Positions 1 to 48,339 of a DNA stretch of 48,339 bases are shown here, one piece after another (within the stretch, counting starts at the first letter, position 1; each line of letters opens with the position of its first letter). Source of the stretch: a virus (taxonomy: Duplodnaviria; Caudoviricetes). The notes under the pieces are model-generated. The model ran no database searches. It saw nothing but the letters and a program-made list of their open reading frames with translations, and was not told the origin of the DNA. The position numbers and the translations under genes are program-made. The stretch is from IMG/VR virus record IMGVR_UViG_3300034008_000044, positions 1 through 48,339 of that record; one strand, written 5' to 3'.

Positions 1-122
1 CGTATGCTCTAGGTAGTGACACGAAACCCGACACTAAAAACAAAAACGGCCGCCTATGGCAGCCACCCAAAACAAAACACAAAAACACCCCCGAAAAAAC
101 AAAAACACTGAACAAGCGCCTT
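1..122. repeat. Terminal direct repeat, left copy (circular assembly overlap or short DTR)
   Basis: 1-122 equals 48218-48339 except position 31 (A here, T in the right copy). Confidence 0.95.
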
Positions 123-143
123 CCTCGCAAGGGCGCTTTTTCA
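14..143 (+). ncRNA. Putative small RNA (two hairpins, A/C-rich linkers, intrinsic terminator)
   Basis: Promoter TTGCCT-N17-TATGCT lies across the genome junction. Hairpins TAGTGAC..GTCACTA (perfect in the right copy) and GGCCGCC-TAT-GGCAGCC. Terminator at 113-143. Confidence 0.5.
113..143 (+). terminator. Rho-independent terminator
   Basis: AAGCGCC-ttcctcgcaag-GGCGCTT followed by TTT-CATTT. Confidence 0.75.
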
Positions 144-348
144 TTTATACAGGGTATTTTCCAGGCCGCTCCAGGCCCCTGCCCGCTCCAGGCCCCTGCC
201 CGCTCCCCTCATATGCATCGGCACCTGCATATGATAGGCCCTCACTCTGATACTCATATGCACCTGATCCAGCAGGGCAGTCTGGCAGCATTAGCGCTAT
301 CAGCATCATATAGATATAATGCAAATACAAACCTAATCAAGGATCTAT

Positions 349-1920
349 ATGGAAACACTGGACATCAACTCACTAAAGGGCAACCCGAAGAACCCCCGCC
401 GTATAAACAAGCATGACTATGAGCATCTGAAACAGTCCATCAAGCGGTTCGGTAATTTGTCGGATGTGGTCCGGAACATCAGGACCGACCAGCTAGTGGG
501 TGGACACCAGCGGACCAACGGGTTCAAGGAACTCGGCGGCACCGTCCATATCACGGAGCGCTATGAGCAGCCGAACTCAGTCGGCACCGTGGCGATTGGA
601 CACATCCAAATCGGTGATGAGCGATTCGGATATCGTGAGGTCGACTGGTCGCCTGAATGGGAAACTGCCGCCAACATAGCAGCCAACCGGATCCAGGGCG
701 AGTTCGACCAAGACCTGCTGGCTGAGCTAGACTATGAGCTGAGCCAACTGGAAAATGGTGCCGAGCTGCTGGACCTAACCGGACAGCGTGAGGACGAAAT
801 CGCCAAACTTTTGGGCAGTGTGAGCGGCGATGGTGAGGAAGTCGAGCCGGGCGGAAACCTGGCGGATAACTTTATTGTTCCGCCATTCAGCGTCCTGGAT
901 ACACGTCAGGGATATTGGCAGGACCGCAAACGCAACTGGACAAGTATTGGTATCAAGTCCGAGCTGGGCCGTGCTGGTGAGGATGGCAAGGGCAGCATCG
1001 GCGGCAACGGAGCGTCACTCGGCGCCGGGTTGCAGGCTCGCCGTGGTGCTGACGGCAAACTAGAATACACGCCGATCCTGTCACGCCAGGGCGATGAGGA
1101 AGTTTCAGGCACGTCCATATTTGACCCGGTCCTTTGTGAGATCTCATATCGCTGGTTCGGCAATCCCGGCGGCGTGGTCCTGGATCCATTTGCGGGCGGC
1201 TCAGTGCGTGGGATCATAGCGGGCAAGGTCGGCATGGAATACATCGGCCTGGAGCTTAGGGGCGAGCAGGTGGCCGCCAACCGGGTCCAGGGTACCGAGC
1301 TGATGCGGGATGGTGAGCCGATGCCCGCCTGGGTCGAGGGCGACAGCAACAAGACCCTGGATACCATCACGGATCCGGTCGACCTGATATTCAGCTGCCC
1401 GCCTTATGCGGACCTGGAAGTCTACAGTGACGATCCTGATGACCCGAGCAACATGCCATATCCGCAGTTTCTCAGCATGTACCGCAGCATCATCACCAAA
1501 GCCTGCAGCAAACTGAAAGACGACAGCTTTGCGGTTTGGGTGATAGGCGAGGTCCGAGGGAAAGACGGCACCTATTACAATTTCGTCGGCGACACGATCC
1601 AGGCGTTCAAGGACGCCGGGGTGTCCTACTATAACGAGATGATACTCATCAACTCAATCGGCAGCCTGCCGATGCGGGCAGCCAGGGCTTTCAATGCCAG
1701 CCGCAAAATCGGCAAGGGCCACCAGAATGTCCTGGTGTTCTATAAAGGCAACCCGCAGAACATCAAACTAAAATTCCATGAGCTGGACTTCTCCAGCCTA
1801 AAGGATGAGAGTGCTGCGGCACCGGCTCCGGCAGATCCAGCGGCTCCAGTCCTGGACCAGGCGCCAGGCACTCAGCCAGGTGAGCAGCTGCAGGGCGAGC
1901 CAGTTCCGACATTGTCCTAG
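349..1920 (+). CDS. ParB-like N-terminal domain fused to an amino-(N4C/N6A) DNA methyltransferase
   Basis: N-terminal NPKNPRRI..LVGGHQR (ParB/Srx-like). SAM motif VLDPFAGG and catalytic-type motif SCPPY. Confidence 0.8.
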   Translation: METLDINSLKGNPKNPRRINKHDYEHLKQSIKRFGNLSDVVRNIRTDQLVGGHQRTNGFKELGGTVHITERYEQPNSVGTVAIGHIQIGDERFGYREVDWSPEWETAANIAANRIQGEFDQDLLAELDYELSQLENGAELLDLTGQREDEIAKLLGSVSGDGEEVEPGGNLADNFIVPPFSVLDTRQGYWQDRKRNWTSIGIKSELGRAGEDGKGSIGGNGASLGAGLQARRGADGKLEYTPILSRQGDEEVSGTSIFDPVLCEISYRWFGNPGGVVLDPFAGGSVRGIIAGKVGMEYIGLELRGEQVAANRVQGTELMRDGEPMPAWVEGDSNKTLDTITDPVDLIFSCPPYADLEVYSDDPDDPSNMPYPQFLSMYRSIITKACSKLKDDSFAVWVIGEVRGKDGTYYNFVGDTIQAFKDAGVSYYNEMILINSIGSLPMRAARAFNASRKIGKGHQNVLVFYKGNPQNIKLKFHELDFSSLKDESAAAPAPADPAAPVLDQAPGTQPGEQLQGEPVPTLS

Positions 1921-1928
1921 TCGGTGCT

Positions 1929-1957
1929 TGCCAGACTGCACGTCAGCTGCTACTCTT
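1929..1957 (+). promoter_or_regulatory. Sigma70-type promoter with CACGTCAG in the spacer
   Basis: TTGCCA-N17-TACTCT, upstream of the GGATCTCAC motif and ATG 1983. Confidence 0.55.
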
Positions 1958-1982
1958 GGAAAGTAAACAAAGGATCTCACCC

Positions 1983-2177
1983 ATGAACACCGCCATCGAC
2001 AACCGCCAAAAGATACAGGACATCCGCCGCCGGATGCTCAGCGGCGCCATCACATACGCCCAGGCCAAAGATGAAGCCGAGCCGATCATCACCGCCATCA
2101 ATGCCCGGAGTGCTGAGATAGCCAAAAAGTACGGCAAAAGGGCCAGCAGACTATCGTTTGCTGCGATCATGCGCTGA
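1983..2177 (+). CDS. Hypothetical protein
   Basis: ATG directly after AAGGATCTCAC; MNTAIDNRQK... Confidence 0.75.
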   Translation: MNTAIDNRQKIQDIRRRMLSGAITYAQAKDEAEPIITAINARSAEIAKKYGKRASRLSFAAIMR

Positions 2178-2242
2178 TGTCTGTCTATCAGAAACGATGC
2201 AAACGCTGCGGCGACGTCCATGCGAAAACTAAGAAGTGCTGA
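2177..2242 (+). CDS. 21-aa putative Zn-binding microprotein (CxxC..H..C)
   Basis: TGATG coupling; MSVYQKRCKRCGDVHAKTKKC. Confidence 0.45.
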   Translation: MSVYQKRCKRCGDVHAKTKKC

Positions 2243-2253
2243 TGACCTAATCT

Positions 2254-2472
2254 ATGGCATATAAGAAAACACGTCGCAAATCAAAGAGTAAGCCCCGCTA
2301 CTCCATGAACGAATCGGACCTGCTGGCATTCGGTCAGTGGGTTCTGTTCGTGGCGTTCGTATGGCTGACCATAGCGGCGATCATCACCCTGGATGACAGG
2401 CTCATGCGGTTCAGTATCGGCCTGGGTATCATCCTGGCATATGGCGTTAAGAAGAAATGGTTTACACTGTGA
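2254..2472 (+). CDS. Small two-TM membrane protein
   Basis: Basic N-terminus followed by two hydrophobic segments. Confidence 0.7.
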   Translation: MAYKKTRRKSKSKPRYSMNESDLLAFGQWVLFVAFVWLTIAAIITLDDRLMRFSIGLGIILAYGVKKKWFTL

Positions 2473-2476
2473 GGGA

Positions 2477-2526
2477 AGCCCCCTCGGAGTTGTTGGCGTG
2501 AGATCCCTGCTCCGGCGGGGCCTTTT
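2477..2526 (+). terminator. Long hairpin/terminator whose loop carries the complement of the start-associated motif
   Basis: GCCCC-c-TCGGAG..CTCCGG-c-GGGGC then CTTTT. The loop contains GTGAGATCCCTG. Confidence 0.6.
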
Positions 2527-2564
2527 ATGCTTGACCGGAGAGGTGACCATTATATAATGATACT

Positions 2565-2668
2565 TGTGGCGATGAGCCACATGAGGGCCTTACAAACGCT
2601 TGAAACCGATGCGAGGGCTTTCAAGCGAGCAGGTGGAACACTGGACCGTCCGAGGGGGCGGTCTTTTT
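2565..2668 (+). ncRNA. Putative small RNA
   Basis: Promoter TTGACC-N16-TATAAT (2531-2558). Hairpins GTGGC/GCCAC and CGCTTGAAA/TTTCAAGCG. Terminator GACCGTCC-gagg-GGGCGGTC-TTTTT. No convincing ORF. Confidence 0.6.
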
Positions 2669-2696
2669 AATTGGCTCTGACCTCTGTCAGACTTAC

Positions 2697-2762
2697 TTAT
2701 CCACATGAAAATGCGGCACGGTGCTATTTTGCCCTTGCGTGTACGGCACGGTGCTGTAAAGT
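2697..2762 (+). promoter_or_regulatory. DnaA-box-like 9-mer plus a promoter with a duplicated operator
   Basis: TTATCCACA at 2697-2705. CGGCACGGTGCT occurs twice, with a palindromic core GCAC-G-GTGC, around TTGCGT-N16-TAAAGT. Confidence 0.5.
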
Positions 2763-2839
2763 AGTAGGTATCAGGCCCGCAAGGACCTACCGATACTTAA
2801 CAATCCAGCCAGTCACAAGAATAAGCAAAGGACCATCGC

Positions 2840-2935
2840 ATGGAAAACTACTGTACGAACTGCGGGGCCGACACTGATGACGGTAACTTCTACTGCTCAG
2901 ACAAGTGCGCCGCCGCTATGCAAAGCCAGGACTAA
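2840..2935 (+). CDS. 31-aa Zn-finger microprotein (CxxC..YCSxxC)
   Basis: AAGGA RBS; MENYCTNCGADTDDGNFYCSDKCAAAMQSQD. Confidence 0.7.
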   Translation: MENYCTNCGADTDDGNFYCSDKCAAAMQSQD

Positions 2936-2965
2936 CAATATATCTCACGAAAGGAGATCAGCATC

Positions 2966-3130
2966 ATGTACAAAATCGTCAACCTCATCACCGAAAAAGT
3001 CACCCAGGAAAATCTGGACTTCTACCAGGCCAGGGCCATCATCAACAGCAACCGCAACCTCATCCTGATGGATCAGGATACTGACGTCGCTGAGGGCCTG
3101 GAGCGCCGCCGCCGATTTATCGCCGCCTAA
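2966..3130 (+). CDS. 54-aa hypothetical protein
   Basis: AAGGAG RBS; MYKIVNLITEKVTQ... Confidence 0.7.
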   Translation: MYKIVNLITEKVTQENLDFYQARAIINSNRNLILMDQDTDVAEGLERRRRFIAA

Positions 3131-3161
3131 TCATCAAACCAGTAAACAGGGATCTCACATC

Positions 3162-3521
3162 ATGGCATACATCACAGCCGACCGCACCAAGGAAATCAAA
3201 CGGGAACTGCAGCAGGCATTCCCAGGGCTGAGGTTTTCAGTCCGCAACCGCCACTATACCGAGGTGGCGGTCACCATCACCCAGGGCGACGTCGATTTCA
3301 GCGACATCATCGAGGGCGAGGGTCACAAATATATCCAGCTCAATCACTTCTACCTGGACCGATACGGCCGCCACTCGGAGCTGCTGACCGATATCTATGG
3401 CATCATCAACAAAGGGAACTATGATCGCTCGGACAGCATGACCGACTACTTCGATGTCGGGTTCTACATCCACATGCAGATCGGTGAATGGGATAAGCCA
3501 TACATCTATAAAGCCAGCTAG
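3162..3521 (+). CDS. LPD29-like (large polyvalent protein domain) protein
   Basis: IKRELQQAFPGLRFSVR..NYDRSDSMTDYFDVGFY pattern; start-associated motif upstream. Confidence 0.7.
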   Translation: MAYITADRTKEIKRELQQAFPGLRFSVRNRHYTEVAVTITQGDVDFSDIIEGEGHKYIQLNHFYLDRYGRHSELLTDIYGIINKGNYDRSDSMTDYFDVGFYIHMQIGEWDKPYIYKAS

Positions 3522-3583
3522 TCACTGACCTGGGCAGGTCGTAAAACTGCCCAGCCAACAAACCATAAACAGGGGATCTCACA

Positions 3584-3679
3584 ATGTCCAAAATAGCCGA
3601 ACCAATAACTCATGCCTTTCCACGGGTCGACGGCCCGCTCACCATGGGCATGCTAATCAAGATTGCGAGGGGCGAATGA
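3584..3679 (+). CDS. 31-aa hypothetical protein
   Basis: Follows AGGGGATCTCACA; ATGA-coupled to the next ORF. Confidence 0.55.
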   Translation: MSKIAEPITHAFPRVDGPLTMGMLIKIARGE

Positions 3680-3756
3680 CCGACATGCATATCAATCAGC
3701 GGCTCTATGAGCTGCACCAGGCTCGCCGTCTGGCGAAGTTTGTGAGGGAAATATGA
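3676..3756 (+). CDS. 26-aa hypothetical protein
   Basis: ATGA overlaps at both ends; MTDMHINQRLYELHQARR... Confidence 0.45.
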   Translation: MTDMHINQRLYELHQARRLAKFVREI

Positions 3757-4106
3757 ACCAGGAATACATCAGATATCGACAGTACACTCCGGACGGTTTC
3801 ATGTATTGGGGATATGGCATATACGCCACGGCATGGGAGCGCTTTGCTGGTCCGCTCAAAGACTATGACAGCGAGCCATATATCGGTCTGCAGGATCACC
3901 GCAATATCCGGATGTACGTCGGCGATATAGTCCAGGCTGATCTGCAGGGCGATGAGGACACCATGGTGACCGGACCCGTAAAGTTCGACATGGGCCAGTA
4001 TGTCATCATGACTGAGGATGGCGTCGGTCACTCGACCGCCCAGCTGCGGCGGGATGGCTGGACCCTGATGATACTCGGAAATATCCATGAGGGGTCTGCC
4101 GCATGA
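3753..4106 (+). CDS. YopX-family-like protein
   Basis: YIGLQDHRNIRMYVGDIV..ILGNIHE pattern. Confidence 0.7.
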   Translation: MNQEYIRYRQYTPDGFMYWGYGIYATAWERFAGPLKDYDSEPYIGLQDHRNIRMYVGDIVQADLQGDEDTMVTGPVKFDMGQYVIMTEDGVGHSTAQLRRDGWTLMILGNIHEGSAA

Positions 4107-4390
4107 AACTCTACAACGTCAATCTGACCGTGTCGGATGAGGATACCAACGAGCAGCTGGTCCAGCTGAAAGCGCCGCATCTGACCGGGCAGCAGGTCAT
4201 CCATCTGAATACCGAAGTCCTGGCTGGACTACTCCAGGAACCGGAGCCGGAGATCGTGACCGTATCGAAACCGCAGCCACCTGCCCGGCCAGTACGGAAA
4301 CGGAAGATCCGTAATCTACTCGGCCGCCGGGTGGATCCGCCTATCGAGCCGATGGACGGGCCAAGCAGTGATGATATCAAAGATATATAA
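4103..4390 (+). CDS. Hypothetical protein
   Basis: ATGA-coupled ORF. Confidence 0.65.
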   Translation: MKLYNVNLTVSDEDTNEQLVQLKAPHLTGQQVIHLNTEVLAGLLQEPEPEIVTVSKPQPPARPVRKRKIRNLLGRRVDPPIEPMDGPSSDDIKDI

Positions 4391-4401
4391 AGGAGAATAT
4401 C

Positions 4402-4917
4402 GTGACCGAAACTAATACCAAACCACTCACCATCCAGGTCGGTGACTTCCTGGCAGCGCCGAACACGGTCTGGCTGCGGGTCGCTGCAGTCCTGGATCAG
4501 GGCGTCGCCCTCTATGGGCTGGTGACCCTGGCGGACCATACTCATATGCACTGGTACACTGCCGCCGAGATCCGCAGCAAAAAGCTCCGGCGGGGATCGC
4601 CGCAGTTTGATCTATTCACCTCGCTGCAGATCGGTGACATTGTCCAGACGGGCGATGCTGATGGTCCATATGTGAAAGTCCTGGCACGGGTCGGCGATGC
4701 TGTCCTGCTGTCTGAGGAACCATCCCAGGCTGCGGACGTGGTCCTGGACTTTGGCCGGATGATGAACGAAAAGCTGGGCCGGGATGTCATGAGTGATGAG
4801 CAGGCTGAAAAGCTCCAGGCCGCCCGCAGCACGAACCAGGCTCACCAGCGGGCTGGCGACTGGTATGACGTCCATACGATGGCGCTGCGCAACTGGAACG
4901 TCGTGAGGGAAAGCTGA
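4402..4917 (+). CDS. Hypothetical protein (two SH3/KOW-like repeats)
   Basis: AAGGAG RBS; IQVGDFL.. and LQIGDIV.. repeats. Confidence 0.65.
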   Translation: MTETNTKPLTIQVGDFLAAPNTVWLRVAAVLDQGVALYGLVTLADHTHMHWYTAAEIRSKKLRRGSPQFDLFTSLQIGDIVQTGDADGPYVKVLARVGDAVLLSEEPSQAADVVLDFGRMMNEKLGRDVMSDEQAEKLQAARSTNQAHQRAGDWYDVHTMALRNWNVVRES

Positions 4918-5030
4918 TGGATGGCTGGCTCTATGATGACCGGGTGATGATAGCTCTGACTGTCATCATCCTGGCAGTCTTTGCCGCTGTCACTGCTTGG
5001 GCGCTCCGCCAGGGGGCTGACGATGAGTAG
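4917..5030 (+). CDS. 37-aa single-TM protein
   Basis: TGATG coupling; MDGWLYDDRVMIALTVIILAVFAAVTAWALR. Confidence 0.6.
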   Translation: MDGWLYDDRVMIALTVIILAVFAAVTAWALRQGADDE

Positions 5031-5265
5031 AAAAGAACCACCGAATGATCCTATCGGCGACATCTATCGGATCCTGGACCAGGCTGGGCTGTCCGGCGGC
5101 ACTCTGCTGAACGGCAAGCAACCCATTCTGACTATCGTCAACGGGATCCGGACCAAGATCGCCAAGCTGCTCAATGAGTACGTCATGAGCCGTGAAACTG
5201 ACATATATGAAGCTGGCTATCGCCAGGGAAAGGAAGACCAAAAAAATGGCAAGACTAGGATATAG
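5023..5265 (+). CDS. Hypothetical protein
   Basis: ORF in operon; YEAGYRQGKED tail. Confidence 0.65.
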   Translation: MSRKEPPNDPIGDIYRILDQAGLSGGTLLNGKQPILTIVNGIRTKIAKLLNEYVMSRETDIYEAGYRQGKEDQKNGKTRI

Positions 5266-5437
5266 GAGTGTCAGCCTGCCGGATGAGGATCATGCTGACC
5301 TGGTCGGCATCGGCGAACGCAAAGCCAAAGAAGCCGAGCAGGTCACGGGTGTCTATAAAGAGATATCGCCGCCTGAGGTCATCCGCCTGCTCATCAAAGA
5401 ACACAAGGCCCGCCAGGGTGCCGGGGCCGCATCATGA
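5246..5437 (+). CDS. Putative ribbon-helix-helix DNA-binding protein
   Basis: YRSVSLPDED strand then helices ending SPPEVIRLLIKE. Confidence 0.5.
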   Translation: MARLGYRSVSLPDEDHADLVGIGERKAKEAEQVTGVYKEISPPEVIRLLIKEHKARQGAGAAS

Positions 5438-5661
5438 ACCCGGAAGAACTGAAAACGCTGCGGGAAGTCGCCGCCAGGGATACCACCGTCATGGGCTTTT
5501 TACGCCTATGGGAACAGGTCGGCGGTCCGGTCGAGGTCATGCTGGTCCAGCTCATCAAGAGCCTATCCAGGGAAAAGCTGTCATACATCGAGCTGGCGGA
5601 TAAAATGGTCAGCATGCGGGCGGGCGAGGTGCCAGTCCTGAAAGGCGGGCGGAATGACTGA
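5434..5661 (+). CDS. Hypothetical protein
   Basis: ATGA-coupled ORF. Confidence 0.65.
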   Translation: MNPEELKTLREVAARDTTVMGFLRLWEQVGGPVEVMLVQLIKSLSREKLSYIELADKMVSMRAGEVPVLKGGRND

Positions 5662-6244
5662 TGCGTATCCACTACAATGGCCGCCAGCCTGGAAACGAAC
5701 TGACTATCCGGCTCGGCATCCGGCCATGCTCAATCACTTCCTCAAAGCACGGGATGGTCTGCTGCGGGAACTCGAACTGCTGGGCGCTGACGACATCGTC
5801 ATGTCCACCAATATACCGATTCGCAAGGATGGTCTGCCGTATGCAAATCAGCGTCAGCCTGATGATCCTGGGGTGGCGATATACTTCACCCTGGACGGTC
5901 AGCCGCAGTGCATACCGTGTGACAAGTGGGATACGGTCGCCCAAAACCTCAGGGCCGTCGAGCTGACCATCGGAGCGCTGCGGGGCCTGGAGCGCTGGGG
6001 CGCCAAGGAAATGGTGAACGCCGCATTCCGAGGTTTCAAGGCCCTGCCGGAAAGCGTCATCGTGACGCCATACACCACCCGCCCGTGGTATGAGGTGCTG
6101 CAGGTCCAGCCGGACGCCAGCCATGAGGTGGTCCGGGCAGCCTATCGAAACCTGGCCGCCAAATACCATCCAGACAACCAGGACACTGGTGACAATATCA
6201 AATTCATCGAACTGCAAAATGCATACAAGGAGTTCCAATCGTGA
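5654..6244 (+). CDS. Phage J-domain (DnaJ-like) protein
   Basis: N-terminal AYPLQWP..DPGVAIYF..IPCDKW; C-terminal J-domain WYEVL..AYRNLAAKYHPD. Confidence 0.9.
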   Translation: MTDAYPLQWPPAWKRTDYPARHPAMLNHFLKARDGLLRELELLGADDIVMSTNIPIRKDGLPYANQRQPDDPGVAIYFTLDGQPQCIPCDKWDTVAQNLRAVELTIGALRGLERWGAKEMVNAAFRGFKALPESVIVTPYTTRPWYEVLQVQPDASHEVVRAAYRNLAAKYHPDNQDTGDNIKFIELQNAYKEFQS

Positions 6245-6597
6245 GCTATGATCTCGGACTATACAAGACCAAGGACGGCGATGAGCCGCTGACGGTCGAC
6301 CTGCATCGTGAGGGTGGCACTTACGCCATGAACGGCACGGATCAGGCTGAGCTGAATATCACCTATAACTACAGCCCGTTCTTCCGGGATACTATCGACC
6401 CGGAGCTGGGCATTCGCTGGCTCTATGGACGCCAGGCAAAGGACTGCATCGACCGCCTGAAGTTTGCCGTCACCAAGCTCGGTACTGAGCGGTCAGAGGA
6501 CTACTGGAGTAAAACGGCCGGGAATGCCGGGCATGCGCTGAGCATCCTGCTGTCCTGGGCCGAGCAGCATCCGGAGGGTTACTTCCATGGCGACTAA
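6241..6597 (+). CDS. Conserved phage hypothetical protein
   Basis: MSYD..LNITYNYS..GNAGHAL pattern. Confidence 0.75.
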   Translation: MSYDLGLYKTKDGDEPLTVDLHREGGTYAMNGTDQAELNITYNYSPFFRDTIDPELGIRWLYGRQAKDCIDRLKFAVTKLGTERSEDYWSKTAGNAGHALSILLSWAEQHPEGYFHGD

Positions 6598-6925
6598 TAC
6601 CGATGATCTATCACCTGCAGCAAAGGCGGCCGTGTTCGGTGTCGCCATGCCTTTCATCCTGGTCGGCGTCATCCTGGTATATCTGCCGCTGGGCCTGCTC
6701 CGAGCCTGGGCGGTCTGGCTGCTCTATACCTGGTTTGCTGAGCCGCTGGGCGCTCCGGATCTGAACGTCTGGCATGTATGGGGGCTGCTGCTGCTCTATG
6801 CCCTGCTGACGCTCAACACTTTCAAGAAACGTGATACTGAGGGGTTCTGGAAAGGGATCGCAGGCCAGGTCATCGGATGCCTGGCGATGGTCCTGGTCGG
6901 ATACCTCATCAAGGGGTGGATATGA
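6587..6925 (+). CDS. Multi-TM membrane protein
   Basis: 3-4 hydrophobic segments. Confidence 0.75.
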   Translation: MATNTDDLSPAAKAAVFGVAMPFILVGVILVYLPLGLLRAWAVWLLYTWFAEPLGAPDLNVWHVWGLLLLYALLTLNTFKKRDTEGFWKGIAGQVIGCLAMVLVGYLIKGWI

Positions 6926-7176
6926 GCCAGGAACGCATCAGGTCGTGGTGTCCGGCCTGCAAAAGCAAAGACACCGTATTCGTCGCATCCGGCGGATACC
7001 TCACCTGCAGCTGGGTCGAGTGTCCGGAGCCTGACTTCATGAAAGCCTGGCAGACATTTGTCGACAGCATGATCGGTGACGATGAGCCAGAAAAGGCGCC
7101 GAGCCGGATCTGGAACAGCGGGAAGAACGCACTGCGGCATCAGCAGCGTGAGATCGCCAGGGAGATCCGACCATGA
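6922..7176 (+). CDS. Zn-ribbon hypothetical protein
   Basis: CPAC..LTCSWVECPEP. Confidence 0.7.
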   Translation: MSQERIRSWCPACKSKDTVFVASGGYLTCSWVECPEPDFMKAWQTFVDSMIGDDEPEKAPSRIWNSGKNALRHQQREIAREIRP

Positions 7177-7412
7177 GTAAGGACACCACCATCGTGGTCG
7201 GCTGCAGCCACCAACAGATCAAGTACTATCTGCAGCAGATGAACATACCGCTCAACCAGGCCAGGCTAGTCACTGGTGTGGATCAGGTTTATGGATACCG
7301 GGATACGCCGCTGATCTATGTCGGCGAGTATTGGCGGATCACTGATATCGGCAAAATCATGGAGTATGCTGCGATGCATAATCTGTACACGCCGAGCGAG
7401 GTGGCAGCATGA
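7173..7412 (+). CDS. Hypothetical protein
   Basis: ATGA-coupled ORF. Confidence 0.65.
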   Translation: MSKDTTIVVGCSHQQIKYYLQQMNIPLNQARLVTGVDQVYGYRDTPLIYVGEYWRITDIGKIMEYAAMHNLYTPSEVAA

Positions 7413-7600
7413 GCGAGCCATCACTCAATGACCAGGTCAATATCGAGCTGGATACCCGCAAGATCCGCCAGGCTGTCGACGCCGGGAAGATATCCCTGGA
7501 TGAGATAGCCAGCGCCCCGGTGGTCATGGTCTGCGAATGCGGCCTGGAGCAGTCTATCAAGAACGACAGCTGCGAGCGCTGCGGCCGGAGCCTGGTATGA
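7409..7600 (+). CDS. Small Zn-ribbon protein
   Basis: CECG..CERCG. Confidence 0.65.
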   Translation: MSEPSLNDQVNIELDTRKIRQAVDAGKISLDEIASAPVVMVCECGLEQSIKNDSCERCGRSLV

Positions 7601-7920
7601 GTGCCGCCAGGACTGCCGGGATATTCGCCGGGATCGTGACCGCCACCGCTTTCATGATCTTCCTGGCCGCCGCCGTGTACTGGCAGGTCAGACGCCCGCT
7701 GCCGGAGCCAGGCTATTCCGAGCCATGTACGGTCCAGGCATGCATCGAGATCCACCAGGCTGATGGCGCCCGCTACAGTCTGAACGACTTCCGGATGCTC
7801 GGACCTGACTGCATCGCTTTCATATCCATGCCGGACGGGAAAAATCGGAAGTACTGCGGGAAGTATGACCTCAAATGGATCGGACCAGACACCTCAGCAC
7901 GAAAGGAACAGACTATATGA
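7597..7920 (+). CDS. Membrane-anchored Cys-containing protein
   Basis: N-terminal TM; four Cys in the soluble part. Confidence 0.65.
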   Translation: MSAARTAGIFAGIVTATAFMIFLAAAVYWQVRRPLPEPGYSEPCTVQACIEIHQADGARYSLNDFRMLGPDCIAFISMPDGKNRKYCGKYDLKWIGPDTSARKEQTI

Positions 7921-8378
7921 CACTAGATATCACCCAGCTCATCAGGGAAAGCAACCTCATCGAGGGCTATGATGACCCAGCGTTCGACGCCCAGGGGATG
8001 ACAGCCTGGAAGTACCTGGCTAAAGTGGACCGCCTGGATCATGGTCACGTCATGAAAGTCCAGAAGATCCTGACACTCAAACAGACGGATCTGCAACCGG
8101 ACTGGCGTGGATACTATCGCAAGATCGACGTATGGGTTGGCGGTCGCAAGGGCGCTCATCCGGATGCGGTGCCGGCACTGATGGCAGACTGGATCTATCT
8201 GATCCCGGAGCGTGAGCCAGTGCCGCATCATATCGAGTTCGAGAAGATCCACCCGTTCGTGGATGGCAACGGCCGGACCGGGCGGATGCTGATGTGGTGG
8301 ATGCAGGCTCAGAGGGGCGAACCATACAGCCAGCTGACCGCTGCGGATCGACAATCATACTATGCCTGGTTCAGATGA
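7917..8378 (+). CDS. Fic-domain protein (putative AMP transferase)
   Basis: Canonical motif HPFVDGNGRTGR. Confidence 0.92.
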   Translation: MTLDITQLIRESNLIEGYDDPAFDAQGMTAWKYLAKVDRLDHGHVMKVQKILTLKQTDLQPDWRGYYRKIDVWVGGRKGAHPDAVPALMADWIYLIPEREPVPHHIEFEKIHPFVDGNGRTGRMLMWWMQAQRGEPYSQLTAADRQSYYAWFR

Positions 8379-8449
8379 GATATATACTTTCTTGTACTTT
8401 TGTGACATAAGTCCTTGACTTTTCGAGCCTAATGGGTTACAATAGTGGG

Positions 8450-8578
8450 TGTAAGGTACAGAGTGAGCTTCGGCCCTCAGCCTTACTACAAGCGGAAGAA
8501 TAGCCAGCTACGGCAGCGTACTCCACTCCAATGAGCAATATCAGCCCCTCGGTACTACAGCCGGGGGGTTTTCCTTTT
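8450..8578 (+). ncRNA. Putative small RNA or attenuator leader
   Basis: Promoter TTGACT-N17-TACAAT (8415-8443). 5' hairpin GTAAGG..C(UUCG)G..CCTTAC. Terminator CCCCTCGG/CCGGGGGG-TTTTCCTTTT. Confidence 0.6.
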
Positions 8579-8588
8579 ATAGGATATA

Positions 8589-8765
8589 ATGGCGCTTATG
8601 GATACCGCCCTCCGCATCGCCATCTGCCTGCTGATCTTTGCGGCGGGTTTCACGCTAGGGCAGGGCCATGGACTGCTCGACTTCAATGGTGACGGCCAGG
8701 TCAGCCGCCAGGACCTAAAGGATGCGACGGATCGAGTGCTGCCATCCATGGAGCGTACTGATTGA
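8589..8765 (+). CDS. 58-aa membrane microprotein with an EF-hand-like loop
   Basis: AGGA RBS; TM segment then DFNGDGQVSRQD. Confidence 0.7.
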   Translation: MALMDTALRIAICLLIFAAGFTLGQGHGLLDFNGDGQVSRQDLKDATDRVLPSMERTD

Positions 8766-8790
8766 CATATCACGTCAGACGTGCTACATT
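8762..8790 (+). promoter_or_regulatory. Sigma70-type promoter with a palindromic operator in the spacer
   Basis: TTGACA-N17-TACATT; the spacer holds CACGTC-A-GACGTG. Confidence 0.7.
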
Positions 8791-8827
8791 GAAAGGGTCA
8801 AATCAAACATAAACAAAGGGATCTCAC

Positions 8828-9283
8828 ATGTCCACAAAAGAACTATCAATACCAACCATATCAGACCCAAGCATCGAGCCAGGGATGGCCGAGCTGACCA
8901 TGTACCCGGAATGGAACCACGGCCAGCCTTTCGTCATCCGAGGGAACGAAGAGTTCCTGACTGATGAAGCCCGTCGGCTCCAGGCTGAGGATGATGCCAA
9001 TGCTCGCCGTCAGCGCAGCCAGGTCGCTCGCCAGGCTGTCGCCGCTACCGTCGCCCCGGTCGAAAAACTGGCCCAGGTAGTCACTCCGCTGGCTGAGGGT
9101 GTCGCCACTGAGATCAAGGTCACGGCTTTCGACCTGCTCCATGGCACTCATCTGCGCAGGGAACTGCATCGTCAGCGCCGGGTCCGCCGCATCACCTCAT
9201 TCGCTGCAGGTATCGGCATCCTGGACGTCGAGCCATGCGCTAAGCATCGCAAGGCTATGGACCGGGCCGAGGGGCTGATGTAG
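8828..9283 (+). CDS. Hypothetical protein (monocistronic cassette)
   Basis: Own promoter, GGGATCTCAC-ATG and a downstream terminator. Confidence 0.75.
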   Translation: MSTKELSIPTISDPSIEPGMAELTMYPEWNHGQPFVIRGNEEFLTDEARRLQAEDDANARRQRSQVARQAVAATVAPVEKLAQVVTPLAEGVATEIKVTAFDLLHGTHLRRELHRQRRVRRITSFAAGIGILDVEPCAKHRKAMDRAEGLM

Positions 9284-9320
9284 TCCTGGATCCCAGCGTC
9301 ATGACTGACCGCTCATCATC

Positions 9321-9350
9321 AAAGGCCCAGCTCCGGGCCTTTTTTGTTTT
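9321..9350 (+). terminator. Rho-independent terminator
   Basis: AAAGGCCC-agctcc-GGGCCTTT-TTT. Confidence 0.8.
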
Positions 9351-9418
9351 CCACAAATCCACAGGGATGTCCACAGCTCGCCGTGGTCTTGTCATCCCGA
9401 TAGTGCTATACTTTCAAC

Positions 9419-9586
9419 TAAGCGGTTCTGGCAAAACTAGACACTTTGCGGCATCGCTTGACAATACATCAATAACGTCGAGAGGGGTTGTCGCAAGCCC
9501 ATCTGTTTGTTATGCTTAGGATAGTCTAGTTTTGCCGCTACCCATCCGATAGCATGAAGACCCCTCCGAGAGAAAGGGGTCTTTTT
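9419..9586 (+). ncRNA. Structured leader/sRNA upstream of the replication initiator
   Basis: Extended -10 TGcTATACT. 13-bp stem GGCAAAACTAGAC/GTCTAGTTTTGCC. Terminator AAGACCCCT/AGGGGTCTT-TTT. Confidence 0.6.
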
Positions 9587-9664
9587 ATGTCCGACAAATA
9601 CATCAAACCGCACTCAGTCCTATGGTGGACATGGCACTGGCTCCGCCGAGGGTTTGGCAAGTGA
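9587..9664 (+). CDS. 25-aa Trp-rich leader peptide coupled to rep
   Basis: MSDKYIKPHSVLWWTWHWLRRGFGK; its TGA overlaps the GTG of the next gene. Confidence 0.45.
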   Translation: MSDKYIKPHSVLWWTWHWLRRGFGK

Positions 9665-10560
9665 GCAAACAGCGGATGCTGACCACCGGGTTCTGGTCTG
9701 ATCCCTGGGTGGTGGATGAGCTGAACCCGCTCGACAGGTACCTATTCATATACCTACTGACGAACGAACACACCACCATCGGCGGCGTCTATGAGCTATC
9801 GATGCGGACCATGGCTAATGAAACCGGGATCGAAAAAGAGGAACTTTCACGGATGCTCAAACGCATGGAAACCCGTGTCATATACATGGATGGCTGGGTC
9901 GTTTTCCGCAAAGCCATCATGCATCAGAATATCGGATCGCCTAAAATCAAGGCAGCTGTTGCGCAAACGCTCAAATCATTGCCGAGGGCGCTGCTGGAAT
10001 ACGTCCAGGTGCCTGCTGACTTCGGTGAGCTGCTGCAGGCTGAGTATGGTATTGATACGGTATCCATATGGTATCCAGACGGTATGCATACGTTATCGCA
10101 TTCTAATACTAATCTTAATTCTAATTCTAATAGTAAAGGAGCTAAAGCTCCTGTTCTTGTCGACCAGGCGGCTCAGCCTAAAAGCAGGCCCCGCCCGGCC
10201 GTGAAAACATCACCAGCTCCGGCGCCTGCATCGACCAGCAAGACACTGACCTACAGGTCGCTGTTCACTGAGCTGGTCCAGGACCTCGGTTTTGATGTGA
10301 GCCGGATCCTGCTGACGAAAGAGCGGCAGTCAAAGCTCAAAGTCAGACTGTCGAGCTACAGCCCGGACCAGCTCCGGACTGCTGCCAAAAACCTGGGAGC
10401 TGACAGTCACATGCAGGGCGACAACAAAGAGGGCAAACGCTGGGGAACAATCGACTACCTGCTGCGGAATGACACCACCGTGGCGAAATACTTGGAAAAT
10501 GATGCAGCTCCGGCTGGCGTCGCAAACATAGGAGAAATTGATGAAAGCAAATATGTCTGA
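9661..10560 (+). CDS. Phage replication initiator (replisome organizer-like)
   Basis: RMLTTGFWSDPWV..LFIYLLTN..GVYEL wHTH N-terminus; C-terminal W-x-TIDYLLR; internal iterons. Confidence 0.8.
   Translation: MSKQRMLTTGFWSDPWVVDELNPLDRYLFIYLLTNEHTTIGGVYELSMRTMANETGIEKEELSRMLKRMETRVIYMDGWVVFRKAIMHQNIGSPKIKAAVAQTLKSLPRALLEYVQVPADFGELLQAEYGIDTVSIWYPDGMHTLSHSNTNLNSNSNSKGAKAPVLVDQAAQPKSRPRPAVKTSPAPAPASTSKTLTYRSLFTELVQDLGFDVSRILLTKERQSKLKVRLSSYSPDQLRTAAKNLGADSHMQGDNKEGKRWGTIDYLLRNDTTVAKYLENDAAPAGVANIGEIDESKYV
10043..10137. repeat. Putative replication origin: five 11-bp iterons and an AT-rich tract
   Basis: AGTATGGTATT/GATACGGTATC/CATATGGTATC/CAGACGGTATG/CATACGTTATC, then (TCTAAT)-like repeats. Confidence 0.7.
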
Positions 10561-10849
10561 ACCAGACCAGGCTGACGCCCAGGTCGCTGAGATCCCTGAC
10601 ACCAGGTATGCACCTGGACAGCCAGCTGAGTGGATCAAGGCCAAATACACCGGACTGCAGGCCAAGCATGTCCTGGCACTGGCGAACGAGGGGATCGGAT
10701 ACTACATACTAGAGCGGCCGGATCATGGTGATGCCTGGGTACTCTGCGCATTACTCCGGGCCAAAGTCGGACCGCTGCCGGATCACGTCCAGCCAGTCCA
10801 GGACTATCGGCTGATTGAAAAGCTGAACCGATGGCGAGGGGGTGAATGA
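10553..10849 (+). CDS. Hypothetical protein
   Basis: ORF overlapping the rep stop. Confidence 0.65.
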   Translation: MSEPDQADAQVAEIPDTRYAPGQPAEWIKAKYTGLQAKHVLALANEGIGYYILERPDHGDAWVLCALLRAKVGPLPDHVQPVQDYRLIEKLNRWRGGE

Positions 10850-11307
10850 TGGCTGACCATACTGAACTCAGTGACGATGACCTGACTGCGATGGCTGTCG
10901 GATGTCTGCAGACTGCTGACGATACTCCAAACCAGGACGCAATCGCATCCTACTCACTGCAGTCTATCGCCGCCAGCCTGATACTGCTCACCCGCTACAT
11001 GAAACCAGAAGATGTCATGGTCAGCACCAAACTACCGACACCTGCCGAGCTGGATCGCATGATGAAAGTCCGGGAGCAGGCCGAGATCATCAAGCCCCTG
11101 GTCCAGCCGCTCAGTGTCGAGCAGGCTGCTATCGAATCAGAAACCCGCCGCAGGGTAGAGCAGGAATATGCCAGGTTTTGGGTGCCAGCCCGTGAGCGCT
11201 ATGAGATCGATCTGGGTACCAAAGCCGAATGGATAGCCACCAAAGACGAGCTATATGATGACGTCCGCAAGGCTGTCATGGATGACATGGGAGTGCCATA
11301 TGCCTGA
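10846..11307 (+). CDS. Hypothetical protein
   Basis: ATGA-coupled ORF. Confidence 0.65.
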   Translation: MMADHTELSDDDLTAMAVGCLQTADDTPNQDAIASYSLQSIAASLILLTRYMKPEDVMVSTKLPTPAELDRMMKVREQAEIIKPLVQPLSVEQAAIESETRRRVEQEYARFWVPARERYEIDLGTKAEWIATKDELYDDVRKAVMDDMGVPYA

Positions 11308-11596
11308 CGAATTTGAGCCAAGAGAATATCAGCGGGAGTTCGTCGACGCCCTGCTCAGCTCGAAAATACAGCGCATCGAGCGACCCCGCCGCAGCTGGTT
11401 CTATGACCAGTATTACCAGAACTTCGAGCCACCAGTCAGACCCAAGCCGGACATCATCATAATCATGGATGAGTGGACTGACGTACCGGATGGCTGGGAT
11501 ATCGGCATCGACCTGGCTCATGGCAAGGACCGCAGCATCGAGCAGATCATCCTGGGTGATTGGACATTGGAAGAAAATGATACAAAGCATAAGTGA
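11300..11596 (+). CDS. 98-aa protein with terminase-like motif fragments
   Basis: FEPREYQREF, IIIIMDEW, IGIDLAHGKDRS. Confidence 0.6.
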   Translation: MPDEFEPREYQREFVDALLSSKIQRIERPRRSWFYDQYYQNFEPPVRPKPDIIIIMDEWTDVPDGWDIGIDLAHGKDRSIEQIILGDWTLEENDTKHK

Positions 11597-11636
11597 AATA
11601 GTTCACAGCGCAAAGCATAAGGAGCATACTACAATC

Positions 11637-11873
11637 ATGAGCGTGGACTTGTCGCCGCATATCAAAGATCTCATCACGGCATCCAGCACGATGCCGCAGA
11701 CGGATCGCCGCAAACGTATCACTGAACTACTGCAGAATGCGTACTTGCTGGAAACGTCTGAGGGCCTACAGCAGGCCCGTGAACACAAAACTGATGCAGA
11801 TCCCGTTCAGGCATCCAGGGCCATTAGACAGGCTCAGGATCAGCCATCAAATAACCGCAAAGGAGATTCATGA
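11637..11873 (+). CDS. Hypothetical protein
   Basis: AAGGAG RBS. Confidence 0.6.
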   Translation: MSVDLSPHIKDLITASSTMPQTDRRKRITELLQNAYLLETSEGLQQAREHKTDADPVQASRAIRQAQDQPSNNRKGDS

Positions 11874-11974
11874 AGCAGATTACTATCACGCCAGGCATGC
11901 CAGAAGATGCCAGGAACATCACCCCGCACCGGGTACAGCTCACACCAACAAACAGAATAATGATCGAGGAATAA
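11870..11974 (+). CDS. 34-aa hypothetical protein
   Basis: AAGGAG RBS and ATGA coupling; MKQITITPGMPEDAR... Confidence 0.5.
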   Translation: MKQITITPGMPEDARNITPHRVQLTPTNRIMIEE

Positions 11975-11979
11975 ATATC

Positions 11980-12189
11980 ATGGCAGGAACAAAAGAGGGT
12001 GGCACCGCCGCCGCAGCAACCAACAAAAAGAAATACGGTCCAGACTTCTATGCCCGCATCGGAGCCAAGGGTGGATCCAAGGGCCATACTGGTGGGTTTG
12101 CCGCTGGTAAAGAGGGCCGGGAACGTGCCAGGAAATACGGCGCTGTCGGCGGGCGACTGTCTAGGCGTGGACGCATGGCCGAGGTATGA
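11980..12189 (+). CDS. KGG-repeat (stress-induced-like) small basic protein
   Basis: MAGTKEGG..ATNKKKYGPDFYARIGAKGG..TGGFAA..GAVGGRLSRRG. Confidence 0.8.
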   Translation: MAGTKEGGTAAAATNKKKYGPDFYARIGAKGGSKGHTGGFAAGKEGRERARKYGAVGGRLSRRGRMAEV

Positions 12190-12240
12190 TTAGGTAGTGC
12201 AGCGCTAAACGCTCACACCCTCAACAATTAGGTCGCAGCA

Positions 12241-12264
12241 GGCACTCGGAAACGGGTGTCTTTT
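12241..12264 (+). terminator. Rho-independent terminator
   Basis: GGCACTCG-GAAA-CGGGTGTC-TTTT. Confidence 0.8.
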
Positions 12265-12395
12265 GCGTTGTCTATGTAGTCGCAGGCTGAGCATCCAGGC
12301 CCAGGACGGCCCGGCAGTAGTCACATGGTTCGATACAGATATCCATACCGGGCAGTATATGATGCTGCTGGACTATCGTGCTAGAGCTTGCTACC

Positions 12396-12938
12396 ATGAG
12401 CGAAATGGATACTGCGCAAAACTTCCGAGAAGAGATCAAGCAAATAGATACGGCAGTGCAGGCGGCGGCAGTGGATAATGTTGTAAAACCTGAGGACCCC
12501 CGCTGGCAGATCCTCATCGACTACCGGGCGCTGAGCGGGCTAGTCATCGACTATGATGAGCAGTCTGGCACCGACAAGATCCGGAAGATGAAACTGTCCG
12601 AGCTGGCTGAAAAGCTGAGCGTGGATCCCAGGACGCTGAACAACTGGATGCATCAGATCCCTGCATTTTGGGAGCGGGTCGCCAAGCGCCGGACTGAGAT
12701 CGGCAGCCAGTCCAGGCTCGCCATGATAGAGGAAAAATGGTTTCTCAAAGCCCTGGAAATGAAGAACTGGCAGATCACTGAAGCCTGGATGCGGCACTAC
12801 AAACCGGACTTCAAGGAGAGCAAGGTCAAAGCCGAGCTGGATGTCGGTGACAGCCTGGCCGAGCTGATGACTATCGCTGCAAAACGCCGCAGCGAAAACG
12901 TCCATGAGGGTGAGGTTGTCGATGCCAGCCAGTCTTGA
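12396..12938 (+). CDS. terS: Terminase small subunit (putative)
   Basis: HTH LSELAEKLSVDPRTLNNW; lies directly upstream of TerL. Confidence 0.65.
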   Translation: MSEMDTAQNFREEIKQIDTAVQAAAVDNVVKPEDPRWQILIDYRALSGLVIDYDEQSGTDKIRKMKLSELAEKLSVDPRTLNNWMHQIPAFWERVAKRRTEIGSQSRLAMIEEKWFLKALEMKNWQITEAWMRHYKPDFKESKVKAELDVGDSLAELMTIAAKRRSENVHEGEVVDASQS

Positions 12939-14583
12939 CGAAAAGCTGGACCAGCTTGAATACATAATTGATACATACAACCCAAAACCCGGCACCGGGC
13001 GGCGGCCTATCCCGGACATGTACATCAAGGACGTGCTGGGCTGCAATACTTGGAGCGTTCAGGATGACATAGTCCGGTCAGTTTTTGAGTACAAGCTGAC
13101 GGCCGTCAAAACCTGCAACGCTGTCGGCAAGTCATACATCGCCGCCCGCATCGTCATCGCCTACCTGATGCTGCATCGTGGATCCATCGTGGTCACTACC
13201 GCACCGACCTGGCGCCAGGTGACTGACGTCCTATGGCGTGAGATCGGCACCGCAGTCAAACAGGCCCGCTATAAGCTCACCAAAAAAGAAGCGAACCAGG
13301 CCGGGCTGAACCTGGACACTGACTGGTATGCAGTCGGCCTATCGACAAAGCGCCCGGAGAACTTTTTCGGATACCATGCCGACAACATCCTGGTGGTGGT
13401 GGATGAGGCGGGGGGCGTGGAAGAGCAGATCTTCAAGGGCGTCGCAGCCATCACGCCAAACGTCAATGCTCGCATACTCTATATCGGCAACCCGACCAAC
13501 CCGTCCGGCACCTTTTACGATGTCTTTACCAAGCCGGAGCTGGGCGCCAACTGTTTCACGGTGTCGGCCTTTATGACGCCAAACTTCACCGCCAACAACA
13601 TCCGGACAGTAGAGGATCTGCAGCGCCTATTCACCCCGCCAGAGGGCGTCAAGCAGGCGGACCACACCAACCGGGTCAACAAAAGCCTGAAGATGCCATA
13701 TCCCAATCTGATCGACCCGTCCAGGGTATATGAGCGCTTTCACGAATGGGGATCTGACAGCCCGGCATGGCAGGCCCTTATCATGGGCGAGTTCCCAAGC
13801 CAGTCTGCGCAGTCGCTCATACCGACCAACCTGGTGACCATGGCGATGAATATGTACGGTACTGATGACGAAACCAATCAGACATATGCCCAGCTGAGCG
13901 GCTGGGAGATCCCGGACGGTCCGCCTGAGTACGGCCAGGACATGGCCCGCTTTGGTGATGACCGCAACGTCTGCACCCCCCGCAGGGGCGGCTGGGTCGA
14001 GCAGCAGGTGGTATGGAATAAAAAGGGCGACGAAAAGCTGGACCTGATGGAGAGTGCTGACCGGATCCTGAGCATCATCGACCCGCTGGATCCAAACGTC
14101 CGGGTCAATATCGATGACACCGGGAACGGCGGCGGATGTACTGACCGCCTGGTCCAGATATCGAACGAAAGCATGCAGTCCGGAGCGCCCGCTCATCAGT
14201 ACACGCTGGCCCCGTATGTCTTCGGCGGCAAGCAGCAGATGTTCAACACCACAAAGTTCCATGACATCACATCAGAGATGTACTGGAATCTGCGCACCTG
14301 GTTCTACCGCAAGCAGATCGCCCTGCCATATGATAAAGAGCTGTTTGATGAGCTGGTCGGCCGCCGCTGGGGAATTTTACCCAATGGCAAGATAAAGGTG
14401 GAAAGCAAGGAAGAATACAAAAAACGGACGGGCGGAAAATCACCGGACAAGTCCGACAGCCTGGCCCTGGCTTTTGCTGGCGGCGTCCGCACTATCATGG
14501 ATCGCAACGATGCCGAGGTCGAACGCCAGGCGGCCCAGGTGACCACCCGGCCATACACCGCCGACCTGATGGATCGCTATTGA
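12922..14583 (+). CDS. terL: Terminase large subunit
   Basis: Walker A NAVGKS, Walker B VVVDEAG, IGNP coupling motif, nuclease GQDMARFGDD..SPDKSDSLAL. Confidence 0.93.
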   Translation: MPASLDEKLDQLEYIIDTYNPKPGTGRRPIPDMYIKDVLGCNTWSVQDDIVRSVFEYKLTAVKTCNAVGKSYIAARIVIAYLMLHRGSIVVTTAPTWRQVTDVLWREIGTAVKQARYKLTKKEANQAGLNLDTDWYAVGLSTKRPENFFGYHADNILVVVDEAGGVEEQIFKGVAAITPNVNARILYIGNPTNPSGTFYDVFTKPELGANCFTVSAFMTPNFTANNIRTVEDLQRLFTPPEGVKQADHTNRVNKSLKMPYPNLIDPSRVYERFHEWGSDSPAWQALIMGEFPSQSAQSLIPTNLVTMAMNMYGTDDETNQTYAQLSGWEIPDGPPEYGQDMARFGDDRNVCTPRRGGWVEQQVVWNKKGDEKLDLMESADRILSIIDPLDPNVRVNIDDTGNGGGCTDRLVQISNESMQSGAPAHQYTLAPYVFGGKQQMFNTTKFHDITSEMYWNLRTWFYRKQIALPYDKELFDELVGRRWGILPNGKIKVESKEEYKKRTGGKSPDKSDSLALAFAGGVRTIMDRNDAEVERQAAQVTTRPYTADLMDRY

Positions 14584-14640
14584 TGTTTGCATATTGCTAG
14601 AGCTTACGGCATACTACAATTAAAAGCATAAGACCTATCC

Positions 14641-16086
14641 ATGCCAGACACACCCATATTACGCAAACCAACCCGTGAAATCGGTGCATCCGGCACCATC
14701 ATCCAGAACGGCATAATCTCAGCTGAGGAATATAACCGAAAGCTGAGCGGACGCCAGGCGTTGCTGATGTATGACATCATGAGCCGCAGCGATGCCGATG
14801 TCCACGGGATCCTGGAAGTCTGCAAACTGCCAGTCCTGGCTGCATCCTGGGATGTCCAGCCTGCCAAGAACAAAGACGGACAGGTCGAGCCGAAAGACCA
14901 GGAAGCCGCCGACTTTATCAAACGGGAATTGTTCCACCGCAACATCGACTTTGATGACCTGCTATATCAGGCGCTCGACATGCTGGACTTCGGATATTCA
15001 GTGTTCGAAAAGGTCTATGAGCTGACAGAGTGGGATGGTCAGCCCCGCCTGGGCCTGTCTAAGCTGGCGTTCCGAAAGCAGACCACCGTGTACGCCTGGG
15101 AAATACCTGGCGGCGCTCCGGGCATCACTCAGCGCACCTATAACAAGACGTACTCCATACCGATGGAAAAGCTGATCGTGTTCACGAACAAAAAGCGTGG
15201 CGACAACTATGAGGGGATCAGCCTGCTGCGGTACGTTTTCAAGGATTGGGATATGAAAGACAAGCTCACCCTGGTCAACGCCCTGGCCCTGGAGAAGATG
15301 GCCGTCGGTGTACCAGTCATCAGTGAGCGTGAGGGCGCTACCGCCAACCAGAACGATATCGACAAGGCTGAGGAAGCCATGAAAGAGTTCCGGGCCAATG
15401 ACCGGGGATACATCAAAACGCCCAAGGGCGTCCTGGTCGAGATGATGGACATGAAGTCGAACACCACCAAGGACGTGCTGCCGACACTCCAGTATCACAA
15501 ACGGGCCATATTCAGCTCAGTCCTGGCGACGTTCCTGGACCTGGGTGGATCATCCGGATCCGGCAGCCAGTCACTATCTAATGACCTGACAAACCTATTC
15601 TTCAAGTCTGAGGAATACATCGCCAAAACACTGGCCCGTGTCATCAATCAGCAGCTTATCAAACAGATCTGCGACCTCAACTACAGCCCCGGCACTCTGC
15701 CCAATGGATACCCTGAGGTCAGTTATGGATCCGTCGCCGATGACGATATCAGCGACCTGGCAACTGCCATCAAAAACCTCATGGATGCAGGCGCCATCAC
15801 TGCGGACGCTCAGATGGAAGATGTCATCCGTACCAAGCTCGGCATGCCGCAGATGCCTGAGGATACCAAACGGGCCTATGCTGAAAACCAGAAGATGAAA
15901 CAGGACGCCGCAAAGCTCGCCCTGCAACCTGATGACGATGCGGATGATACCGACACTGATGTCGGCACCAAGAAAAAGCCAGCCCCCGCCGCTACCACTA
16001 AGCCAGACAAGACCAAGGCAGCCATCACTGCCAGCCAGGACGCTCAGCGCCGCATGATTGAGGTCATATTTGCAGATGAGGACTAA
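14641..16086 (+). CDS. Portal protein (Mu gp29/DUF935-like)
   Basis: Follows TerL; LDFGYSVFEKVY and YEGISLLR..EKMAVGVP patterns. Confidence 0.85.
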   Translation: MPDTPILRKPTREIGASGTIIQNGIISAEEYNRKLSGRQALLMYDIMSRSDADVHGILEVCKLPVLAASWDVQPAKNKDGQVEPKDQEAADFIKRELFHRNIDFDDLLYQALDMLDFGYSVFEKVYELTEWDGQPRLGLSKLAFRKQTTVYAWEIPGGAPGITQRTYNKTYSIPMEKLIVFTNKKRGDNYEGISLLRYVFKDWDMKDKLTLVNALALEKMAVGVPVISEREGATANQNDIDKAEEAMKEFRANDRGYIKTPKGVLVEMMDMKSNTTKDVLPTLQYHKRAIFSSVLATFLDLGGSSGSGSQSLSNDLTNLFFKSEEYIAKTLARVINQQLIKQICDLNYSPGTLPNGYPEVSYGSVADDDISDLATAIKNLMDAGAITADAQMEDVIRTKLGMPQMPEDTKRAYAENQKMKQDAAKLALQPDDDADDTDTDVGTKKKPAPAATTKPDKTKAAITASQDAQRRMIEVIFADED

Positions 16087-16087
16087 C

Positions 16088-16969
16088 ATGTCCTTGCTAC
16101 ATAAACACCTGGAACGAAACCGAGCGCTGATCCTAGCCAGTGAGGTATGGGCGCCGGAATATGACAGCTCACCGGAAACCCTGGGCAGGCTGCTGAAAGT
16201 CACGGCCCGCATGGAGCGCCGCATCCTGGAGTGGATGAGATCCAACGCCAAAAACGTCGACCGCTTTATCAAATGGGATGCATACCGATATGCCAGGTAT
16301 GAGATCAAGGCCACCCGTGTCGACGCCTATGACGTCCAGGTCATCGTGGATGATGCCGCCCTGGATGATTTGGATACCGCTTTCATCACGGTCGTATTTG
16401 AGGAAATAGCTGTCAGCACGGCACTCGGCGCCCAGGCTGGTGAGATCACCTATCGGATCCCGCTGGGCCTAGATGTATCCGATGCTCAGATCCAGCGCAT
16501 CGCCAAGGAGCAGGTGGCCGAGCTGGTCGGCAAACGGGTCACCAAGGACGGGCTGATAATCGACAACCCACGGGCTGAGTATCGTATCAGTGACAAGGTC
16601 CGGGCCGACATCAAGGAAAGCATCCAGACCAGCCTGAGCCTGGGCGATGACGTACCCGCTGCCCGTGACCGCCTGATGACCACCATCAAAGACAGCCGCC
16701 GGGCCGAGATGATAGCGCAGACTGAAACCGTGAACTCATACAACAAAGGGCTGAGCTATTTCGGCCAGCGCTCCGGAGCCATCGGCAAAGAGTGGCGGAA
16801 CAACGGCGCCACTGATATCTGCGCAGTGAACTCTGGCGATGGTGTCATCCCGTTCGGCACCTCATTCAGCTCCGGACACTCCGAGCCTACCGCTCACCCC
16901 CGCTGCAGGTGCTATCTGCGGCTGGTATATCAGAACGAGCTGGACAAAAACCCGGACCTTTTCGGCTAG
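16088..16969 (+). CDS. Minor head protein (MuF/SPP1 gp7-like)
   Basis: RAEMIAQTET..KEW..HPRCRC. Confidence 0.85.
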   Translation: MSLLHKHLERNRALILASEVWAPEYDSSPETLGRLLKVTARMERRILEWMRSNAKNVDRFIKWDAYRYARYEIKATRVDAYDVQVIVDDAALDDLDTAFITVVFEEIAVSTALGAQAGEITYRIPLGLDVSDAQIQRIAKEQVAELVGKRVTKDGLIIDNPRAEYRISDKVRADIKESIQTSLSLGDDVPAARDRLMTTIKDSRRAEMIAQTETVNSYNKGLSYFGQRSGAIGKEWRNNGATDICAVNSGDGVIPFGTSFSSGHSEPTAHPRCRCYLRLVYQNELDKNPDLFG

Positions 16970-17057
16970 TCCAGGCGCTCCAGGCTTTGCTTATTACTGG
17001 ATAAGCATGAGGAATATGTTGACAAACATAAGCCTAATAAGGCATCATAAGCACTAT

Positions 17058-18272
17058 ATGAGTACCCTAGTGGCGTATAAAAAAAACACTCAGCCAGTCC
17101 GGACGGTCCGCTCCATCATGGCGGACGCAAACAAACAGGCTCCATCCCGTATTGAGATATTGAAAGCTGGCACCTGGCCGCAGGGCAGCAATAAGGGAGC
17201 GCTGAGCATCACCCTGGATGACCTCCAGGAGTTCAAGCGTAACTTCGACAATGGCGTCGGTATGTCTGTCGGCATGCGTTCACTGCCGATTGATTTCAGT
17301 CACAACGACTGGTCGCAGGCTGCTGGATGGATGACCGACCTCATTGTCGAGGGTGACACTCTATATGCAGATGTAGAGTGGTCCACTTCCGGGCGGGCAG
17401 CCTTAGAGGGTGGTGAGTACAAGTGTGTATCACCATCGTTTTGGCCTGCATGCCTGGGCGAGTGGACTGACCCAGAGGATCCGAGCCTGACCGCCCGCAA
17501 CGTATTATGCGGCGCTGGACTGACCAATATACCCTTTTTTAAGGGCCTAACACCTATCATGGCTTCGACTGCCCAGCAGGGGCGAAGTGATAAAAATATT
17601 ATCTATGTAAGCGAACAGGAGAACCATCGCATGACATTGGACGAAGTACGCATCAAAGCTGCTGCCGACCTGACTGACGAAGATCGGCAGGTTTTGGCGG
17701 ACAATAAGGACCAGCTGTCAGCTGATGAGCTGGACAAGTTTAACATGGCCGCAAAACCAGCGGCACCTGCTCCGGCACCTGTCGCAGCCGATAACAAGCC
17801 CGTCAGTGGCGTATCGGACGCTGACAAAGCTGTCCTGGCTAGTATCAAAGACGGCAGCAAAGTCCTCATTGAGGCATCCGCATATAAGGGTATGGAAGAA
17901 CGGCTCGCCGCTATCGAAGCCGACCGTGCCGACATGAAGAAAAAAGAAGTCCAGGAAGTCGTCAAGGCTCACATCGCCCGTGGCGCTATCGTCGCAGATC
18001 AGGCCGACAACTGGACCAAGCTCATCATGGCTGACGCATCGAACGAAGACATGCTCAAAGCACTGCCAGGCCAAAAGGCCCTGGTGAATGCCAGCGTGTC
18101 CGGTACCGATGACGCTCAGGACGTCGACGCATCCAAGCAGTTTGAGGAAAAGGTCCAGGAAGCCATCAAAGCATCCAACGGATCCCTCGGCTATGGACAG
18201 GCAGTCATCCAGGTCGCCCAGGCCAACCCAACCCTGGCAAACGACCGTGAAAAACAACTAAAGAACGCATAG
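17058..18272 (+). CDS. Mu-like prohead protease/scaffold
   Basis: LPIDFSH..AAGW..VEWS..EYKCVSPSF..AGLTNIPF; coiled-coil scaffold C-terminus. Confidence 0.85.
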   Translation: MSTLVAYKKNTQPVRTVRSIMADANKQAPSRIEILKAGTWPQGSNKGALSITLDDLQEFKRNFDNGVGMSVGMRSLPIDFSHNDWSQAAGWMTDLIVEGDTLYADVEWSTSGRAALEGGEYKCVSPSFWPACLGEWTDPEDPSLTARNVLCGAGLTNIPFFKGLTPIMASTAQQGRSDKNIIYVSEQENHRMTLDEVRIKAAADLTDEDRQVLADNKDQLSADELDKFNMAAKPAAPAPAPVAADNKPVSGVSDADKAVLASIKDGSKVLIEASAYKGMEERLAAIEADRADMKKKEVQEVVKAHIARGAIVADQADNWTKLIMADASNEDMLKALPGQKALVNASVSGTDDAQDVDASKQFEEKVQEAIKASNGSLGYGQAVIQVAQANPTLANDREKQLKNA

Positions 18273-18288
18273 GAAAGGGATATATATC

Positions 18289-18657
18289 ATGGGTCATTTT
18301 GTAGAAGGCAGCAATAAAGGTTACTCAGCTGGCGCTGATCTGACCGCTTATACCGCTGTCAAATTGAACGCCGACAGGAATGTCGTGCCTGCCGCAGCCG
18401 CCACTGATGCCATCATCGGCGTGGTCAATGCTGCAGTGAAAAGTGGATGGGAAACTGACGTCCGGCTCCGGTCGGCTGCAGGTACCCTCAACATCGTCGC
18501 AGCTGCCACCATCGGCATCGGCCAGCCAGTCACGTCTGACGCTGCTGGTAAGGCTATCGTCGCAACAGTAGCAGGACAGCAGATCATCGGATACGCCCTC
18601 GAACCAGTAGTCAGCGGGCAGGTACTCGAAGTATTGCCATCCACAGGTAAGTTTTAA
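18289..18657 (+). CDS. Capsid cement/decoration protein (DUF2190-like)
   Basis: Between protease and MCP; IGQPVTSDAAGKA..IIGYAL. Confidence 0.75.
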   Translation: MGHFVEGSNKGYSAGADLTAYTAVKLNADRNVVPAAAATDAIIGVVNAAVKSGWETDVRLRSAAGTLNIVAAATIGIGQPVTSDAAGKAIVATVAGQQIIGYALEPVVSGQVLEVLPSTGKF

Positions 18658-18688
18658 CAAATCATAATCAGGACATAAGAAAAACATC

Positions 18689-19648
18689 ATGCAAGACGCA
18701 CGACAAGTCTACCGGGATCAAGTACTGACCGATGTGTTCCTCAGCTTTCCAGCTCAGAACCTCATCGGCAGCCTGGTCCTGCCAACATTAAACGTTCCCG
18801 ACCTCACTGGTCTGGCTTTCAAGCTCGACGAATCGCATCTGACGGTGCCTATCGACAGCCGCCGTGCTGACTTTGCCCGTGCAAATCGTGTTAGCTTTGA
18901 GCTGACTGACCAGGCATATGGCCCGCTGGCAGAACACTCACTGGAAGCCGGTATCACCGACAAAGTGATGCGGACATACCAGACGCCTATCGTTCCGGAA
19001 ACAAATGCCACCAACGTGGTATCCCGCAAGCTCGCTTTTGAGAAAGAGATCTATATCCGGAACCATGTCACCAATATCGCTAATTATCACACCAACAACC
19101 GCATTGTCCTGTCCGGCGCTGCCAAGCTGAGTGATGACGCATCTGATCCTGAAGCCATGGCTCAGGCTGCGCACGAGGCCATGCTGCTCGGATGTGGTCA
19201 CCGTGCCAATCAGGTCACTATGGGCTACCAGGTCCGCAAGCGGCTCCGCAACCACCCGAAAGTCCTGGCTACTTTCAACGCCGTGGCCCGTGTCACCAAT
19301 GAGGAAAAGGATGCAGCCATCCGTGAGATCCTTGATGTCGAGCGCATCATCGTATCTGAGGGCATCATATCCGACCAGGCTGATGGTCAGCTGTCCGGCG
19401 GCAAGTCGTTCATTTGGGGCGATGACCTGATCTTCCAGTACGTTGTCGACACTCCAGTCATGGAAGACCTGACCTATGGATATCTGCTCAACCTGAACCC
19501 ACGCCATGACACTGAGGGCGCTCCATTGGTCGGTGTTGACAAGTGGTACGAACAGGACAAAAAGTCGACCTTTGTCCGGGCCACCGAGTTCTATGGCACC
19601 TGGACCGTGGCAAACACTGCCGGGTTCCTATATAAAGATTGTTTGTAA
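18689..19648 (+). CDS. Major capsid protein
   Basis: Position and size (319 aa); LRNHPKV, IWGDD and TYGY motifs. Confidence 0.8.
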   Translation: MQDARQVYRDQVLTDVFLSFPAQNLIGSLVLPTLNVPDLTGLAFKLDESHLTVPIDSRRADFARANRVSFELTDQAYGPLAEHSLEAGITDKVMRTYQTPIVPETNATNVVSRKLAFEKEIYIRNHVTNIANYHTNNRIVLSGAAKLSDDASDPEAMAQAAHEAMLLGCGHRANQVTMGYQVRKRLRNHPKVLATFNAVARVTNEEKDAAIREILDVERIIVSEGIISDQADGQLSGGKSFIWGDDLIFQYVVDTPVMEDLTYGYLLNLNPRHDTEGAPLVGVDKWYEQDKKSTFVRATEFYGTWTVANTAGFLYKDCL

Positions 19649-19666
19649 GAGGGGAGTGAATAGCAT

Positions 19667-19951
19667 ATGCCTACTATCGAACTTTTAGCAAACTATCAAA
19701 CCGACGCTGGTCTGGTCACTGAGGGTGACCGGATCGAAGTGTCTGAGGATACTGCTCAGCACCTCATCAGTATCGGCGTCGCCAAAGAGGTCAGAGGGGG
19801 CGCCACTGTAGTACAGCCCCCTTTAGACCCACCAGCCGGGAGTGGACAGGTCGAGCCACCAGTGACCCCGCCAGCGGATCAGAGCCAAAACTCTCAGCCG
19901 CCAGCGACACCGCCAAATCCCGGTATATCACCAAACTTGCATCTAGGGTAA
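19667..19951 (+). CDS. Small head-associated protein with a Pro-rich tail
   Basis: GDRIEVSEDTAQHLISIGVA motif, common right after MCP. Confidence 0.6.
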   Translation: MPTIELLANYQTDAGLVTEGDRIEVSEDTAQHLISIGVAKEVRGGATVVQPPLDPPAGSGQVEPPVTPPADQSQNSQPPATPPNPGISPNLHLG

Positions 19952-19963
19952 AGGACAAATTAT

Positions 19964-20470
19964 ATGGCAGCAACAGTTGAAATCGATGAGTTCAATGGTG
20001 CATCTGCGGGTACAGCAACCCACAACATCACGAACTCGAACATGGGATCTGTCGATGCAGTAAACCTGGACCCTGTCGCAAACCCGGTCACTCCAGGAAA
20101 CAACACATTCGAAAAGTTCCAAAAGGTACACGTCACTGCGATGGGCGGGTCGAGTAAAATCGACAACCTCAAAGTATGGCGGACGGGCGCCCTGGGTGGT
20201 GCCGCTACTCATAAGACGAACGCCAGGGAAACAACCTATGGCGGCGCCGCAGCAGCAGCCACTCCAATCGCTACCGTCAGCACCCTGGCAACTCAGACGA
20301 TGCCGACAGCCGCACCGACTAATGCCAACCTGGGCATCGGTGGCTCACTCACGGGCAGCCTGACAGCTACCGGATCCAGCGACTTCCTGATCCACCAGAT
20401 CCAGACCAACGCAGCAGATACTACAGGTGCAACATGTACCCTTAACTTCCAGTATGATGAAACTGCATAA
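19964..20470 (+). CDS. Putative virion structural protein
   Basis: T/A/G-rich beta-type sequence ending FQYDET, inside the head operon. Confidence 0.6.
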   Translation: MAATVEIDEFNGASAGTATHNITNSNMGSVDAVNLDPVANPVTPGNNTFEKFQKVHVTAMGGSSKIDNLKVWRTGALGGAATHKTNARETTYGGAAAAATPIATVSTLATQTMPTAAPTNANLGIGGSLTGSLTATGSSDFLIHQIQTNAADTTGATCTLNFQYDETA

Positions 20471-20493
20471 TATGTGGACACAAGGAGTTTAAT

Positions 20494-20751
20494 ATGGAAA
20501 ATACAGCAGAAAAACATCGATGTGGTGTATGTAACGACGAGTGGCTGACAGAGGGCGAATACAACGCTCATGTCTGCCCTCAGACCCAGCATACGCCGCA
20601 GGAAGCCGAGCATCTGATTGCATCGACTGATCCAGGCTTTGCGGACGTCCAAAAAGCCGCACTAGAGCGTGGACTGGAAAGCATCCAGGCCCAGGGAGCA
20701 ACCCCTGAGCAGGTCGCTGTCCAAGAAGAAGCCATCCAGCAGCTCCAGTAA
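20494..20751 (+). CDS. Zn-finger-like small protein
   Basis: CGVC-x10-HVC; AAGGAG RBS. Confidence 0.65.
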   Translation: MENTAEKHRCGVCNDEWLTEGEYNAHVCPQTQHTPQEAEHLIASTDPGFADVQKAALERGLESIQAQGATPEQVAVQEEAIQQLQ

Positions 20752-20814
20752 CATCATCAACGCTTAATGACCGAGCCAATACAATGGCCATGAAGTCAGA
20801 AAGAAGTCAATACA

Positions 20815-21252
20815 ATGGCGATCTCATATATCCACCCAGCAACCAATGAACCCGTATCACGGGAGCGATGGCGCTGGGTGGTTGAGTATATAGACGGCTC
20901 ACAGCTCCAGCAGTTCGAGGTCCACCAGGGCCAGGCCATCTTCCATCCATTTGCGGATATAGACCAGGCGAGGGTCCGCAAATTCACCCTGGAGCATGAT
21001 ACGCTCCGGCCAGTCCATTTATATCTACCAGAGGGAGCCAAACTGGTCCACGCATACGTCAATGGCGTGTATAACGTGCCGCTGCATGACGGCGACAACA
21101 GCGCTATCATCCAGGAGCGTGGCTATAAAGTCGGCTATCAGCTGGACGGAAAATCATACGGCATATTGGTCGGACCTGATGACAGCATCCGACTGCTGCA
21201 TGACTTCGACATCCTGCTCGATGCGGATGGAAAGTATGACAATCTAGTCTAG
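20815..21252 (+). CDS. Hypothetical protein (possible fibre chaperone)
   Basis: WRWVVEYIDGSQLQQF; precedes the giant gene. Confidence 0.6.
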   Translation: MAISYIHPATNEPVSRERWRWVVEYIDGSQLQQFEVHQGQAIFHPFADIDQARVRKFTLEHDTLRPVHLYLPEGAKLVHAYVNGVYNVPLHDGDNSAIIQERGYKVGYQLDGKSYGILVGPDDSIRLLHDFDILLDADGKYDNLV

Positions 21253-21259
21253 CCATACC

Positions 21260-24200
21260 ATGCCAGCGCCACTATTCCAGGCCGTATCCAACGCAGCAGG
21301 TCACTCGGCTACCACCGGGGCGCTGGCTGTTGCCTGGCCCGCTCATCTGATCCATGACGTGGCGCTCTTATTCATCGAAACAAACGGCGGCGCTGCCAGT
21401 CCTACCCTGTCAGTTCCAGCTGGTTTTGCGCTGCTCGGCACTATCCAGACCACTGGAACCGGTACGGCGGGAACGAAAATCGCCGTGTACTGGTGCCGGG
21501 CGACATCCAACGCCATGGCGACGCCTACCATCGCAGCCAGCACCGACCACCTGTTCGCTGTCATGGTCACATACCGGGGCGTCATCCGGACCGGAAACCC
21601 CTGGAACGCTACCGCCGGGGGCGTCAAGGCTACCGCATCCACCAGCGCCACTCTATCGGCCGTCACCACAACCGTCGCTGATAGCCTGATAGTGCTAGGC
21701 ATAGCGGGCGACCTGGATGCGGCTGGTGCCTGGGTGACCGGGATCACAAACGCCAACCTGACCGGGATCACTGAGCGGTTCGACCAGGGTACGGCGTCCG
21801 GCCTGGGTGGTAAGCTCGGCGTCTATACTGGAACGAAAGCCACCGCCGGATCCACGGGAACATCTGCTGCCACTGTCACCTCATCGATCAATGCGTTCAT
21901 CACTATCGCCCTGACGCCGGAGCCGACACGGGCATTGGCATCGACGGTCCTGGACAACTACAACGACAACACCATATCCAACCTATGGGATACCGTCACA
22001 TACTCCAACAACGCCGCCAGCACCACCGAGCTGAACTCCATGATGACGCTGACGCATCCAAACCTGACATACAACACGGTCCTGACGGCCAGCGAATACT
22101 CACTGCTCGCAAACAACTTTTATGTCGAGGTGGTGGATGCCGGGAACCAGACATATGTCAGTCACTCGGCTCAGATCCTGGTGTACCTGGATGCAAATAA
22201 TAAGATATGGCTCGAAGCCGCTGGCGGCAACCTGCAGGCATTCAGGAACGTCGCAGGCGTCCAGACCCAGGTCGGTACTGGCATCGCCTACAGCAACACC
22301 ACCATGCGCTGGTGGCGTATCCAGGAAAGCGGCGGCAACATCACGTTCTGGACCGCACCGGACAATGGAGCCGGGGCGCCTGGCACCTGGGTCCAGCGGT
22401 TCGTCGCCCTGGCACTGCCATTCCCTATCACATCGGTCCGTATCGGTATGGTGTCCGGAAACTGGCAAAGCGAAGTCGGCGGATCATATGCCACCTACAA
22501 CAACTTCAATGGCGGCGGCGAGCCTACCCTGGACACGTTCATGTGGATGGGCAGGCGATGGCAAAAGCGGCCCAGCTATAAGCCAGGCGATCCGATGTAT
22601 AACGGCCAGTGGAGCGTCGATAATATCATCGAACCGGACGTCAATGGATACATCAAGCTGCGGGTCAGCAACGCCGCAGGGAACAGTCCTATCGGCTCCG
22701 AGATGTACACCGTCGACCGGGGTTTCGGATATGGCGTATATGAATCAGTAGTCGAGGGCGGTGACCTCACCACCCTGCATAAGTCCGCAGTGTTCGGCGG
22801 GATGTACACCTATGACGAGCAAACGCTGCCGACCAACAACGAAATCGACATGATGGAAACCTCAGCCTGGGGAAATGCCCTGGATCCTATCGGTCTATTC
22901 CATACCTACTTCATCAACACTGCAGGCGCCAAGGTGTCAGTTGAGGACCGGGTGGATATCCCTGCCAACAGCCTGCTATATCACCGCATGATCTGGATGC
23001 CGACCAAAATCATATGGGAAAGCTATATCGGCACCGACTACACTGGCACCCTGATATTCCGGACTGAGCGGACCACCAACATACCAGTGCCAGCGACCGA
23101 GCGGGTCCATTTCAATTTCTGGATGTTCGGCGGCAACGGCGGCACTCCGGCCACCATGACCCAGCGGGATGTCACGGTCCGCAGCTGGGCATTCACACCC
23201 GTGCAAAAACTGCCATATCGCCAGGTCAAGGCGCTCAAATATGATCTGTCAGTCCAAACGGATCTATACTATTTCGACGGCCATACCGCCATCAATGATC
23301 CAGGCGCCAAGTGGGGAGCTGATGCCAGCGCCTTTGATAATTCCACCACCAGCGGGTCGTTTCTCCAGGAAGCCACAGCAGTCGGCAGCGCCACCACTGA
23401 CTACCTGGAGGGCAAGGGAACGACCGCACCCGCTACCAGCAGCAGGACCATCAGCCAGGTCCGGGTCCGGGCGTATGGATATCAAACCAACGGGTTCTTT
23501 AACCTGGAGGGCAAAATATACAAAGCAGGCGGCGCTGAGCTGCTGGGAACCATAGCTTTCAATACAGGACAACCACCGACTGGCAACCTCGGAGCCTGGA
23601 CCACACTATCCGCACCGACTGGCGGATGGACTGCTGCTGCCGTGAGGGATCTGGAAACCAGACTATACTATCCAAACGCATTTACGCCTGACCTCTATGC
23701 TCCAGGCGTCAACTATGTCGAGGTAGAAGTCACGTCATACTCAGGCACTCAGGCCACCCAGGTCCAGGCCACCAAGAGCCTGGCATACCGGATCCGTAAA
23801 AGCCAGACGGCACTCACGAAGTCAGCCCGCTACACCATCCGCAGGCCCGCCACTGCCATCACGAAGTCAGTCAAATACACGATCCGAAAGGCTGCAACAG
23901 CCCTCACCAAATCACTGCGCTATGCAGCCAAAGTCACCAGGGGGCCAGCCCAGGCGTTCAGTCTGCTGACATATACGGGCAGCAACGGGAAACTGATACC
24001 TGTCGATCTGTCCGCCACCAATGCCGTCAGTTTTGTCTTTGATATGGACTATACGCCAGTCGGCAGCGCTTTCAGCGGCATGGCCCTGGAGCTGAGTACA
24101 AACAGCAACATCAGCAACGGTGGATTCTTCTTTGCTCCGACCAGTGAGTTCGATGGCAGTCAGCTGGAGCTGCTGGAGCATGGCACCAGTGGATATAACG

Positions 24201-27200
24201 TATGGCAGGCACCACGCCGCAGCGCCGGGCTGCATCGGTATGTCATCGTGGTCGACCGCAGTCAGACGGGCGCCCCGTTCCGTCTATATGTCGATGGCCT
24301 GGCGGTGACCCTGACCCAGCATGCCAGCTATACCGCAGACAATAATAACAACTTCACCAATGAGGGCCTATATGTCGGCGGCCGTGCTACAACCAGCAAC
24401 TTTATCATAGCGGGCATCAGCGATCCGCTCATATATGACTATGCGCTGACAGGCACCCAGGCCGCCGCATTCAGCGCCGCCACCGCACCGCAAAAAGCAC
24501 TCCAGTATGCCATCAGCCAGGTCGTCGTCACGGCCACCATCATCGGAAAGTCTGCCGCCTATAGCCTGAGGAAACCGCTGTCACTCACCAAGTCGATGCG
24601 ATACGCTATCCGCCGCCCGGCGAGCGCCATCACCAGGTCCATCCAGTACGCTATCAAGCGGCCCGCCACCGCACTCACCAGGTCAGTATCGTATCGGATC
24701 AAGCGCCCGGCCACTGCCGTCACAAAGCAACTAAAGTACTCAGTCCGAACGGTGTCTGCGGCTATATCAAAGGGTCTGACATACCGGGCTGAGCGGATCT
24801 ATTCCGTCGCAAAGTCGGTCCAGTATGTCACCAGGAAACAGATATCTGCATCAAAGACCCTGCAGTACACCGTCCGGCGGCCTGTTGTAGCACTCACAAA
24901 GGGCATCCAGTACACCGTCAGACGCCCGGCGGCGGCACTGAGTAAATCTATTAACTACCAGGTGAAACGGCCAGCAGCGGCAGTCACCAGGTCGGTCCAG
25001 TATGCGGTCGAGAAAGCCAGCAGCCTGAGCAAGTCATTTAAGTATTCCGTCCGGCGACCAGCCACCGCCATCAGCAAGTCGACCAGCTACCAGGTCCGCA
25101 GATCCGCCGCAGCCGTGACCAAGTCACTGCAGTATGCGACTGAGCGGGCTGCCACTATAGCCAAGCCTGTCCGCTATGCGACCCGCCAGACCCAGGCTGT
25201 CATCAGCAAGGGCGTCCAGTATCGTATCCGCCTGGCATCCGGTATCACTACCAAGGCCCTGGGATATGAGCTGGCGTTCATTACGGTGGTCGCCCTGGGC
25301 CTGAAATACTCCATATTCCGAGTACAAAATATAACCAAATCACTCCAATACATCACTCGGCGGACCTCTGTCATCGGTCGGCCGCTGCAGTACGTCACCA
25401 GGCGACAGCCGACTATCAGCAAGGGGCTGCAGTACGCTACTGAGCGCCCGGTCGCCATCAGCAAGCAGGTCAGATATGCAGTCGAGCGGACTGGTATCAG
25501 CATCAGCCGCAGCCTGGCATATGCCACCAGGCCCGCAGTCACCCAGGCCAAACAGCTGCGATATGTCATCCGACGGCCCGCATCCATAGCCAGGAGCCTG
25601 CGGTACACCATCGAGCGCCCGGCATCCATCGCCAGGTCTATGACATACCGGATCCGGACCACGCCCGGCGCCATATCCCGCTCCATGCGATACGCTACCA
25701 GGATAGCAGGCGTCAGCATCACCCGCTCCATGGCCTACAGTATCGACCTGCCGACTGTCATCCTGACCAAGGCGCTGGCCTACTATATCCGCAAGGCCCC
25801 GGCCCTATCCAAGCCCCTGCGCTATGCCCTGCGACCCGTCACCACTGTAACCAAACCACTGTCCTACACTATCAGGGCGGGCAGGGGAGTGACCCGCAGC
25901 CTGGCATATGCAGTCAGACGTCCGGCCGCTGCGGTCACCAAAGAGATCACATACCGCATCCGGCGCCCTGCATCAGCTGTCACCAAGACCATCGACTATG
26001 ACGTAAAAGCACCCAAAGCGGTCACTAAATCACTGCGCTACCAGGTACGAACGACTGCTGCAGCCATCACAAAACCGATCCGATACGCCACTGAGCGGGT
26101 CACCACCAGCGCCAAGGGCCTGCAATATGTCATCAAAAAACCGATAGCACTGAGCAAACAATTTAACTATCGCATCAGGGCGGCCGCCAATGTGACCAAG
26201 CCGCTGCAGTACGCTGTCGAGAAGAGCCTGGCGATCACCCGTCCGCTGCGCTATGCCGTGGCACCTGCATACGGGATCAGCAAGGGCGTCGCCTATATAG
26301 TCCGGCCATCCTACCGCATCGGCAAGACGCTGCACTATGGACTGCGGACTGGCAGCGGATCCGGCGGTGGATCTCAGACCCTCATGCTGACCGTGGACGG
26401 CGACGGTTTCCATACTACTGGCTGGCGGAGTGAGGGCGGCGACTGGACCCGCCTGACATCAGACGATGGTGACACGTCCAGACTATACTCGCCAAGCAGC
26501 GGCGACCTGGCGACGTTCACCGTGACCAATCCCGTGCTACCTGCGGGCGCTACCATCAGCAGCCTGACGGTCTACTATAAAGTGAAAAAGCTCGACCCCG
26601 TGGATGGACTGAGCCGCCTGCTGCTCCGGGTCAGCGGCACCACATACGACACCGCAAACCACAACCCGACGACTGCGGGCGTCTATCAGCTATTCAGCAA
26701 CACCTGGAACCAGAACCCAGCCAACGGCCAGGCATGGACCGCCGCCGCCTTGAACGATATCGAAATCGGTATGAAAAAGGAAAACAGTGCCGGGCAAGCC
26801 GTGACCTACATGTACGCCGTGGTGACATATACAGCGCCCGTCAATAAGGTCACCACTATGATGAGCAAGGCCCTGCAGTATGTAGTCCAGGGTACGTCCA
26901 CCCAGCTCACCACCAAGCCGATGGCATACCGTGTCCGCCGCTCCATACCTATCAGCAAGGCGCTGCGCTATGCGACCGAACGGCCGACAGCGATCACCCG
27001 CAGCCTACAGTACACGGTCCGCAAAGCGATCACCACCACCCGACCGCTGCGCTACCAGGTCGAAAAGGTCCAGGCAATATCCAAGGCGCTGCGGTATCAG
27101 GTCCGGACCACGGGCGCCGCTATCACCAAGCCTGTCAGCTACTCAGTCCGCAAGGGCATCGCCGTGACCCGCAGCATCAAGTACACCATCCGCCGGACAC

Positions 27201-28261
27201 CTGGAGCGATCAGCCGCTCACTCACATACCGCATCGAGCGGACCGGAGCCATGACCAAATCTGTCAGCTATAGCATCCGAAAATCTGCCGCCATCACGAA
27301 AGTCCTGGACTATGAGATCCGGGCAGCCAGGAACGTCAGCCGGGCGCTATCCTACCGGGTCGAGCTGTCTGCCGCTATATCCAGGAGCCTGGCATATCAG
27401 ATCCGAAAAGCTGGAGCCATCACGAAGTCCATGCGCTATGATGTCCGGGCAAGAAACACGGTCAGCAAGTCGCTGCGGTACACGGTGAAAGCTCCGGCCG
27501 CCATATCCAGGGCGCTGACATACCGCATCGAAAAAGCTGCCGCCGTCACCCGATCCATGGCGTACTCAGTCAAGGCTCCGGCCGCTATCACCAGGGCGCT
27601 GCGCTATACTATCGAGCAGCCTGAGAATATCAGCCGGGCGCTGAGCTATCGGATCCGGACCATCCGCCATACATCCAGGCCGCTGGCATATGATATCCGG
27701 ACCGTGACTGCCATCACCAAGGGCCTGAACTACCGCATCGAGCGGGCTGCGACAATCGGCCGCTCACTCAAATACTCGACCACCACGGGCGCCATGCTCA
27801 TGACCAAACCACTGCGCTACTCAGTCGAGCGGGTCCAGACTATCGCCAAGGCGCTGCGGTACGTCACGCTGCGGCAGCCTGTCATCGGCAAAGCCCTGTC
27901 ATATCAAAATGTACGACATATCAATAAGTCGAAAGGGCTGGCATATAACATCCGCCAGGCGACAACCATATCCAAGCAGATGGCCTACCAGGTGGCGATC
28001 CAGACCGTGGTCAGCCGGGCGCTGCAGTATCGGATACTCAGCCGCCGCATCCTCAGCGATGCCCTGATATATGCCGTCCTGATACCGCCGACAGTCAGCG
28101 GCAAGCTGAGCATGGGCCAGCGACCTGACCGCCTGCCGCTCGGATCCAATGCTCCGTTCGTCACTATCCGCCAGGACCGGAACAGCCTGCTGATATCAAA
28201 CGGCAAGCAGACATCAGTCATGGATATAAGTCAACAAAGCAATAGCATAATGCTACAATAA
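21260..28261 (+). CDS. 2333-aa putative fibre/adhesin: beta domains, GH16-like and LamG-like domains, ~75 basic 14-15-aa repeats
   Basis: EIDMME (ExDxxE) motif; LamG-like RLYVDG..LYVGG..IYDYALT; repeats [ST][KR]xLxYx[IV][RK]. Confidence 0.75.
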   Translation: MPAPLFQAVSNAAGHSATTGALAVAWPAHLIHDVALLFIETNGGAASPTLSVPAGFALLGTIQTTGTGTAGTKIAVYWCRATSNAMATPTIAASTDHLFAVMVTYRGVIRTGNPWNATAGGVKATASTSATLSAVTTTVADSLIVLGIAGDLDAAGAWVTGITNANLTGITERFDQGTASGLGGKLGVYTGTKATAGSTGTSAATVTSSINAFITIALTPEPTRALASTVLDNYNDNTISNLWDTVTYSNNAASTTELNSMMTLTHPNLTYNTVLTASEYSLLANNFYVEVVDAGNQTYVSHSAQILVYLDANNKIWLEAAGGNLQAFRNVAGVQTQVGTGIAYSNTTMRWWRIQESGGNITFWTAPDNGAGAPGTWVQRFVALALPFPITSVRIGMVSGNWQSEVGGSYATYNNFNGGGEPTLDTFMWMGRRWQKRPSYKPGDPMYNGQWSVDNIIEPDVNGYIKLRVSNAAGNSPIGSEMYTVDRGFGYGVYESVVEGGDLTTLHKSAVFGGMYTYDEQTLPTNNEIDMMETSAWGNALDPIGLFHTYFINTAGAKVSVEDRVDIPANSLLYHRMIWMPTKIIWESYIGTDYTGTLIFRTERTTNIPVPATERVHFNFWMFGGNGGTPATMTQRDVTVRSWAFTPVQKLPYRQVKALKYDLSVQTDLYYFDGHTAINDPGAKWGADASAFDNSTTSGSFLQEATAVGSATTDYLEGKGTTAPATSSRTISQVRVRAYGYQTNGFFNLEGKIYKAGGAELLGTIAFNTGQPPTGNLGAWTTLSAPTGGWTAAAVRDLETRLYYPNAFTPDLYAPGVNYVEVEVTSYSGTQATQVQATKSLAYRIRKSQTALTKSARYTIRRPATAITKSVKYTIRKAATALTKSLRYAAKVTRGPAQAFSLLTYTGSNGKLIPVDLSATNAVSFVFDMDYTPVGSAFSGMALELSTNSNISNGGFFFAPTSEFDGSQLELLEHGTSGYNVWQAPRRSAGLHRYVIVVDRSQTGAPFRLYVDGLAVTLTQHASYTADNNNNFTNEGLYVGGRATTSNFIIAGISDPLIYDYALTGTQAAAFSAATAPQKALQYAISQVVVTATIIGKSAAYSLRKPLSLTKSMRYAIRRPASAITRSIQYAIKRPATALTRSVSYRIKRPATAVTKQLKYSVRTVSAAISKGLTYRAERIYSVAKSVQYVTRKQISASKTLQYTVRRPVVALTKGIQYTVRRPAAALSKSINYQVKRPAAAVTRSVQYAVEKASSLSKSFKYSVRRPATAISKSTSYQVRRSAAAVTKSLQYATERAATIAKPVRYATRQTQAVISKGVQYRIRLASGITTKALGYELAFITVVALGLKYSIFRVQNITKSLQYITRRTSVIGRPLQYVTRRQPTISKGLQYATERPVAISKQVRYAVERTGISISRSLAYATRPAVTQAKQLRYVIRRPASIARSLRYTIERPASIARSMTYRIRTTPGAISRSMRYATRIAGVSITRSMAYSIDLPTVILTKALAYYIRKAPALSKPLRYALRPVTTVTKPLSYTIRAGRGVTRSLAYAVRRPAAAVTKEITYRIRRPASAVTKTIDYDVKAPKAVTKSLRYQVRTTAAAITKPIRYATERVTTSAKGLQYVIKKPIALSKQFNYRIRAAANVTKPLQYAVEKSLAITRPLRYAVAPAYGISKGVAYIVRPSYRIGKTLHYGLRTGSGSGGGSQTLMLTVDGDGFHTTGWRSEGGDWTRLTSDDGDTSRLYSPSSGDLATFTVTNPVLPAGATISSLTVYYKVKKLDPVDGLSRLLLRVSGTTYDTANHNPTTAGVYQLFSNTWNQNPANGQAWTAAALNDIEIGMKKENSAGQAVTYMYAVVTYTAPVNKVTTMMSKALQYVVQGTSTQLTTKPMAYRVRRSIPISKALRYATERPTAITRSLQYTVRKAITTTRPLRYQVEKVQAISKALRYQVRTTGAAITKPVSYSVRKGIAVTRSIKYTIRRTPGAISRSLTYRIERTGAMTKSVSYSIRKSAAITKVLDYEIRAARNVSRALSYRVELSAAISRSLAYQIRKAGAITKSMRYDVRARNTVSKSLRYTVKAPAAISRALTYRIEKAAAVTRSMAYSVKAPAAITRALRYTIEQPENISRALSYRIRTIRHTSRPLAYDIRTVTAITKGLNYRIERAATIGRSLKYSTTTGAMLMTKPLRYSVERVQTIAKALRYVTLRQPVIGKALSYQNVRHINKSKGLAYNIRQATTISKQMAYQVAIQTVVSRALQYRILSRRILSDALIYAVLIPPTVSGKLSMGQRPDRLPLGSNAPFVTIRQDRNSLLISNGKQTSVMDISQQSNSIMLQ

Positions 28262-28269
28262 GGAGAACT

Positions 28270-29214
28270 ATGGCACTGACACTCAATATCGAAAACTTTT
28301 CACGGAACAACCTGGGTGAGCGGGCAAAGGTCGCCAGGGATGCGGCCAAGGGAATATCCACGTTCATCATCGATAACGCCCAGGGCATCACGCCGGACAG
28401 TTTCATCCTGCTCGGAGCCATCGGCGGCAGCATGAGCCGTATATACCAGGTCCAGGCGGTCGACGGCGAGAACATCACGCTGACCGAGGGCCTGCATGCG
28501 CCGCTCAGCCGTGGCACTGAGATCACCAGGCTATTCGGAAATAAGATCAAGGTGTACAGCGCTCCATTCCTGCCAGGCGTCATCCCTCAGACCAGTGACT
28601 TCACGCCGCTGCCGGATGGACTTATCGACCTGGATCCTGACCAGCTGTCCACTGAGTACACCGATCAAAACGGCAGTGAGCTGTTCTGGTACCGATACAC
28701 CTATCGCAACAGCGTCACCGACGGCGAAACACCACTGAGCGACAGCCAGGCCGTCCGGGATAATCGGACCGCCAACTATGCCACCCTGGAAGATATCCGG
28801 GGCGAAGCAGGCTTTGATGGCAATAGCTACATCACCGACTTCATGGTGGACCGCAAGCGCCAGGCTGCCCAGGCTGAGATCAATGGCGCCCTGACTGGCA
28901 AATATGTCGTTCCATTTGTCCAGCCCGTCAGTCCTATCGTGTCCGACCTGACGATCCGCCTGGCTGCGGGCCTGCTAATGCTCGATGAGTTCGGCAAGTA
29001 TGACAGCAGCGACAAGTCCAGGGCTGAGGCCAAGCTCAAAATGGCCCGTGAGGATCTGAAGATGTACCAGACTGGCGAGCGGGCTATCATCGACGCCCAG
29101 GGTATCGACACCACGAAGAACGACGGCGGCGGGTTCAGCTCCGGGTTCAGTGCCGACAGCCCTCAGATGTTCACCAAGTCACTGGTCGACCGGACTGGAC
29201 CGGACCGCTACTAA
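28270..29214 (+). CDS. Head-tail adaptor (Mu gp36/DUF1320-like C-terminus with an extra N-terminal domain)
   Basis: YATLEDIR..AQAEINGALTGKYVVPF..RLAAGLL. Confidence 0.7.
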   Translation: MALTLNIENFSRNNLGERAKVARDAAKGISTFIIDNAQGITPDSFILLGAIGGSMSRIYQVQAVDGENITLTEGLHAPLSRGTEITRLFGNKIKVYSAPFLPGVIPQTSDFTPLPDGLIDLDPDQLSTEYTDQNGSELFWYRYTYRNSVTDGETPLSDSQAVRDNRTANYATLEDIRGEAGFDGNSYITDFMVDRKRQAAQAEINGALTGKYVVPFVQPVSPIVSDLTIRLAAGLLMLDEFGKYDSSDKSRAEAKLKMAREDLKMYQTGERAIIDAQGIDTTKNDGGGFSSGFSADSPQMFTKSLVDRTGPDRY

Positions 29215-29687
29215 TGAACAATATGCGGGTCACAGTCACCATCACGGGCGATGCTGAGGAAATAGCACGGTTCCAAAAGCTGGGCCGCTCACTGACTGAC
29301 TACTCCGGAGCCATGCGATCCATCGGCAAGGATCTGAAAACATACTATGGCAGCCAGCCATTCGCATCCGAGGGCGGCGTCCTGGGCCAGACCTGGCGGG
29401 AGCTGTCACCCGTATATCGCAAATGGAAAGGGCGGCATTATCCTGGCAAGGGTATCCTGGTCGCATCCGGCGGGCTGAAGTCCAGTTTCCGCTCCAAGAC
29501 CACAAAGAACAGCGCCACCATCGACAACACGAAAATGGTCGGCAGCCATAACTTGCTCGACATCCACCAGAATGGCCGGGGCCGAAACCCAAAGCGTCCG
29601 GTACTGCTGGTCAATGATGACGTCACCGCCATCGTTCACGATGCCATAGAGGATGATATCAAGCGCAAACTGAAAGAGGTATCCTGA
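29214..29687 (+). CDS. Virion morphogenesis protein (Mu gpG-like)
   Basis: WRELSPVY..ILVASGGLKSS..HQNG..PKRPVL. Confidence 0.8.
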   Translation: MNNMRVTVTITGDAEEIARFQKLGRSLTDYSGAMRSIGKDLKTYYGSQPFASEGGVLGQTWRELSPVYRKWKGRHYPGKGILVASGGLKSSFRSKTTKNSATIDNTKMVGSHNLLDIHQNGRGRNPKRPVLLVNDDVTAIVHDAIEDDIKRKLKEVS

Positions 29688-30202
29688 TGGATGACACTAC
29701 CACCTATTATAAGGACCCGCCCAAGCTGATCTGCGAGCTGATGGAAGACACGTTCGGCGATAAGTTCCGGGGCTACTACCTGGGATCACCGCTGCGGCTG
29801 CCGGAAACGGGATATCCCTGCATCGTGGTCCAGGCGATATCCGCCAATAACTCTATCAGCCGGGCCGCCACCGGGCAGGACTTTGTCACTGAGCAGATCA
29901 ATATACACTTCCTATACAACGCCGACACGGATGCCCAGGCCCGTGATACTCAGGACACTACCGTCCGCCGCCTATACCAGCAGGTCCAGGGCCGGGATCC
30001 TGATACCGGGTTCTATATGACGGGGTCAGCGATGCATGCGCTCCGGTCCAATCTGGACCTGGGCGGCACGGTCATCAATCATGACATAGATATCAACTAT
30101 GACGTCACCCGTGAGCCTGGGCTGCCGACGATTGTCGAGGGTATCATCACCCTAGTGACTGAGGAAAGGGTGGCAGTGCCGGATAGAATAGCACAAGCAT
30201 AA
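29687..30202 (+). CDS. Tail terminator/completion protein (putative)
   Basis: Position before the tail tube; YPCIVV. Confidence 0.6.
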   Translation: MDDTTTYYKDPPKLICELMEDTFGDKFRGYYLGSPLRLPETGYPCIVVQAISANNSISRAATGQDFVTEQINIHFLYNADTDAQARDTQDTTVRRLYQQVQGRDPDTGFYMTGSAMHALRSNLDLGGTVINHDIDINYDVTREPGLPTIVEGIITLVTEERVAVPDRIAQA

Positions 30203-30241
30203 TTGACAAACGTAAGCAATATCAAGATAATGAGGAATAGC

Positions 30242-30484
30242 ATGAGCGCAATTTATACCTATAAAACCAGGAACGGAGTGCAGACAGGCTTCATCCCTGG
30301 CGCTGGCGAGATATCTCAGGGTGTCATCAGATCAGCGGTACCAATCGAAAACCCGAACCTGGAGCTGGTATCGGACACTGGACAGGCGCCAGTGGTCGGC
30401 ACTGTCACCCAGGCCCAAAGTAACCCGGCACTAAACCAAACGGCAGGCCCGCAGCAGCCGACTAACACAGGAGTACAATCATAA
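30242..30484 (+). CDS. Hypothetical protein
   Basis: GAGGA RBS; promoter TTGACA-N17-GATAAT upstream. Confidence 0.6.
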   Translation: MSAIYTYKTRNGVQTGFIPGAGEISQGVIRSAVPIENPNLELVSDTGQAPVVGTVTQAQSNPALNQTAGPQQPTNTGVQS

Positions 30485-31683
30485 TGTCAGCCCGTTTATC
30501 CAACAAAGGGTATCTGTTAATCGGTCGCCAGACCAATCCGAATACACCCGTGGCGGCCACCATCGGAGTGCCGCTATATGATGAGAGTATCAACACGAAC
30601 GGAAACTTCCAGGACCTAGCGCCTGCGTTCGGCAGCAAGTTCGCCACTCACTCGACGGTGCCAGGACTGCGCTCACATACTGGTGAGATCACCTGCATGG
30701 CAGAAGCCAACACTGCCGCCTACCTGCTCGATGGCCTATACACCAAGGGCGCCGGAGTAAACAATGCAGGCATCTATACCTGGCCGTACACCCTGGGCGA
30801 CAACTCAGCCAGCCATACATATGACATATCCCTGGACAACATCGTCAAGCGATATTGGGGTGTCCACATCTCAGCGATCTCACCAGAGTGGGATAGTAAC
30901 GAAATGCAGTTCAAGCTCAGCATTCACGCCCTGGGTTCATTCGAGGGCCGTGAGATCCTGTCCATCACTGGATCCGGACCGTACACGATAGTCTTTAAGG
31001 ATCCGGGCGGCATCTATGACGGCGCTCCAACCAAGGGTCTGCTAGTCGGTGACCTCATCCGGTTCTTCGACGTATCGGCTGGCACCAATGTCGACGGCGC
31101 TGTCACGGCAGTCACCAACGGCACCACCATCACATGTACTGCAGTCGCAGCCCTGACCGCATATGCAGCAGGCGATATGATCCACCTGCGACCAGCATCT
31201 CCAGTATTCAACAATGTCCAGCCGTTCCTATGGAGCAAGACACGGTTCCAGTTCGGCGCTACCGCTGCCGCAGCCCTGTCTGCTACTCATACACCAGTCG
31301 AGCCAGGCTCCAGCTGGGAACTGACCCATCAGTTTGCTGAGGAAAACGGCGCCCCCCGCAGTGGCTCATTCGATCCTGCTACCCTGGACCGGACTACCGG
31401 CAACGTATCCCTGACCGTCAAGAAACTGACTGACACCCCTGAGGACTTGCTTGCTTTCAAGAACATGGCAAAGTCTGCCGCAGTAGTCCGTCACTTCGCT
31501 GGCCCTGCCAATGAGTATGAGCTGCGGATCACCTACAATGCACTGGTCACTGACACGCCGCTCGGCAACGTAAAAGCGGGCGACCTGATATTCAGCGAGG
31601 TCAGCTATCACACTAACTATAATCAGACCGACAGCCAGGCATTCGACGTAAAAGTCCTGAACGCCCTGGCCGCCACATCATAG
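30484..31683 (+). CDS. Major tail tube protein with an inserted domain
   Basis: Position before the chaperone and TMP; 399 aa. Confidence 0.7.
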   Translation: MSARLSNKGYLLIGRQTNPNTPVAATIGVPLYDESINTNGNFQDLAPAFGSKFATHSTVPGLRSHTGEITCMAEANTAAYLLDGLYTKGAGVNNAGIYTWPYTLGDNSASHTYDISLDNIVKRYWGVHISAISPEWDSNEMQFKLSIHALGSFEGREILSITGSGPYTIVFKDPGGIYDGAPTKGLLVGDLIRFFDVSAGTNVDGAVTAVTNGTTITCTAVAALTAYAAGDMIHLRPASPVFNNVQPFLWSKTRFQFGATAAAALSATHTPVEPGSSWELTHQFAEENGAPRSGSFDPATLDRTTGNVSLTVKKLTDTPEDLLAFKNMAKSAAVVRHFAGPANEYELRITYNALVTDTPLGNVKAGDLIFSEVSYHTNYNQTDSQAFDVKVLNALAATS

Positions 31684-31690
31684 GAGCCAT

Positions 31691-32077
31691 ATGCCTACAC
31701 TAGGACAAATTGAAACCACAAAGCTCGACCTGCCATCCACGGCGGGTCAGCCGGAGAGTGAGCAGGCTCATGTCATCGTCAAGACCAAGCTGGTCATCGG
31801 CGACCTGCTGGCTATCAACGAAGCCAAGACCGACACCGAGCGGGGCGTGGTCCTACTGACCCGCATCATCGCAGATTGGAACTTTACCAAGAACGGCGCC
31901 CCGGTACCTGTCACGGTGGAAAGCATCGAACAGCTGGCGCCTGAGGACTTTGTATTCCTCAGTGAGTGGGTCGGCGCTAACCTGACCGACAGTCTGGCAG
32001 GTCTGTCTAAAGACGAAAAAAAAGACTTATCCTCGCCCTCGACACCGGATCAGCCCAGCCACCAAGTGACTATCTGA
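31691..32077 (+). CDS. Tail assembly chaperone (gpG-like)
   Basis: IIADWNF..PVPVTVESIEQL; slippery A run near the 3' end. Confidence 0.8.
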   Translation: MPTLGQIETTKLDLPSTAGQPESEQAHVIVKTKLVIGDLLAINEAKTDTERGVVLLTRIIADWNFTKNGAPVPVTVESIEQLAPEDFVFLSEWVGANLTDSLAGLSKDEKKDLSSPSTPDQPSHQVTI

Positions 32078-32232
32078 TATACCAGTATATGCGGCTGATG
32101 CATCGGCCATACGACGAGGTGGTGGCGATGGACATCAGGGTGGTGACCAGACATATGCAGTACAGGGATATCGAAAACCAAGTAAAAGAAATGAAGCAAG
32201 AAAAGCAGCGACATGCCCAGCCTAAGCGGTAA
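31691..32232 (+). CDS. Tail assembly chaperone, -1 frameshift product (gpGT-like)
   Basis: A AAA AAA at 32017-32023; the -1 frame is open (RLILALDTG..HAQPKR) to TAA 32232. Confidence 0.75.
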
Positions 32233-34495
32233 CAATATCCATGTAAAGGTATCGACATCAGCCGACACTGATGGCATCGACAAAGCCGAACGCTCCATCC
32301 AAAGCCTGGGCGCCCGTGGTGGTGCGATGGCTGGCGTCATGGCCGGGGCTGTCGCTGCTGGCGCTGCTGCTGCTGCCACTGGCATCGCAGCCCTGGGCGT
32401 CGCATCATATAAGTCGGTCACCGCATTCGCCGACTTCGAACAATCGCTCAACGTATTCAAGTCCGTATCCGGCGCCACTGCAGCGCAGATGACCCAGGTC
32501 ACGGCTGTCGCCAAACAGCTGGGCAAGGACATCAGCCTGCCAGGTGTATCCGCCAAGGATGCGTCATATGCCATGGTAGAACTCGCCAAATCAGGGCTGT
32601 CGGTCCAGGACAGTCTAGGCGCTGCCAAGGGCGTCTTATCACTCGCAAAAGCTGGACAGCTCGACGTCGCTGACGCTGCATCCATCGCAGCCAACGCCCT
32701 CAATGCTTTCGGCCTGAAAGGTACCGACGCCAACAAGGTCGCCGACATCCTGGCAGGTGGCGCCAACTCATCCAGTGCCAGCGTCAATGACCTGGCCTAT
32801 GCGCTGCAGATGGCATCCGCATCCGCCGCCCGCATGAACATCCCGCTCGGCGATACTGTCACCGCCCTGGGCCTATTCGCAAACAACGGCATCGCCGGAT
32901 CTGATGCGGGTACGTCACTCAAAACGATGCTGGCCCGCCTGGTACCGACTACTGAGGAACAGAGCAAAGCCATGAAAGCCCTGGGTCTGGACTTCTTTGA
33001 TGCCAAGGGAAACTTCATCGGCCTGAAAGACACCGCCACCATGCTGCAGCAAAAGCTGGGCGGCCTATCCCAGGAGCAGCGTGAGCTGGCGATCAATACC
33101 ATATTCGGATCCGACGCCAGCCGTGCAGCCGGGATCCTGGCGAAAGAGGGAGCCGCTGGTTTCGATGCCATGTCTGCCGGAGTGAACCGGGCCAACGCTG
33201 CCACTGAGCTGGCAGCCGCTCAAAACTCCGGACTGAAAGGCGCCCTGGAGAACATCCGCAGCATCGTGGAAACCCTATCGATATCATTCGGTGAAAAGCT
33301 GGCGCCATATGTCCAGCGGGTTGCCGACTACCTGGGCCGCAATCTGGATCCTGCCGCCCGCCGTGTATGGGATACGTTCAAGCTATTCGTGGACATCATC
33401 CAGTCCGCAGCCAACATCATCGGCAGCGTCCTGGGTCCACGGCTCAGTGAGCTGCATGGACAGGTGAGCGGCGCTGTCGCTCCAGTCATCCAGGACTTGC
33501 TCAACAAGTTCCGGGAACTCAGTCCAGTGGTCCAGCTGATGACCAGCCCGCTGCTGACGCTCATCACCAACTTCAGCAATCTGAGGAACTGGTGTATCGA
33601 ACTCAAAAACCAGGTGGCATCACTATGGGCGACGCTCAGCCAGTCCACGATCTTCATTATCATCGCTCAGTATGTCCAGCAGGTCCTAGTTCCGGCGTTC
33701 ATGTCCTACTATAACGCCATCATGCAGAACCTCATGCCAGCCCTGCGGCAGCTATGGGAAAGCCTGCAGCGTCTATGGAACGCCCTGAACCCAGCACTGA
33801 CATATGCCCTCATCGCCGTGGCCGGGATCATCGGCGGCCTGTTCATGGCAGTATTATGGGCAGCCTACTCAGTCCTAAATATCCTGATCCAGGCGTTTGC
33901 CATGGTGGTCAGCGCCATATCCAATGTCATCAACTGGATATCGAACCTCATCGCCTGGTTCGGCAATCTGGTCGGCGTCGTATGGAACGCCATCGGCAGC
34001 ATCATCACCATATTCCGGAACCTGATACCCGCAGCGCAGACCGTCCTGTCACTGGTCGCCAGCCTATTCGGTGGCCTGGGCGGGATGATCCTGAACGCCC
34101 TGGGTAACCTGGGCAGCCTGCTATATAACGCTGGAAAGTCACTCATCAGCGGCTTGGTCAAGGGTATCAATGACCAGTTCGCCAGCATCGGCAGCAGCAT
34201 CACGGGCGGCATCAAGGGCGCCCTGAAAGCTGCGAAGATACCAGGCTTTTCGAGCGGTGGATATACGGGCGCCGGATCCAAGGATGAGGTCGCTGGTGTC
34301 GTTCACCGTGGTGAGTATGTGGTTCCCAAGGACCAGGTGGATCAGGCGACTGGACTGCCCAAGGGCATGGGCGGCGGCGGTGGCATCACTATCAACTTTA
34401 ACGGTCCGGCATATATGCGGACTAATGACGAAGCTGAAAACACTGGCCGCATCCTGGCCCGGCAGTTGTCAGCAGCACGGGCGGGGTCATTCTAA
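32213..34495 (+). CDS. Tape measure protein
   Basis: TP901-type TMP core (GIAGSDAGTSLKTML, IFGSDA); aromatic-spaced helical repeats. Confidence 0.92.
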   Translation: MPSLSGNNIHVKVSTSADTDGIDKAERSIQSLGARGGAMAGVMAGAVAAGAAAAATGIAALGVASYKSVTAFADFEQSLNVFKSVSGATAAQMTQVTAVAKQLGKDISLPGVSAKDASYAMVELAKSGLSVQDSLGAAKGVLSLAKAGQLDVADAASIAANALNAFGLKGTDANKVADILAGGANSSSASVNDLAYALQMASASAARMNIPLGDTVTALGLFANNGIAGSDAGTSLKTMLARLVPTTEEQSKAMKALGLDFFDAKGNFIGLKDTATMLQQKLGGLSQEQRELAINTIFGSDASRAAGILAKEGAAGFDAMSAGVNRANAATELAAAQNSGLKGALENIRSIVETLSISFGEKLAPYVQRVADYLGRNLDPAARRVWDTFKLFVDIIQSAANIIGSVLGPRLSELHGQVSGAVAPVIQDLLNKFRELSPVVQLMTSPLLTLITNFSNLRNWCIELKNQVASLWATLSQSTIFIIIAQYVQQVLVPAFMSYYNAIMQNLMPALRQLWESLQRLWNALNPALTYALIAVAGIIGGLFMAVLWAAYSVLNILIQAFAMVVSAISNVINWISNLIAWFGNLVGVVWNAIGSIITIFRNLIPAAQTVLSLVASLFGGLGGMILNALGNLGSLLYNAGKSLISGLVKGINDQFASIGSSITGGIKGALKAAKIPGFSSGGYTGAGSKDEVAGVVHRGEYVVPKDQVDQATGLPKGMGGGGGITINFNGPAYMRTNDEAENTGRILARQLSAARAGSF

Positions 34496-36657
34496 TGAGT
34501 GCTATATCCTTTATACATAAGAACCTGGCAGTCACCAACCTGCAGGACACGTCAGTGGTCACGTCCGACATTGATGGTATATCCAGCAGTCCGGAGCGGA
34601 ACGTGGAAACCGTAAAGATAGCCAGGCGTGACGGCGAATCACCGATATCATCAGACTATAAAAAGCGGCCCATCACCCTGAGCGGCCGGATCCATGCCGA
34701 CACCTCGACGCTGCTGCGGACCAAGCTGGATGTCATCAAGCGTGACGTCGCCGGGCGTGGCACCCTGGTGGTCCAGATAGATGGCTCGACAGCCCGCCGC
34801 TATACTGTCGAGGTCATCAATTTTATCGTCAACGAGCAGGTCTATAACCTCACCTGGGTACCGTACACCCTGGTCATGGAAGCCATGGACAGCCCTTTCG
34901 GTGAGGAAGAAACATCACTGGTTCTCTACACTATCGACGCCAACAGCTCAAACATATCGCAGAACAGCGCCATCGACGGCAGCGCCGAGCCGAACGTGGA
35001 CATGCAGCTCATGGTCGGCACTCCAGGAACGCTCCAGGCAATCGAGATCCAGAACATCACCACCAACACAGCCCTGGAAATAGCCAGGACTTTCGACCCG
35101 AACGATGTCATCCAGGTAAAGACCGGACAGCAGTATGTCGGTCTGAACGGGTCGCCCGTAAAGTTCGACGGCAACGTGGTCCGCTTTGATACCGGACCCA
35201 ATGACTGGCGTATCAACTTCCGGACCACTGACAGTTTCATCCTGGCGGTCGAGCAAAAGATCCAGAACAGTGAGCGCTATGTATTCGGCACCATCCGCCT
35301 GGCTCAGTCTTTCAGCCTGTCCGCCACCACCATCATCGCCCAGGTCGACGTGATGCTCAGCAAGCTGGGCAACCCGCCCAATGCCAGGGTCGCCATCCAG
35401 AACGACAAGGGCCTGCCGACACCTGAGCCAAATGGTACTGATATCATTGGCGCCGCAGTCACGGCTCCGGTCAGTGAATCAGCCAGCTTTGTACCTGTCA
35501 CCTTTTCCACGTCTGCCGAGCTGACTGCCGGACTGTACTGGATAGTCGTCACGGTCGGCGACAACACGTCTGCAGGCGGCGGTGATATCAATAATGGATA
35601 CTACTGGAAAGGCAGCACCCAAGGCCCCTATGCTGCACCGAATAATGCCAGCCGCCGATCCGGAGTGTCGACGCCCTGGGTACCTGACACGGGATATGAC
35701 CACGCTTTCCGCATCTTCAAGTGGCAGGTCGGCGACACCCTCAGCGATACCAGTGAGAACACCATCACCGAAAACTTTGACACCACTACATATAAGGACG
35801 TCGCAAACACCAGCGCCGCCTGGTCCGGCTTTGGTGGCCTGTCTATCGTGGACAACAAGGGCGCCAACTTTGCGCAGTCACTATCCTATCTGACCACCAC
35901 CCGCCTGGTGGCTGCTGAGGTCATGGTCCAGGCGTCTGATCTGCCGAAGTCTGGAACCATCAGCTATGCTATGCGGCCCAATGCTACCGCTCCATTTACG
36001 ACGATAGCAAAGAACACCTGGCATCCTTTCACGGCTGCGGACATGTCGAACCTGCTCAACGGTGCCATGCAGTTCCAGGTGATGCTGTCCACCTTTAGCG
36101 GCAATCAAGACAACTGGCCGTTCGTCGACTGGCTCAGCATGGCATACAAGCCTGCAGCGATCACGGGCGGCGATGACCAGCTGGCTCAGAGTTTCATGGT
36201 CGGAGTGACTGGATACTCACTCGGATCCATGGACATGATGCTCAAAAAGCTCGGCACCATCAGCGGCAACGTGACACTGGAGATCCAGGCCGACAGTGCA
36301 GGGGCGCCCAGCGGTACACCTATCACCAACGGCTCGGCGACCATACCGGGCAGCAGTATCCCGTCATCGTTCAGCTGGGTCGGCGCCGTGTTCGCCAGCG
36401 CTCCAGCCCTGACTGCCAATACTAAATACTGGATAGTCCTGAAACCTGCCGCATCATTCGGCTCGGACAACTTCCTGCTATGGCGGGCCAGCGGCAACAG
36501 CCTGGTCAGTGGTCAGCAGTATAAATATAAGATAGGCGCCGCAGCCTGGAGTGACAGCACGGTCACCACCTATGACCTGCTATACCGAGCCAAAAAGGGA
36601 TCCGGAACGGGCTTCACCGTCGACATCGACGTGACGTATAAAAAACGATGGAAATAA
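34495..36657 (+). CDS. Enlarged distal tail (Dit) protein with inserted beta domains
   Basis: Follows TMP; Dit-like N-terminus; two LAQSF..YWIV domains; Dit-like end YKKRWK. Confidence 0.75.
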   Translation: MSAISFIHKNLAVTNLQDTSVVTSDIDGISSSPERNVETVKIARRDGESPISSDYKKRPITLSGRIHADTSTLLRTKLDVIKRDVAGRGTLVVQIDGSTARRYTVEVINFIVNEQVYNLTWVPYTLVMEAMDSPFGEEETSLVLYTIDANSSNISQNSAIDGSAEPNVDMQLMVGTPGTLQAIEIQNITTNTALEIARTFDPNDVIQVKTGQQYVGLNGSPVKFDGNVVRFDTGPNDWRINFRTTDSFILAVEQKIQNSERYVFGTIRLAQSFSLSATTIIAQVDVMLSKLGNPPNARVAIQNDKGLPTPEPNGTDIIGAAVTAPVSESASFVPVTFSTSAELTAGLYWIVVTVGDNTSAGGGDINNGYYWKGSTQGPYAAPNNASRRSGVSTPWVPDTGYDHAFRIFKWQVGDTLSDTSENTITENFDTTTYKDVANTSAAWSGFGGLSIVDNKGANFAQSLSYLTTTRLVAAEVMVQASDLPKSGTISYAMRPNATAPFTTIAKNTWHPFTAADMSNLLNGAMQFQVMLSTFSGNQDNWPFVDWLSMAYKPAAITGGDDQLAQSFMVGVTGYSLGSMDMMLKKLGTISGNVTLEIQADSAGAPSGTPITNGSATIPGSSIPSSFSWVGAVFASAPALTANTKYWIVLKPAASFGSDNFLLWRASGNSLVSGQQYKYKIGAAAWSDSTVTTYDLLYRAKKGSGTGFTVDIDVTYKKRWK

Positions 36658-37835
36658 GAAAGACCACCACTGTCCGGTTCTATGACTATGCTGGTACCTT
36701 TATCGGCATATATAAAGACGCCACTGTCGGCTCATTCCGCAAGATCATCAATGGCGGGCTGGGTGATCTGACCATCGACCTGGCGATGACGTTCGCCCAG
36801 GCATATGAAAGCCAATACACCGTGCTGTTCAACCGGGTCGAGGTGGTGGTGACTGATGCCGAAACGCCGCCAGGCGGGGTCATCATATACTCCGGGTTCG
36901 TGTTCGAACGATATCCGACGATGGACGGCTCGGAGCAAAAGGTCGTGCTGACCTGCCGGGGCCATGCTGCCCGGTTCGCCTACCTGCCGCTGAAAGCCAG
37001 CACCACCACTGTCGTCGTGACCGATACCACCAATGGACTGAACGTCACCAACCCGACCGCCGCCACCCTCAACAAGGTCCTGAGCCATATCATCGCCCTC
37101 TACCGCCAGGAGAGCGTCCACCCTATCATCAACACCACGGCGACCTCAGTGGAAACCACCACCCGGACCTGGACGTATCGGCTCAAAACAAAGACCATCC
37201 AGTACGCCATCGAAAAGCTGATGGAGAACGCCCCGGCTGGAGCATACTGGCGGGTCGGCGCCGACAACATATTCTACTACCGCCAGCGGTCCACCACTCC
37301 GGATCATATCCTGACCCTGGGCGCTCACATCACTGCCATCCAGGACCGTCAGACGCTCGACGGCCTGGTCAACCGGTTCCACTTCTCATATAATGGAGCG
37401 CCGCCAGGACAGGCCAAAGTGTACCAGGACACTCCATCAAGCTCGATCTATGGCGACTGGTGGGCGTTCAAGGTGGATGGCCGCTATAGTGTCCAGGGTG
37501 AGGTGGACAATGTCGGCACCAGTGCCATCGCTGCCAGGAAGACGCCGCCCCGCCGGACCATCATCACGGTGGCAGATAATAACGGCGACCGGAACATCGG
37601 CTATGATATCGAGCGCTTTGAGCCGGGTGATACACTCAGCATCCTGAACCTGCCGCTGGCTGCGCAGCAAAACTTCCCGGCCATGTTCCAGATAGTCGCT
37701 GTCCAGTATTCGCTGGGCCAGGCAGTGCTGGAGCTGGACACGCCTGACGATGACCTGGCCCGTGAGTTCGCCAAAGCTGAGCGTGAGGAACAGGGTGATG
37801 ATACTGAAAATGTTCCCAACACCTATACCATATAA
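36648..37835 (+). CDS. Baseplate hub/Tal-like tail protein
   Basis: Follows Dit; IYSGFV..LTCRG and FEPGDTL patterns. Confidence 0.7.
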   Translation: MEIRKTTTVRFYDYAGTFIGIYKDATVGSFRKIINGGLGDLTIDLAMTFAQAYESQYTVLFNRVEVVVTDAETPPGGVIIYSGFVFERYPTMDGSEQKVVLTCRGHAARFAYLPLKASTTTVVVTDTTNGLNVTNPTAATLNKVLSHIIALYRQESVHPIINTTATSVETTTRTWTYRLKTKTIQYAIEKLMENAPAGAYWRVGADNIFYYRQRSTTPDHILTLGAHITAIQDRQTLDGLVNRFHFSYNGAPPGQAKVYQDTPSSSIYGDWWAFKVDGRYSVQGEVDNVGTSAIAARKTPPRRTIITVADNNGDRNIGYDIERFEPGDTLSILNLPLAAQQNFPAMFQIVAVQYSLGQAVLELDTPDDDLAREFAKAEREEQGDDTENVPNTYTI

Positions 37836-37870
37836 GCAATACCATGATAATATAAGCGTAAGGACAACAA

Positions 37871-39415
37871 ATGCCAGACATCTCAACCTTTCGAAACAAA
37901 TGGATCAACAGCCGGGTGGACTATGACCGGGTCTATGCATACCAGTGCGTCGACCTGATCCTGCAGTATATATATGAACTCTATGGCCTGCCCTCTGGCG
38001 TCCGTGGCAACGCCATCGACTACTGGACAAAGCCCAGCGCTGCGCTGCTCACAAAGTTCGACAAGGTCCAGACATCCGATGCCCAGGCTGGTGACATCGT
38101 GGTCCTGAACGGCCTGAAAGGAAACCCATACGGTCACATCGGCATCGCTACCGGACACAAGGATGCGAGCCAGGTCGAGATCCTGGAGCAAAACGGCAGC
38201 AGTGGCAACGGCTCAGGCCAGGGCGGTGATGCTGTCCGGGTCCGCATGATAGCCCGCAGCCGCATCGCCGGGTGCCTGCGACCCAAGGCGTCAGCACCTA
38301 CTGTCACACCAGTCGCCGCTCCAGCTCCGACGCAGAACGTGGTCCACCTGCCCAAGCATGTAAAGACCTGGGCGCTTTATCATATCGGCACCGCCCTCAG
38401 GAAAGGCACCACCGATCAGAAAGCCACTATCTGCCCGGCCGAGTTCGGCGGACTGACATATCCCATCGTGGCATGGGTCGGCGACTATGGCGTCGTTATC
38501 GATACTCAGATGTTCGGACGTGGCGTCATATGGGTCAAGGGTACCGATGCGCAGTTCTACAGCCGCCAGCAAGTCGGTGGCCTGGGCGCTGATGCAGCAG
38601 CATCCGTGTACCTCTATGAGCGCCTGGCGAACCCGCTGAACGTCATCACCAACCGAGATGATGCAGAACTATGGGATCTGACTACTACCGACGCCGAGGG
38701 CAACGGTGTCCGGCCACTGGTATCGCTACCGAAAGGCACTCCGTTCACTGCTGTCGGCAAGGCCACCAACCAGCTGGATCCGGATCATCCAGTCTACTAT
38801 ATGAGCAACGAAAGCTTTGGCGACGCTGATGTCAGCGGCAAGCCGACGCATGACCAGGGCGTCAAGACCACTGACCTGGCACCTGGACAGGCACCTGCTC
38901 CAGCTCCGACACCGCCAGCAGCTCCATACGTTCCTGAGCTGCCCGCAGTCGACGGTGACAAGATACAGGTGAAAGTCCTGGCTCCAAACCCTGATGCCTG
39001 GAAGTCCACGTTCAAGACCAATATGGCGGGTGACTATGTAGCAAAGTCCGCCACCATCATCCATGACCTGGAAGATGACGTCACCAAGCGGGTCGCAGAT
39101 CTGCCACTGGTCCAGGGCGCTCCGGTCGAGGTCGCTGGTACGTTCGAGAAGAACGACATCAAGTATTACCGGACGGTCCGCAGTGCTGAGGGCTGGGTCG
39201 ACAAAGATGGCGTGGCTCATCCACCAAACTGGCGTGGCATACCCATCGAATGCCTGGATGAGGATGACAGCGTATTCACATATCAGGATGATGACATCGA
39301 CGGTTTCAAGGACCTGAAAGGCGACGTCACCGCCCGGCGGAAAGCAATCAAAGTGGCCGCAGCTGCGGATGGCAAGGCGCTCCAGCTGCTCGACCGATTT
39401 AAGAAAAGGAAATAG
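37871..39415 (+). CDS. CHAP-domain endolysin with a long C-terminal region
   Basis: QCVDL..GNA..YGHIGI..LEQNG. Confidence 0.88.
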   Translation: MPDISTFRNKWINSRVDYDRVYAYQCVDLILQYIYELYGLPSGVRGNAIDYWTKPSAALLTKFDKVQTSDAQAGDIVVLNGLKGNPYGHIGIATGHKDASQVEILEQNGSSGNGSGQGGDAVRVRMIARSRIAGCLRPKASAPTVTPVAAPAPTQNVVHLPKHVKTWALYHIGTALRKGTTDQKATICPAEFGGLTYPIVAWVGDYGVVIDTQMFGRGVIWVKGTDAQFYSRQQVGGLGADAAASVYLYERLANPLNVITNRDDAELWDLTTTDAEGNGVRPLVSLPKGTPFTAVGKATNQLDPDHPVYYMSNESFGDADVSGKPTHDQGVKTTDLAPGQAPAPAPTPPAAPYVPELPAVDGDKIQVKVLAPNPDAWKSTFKTNMAGDYVAKSATIIHDLEDDVTKRVADLPLVQGAPVEVAGTFEKNDIKYYRTVRSAEGWVDKDGVAHPPNWRGIPIECLDEDDSVFTYQDDDIDGFKDLKGDVTARRKAIKVAAAADGKALQLLDRFKKRK

Positions 39416-39417
39416 GT

Positions 39418-39819
39418 ATGAACACATTTCTAGTTATTTATCAAGCAGTACCGACCGAACTCTGGATAGGTCTATTCGGCGGCGGCTTTACCACCTGGGT
39501 GGTCCAGCGTCTAAAGCGTTTGCTCGGCATCGATAAGGCCAAGCTACTCATCCATATACTATCCAGCACGGTCGCCGTCCTGCTGGTCGCCGTGCCTGCC
39601 ATCCTGCAGAACCCGCTGCCGCTGGGCATCGCTGCCGAGTATGCATCCTATATATACGGCGCCGCCAACATACTGTATGCGGTCGCCAAGGTATCCCGTG
39701 GGTTCCTGGGTGATGTCCAGGCTGAGGTGGCAAAGCATCACGCCCAGGCCGCTCCGACTGAGCAGCTAGTTCCGGCAGTTGCACCAGCATCCACCCCCGT
39801 GCCACAATATGAGGGATAG
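39418..39819 (+). CDS. Putative holin
   Basis: About three TM segments; follows the endolysin. Confidence 0.65.
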   Translation: MNTFLVIYQAVPTELWIGLFGGGFTTWVVQRLKRLLGIDKAKLLIHILSSTVAVLLVAVPAILQNPLPLGIAAEYASYIYGAANILYAVAKVSRGFLGDVQAEVAKHHAQAAPTEQLVPAVAPASTPVPQYEG

Positions 39820-40443
39820 ATGGGCGGAGTATTCAGAAACCAGACAGTAACGAAAGGGCGCCCGGTGCGCTCTTTTCAGTCCAGCCGACAGCAGCGGTAC
39901 CTGAAAGAACACGCCGACAGTGACCGCCCCCGGAACGTAAAGCACGAACAGAACATCCAGATAGATCTCAGCATATGGATCCGGGATACGCTGCCCGGCG
40001 TCCACTTCCACAGCGACACCGCATCCGGCGCCTACAATAGCGAATGGGAAAAGGCCGAGCATAATAAGCAGCAGTCTGATGTCGGACTGCCGGACATGAC
40101 TATCTATGCAGCCCGGCGTGGATATCACGGCCTGCTCATCGAATTAAAAAAAGACGGCGAGCGTCTGAAGATGAGCCGCAACGGTACCAAGATCCGGGTC
40201 AAGCGCAAGCGGGTGCCGTTCAGTGCCAAGTATCCGACTGGCTGGAAGATCATCGAGCGTGATTATAAAATACGGATGAAAGACGATTGGGTGGATCTGC
40301 ATACTGAAATCCAGGCAAAGCGCCATGAGGAACTGCGGCGTGATGGATACTGCGCTGAGTTCGCTGTCGGCCTGGCTCATGCGCAAAAGCTCATATGCTG
40401 GTATTTTGACATCCCGTATGTTGAAAACACCCAGCTGTTCTAA
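39820..40443 (+). CDS. VRR-NUC-like PD-(D/E)xK nuclease/resolvase
   Basis: EQNIQ..GLPDM..GYHGLLIELKK..Q..LRRDGY. Confidence 0.8.
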   Translation: MGGVFRNQTVTKGRPVRSFQSSRQQRYLKEHADSDRPRNVKHEQNIQIDLSIWIRDTLPGVHFHSDTASGAYNSEWEKAEHNKQQSDVGLPDMTIYAARRGYHGLLIELKKDGERLKMSRNGTKIRVKRKRVPFSAKYPTGWKIIERDYKIRMKDDWVDLHTEIQAKRHEELRRDGYCAEFAVGLAHAQKLICWYFDIPYVENTQLF

Positions 40444-40550
40444 TGTTAGATATTTTGCGACATAGGCATTTGACACCTGGTATGGTGTCAGTATGGTCTA
40501 CAGAAACATACAAAACCGCCGACTGGCCCCGTGGAAACGGACGCCGCAGA

Positions 40551-40775
40551 TCAGCGCCCGTGACGCTTACTATTACGCCTGACCCGCTCACGCTCAGCCA
40601 GGAACTCGGACCACTCATCATCCGATAGGCGGGCGTGTTTTCCTATATGCCGGAATAGCCAGCGGCAGCCGGACAAGACTTGCGTCACCATCCACTTGCC
40701 GACATAGCTGCGGACGCCATAAAAGAATGTTCCAGCCAGGAATATCAATATCTGCTCGATGACCAGGGCGCTCAT
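40551..40775 (-). CDS. Small TM protein
   Basis: N-terminal hydrophobic segment and basic tail; ATGA coupling. Confidence 0.6.
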   Translation of the reverse strand: MSALVIEQILIFLAGTFFYGVRSYVGKWMVTQVLSGCRWLFRHIGKHARLSDDEWSEFLAERERVRRNSKRHGR

Positions 40776-41161
40776 AGTCCATTGACTTTCAGGTTAAGGA
40801 TGGGCTTGCCTTTGGGCGGGTCGACAGTTTTGCGCTTGAACTTTGGATGGTTGCGGAAGTCTACATGACCGCTGTTCTCATCCGGCGCCTGGATATCCGC
40901 CTGCCCGTCGACTGCGGTGAGCCGATCATATTCAGCCAATGCATCCTGCCACTGCTGCAGTTCACCAGACAACTCATCGACACGCTCAGCGATTTCTTCC
41001 CGGCTGATTGGGGCGGTGTCGGTCGCCCTTTGTATGTTTCCATATTTATCTCTGTATATTATTATTTTTTCCATGGTCCTGCTTTCTGATGCTGAGATAT
41101 GGCGAAGTAGGCTATCGATGACAGCCTGGTCCGCATCATGCTCATCAAAAAAGTTAGACAT
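40772..41161 (-). CDS. Hypothetical coiled-coil protein
   Basis: ORF track. Confidence 0.65.
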   Translation of the reverse strand: MSNFFDEHDADQAVIDSLLRHISASESRTMEKIIIYRDKYGNIQRATDTAPISREEIAERVDELSGELQQWQDALAEYDRLTAVDGQADIQAPDENSGHVDFRNHPKFKRKTVDPPKGKPILNLKVNGL

Positions 41162-41188
41162 AAGCGCATTATAGCTTATGCTGCTAGG

Positions 41189-41491
41189 CTAGAGTTTGAC
41201 TTCCTGACATGCAGGGGTTGGAACGGTGCGCTTTTGGATGGCGGTCATGCGAGCGGTGACCGTATCGTAATAGGCGACCTGGGCGTCGCAGCTGCCATTC
41301 ACCCGGTCGATGGCGTCAGTGATGCGCTGTTCCCGCATCCGGGCTTCCCTGGCTTTTGTCGCATCGGCGGCAGCCTGCTCGGTGGCGATCCTGGTTTCCT
41401 CACGATGCCATGACTGGCTGACTGCGACGCCTGATCCAAAGATGACCAGGGCGCTGACGGCTCCGATGATTACGTTGCGGGATACTTTCAT
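41189..41491 (-). CDS. Membrane-anchored coiled-coil protein
   Basis: N-terminal TM, coiled coil, two Cys. Confidence 0.7.
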   Translation of the reverse strand: MKVSRNVIIGAVSALVIFGSGVAVSQSWHREETRIATEQAAADATKAREARMREQRITDAIDRVNGSCDAQVAYYDTVTARMTAIQKRTVPTPACQEVKL

Positions 41492-41556
41492 TTGACGCTC
41501 CAGACGGCGAGCCTGTCGCCGATTATTATTAGTGCATTTGCTATTCTTGTACGCAT
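41488..41556 (-). CDS. 22-aa microprotein
   Basis: Follows AAGGATCTCAC and an extended -10 (TGaTATAAT); MRTRIANALIIIGDRLAVWSVK; ATGA-coupled to the next gene. Confidence 0.5.
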   Translation of the reverse strand: MRTRIANALIIIGDRLAVWSVK

Positions 41557-41593
41557 AGGTGAGATCCTTGTTTGTTTTTTATATACGCTGACA

Positions 41594-41815
41594 TTATATC
41601 ACGGTAGTGCTTATATTTACAGCGACAGGCGGACGCTCATGCAGCGAGCAATACAGCGGCTCATCCCGCCACTCTTTCAGCCTGCGGACCAGGTCGAGCC
41701 GGATGACCCCTGGCTGGGGGTCCGGCTCGAACATGTCTATCGTTTCAGGGAAGTCACGCTTGACGCTGCACCACTCCCTGCAGTCAGCGCATCGGCCATG
41801 TCGAGTGACTACCAT
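41594..41815 (-). CDS. Small Cys-rich hypothetical protein
   Basis: CADC..CSLH. Confidence 0.5.
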   Translation of the reverse strand: MVVTRHGRCADCREWCSVKRDFPETIDMFEPDPQPGVIRLDLVRRLKEWRDEPLYCSLHERPPVAVNISTTVI

Positions 41816-41816
41816 A

Positions 41817-42368
41817 TCAGCCGCCGTAATTCAGGCCCGTGATGCGGACCTCGATACCCTTTAGTTTATCTTCCAGGGGGCTGATGTAGGTGGTCCAGTC
41901 GGACGTGTTTTTGACATAGGCCAGGGTGATATGCGGCTTGTACTGCGGGAACGTATCGATATGCGGCAGCAGTCTGAGCCTGGCATTGGCATCAGCCAGG
42001 GCGTCACTGACCTGCAGACCCGCCACCAGGGTGACATAGTTCTCGCCTGGGTCGTTGCTATAGAAGAACTCCACCCGCTCGATGGTCACCCGGTCCAGGA
42101 CCACGCCATCCAGGACGGCGTCGACGTGCTTTTGCAGCTCCGGTCCGGACCGCATCAGGCCATACAGCAGTGTGACGTGCGGCACTTTCTCGGACACTAT
42201 GCCCTGGATCCACTGATGCCGATCCGGGTCGGCATAGTACAGCGCATCTTCCGGGATCACGTCATGGACCACTATCGGCTCAGTGTCAGCCATGATGCAG
42301 CCCAGGCGCCCGGTATCGATACCGAGGTCCTGATATACCTGCGGGAAATTGCTTGCTGTTGCGCTCAT
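41817..42368 (-). CDS. 2H phosphoesterase, Acb1/T4 57B-like
   Basis: Two HxT motifs: PHVTLLYGL and YKPHITLAY. Confidence 0.8.
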   Translation of the reverse strand: MSATASNFPQVYQDLGIDTGRLGCIMADTEPIVVHDVIPEDALYYADPDRHQWIQGIVSEKVPHVTLLYGLMRSGPELQKHVDAVLDGVVLDRVTIERVEFFYSNDPGENYVTLVAGLQVSDALADANARLRLLPHIDTFPQYKPHITLAYVKNTSDWTTYISPLEDKLKGIEVRITGLNYGG

Positions 42369-42601
42369 GACGACACCCCCTTGATTAGATATAGATATTG
42401 CTGGCGGATGCCATAGTTGCGGGTGAGCAGATTGTCCGGCTCACCCCCTGCCACCCGTTTGACCCTGGATGCCATGTCATAGGCGCCCCGGTCGCCGGAT
42501 ATCTCGATGGGTCCAATATCCTCCAGCTCATCGATGAGCCGCTTGACTGAGGTGGTCCGGTTGATACGCTGCCAGATCTCCAGCTCATCCGATGCGCTCA
42601 T
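42365..42601 (-). CDS. Hypothetical protein
   Basis: ATGA coupling; LTRNYGIRQQ. Confidence 0.65.
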   Translation of the reverse strand: MSASDELEIWQRINRTTSVKRLIDELEDIGPIEISGDRGAYDMASRVKRVAGGEPDNLLTRNYGIRQQYLYLIKGVSS

Positions 42602-43080
42602 CGTTTCCTCCTTGCCAGGATAGCGTCGAGCTTTGCGTTGGTGGCTTCGGCTGCCCGCTTAGCGGCGCCTGCATCCTCACGGGCCTGGGCAGCGTCACGT
42701 TTCAGCTGCTCCTGCTCGGAGTGCTTGAACGCATCGTTGTCGACCACTGCCCGCTTGGTCAGCAGTGTGGTGATGAGCGGGATGATGAGCAGCAGGGTTA
42801 TCGCCATCAGCAGGATCGCCACCACCCGGCCGCCTGCAGTCTGCGGATACATGTCGCCATAGCCGACAGTGAACAGGGTGACAGTCGCCCACCATAGGCT
42901 TTCCATGATGCCCTTGCCCTCGAAGTATGAGTAGGCGATGGCAGCCAGGACGGTGAGCAGCGCCAGGTATGTATAGAGTTCCTTGAACGTGTCGACCTTT
43001 GCCAGTAGGTAGGTCTGCAGCCTTTGGGATGCGGTCTTGGATGAGTGGTGTTCGTGATAGCCCGGAGTGTCTGATTTCAT
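42598..43080 (-). CDS. 2TM potassium channel (KcsA-like)
   Basis: TM1, pore helix WWATVTLF, filter TVGYGD, TM2. Confidence 0.92.
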   Translation of the reverse strand: MKSDTPGYHEHHSSKTASQRLQTYLLAKVDTFKELYTYLALLTVLAAIAYSYFEGKGIMESLWWATVTLFTVGYGDMYPQTAGGRVVAILLMAITLLLIIPLITTLLTKRAVVDNDAFKHSEQEQLKRDAAQAREDAGAAKRAAEATNAKLDAILARRKR

Positions 43081-43331
43081 TGTGAGATCCTTTCGTATAG
43101 TTGCTTAAAGTCATCCGGTCCGCATGGATATATATCGTCATCGGTCCGTTTGATTATGTAGTCACCGACATGAGCCTGGACAGTTCCGGCTGGTGTATCG
43201 ACCTCCAGCACGGTCATGTATGGAGTCTTATGCACCACTCCGTCGGACCACTCTATGATTTCATCAGCGTTGTCGGTGAACTGGATGGCCTGGACATCGC
43301 TGACCTTGCGGCGATAGGTATGGGCAGGCAT
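43077..43331 (-). CDS. Conserved phage hypothetical protein (YRKK..GDYII..YPC family)
   Basis: YRRK..VQAIQF..GDYII..YPC..F..YE. Confidence 0.75.
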   Translation of the reverse strand: MPAHTYRRKVSDVQAIQFTDNADEIIEWSDGVVHKTPYMTVLEVDTPAGTVQAHVGDYIIKRTDDDIYPCGPDDFKQLYERISQ

Positions 43332-43897
43332 TAGAGTTTCAGCTCCACGCCCTTGGCGGCTCCAGTTTCGGACTTGAACAGCTGCGCTTTATCGAAACCG
43401 AATATGCCAGCAAACATGCTCTTAGGGAAACTTGTGATGTTGTTATTGTAGTTGGTGACGGTGTCATTGTATCCATCCCGGACGCCAGATATATCCTTTT
43501 CCTGGGCCTGCAGGCTGTCCATGAGTGACTGGACCTGCTGGTTCGATTTCAGATCCGGATAGGCTTCCTGGAGCCGTGGAACGATGTTTATACTTTCGAT
43601 GCTGGTGGCTGCGGCAGCCTTGGCGTCGGTAGTGGTGGCGTTGTTGTACTGGCTCCGGGCGGCAGCGATGTCACCGAACACTTTGATCTCCTGGCCCTGG
43701 GCGCTTTTGACTGCGACCGCCAGGTTGTCGATGGTATCCAGGCGACGCTGATACTGAGTTTCGACCTTACTCCAGGAATTATCCACGGCGTTTTTGCTGC
43801 GGACCAGGCTGTTATAGTTGCCGACAAACCACAGGAACAGGAACGCTATGGATGCCAGTATGATGGCCGTGATGATGGCGGGCTTTGATAGTTTCAT
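43331..43897 (-). CDS. lemA: LemA family protein
   Basis: TM then YNSLV..WSKVETQYQRR..EAYPDLKSN..FP. Confidence 0.9.
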   Translation of the reverse strand: MKLSKPAIITAIILASIAFLFLWFVGNYNSLVRSKNAVDNSWSKVETQYQRRLDTIDNLAVAVKSAQGQEIKVFGDIAAARSQYNNATTTDAKAAAATSIESINIVPRLQEAYPDLKSNQQVQSLMDSLQAQEKDISGVRDGYNDTVTNYNNNITSFPKSMFAGIFGFDKAQLFKSETGAAKGVELKL

Positions 43898-43916
43898 GGA
43901 ACACTCCTTATATTAT

Positions 43917-44921
43917 TTAACTGTAAAAACTATGGACCGGGGTCGTTGGCGGGCGGCGGGTCAGCTTATTGACCAGGTACACGATGCCAGCGCAGACGGC
44001 TGCGATGATGATGACCAGTATGATCCAGTTCACAATCACCATACCGTCGACCCCCTCCTGGACTGGCGGCGCCTGGACCTCCTTGCCGTCCGGCTGCATG
44101 ATGACCGCCTGGTCATGCTGCGGACTGTCCTGGCTGAATAGATATATCCAGGGCAGATAGTCCAGGGCTGAGTGCTGCGGGTAGTACACCACGGATCCGG
44201 GCGGGGCCGAGTATCCATTGGCAAACCTGGGCGTATATCCGTTGTCGCCGACCACGCCCGTGCTGCGGCTATACTCAGATTTTGCGGGGCGTTTCGTGGA
44301 TGATACCACCGTCTTGCCGTCGGCTGTTTTGATGGCCGCTCCGGGTACCGCTTTGGATACTCCAGGCTTAGGCTTGGCTGGCGGGGCGGGCGTGGACTTG
44401 CTCGACGTGCTGGTCTTGGATGAGCTGCTGGATGACCGGGCGCTACTGCTGCGGGCGCCGCCCCCGCCTTTGTTGTGGACCAGCAGACCATTGGCGAAGT
44501 AGTTATTGTTTGGCGTGACGTCGATCAGATTATAGACGGTGACATCCTCAGCCGCTTGGACCCGCTCGACAGCCAGGACCTCGACCTCACGATGCAGCTC
44601 ATCATAGAGCCAGTCATGGAGTTTGATTTCCTCAGCCGCCACCAGGCCCCTGGTCGTATATATAGGATGCTCAGCCGTGACCCTGAGGTGGTGATTGATG
44701 ATATAGTATTCGGCCCGCTGATAGGTGACGATCCTGGTGATTTCCGCCAGCTCAGTCTTCTGCAGCCGCTCGTTCCATGACACTACCGTATCACCCTGCT
44801 GCAGACCCTCGATGGCCTGTCCGCCATGGGGCGTCCGGATACTGGTGCCAGCCAGGAAACATCCGCCACCCTTGGCGACGATGACCATGCTGCTGGTGAG
44901 ATCCCTGCTTACTGTTGTCAT
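43917..44921 (-). CDS. Hint (BIL-type) domain, Ser/Lys-rich linker, C-terminal TM protein
   Basis: CFLAGT (block A), TAEHP (block B), VYNL..NYFANGLLVHN (F/G), then KGGGG; C-terminal TM. Confidence 0.85.
   Translation of the reverse strand: MTTVSRDLTSSMVIVAKGGGCFLAGTSIRTPHGGQAIEGLQQGDTVVSWNERLQKTELAEITRIVTYQRAEYYIINHHLRVTAEHPIYTTRGLVAAEEIKLHDWLYDELHREVEVLAVERVQAAEDVTVYNLIDVTPNNNYFANGLLVHNKGGGGARSSSARSSSSSSKTSTSSKSTPAPPAKPKPGVSKAVPGAAIKTADGKTVVSSTKRPAKSEYSRSTGVVGDNGYTPRFANGYSAPPGSVVYYPQHSALDYLPWIYLFSQDSPQHDQAVIMQPDGKEVQAPPVQEGVDGMVIVNWIILVIIIAAVCAGIVYLVNKLTRRPPTTPVHSFYS
44472..44861 (-). other. 130-aa Hint/intein-like domain without endonuclease
   Basis: Cys1..His-Asn end; the +1 residue is Lys. 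Confidence 0.88.
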
Positions 44922-45130
44922 TTGATAGTCCTGTTTCCCTGCATCTGTTGCAGTTTATATTGCTGTTTCATGATTTCCAGGCGGCGCTCTTCCAGCTCGA
45001 TCTCCTGCATCAGCGACGTGTTACGCTTGTCGAAGTAGTACAGGAACGCATCCAGCATCCTGGGTACCGCCCAAACGACGGCCCCCGTGATGATGACGAA
45101 CCAGAGCATCGGCATTATGACTTCCGCCAT
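44918..45130 (-). CDS. Single-TM coiled-coil protein
   Basis: TM followed by a heptad region. Confidence 0.65.
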   Translation of the reverse strand: MAEVIMPMLWFVIITGAVVWAVPRMLDAFLYYFDKRNTSLMQEIELEERRLEIMKQQYKLQQMQGNRTIK

Positions 45131-45387
45131 TCGCCCCTCATTTCTCGGTCCAGCTGCCGCAGCCATCGATATATCGTATGGGTAGATTTACGGTTGAAAG
45201 CTTTCATCAGACCGACCACGCCGATGCGGGGCTTTTTTGGATCCGGTCCGACTAGGATCCGGAACACTCTGGCATCCAGCTCATTGTTTTCCAACTGCCG
45301 ATCATCCAGCCATTTGTCGATGCCCTCATCCTCTATTCGAGGGCGGCGGGGCGGTGTCCGGACATACTGCATGTCACTCCTTTCCAT
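45115..45387 (-). CDS. Putative HTH DNA-binding protein
   Basis: C-terminal LMKAFNRKSTHTIYRWL. Confidence 0.55.
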   Translation of the reverse strand: MERSDMQYVRTPPRRPRIEDEGIDKWLDDRQLENNELDARVFRILVGPDPKKPRIGVVGLMKAFNRKSTHTIYRWLRQLDREMRGEWRKS

Positions 45388-45533
45388 TAGATGATTACCG
45401 AAAATATAAAAGCACTAGCCAGGACCAGCAGTAATAGCAGCCCAGCCAGGTGATAGTTGTCATGATATAGCGCCACGCCCGCCGCTCCGGTTTCCAGGGC
45501 GATGATGAGCATGGCTATCTGCTCGACGCTCAT
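45387..45533 (-). CDS. 48-aa two-TM protein
   Basis: MSVEQIAMLIIALETG..LAGLLLLLVLASAFIFSVII; coupled at both ends. Confidence 0.55.
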   Translation of the reverse strand: MSVEQIAMLIIALETGAAGVALYHDNYHLAGLLLLLVLASAFIFSVII

Positions 45534-46069
45534 ACCAGAACCCCCTGGAGCCGTCGCCGGAAGTTTGATTCGATGGCTGGCTGATACGGGATATCGATGG
45601 CCTTGAACGCCAGGGCGCTGTCGACATCCGGGTTATAGATCACCAGCCTGGCGGCCCTCAGGCCACTGATGAGCATACCGAAGTGTATCTGCGCTTTGAT
45701 GCTGACCGGGATGTCACCTGCCCGCATCGCCATATGCTTTTCGGCATTAAAACATTTGACCTCGATCACCCTGGTGTCAGTCAGCCCGTCCGGTGAGAAT
45801 AGGCACCGTGGAAACTCATCGTTCAGGACATAGCCAGGGCGGTCTACTACCTCGCCATAGACCGCCTGGTATATCTCGATGGCCTGATCCTCCAGGATGT
45901 GACCCCGCTTGGTGAAAAAGTTGCCACGGAAGTCGCTGACCTGGGTCCTGGAATACTCTATGTCGCCGTATTTGAGCAGGCGGATGGCGCTGGTACCCGT
46001 GTATTTTCCATCACGGGCAGCCAGCCATTCCTCAGATCCCTGCTCGACGTCACGGACCACGGTTATCAT
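45530..46069 (-). CDS. YqaJ-like (lambda Exo family) exonuclease
   Basis: EQGSEEWLAAR..RGHILE..SPDG..IEVKC..QIH. Confidence 0.9.
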   Translation of the reverse strand: MITVVRDVEQGSEEWLAARDGKYTGTSAIRLLKYGDIEYSRTQVSDFRGNFFTKRGHILEDQAIEIYQAVYGEVVDRPGYVLNDEFPRCLFSPDGLTDTRVIEVKCFNAEKHMAMRAGDIPVSIKAQIHFGMLISGLRAARLVIYNPDVDSALAFKAIDIPYQPAIESNFRRRLQGVLV

Positions 46070-47010
46070 CAGGCGGCCTTAGGCTTTCCGAATACCTTTT
46101 TCGCTGCGGCAGTATGGTCGACCGGAGCGTCAGCATCCTCAGCTGCGGCACCCTTGTCCTGGTCGGCGTCAGCTTTAGGCTGGACCACATGGATCATTTC
46201 ACCATCACCAGCGTCGGCCTTTGCAGCGTCGATGATGGCGTTCTTCTGCTCATCATCAGCCTTGACATCAGCCAGCTCGCCGTCGATGTAGTCAGTCCGA
46301 TCATCCCGGATGACAGCCTGGTCCGCCACGATAGCACGGGTCAGCTCGGTCGACATCGGCCCGTATTTATTGAGGTTCAGTTTTAGCACGGTTTTGAGGG
46401 CCATGGCGTCGAAGTTGTCTTTCCAGGGGCCATAGTTCATTTTGTATGACTGACTGTATTTCTTGGCATGAGCATCCACCTCATCCTTTGGCATGTACAG
46501 CTCGGACTTGAACCCGGTGGTCAGAGTGAAACGTGATACATATCCGATGACCTTTTCGGATGTCTTTTTGGTCCAGTCGTATGTGTTCCCGTCGAGCGGA
46601 TCCTGGGCGATGAGCTGGCCCTCATAGACCTCAGTGGCAGCGATGCGCTCATACTGTCCGGTCCGCTGAGCCAGCTGGATAAAGCCTTTCCATCCCATCT
46701 GAAACTGGGCTTCAACGATGCCCTTTTTGTTGTTCCGATAGCCAATGATGTGAGCATATCCCAGGTTCTTATTGATCTGCAGATCCATACTGGCGGCAGT
46801 CAGGCAGGCATTGAATAGTGACTGCGGATCCGCCTGGGATAGCAGCTCATCGTTCCCGGTGAGTGACAGGACGCTGGTGGTGAACTGACTGGCTCGCTTG
46901 CCCAGCATTTCATTGATGCGCTTTTGGACCTGCGGCGCTGCCATGTAGTCCTTGATAGTGATTTTCCGGACGGGCTTGTTCCCGTTGGTGGTGGTTGGTG
47001 TGTCGGCCAT
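46069..47010 (-). CDS. recT: RecT-family ssDNA annealing protein
   Basis: LGYAHII..AQFQMGWKGFIQLAQRTG..PWKDNFDAMALKTVLK. Confidence 0.93.
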   Translation of the reverse strand: MADTPTTTNGNKPVRKITIKDYMAAPQVQKRINEMLGKRASQFTTSVLSLTGNDELLSQADPQSLFNACLTAASMDLQINKNLGYAHIIGYRNNKKGIVEAQFQMGWKGFIQLAQRTGQYERIAATEVYEGQLIAQDPLDGNTYDWTKKTSEKVIGYVSRFTLTTGFKSELYMPKDEVDAHAKKYSQSYKMNYGPWKDNFDAMALKTVLKLNLNKYGPMSTELTRAIVADQAVIRDDRTDYIDGELADVKADDEQKNAIIDAAKADAGDGEMIHVVQPKADADQDKGAAAEDADAPVDHTAAAKKVFGKPKAA

Positions 47011-47019
47011 ATGGCTCCT

Positions 47020-47385
47020 TTATTTAATACGTTTAATAAGATACCGGGTGGTCTGAGCCGTCACTCCGGGCGGCAGCTCATCCAGCAGGGTGTGATGCTC
47101 GCCGATTTTCTTCACGTCCGGCGCCCGCTTATAGAACTCATCCGGCAGCTCGGCGGTGGTTTTGTAACTGGTCCTTTCAGCCAGGGTGATGGATCCTGCA
47201 TCAGTTTTGATGCTCTTAACATTATGCTGCTCCATGGCATCCTGGACAGCAGACCAGGCGTCATCCACCTGCTGCTGCACTGACTTCAATCGCTGCATTT
47301 CGGCGGCGACTGAGCGCTGCAGTGCCAGGGCTTTGTCGATCTCGACCTGGACAATGTCGTTATTTTTTGCGGCCATATCTATCAT
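47020..47385 (-). CDS. Siphovirus Gp157-like protein
   Basis: AMEQHNVKSIKT..LPDEF..PDVKKI..PPGV..YLIK; next to RecT. Confidence 0.6.
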   Translation of the reverse strand: MIDMAAKNNDIVQVEIDKALALQRSVAAEMQRLKSVQQQVDDAWSAVQDAMEQHNVKSIKTDAGSITLAERTSYKTTAELPDEFYKRAPDVKKIGEHHTLLDELPPGVTAQTTRYLIKRIK

Positions 47386-47581
47386 CCTTTCGATCCATTA
47401 GTTTTTTCAGCCCGGTCATATATTGGTCAGTCGGCATGGTATAGCCTGGGCATATAGTCTGCTGACATGTACACAACATATCGTTGCGGCAGGTGAGTGG
47501 CGGGTCATCATCCGGCAGGTTCTCGACTATGGTTTCCAGCCGAGCCATGCCGATGACTAATAGATTTCGAACAGCTTCCAT
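47360..47581 (-). CDS. Small Cys-containing hypothetical protein
   Basis: ORF track; C-x5-CTC-x4-C. Confidence 0.55.
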   Translation of the reverse strand: MEAVRNLLVIGMARLETIVENLPDDDPPLTCRNDMLCTCQQTICPGYTMPTDQYMTGLKKLMDRKDDRYGRKK

Positions 47582-47661
47582 TGGCTGGCTCGCTTTCCAC
47601 GTTTGATGTAATGAGCATGAGGGCGGTGCATCCCTCTGAGTTTTTGCAGTGCCTTACGCAT
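47557..47661 (-). CDS. 34-aa basic microprotein
   Basis: MRKALQKLRGMHRPHAHYIKRGKRASQWKLFEIY; overlaps both neighbours. Confidence 0.4.
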   Translation of the reverse strand: MRKALQKLRGMHRPHAHYIKRGKRASQWKLFEIY

Positions 47662-47761
47662 GTCGGCGTACCCGCTCGATGCGCTGCACTTTGCAACCGC
47701 AGTGTATAGCAAAACATTTATGAACCCTGCATTCGAGCAGGCGACGGACGGCTGATGCCAT
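47654..47761 (-). CDS. 35-aa Cys/His microprotein
   Basis: Follows AGGGGATCTCAC; MASAVRRLLECRVHKCFAIHCGCKVQRIERVRRHA. Confidence 0.55.
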   Translation of the reverse strand: MASAVRRLLECRVHKCFAIHCGCKVQRIERVRRHA

Positions 47762-47968
47762 ATGTGAGATCCCCTATTTAATGTTGACTGGCGGCCACCA
47801 GCCAGGACTGGATGTCTTCCAAAATATCGTACTAACGTCCATGTATAGTCAGTGCGTAAAAGCCGTTCCTGCTATGGATCCCGGTCGATGACCTGGTGCA
47901 TTGTTCACTGCGACGGGCGCCTGGACGGGTCCAAACCACTCACCGCATTCTGCTAATGCACTAACCAT

Positions 47969-47997
47969 ATGATACGCCAGACGATGCATCACGTCAA
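47969..47997 (-). promoter_or_regulatory. Leftward sigma70-type promoter of the recombination/membrane arm
   Basis: TTGACG-N17-TATCAT on the minus strand. Confidence 0.7.
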
Positions 47998-48197
47998 CTA
48001 TGTCATCGACCGCTGAGCGGACCGCCGGATGTCGCTACTGCTTAAAAAAGTACCCGGCCTATGGCGTCATGATTTTATATATATGCAAATCCGAACACAA
48101 AAGTTGCTCATTGTCGATAGCCATAAGCGTGATGACGGCCGTCTGAGTACCAGATTTGTACTTCCACAGTTTTGTTATATTTTATATATTTCATGCT

Positions 48198-48226
48198 TGC
48201 CTATCTGTTAGCCATGGCGTATGCTC
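48198..48226 (+). promoter_or_regulatory. Rightward promoter for the junction-spanning small RNA
   Basis: TTGCCT-N17-TATGCT. Confidence 0.6.
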
Positions 48227-48339
48227 TAGGTAGTGACACGAAACCCGTCACTAAAAACAAAAACGGCCGCCTATGGCAGCCACCCAAAACAAAACACAAA
48301 AACACCCCCGAAAAAACAAAAACACTGAACAAGCGCCTT
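48218..48339. repeat. Terminal direct repeat, right copy
   Basis: Matches 1-122 with 1 mismatch. Confidence 0.95.

Follow-up and report, generated by a model that had tools for sequence, protein, structure and literature searches.

A hairpin loop complementary to a tag at several start codons: a probable antisense RNA in a tailed phage and its relatives

The locus and its genome

The window, by which we mean the whole stretch of 48,339 nucleotides analysed here, is an apparently complete and circularly permuted tailed-phage genome with an end repeat of 122 nt. Its head, tail and lysis genes occupy about 12.9-39.4 kb, and across the contig ends two divergent non-structural arms meet. The subject of this work is an intergenic hairpin in one of these arms, downstream of a gene with a ParB-like N-terminal domain (349-1920), together with a short sequence, here called the tag, that precedes several start codons. 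The features are collected in Table 1, where L numbers denote relative loci.

Table 1. Coordinates of the hairpin, the start-linked tags and neighbouring elements in the window, and tags of related phages
Feature	Position	Strand	Remarks
Predicted antisense RNA, ~50 nt	2478-2526	+	folding: stem 2478-2490/2509-2521, loop 2491-2508 (18 nt), U-run 2523-2526
Seed	2498-2509	+	GUGAGAUCCCUG (= GTGAGATCCCTG); complement of start tag
Candidate -10 box TACACT	2463-2468	+	9 nt before stem; -35 match weak; predicted 5' end ~2474-2477
Neighbouring separate unit	2531-2672	+	strong promoter TTGACC-16-TATAAT; three-hairpin non-coding RNA candidate of ~105 nt, z -3.7
Tag	1972-1980	+	before gene 1983-2177 (64 aa); 9-nt pairing with loop
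Tag	3147-3158	+	before gene 3162-3521 (119 aa, Pfam LPD29); 12-nt pairing
Tag	3573-3582	+	before 31-aa ORF 3584-3679; 10-nt pairing
Tag	8817-8827	+	before gene 8828-9283 (151 aa); 11-nt pairing
Tag	47764-47773	-	before 35-aa Cys-rich ORF 47761-47654; 10-nt pairing; site of covariation test
Tag	44896-44909	-	before 323-aa Hint-domain gene 44888-43917; longest match, 14 nt, into stem
Tag	43082-43090	-	before potassium-channel-like gene 43080-42598; 9-nt pairing
Tag	41559-41567	-	before 22-aa ORF 41556-41488, overlapping a 100-aa gene; 9-nt pairing
Own tag of L177			AAAGGACCAA
Own tag of L178			GGGGTCAAA, extending to 16/18 nt
Own tag of L179			AAGGAAAGGTCAAA
Own tag of L180			AAAGGGTCAAC
Own tag of L232			AGGGTCAA
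Own tag of L254			GGAGTATCACC
Own tag of L266			AAGGGGATC

In the window and nine related virus records (six of the ten at least 90% complete), we found neither a tyrosine integrase nor a serine-type recombinase, and nothing above cut-off for HTH_3, the CI-type HTH. The PHROGs and Pfam scans, together with the integrase and HTH_3 searches, detected no antirepressor, repressor or integrase family in the window, as a first, sequence-only reading of this DNA had stated for CI repressor and integrase. No tRNA or tmRNA was found in the window, and two short ORFs compared with PHROGs gave no match. A 2333-aa protein is encoded between the head and connector genes (21260-28261, +); it contains numerous degenerate repeats, each about 14-15 aa long. 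A conserved hairpin with a GCGAG(A/G) loop and flanking A/T-rich tracts occurs at 114-138 and at equivalent sites upstream of ParB in many relatives; loops of this type are common among the hairpins of this phage group.

When the ParB-like N-terminal domain was compared with GTDB contigs, Saccharibacteria bins accounted for two of the top four hits and for one weaker hit, and the remaining contigs belonged to an unclassified bacterium and to a Flavobacteriales bin containing the same phage as L232. The host is probably a member of Saccharibacteria, although bins can be wrong and the assignment is tentative. A ParB search of 401 genomes of this probable host class returned the seed genome only. 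Among 61 sampled genomes of the class, which are incomplete, Hfq and Rho were each found in none and RNase III in 59, and the 16S tail was the canonical GGATCACCTCCTTTCT in 13 of 15.

Start-linked tags in the window

The tag GGATCTCAC stands 0-7 nt before eight start codons (ATG) of non-structural genes, whose leaders are A-rich. Eleven exact copies of this 9-mer are present, about 0.4 being expected from base composition: the eight start-linked copies, one reversed copy in the loop of the intergenic hairpin, and two inside late genes. When up to two mismatches are allowed, there are 21 matches, compared with 6.1 +/- 2.4 in shuffled sequences, and none of 100 shuffles reached 21. All start-linked copies are in sense orientation, and the structural module has none. 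The two late copies, which had been noted beforehand at 19323 and 30950, lie at 19323-19334 (capsid) and 30950-30958 (a tail-region gene), so that these late mRNAs carry the antisense 9-mer in coding sequence; at two against 0.4 expected, they are probably due to chance.

Several of the tagged ORFs begin a larger unit. Genes 1983-2177 and 8828-9283 are the first after the promoter-like sites TTGCCA-17-TACTCT and TTGACA-17-TACATT, respectively, and the 35-aa Cys-rich ORF heads the leftward Gam-like/RecT/RecE operon. Five of the eight overlap the next ORF, and two of these, the 31-aa ORF and the potassium-channel-like gene, head chains of four overlapping ORFs, the former reaching 4390. In L232, an ORF similar to the 22-aa ORF bears the tag of that phage. 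As to gene content, the gene at 44888-43917 (-) encodes a small protein of membrane type whose N terminus carries a Hint (PT-HINT) domain, and a LemA gene follows it; the chain at 43080-41817 (-) contains, besides the potassium-channel-like gene, a 2H phosphoesterase with weak similarity, below cut-off, to the anti-CBASS protein Acb1.

The core of the tag pairs with the 16S tail if one bulge is allowed. Its 3' part, in contrast, finds no partner in the sampled tail and varies from phage to phage; because that tail is canonical in most of the genomes sampled, the varying parts are not explained by rRNA. By its sequence, the tag is thus a composite of a purine half, the putative Shine-Dalgarno (SD) element, and a 3' half that would be a private specificity element.

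The reversed copy is GTGAGATCCCTG (2498-2509, +), and its complement CAGGGATCTCAC is found exactly at 3147-3158 (+) and 44896-44907 (-). Pairing with the other copies had been put at 9-10 nt, which is correct for most of them; the six remaining start-linked copies give 9-11 nt, the one at 8816-8827 pairing over 11, one more than claimed. On the minus strand, no ATG follows the reversed copy within 12 nt downstream, again as first reported.

Folding of the hairpin

Taken alone, the hairpin is a modest folder (z -1.5, matched by 16 of 200 shuffles), and its minus strand, which would carry the sense tag in the loop, folds as well (z -2.5). The description of the loop as largely unpaired depends on where the RNA begins. 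It holds for 5' ends at 2472-2479, for which the mean unpaired probability is about 0.7, but not for those at 2460-2467 (0.1-0.2), as in the tail of the upstream mRNA, where two other hairpins, one of them a plain terminator, bury the seed; 5' ends at 2468-2471 are predicted to give mixed folds. No Rfam family matched the window at gathering score, and loose E-values gave only weak, unrelated matches.

Promoter, strand and type of transcript

The sequence-only reading had proposed a small RNA derived from the 3' end of an mRNA. From the candidate -10 box in Table 1, however, transcription would start in the range where the loop is open. The same hexamer occurs in L179, at 8 nt from the hairpin, and plain TAnnnT boxes stand at 9 nt in the window and L177. 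An extended -10 box (consensus TGnTAnnnT) is present within 24 nt upstream on the antisense strand of five of nine hairpins and on the opposite strand of none, against a background of 1-3% per upstream window; in L178 and L232 there is no -10 box within 24 nt of the hairpin. U-runs follow the hairpin on the antisense strand in several phages. Fold energy fails to pick the strand, the antisense strand being the more stable in six of nine.

Two relatives show other arrangements. In L180, cassette and promoter box together are turned round with respect to ParB, and the two targets are on both strands, which implies that an RNA of this kind would act in trans. In L254, a short promoter-terminator unit apparently contains three hairpins, of which this one comes first. 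Since promoter boxes lie just upstream of hairpins in relatives, the L180 cassette is inverted with its own box, and the window loop is open only from 2472 onward and closed in the 3'-UTR context, we set aside the 3'-end origin: to judge from these elements, the antisense RNA is probably made from its own promoter, whose position suggests a primary transcript.

The separate unit at 2531-2672 immediately follows, and RNA candidates of this type are often found beside the antisense hairpin in relatives. It has a single-stranded GAG(A/G)(A/G)(C/T)(C/T)TT core, also present in L177, L178, L232, L266 and L181, and no Rfam match. Elsewhere, at 8415-8582 (+), is a promoter-to-terminator unit of about 130 nt without a clear ORF, the terminator stem of which starts like the 5' arm of the antisense hairpin.

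Hairpins and tags in related phages

Relatives were gathered via RecT and by alignment of the ParB-like domain. We inspected 26 relative loci, picked mostly by ParB identity; after removal of two duplicates and four without downstream DNA, 20 were left. A hairpin with a pyrimidine-rich loop lies downstream of the ParB(-methylase) gene in eight of them (L177, L178, L179, L180, L232, L254, L264 and L266). Five of these were spotted by eye from their position (L178, L179, L232, L254, L264) and L177 by its position before the neighbouring RNA, while L180 and L266 were found by a complementarity screen, so that some selection is built into the set. Seven of the eight have start-linked tags complementary to their own loop, with at least five different tag sequences (Table 1), and L264 is a 1.3-kb fragment without a testable target.

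Most relatives have only one to three start-linked tags per whole record (two each in L177 and L232, three in L178, one in L179). L266 has five in the locus, one of them before a replication-initiator-like gene. L232 also carries a tag at the equivalent leftward position (8955-8970, -) that no ATG follows, with only a possible three-codon TTG mini-ORF.

In the other 12 of the 20 relatives no such hairpin is seen; five of these are fragments of about 6 kb or less, and in L173, L174, L175 and L260 both flanks are present. L173, L174 and L175 are the three closest to the window by ParB. The hairpin must therefore be dispensable or mobile. Where present, the stems share 44% mean column identity and are not alignable, so common descent is not shown by them and no covariance model was built.

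L173 (11650-11705) and L175 (11620-11692) each contain an extended -10 box and a hairpin with the shared loop TGCCCACCC. No matching phage start was found within these loci, and this loop may target a host RNA. The C-rich hairpins of L173 and L175 were tried as variants of the antisense hairpin and rejected, as neither ranked high among the partners of the ribosome-binding site (RBS) in its own phage.

Other routes to relatives gave little. Searches with the upstream 72-aa protein or the capsid protein yielded none; among the 20 capsid matches listed in annotated phages, identity was at most 27.5%. DNA pattern scans for the window hairpin or tag gave chance matches only, and a further pattern scan returned the two known relatives and 72 unrelated loci. 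A second RecT scan found no further phage with the ParB-hairpin region, and early screens for hairpins de novo suffered either from noise or from overly strict settings.

Covariation of loop and tag

If the loop recognises the tag, the two should change together, and the comparison across relatives, which the first reading had named as a check, shows that they do. When each loop was compared with all A-rich starts of each phage, the resulting matrix was diagonal; the exceptions are L180 and L232, whose tags are of one type, and three isolated 9-nt cross-matches involving the window.

A stricter test was confined to a single site that is equivalent in seven phages, the RBS of the gene that opens the leftward operon. 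This gene is a small Cys-rich ORF of similar kind in five of them (the window, L177, L179, L180 and L266); in L254 it is likewise Cys-rich, and in L178 a different ORF takes its place. L232, which has no ATG there, and L264, which has no site, were left out. Own loop-tag pairs extended over 10, 12, 9, 14, 11, 13 and 13 nt, compared with 3-8 nt (mean 5.0) for foreign pairs, and the true assignment was the best of all 5040 permutations, both by length and by duplex energy. The seven phages are non-independent samples, and most of the ParB tree lacks resolution, strong support being limited to 5 of 23 inner branches; in that tree, hairpin phages with differing tags are scattered among hairpin-less ones.

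Two scans of the loci approached the question from the other side. In the first, the RBS was used to find its best partner among 4,000-10,500 windows per locus. With the antisense strands of other tag copies set aside, the loop came first in L177, L178, L179, L180, L254 and L266; in the window itself, the four top places shown were all such antisense strands, and the loop of L232 stood outside the first four. No such partner of the RBS turned up in four relatives that lack the hairpin. In the second scan, a fixed rule (a -10 box, a single hairpin and a 9-nt complement) was run on 50 loci, and its best match was the expected hairpin in the window, L177, L179, L180, L254 and L266. It missed L178 and L232, which have no -10 box, and gave unrelated top matches in L128/L178, L188, L262 and L350. 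In L179 (103/1000) and L232 (46/1000), the loop-shuffle test gave weak results. On this comparison of sequences, the feature is conserved in its logic and not in its sequence.

Proposed action and alternatives

Pairing energies corrected for accessibility place seven of the eight tagged starts at ranks 1-7 among 72 starts tested, and the eighth (43080), for which the program picked a longer and costlier duplex, at rank 15; this ranking is approximate because 15 of the 72 start coordinates miss the start codon, in two tagged cases by a single base. The predicted duplex covers the SD core and the spacer, and the target leaders are mostly open, with an opening cost of 2-4 kcal/mol for six of eight. 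From the tags, the loop, their covariation and the promoter-like boxes as well, we think it likely that the hairpin at 2478-2526 is a trans-acting antisense RNA of about 50 nt that pairs with the tags and blocks translation. The one-to-many regulator first suggested is thus supported by the loop-tag covariation, while its 3'-end origin and its role in immunity are not.

Transcribed from about 2474-2477, the RNA would pair through its loop with the single-stranded tag in an A-rich, open leader without the help of a chaperone, and this would exclude the 30S subunit from tagged starts. Since most tagged ORFs run into the one downstream (five of eight), the block could then be passed on to downstream ORFs by translational coupling. 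A structured RNA that needs no chaperone would suit a host without Hfq and Rho, and such a host would account for the placing of tags gene by gene instead of a reliance on polarity: without Rho, each translation unit would need its own tag. The heads of the two divergent early operons apparently form the core of the target set, which is expanded in the window and L266.

An immunity or timing role had been proposed by analogy with P1 c4 or P4 CI RNA. Because no integrase and no CI-type repressor was detected, a translational timer on early genes is likelier, and a lytic brake fits better: the RNA would accumulate during infection and then shut off the early proteins that are made first. Beside this delayed brake, exclusion of co-infecting phages with the same tag is a plausible, secondary by-product that could drive the divergence of tags.

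Covariation shows pairing and not its sign, and the RNA might instead activate translation, protect the mRNA or mark it for cleavage by RNase III, which nearly all sampled genomes of the probable host class encode; the loops also partly resemble the 16S tail. We consider such an outcome unlikely. The duplex covers the SD core itself, and leaders that are mostly open have little inhibitory structure for an activating RNA to relieve. Cleavage is opposed by the length of the duplexes, 9-14 bp being short for RNase III.

The direction of transcription bears on a second possibility, that the tag is the site of a phage RNA-binding protein and the hairpin is transcribed from the minus strand as a decoy carrying the sense tag, for which CsrB is a precedent. 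A protein site would likewise be copied exactly, and the minus strand does fold as well, with the tag in its loop. However, both the extended -10 boxes (five of nine against none) and the U-runs mark the antisense strand, and the PHROGs and Pfam scans gave no candidate RNA-binding regulator, though most small genes are unannotated. This makes the decoy quite improbable.

The tag could also be an operator or recombination site in double-stranded DNA, the reverse copy being an extra site that happens to lie in a terminator. The tag of L232 without an ATG would agree with this, as would the refolding of the window hairpin into a plain terminator in its mRNA context. We hold it to be a rather improbable account, given that a DNA site would not need the uniform sense orientation and RBS spacing of the start-linked copies, and that the reverse copy is found in the loop of a hairpin in every one of eight phages, even though their tags differ and their stems are unrelated.

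Finally, chance, in the form of a strong extended Shine-Dalgarno reused by the phage and a coincidental complement in a terminator loop, is very improbable: the one-bulge pairing of the tag core with the 16S tail and the two late coding copies speak for it, but the 9-mer falls in a given 20-nt loop with a probability of about 5e-5, the match recurs with different tags in seven relatives, the 72 unrelated pattern loci gave only scattered matches to their own starts, and the single-site permutation test already largely refutes it.

Comparison with known systems

In anatomy, the closest parallel is found in the start-associated sequences (SAS) of Cluster K mycobacteriophages. The available text of PMC3203893 describes 11-19 tags per genome, with a single copy in opposite orientation in four phages, and leaves the function open as a site for RNA or protein; in 2024, the role was still called ill-defined (PMC11373665, available text). 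Like the window tag, the SAS is an asymmetric, private tag a few bases before non-structural starts, conserved beyond the SD core, and in each case there is a single reverse copy unlinked to a start, although the window has the two further 9-mer copies inside late genes. The window tag differs from the 13-bp SAS consensus given in the available text of PMC3203893. Cluster K phages have another host, belong to another phage group and are temperate with a protein repressor, and loop-tag covariation is shown for the phage group of the window, not for Cluster K. In the text available of both papers (PMC3203893, PMC11373665), the reverse SAS is not described as RNA.

We examined the SAS in the right arm of Adephagia (30000-59646 of the record) and in part of Anaya (45000-60835). 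One reverse copy is found in each (at record positions 58682-58694 in Adephagia), compared with 15 forward copies in Adephagia and 8 in Anaya. Both are intergenic, between genes 92-93 and 96-97, respectively, and both lie in the loop of a strong hairpin with 10 of 13 nt unpaired (L538 28655-28715 and L539 14843-14903). As both phages are cultured, this makes the idea testable.

In c4 of P1/P7 (Rfam RF01695), an RNA loop pairs with a phage RBS and partly occludes it, and the loop sets the specificity; with its three stem-loops, c4 is released from a precursor by RNase P, and the icd-ant operon that it controls is its own (PMC5320573 and PMC8198154, available text). The window hairpin is similar in that its loop complements phage RBSs, with loop and target both phage-specific. 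Unlike c4, which has two pairing loops, a' and b', it is a single hairpin with one seed, and it has probably its own promoter, no RF01695 match, no icd-ant context, and, in these phages, one to eight putative targets on separate transcripts of both strands. Rho-dependent termination acts downstream of c4 or P4 CI, and would be unavailable if the host of the window lacks Rho.

Other phage antisense RNAs act on phage genes, namely P22 sar, lambda OOP and aQ, of which sar blocks initiation of ant translation; in the available text, each is described with a single target gene (PMC12197685). The window hairpin, in contrast, is encoded away from its putative targets and matches several. Small RNAs with C-rich loops, such as S. 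aureus RsaE and RNAIII, expose a seed against SD regions, and the antisense RNAs of plasmid incompatibility form specificity groups defined by loop sequence. Here, by contrast, a single phage genome encodes both the putative regulator and its targets, and no one but the phage uses the tag. A literature search, covering main texts largely outside the subscription journals, gave no description of an RNA of this kind.

Implications

A wider reading is possible, though we hold it only tentatively and with some doubt: a private RBS tag and one mirror hairpin RNA may form a general, repressor-free translational regulon of phages, which genes would join by gaining a tag and in which tag-loop pairs would diverge into incompatibility types that silence competitors of the same type. 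In these Saccharibacteria-type phages, such a regulon might act as the main switch of early genes, and it might also explain the SAS of Cluster K, open since 2011.

The results offer sequence-level evidence for an RNA-only regulon in phages without a recognisable repressor, in hosts that probably lack Hfq and Rho. They also provide a concrete candidate mechanism for the unexplained SAS of Cluster K, where the reverse copy is found in cultured, genetically tractable phages. In addition, natural orthogonal loop-tag pairs would be compact translational switches that need no chaperone.
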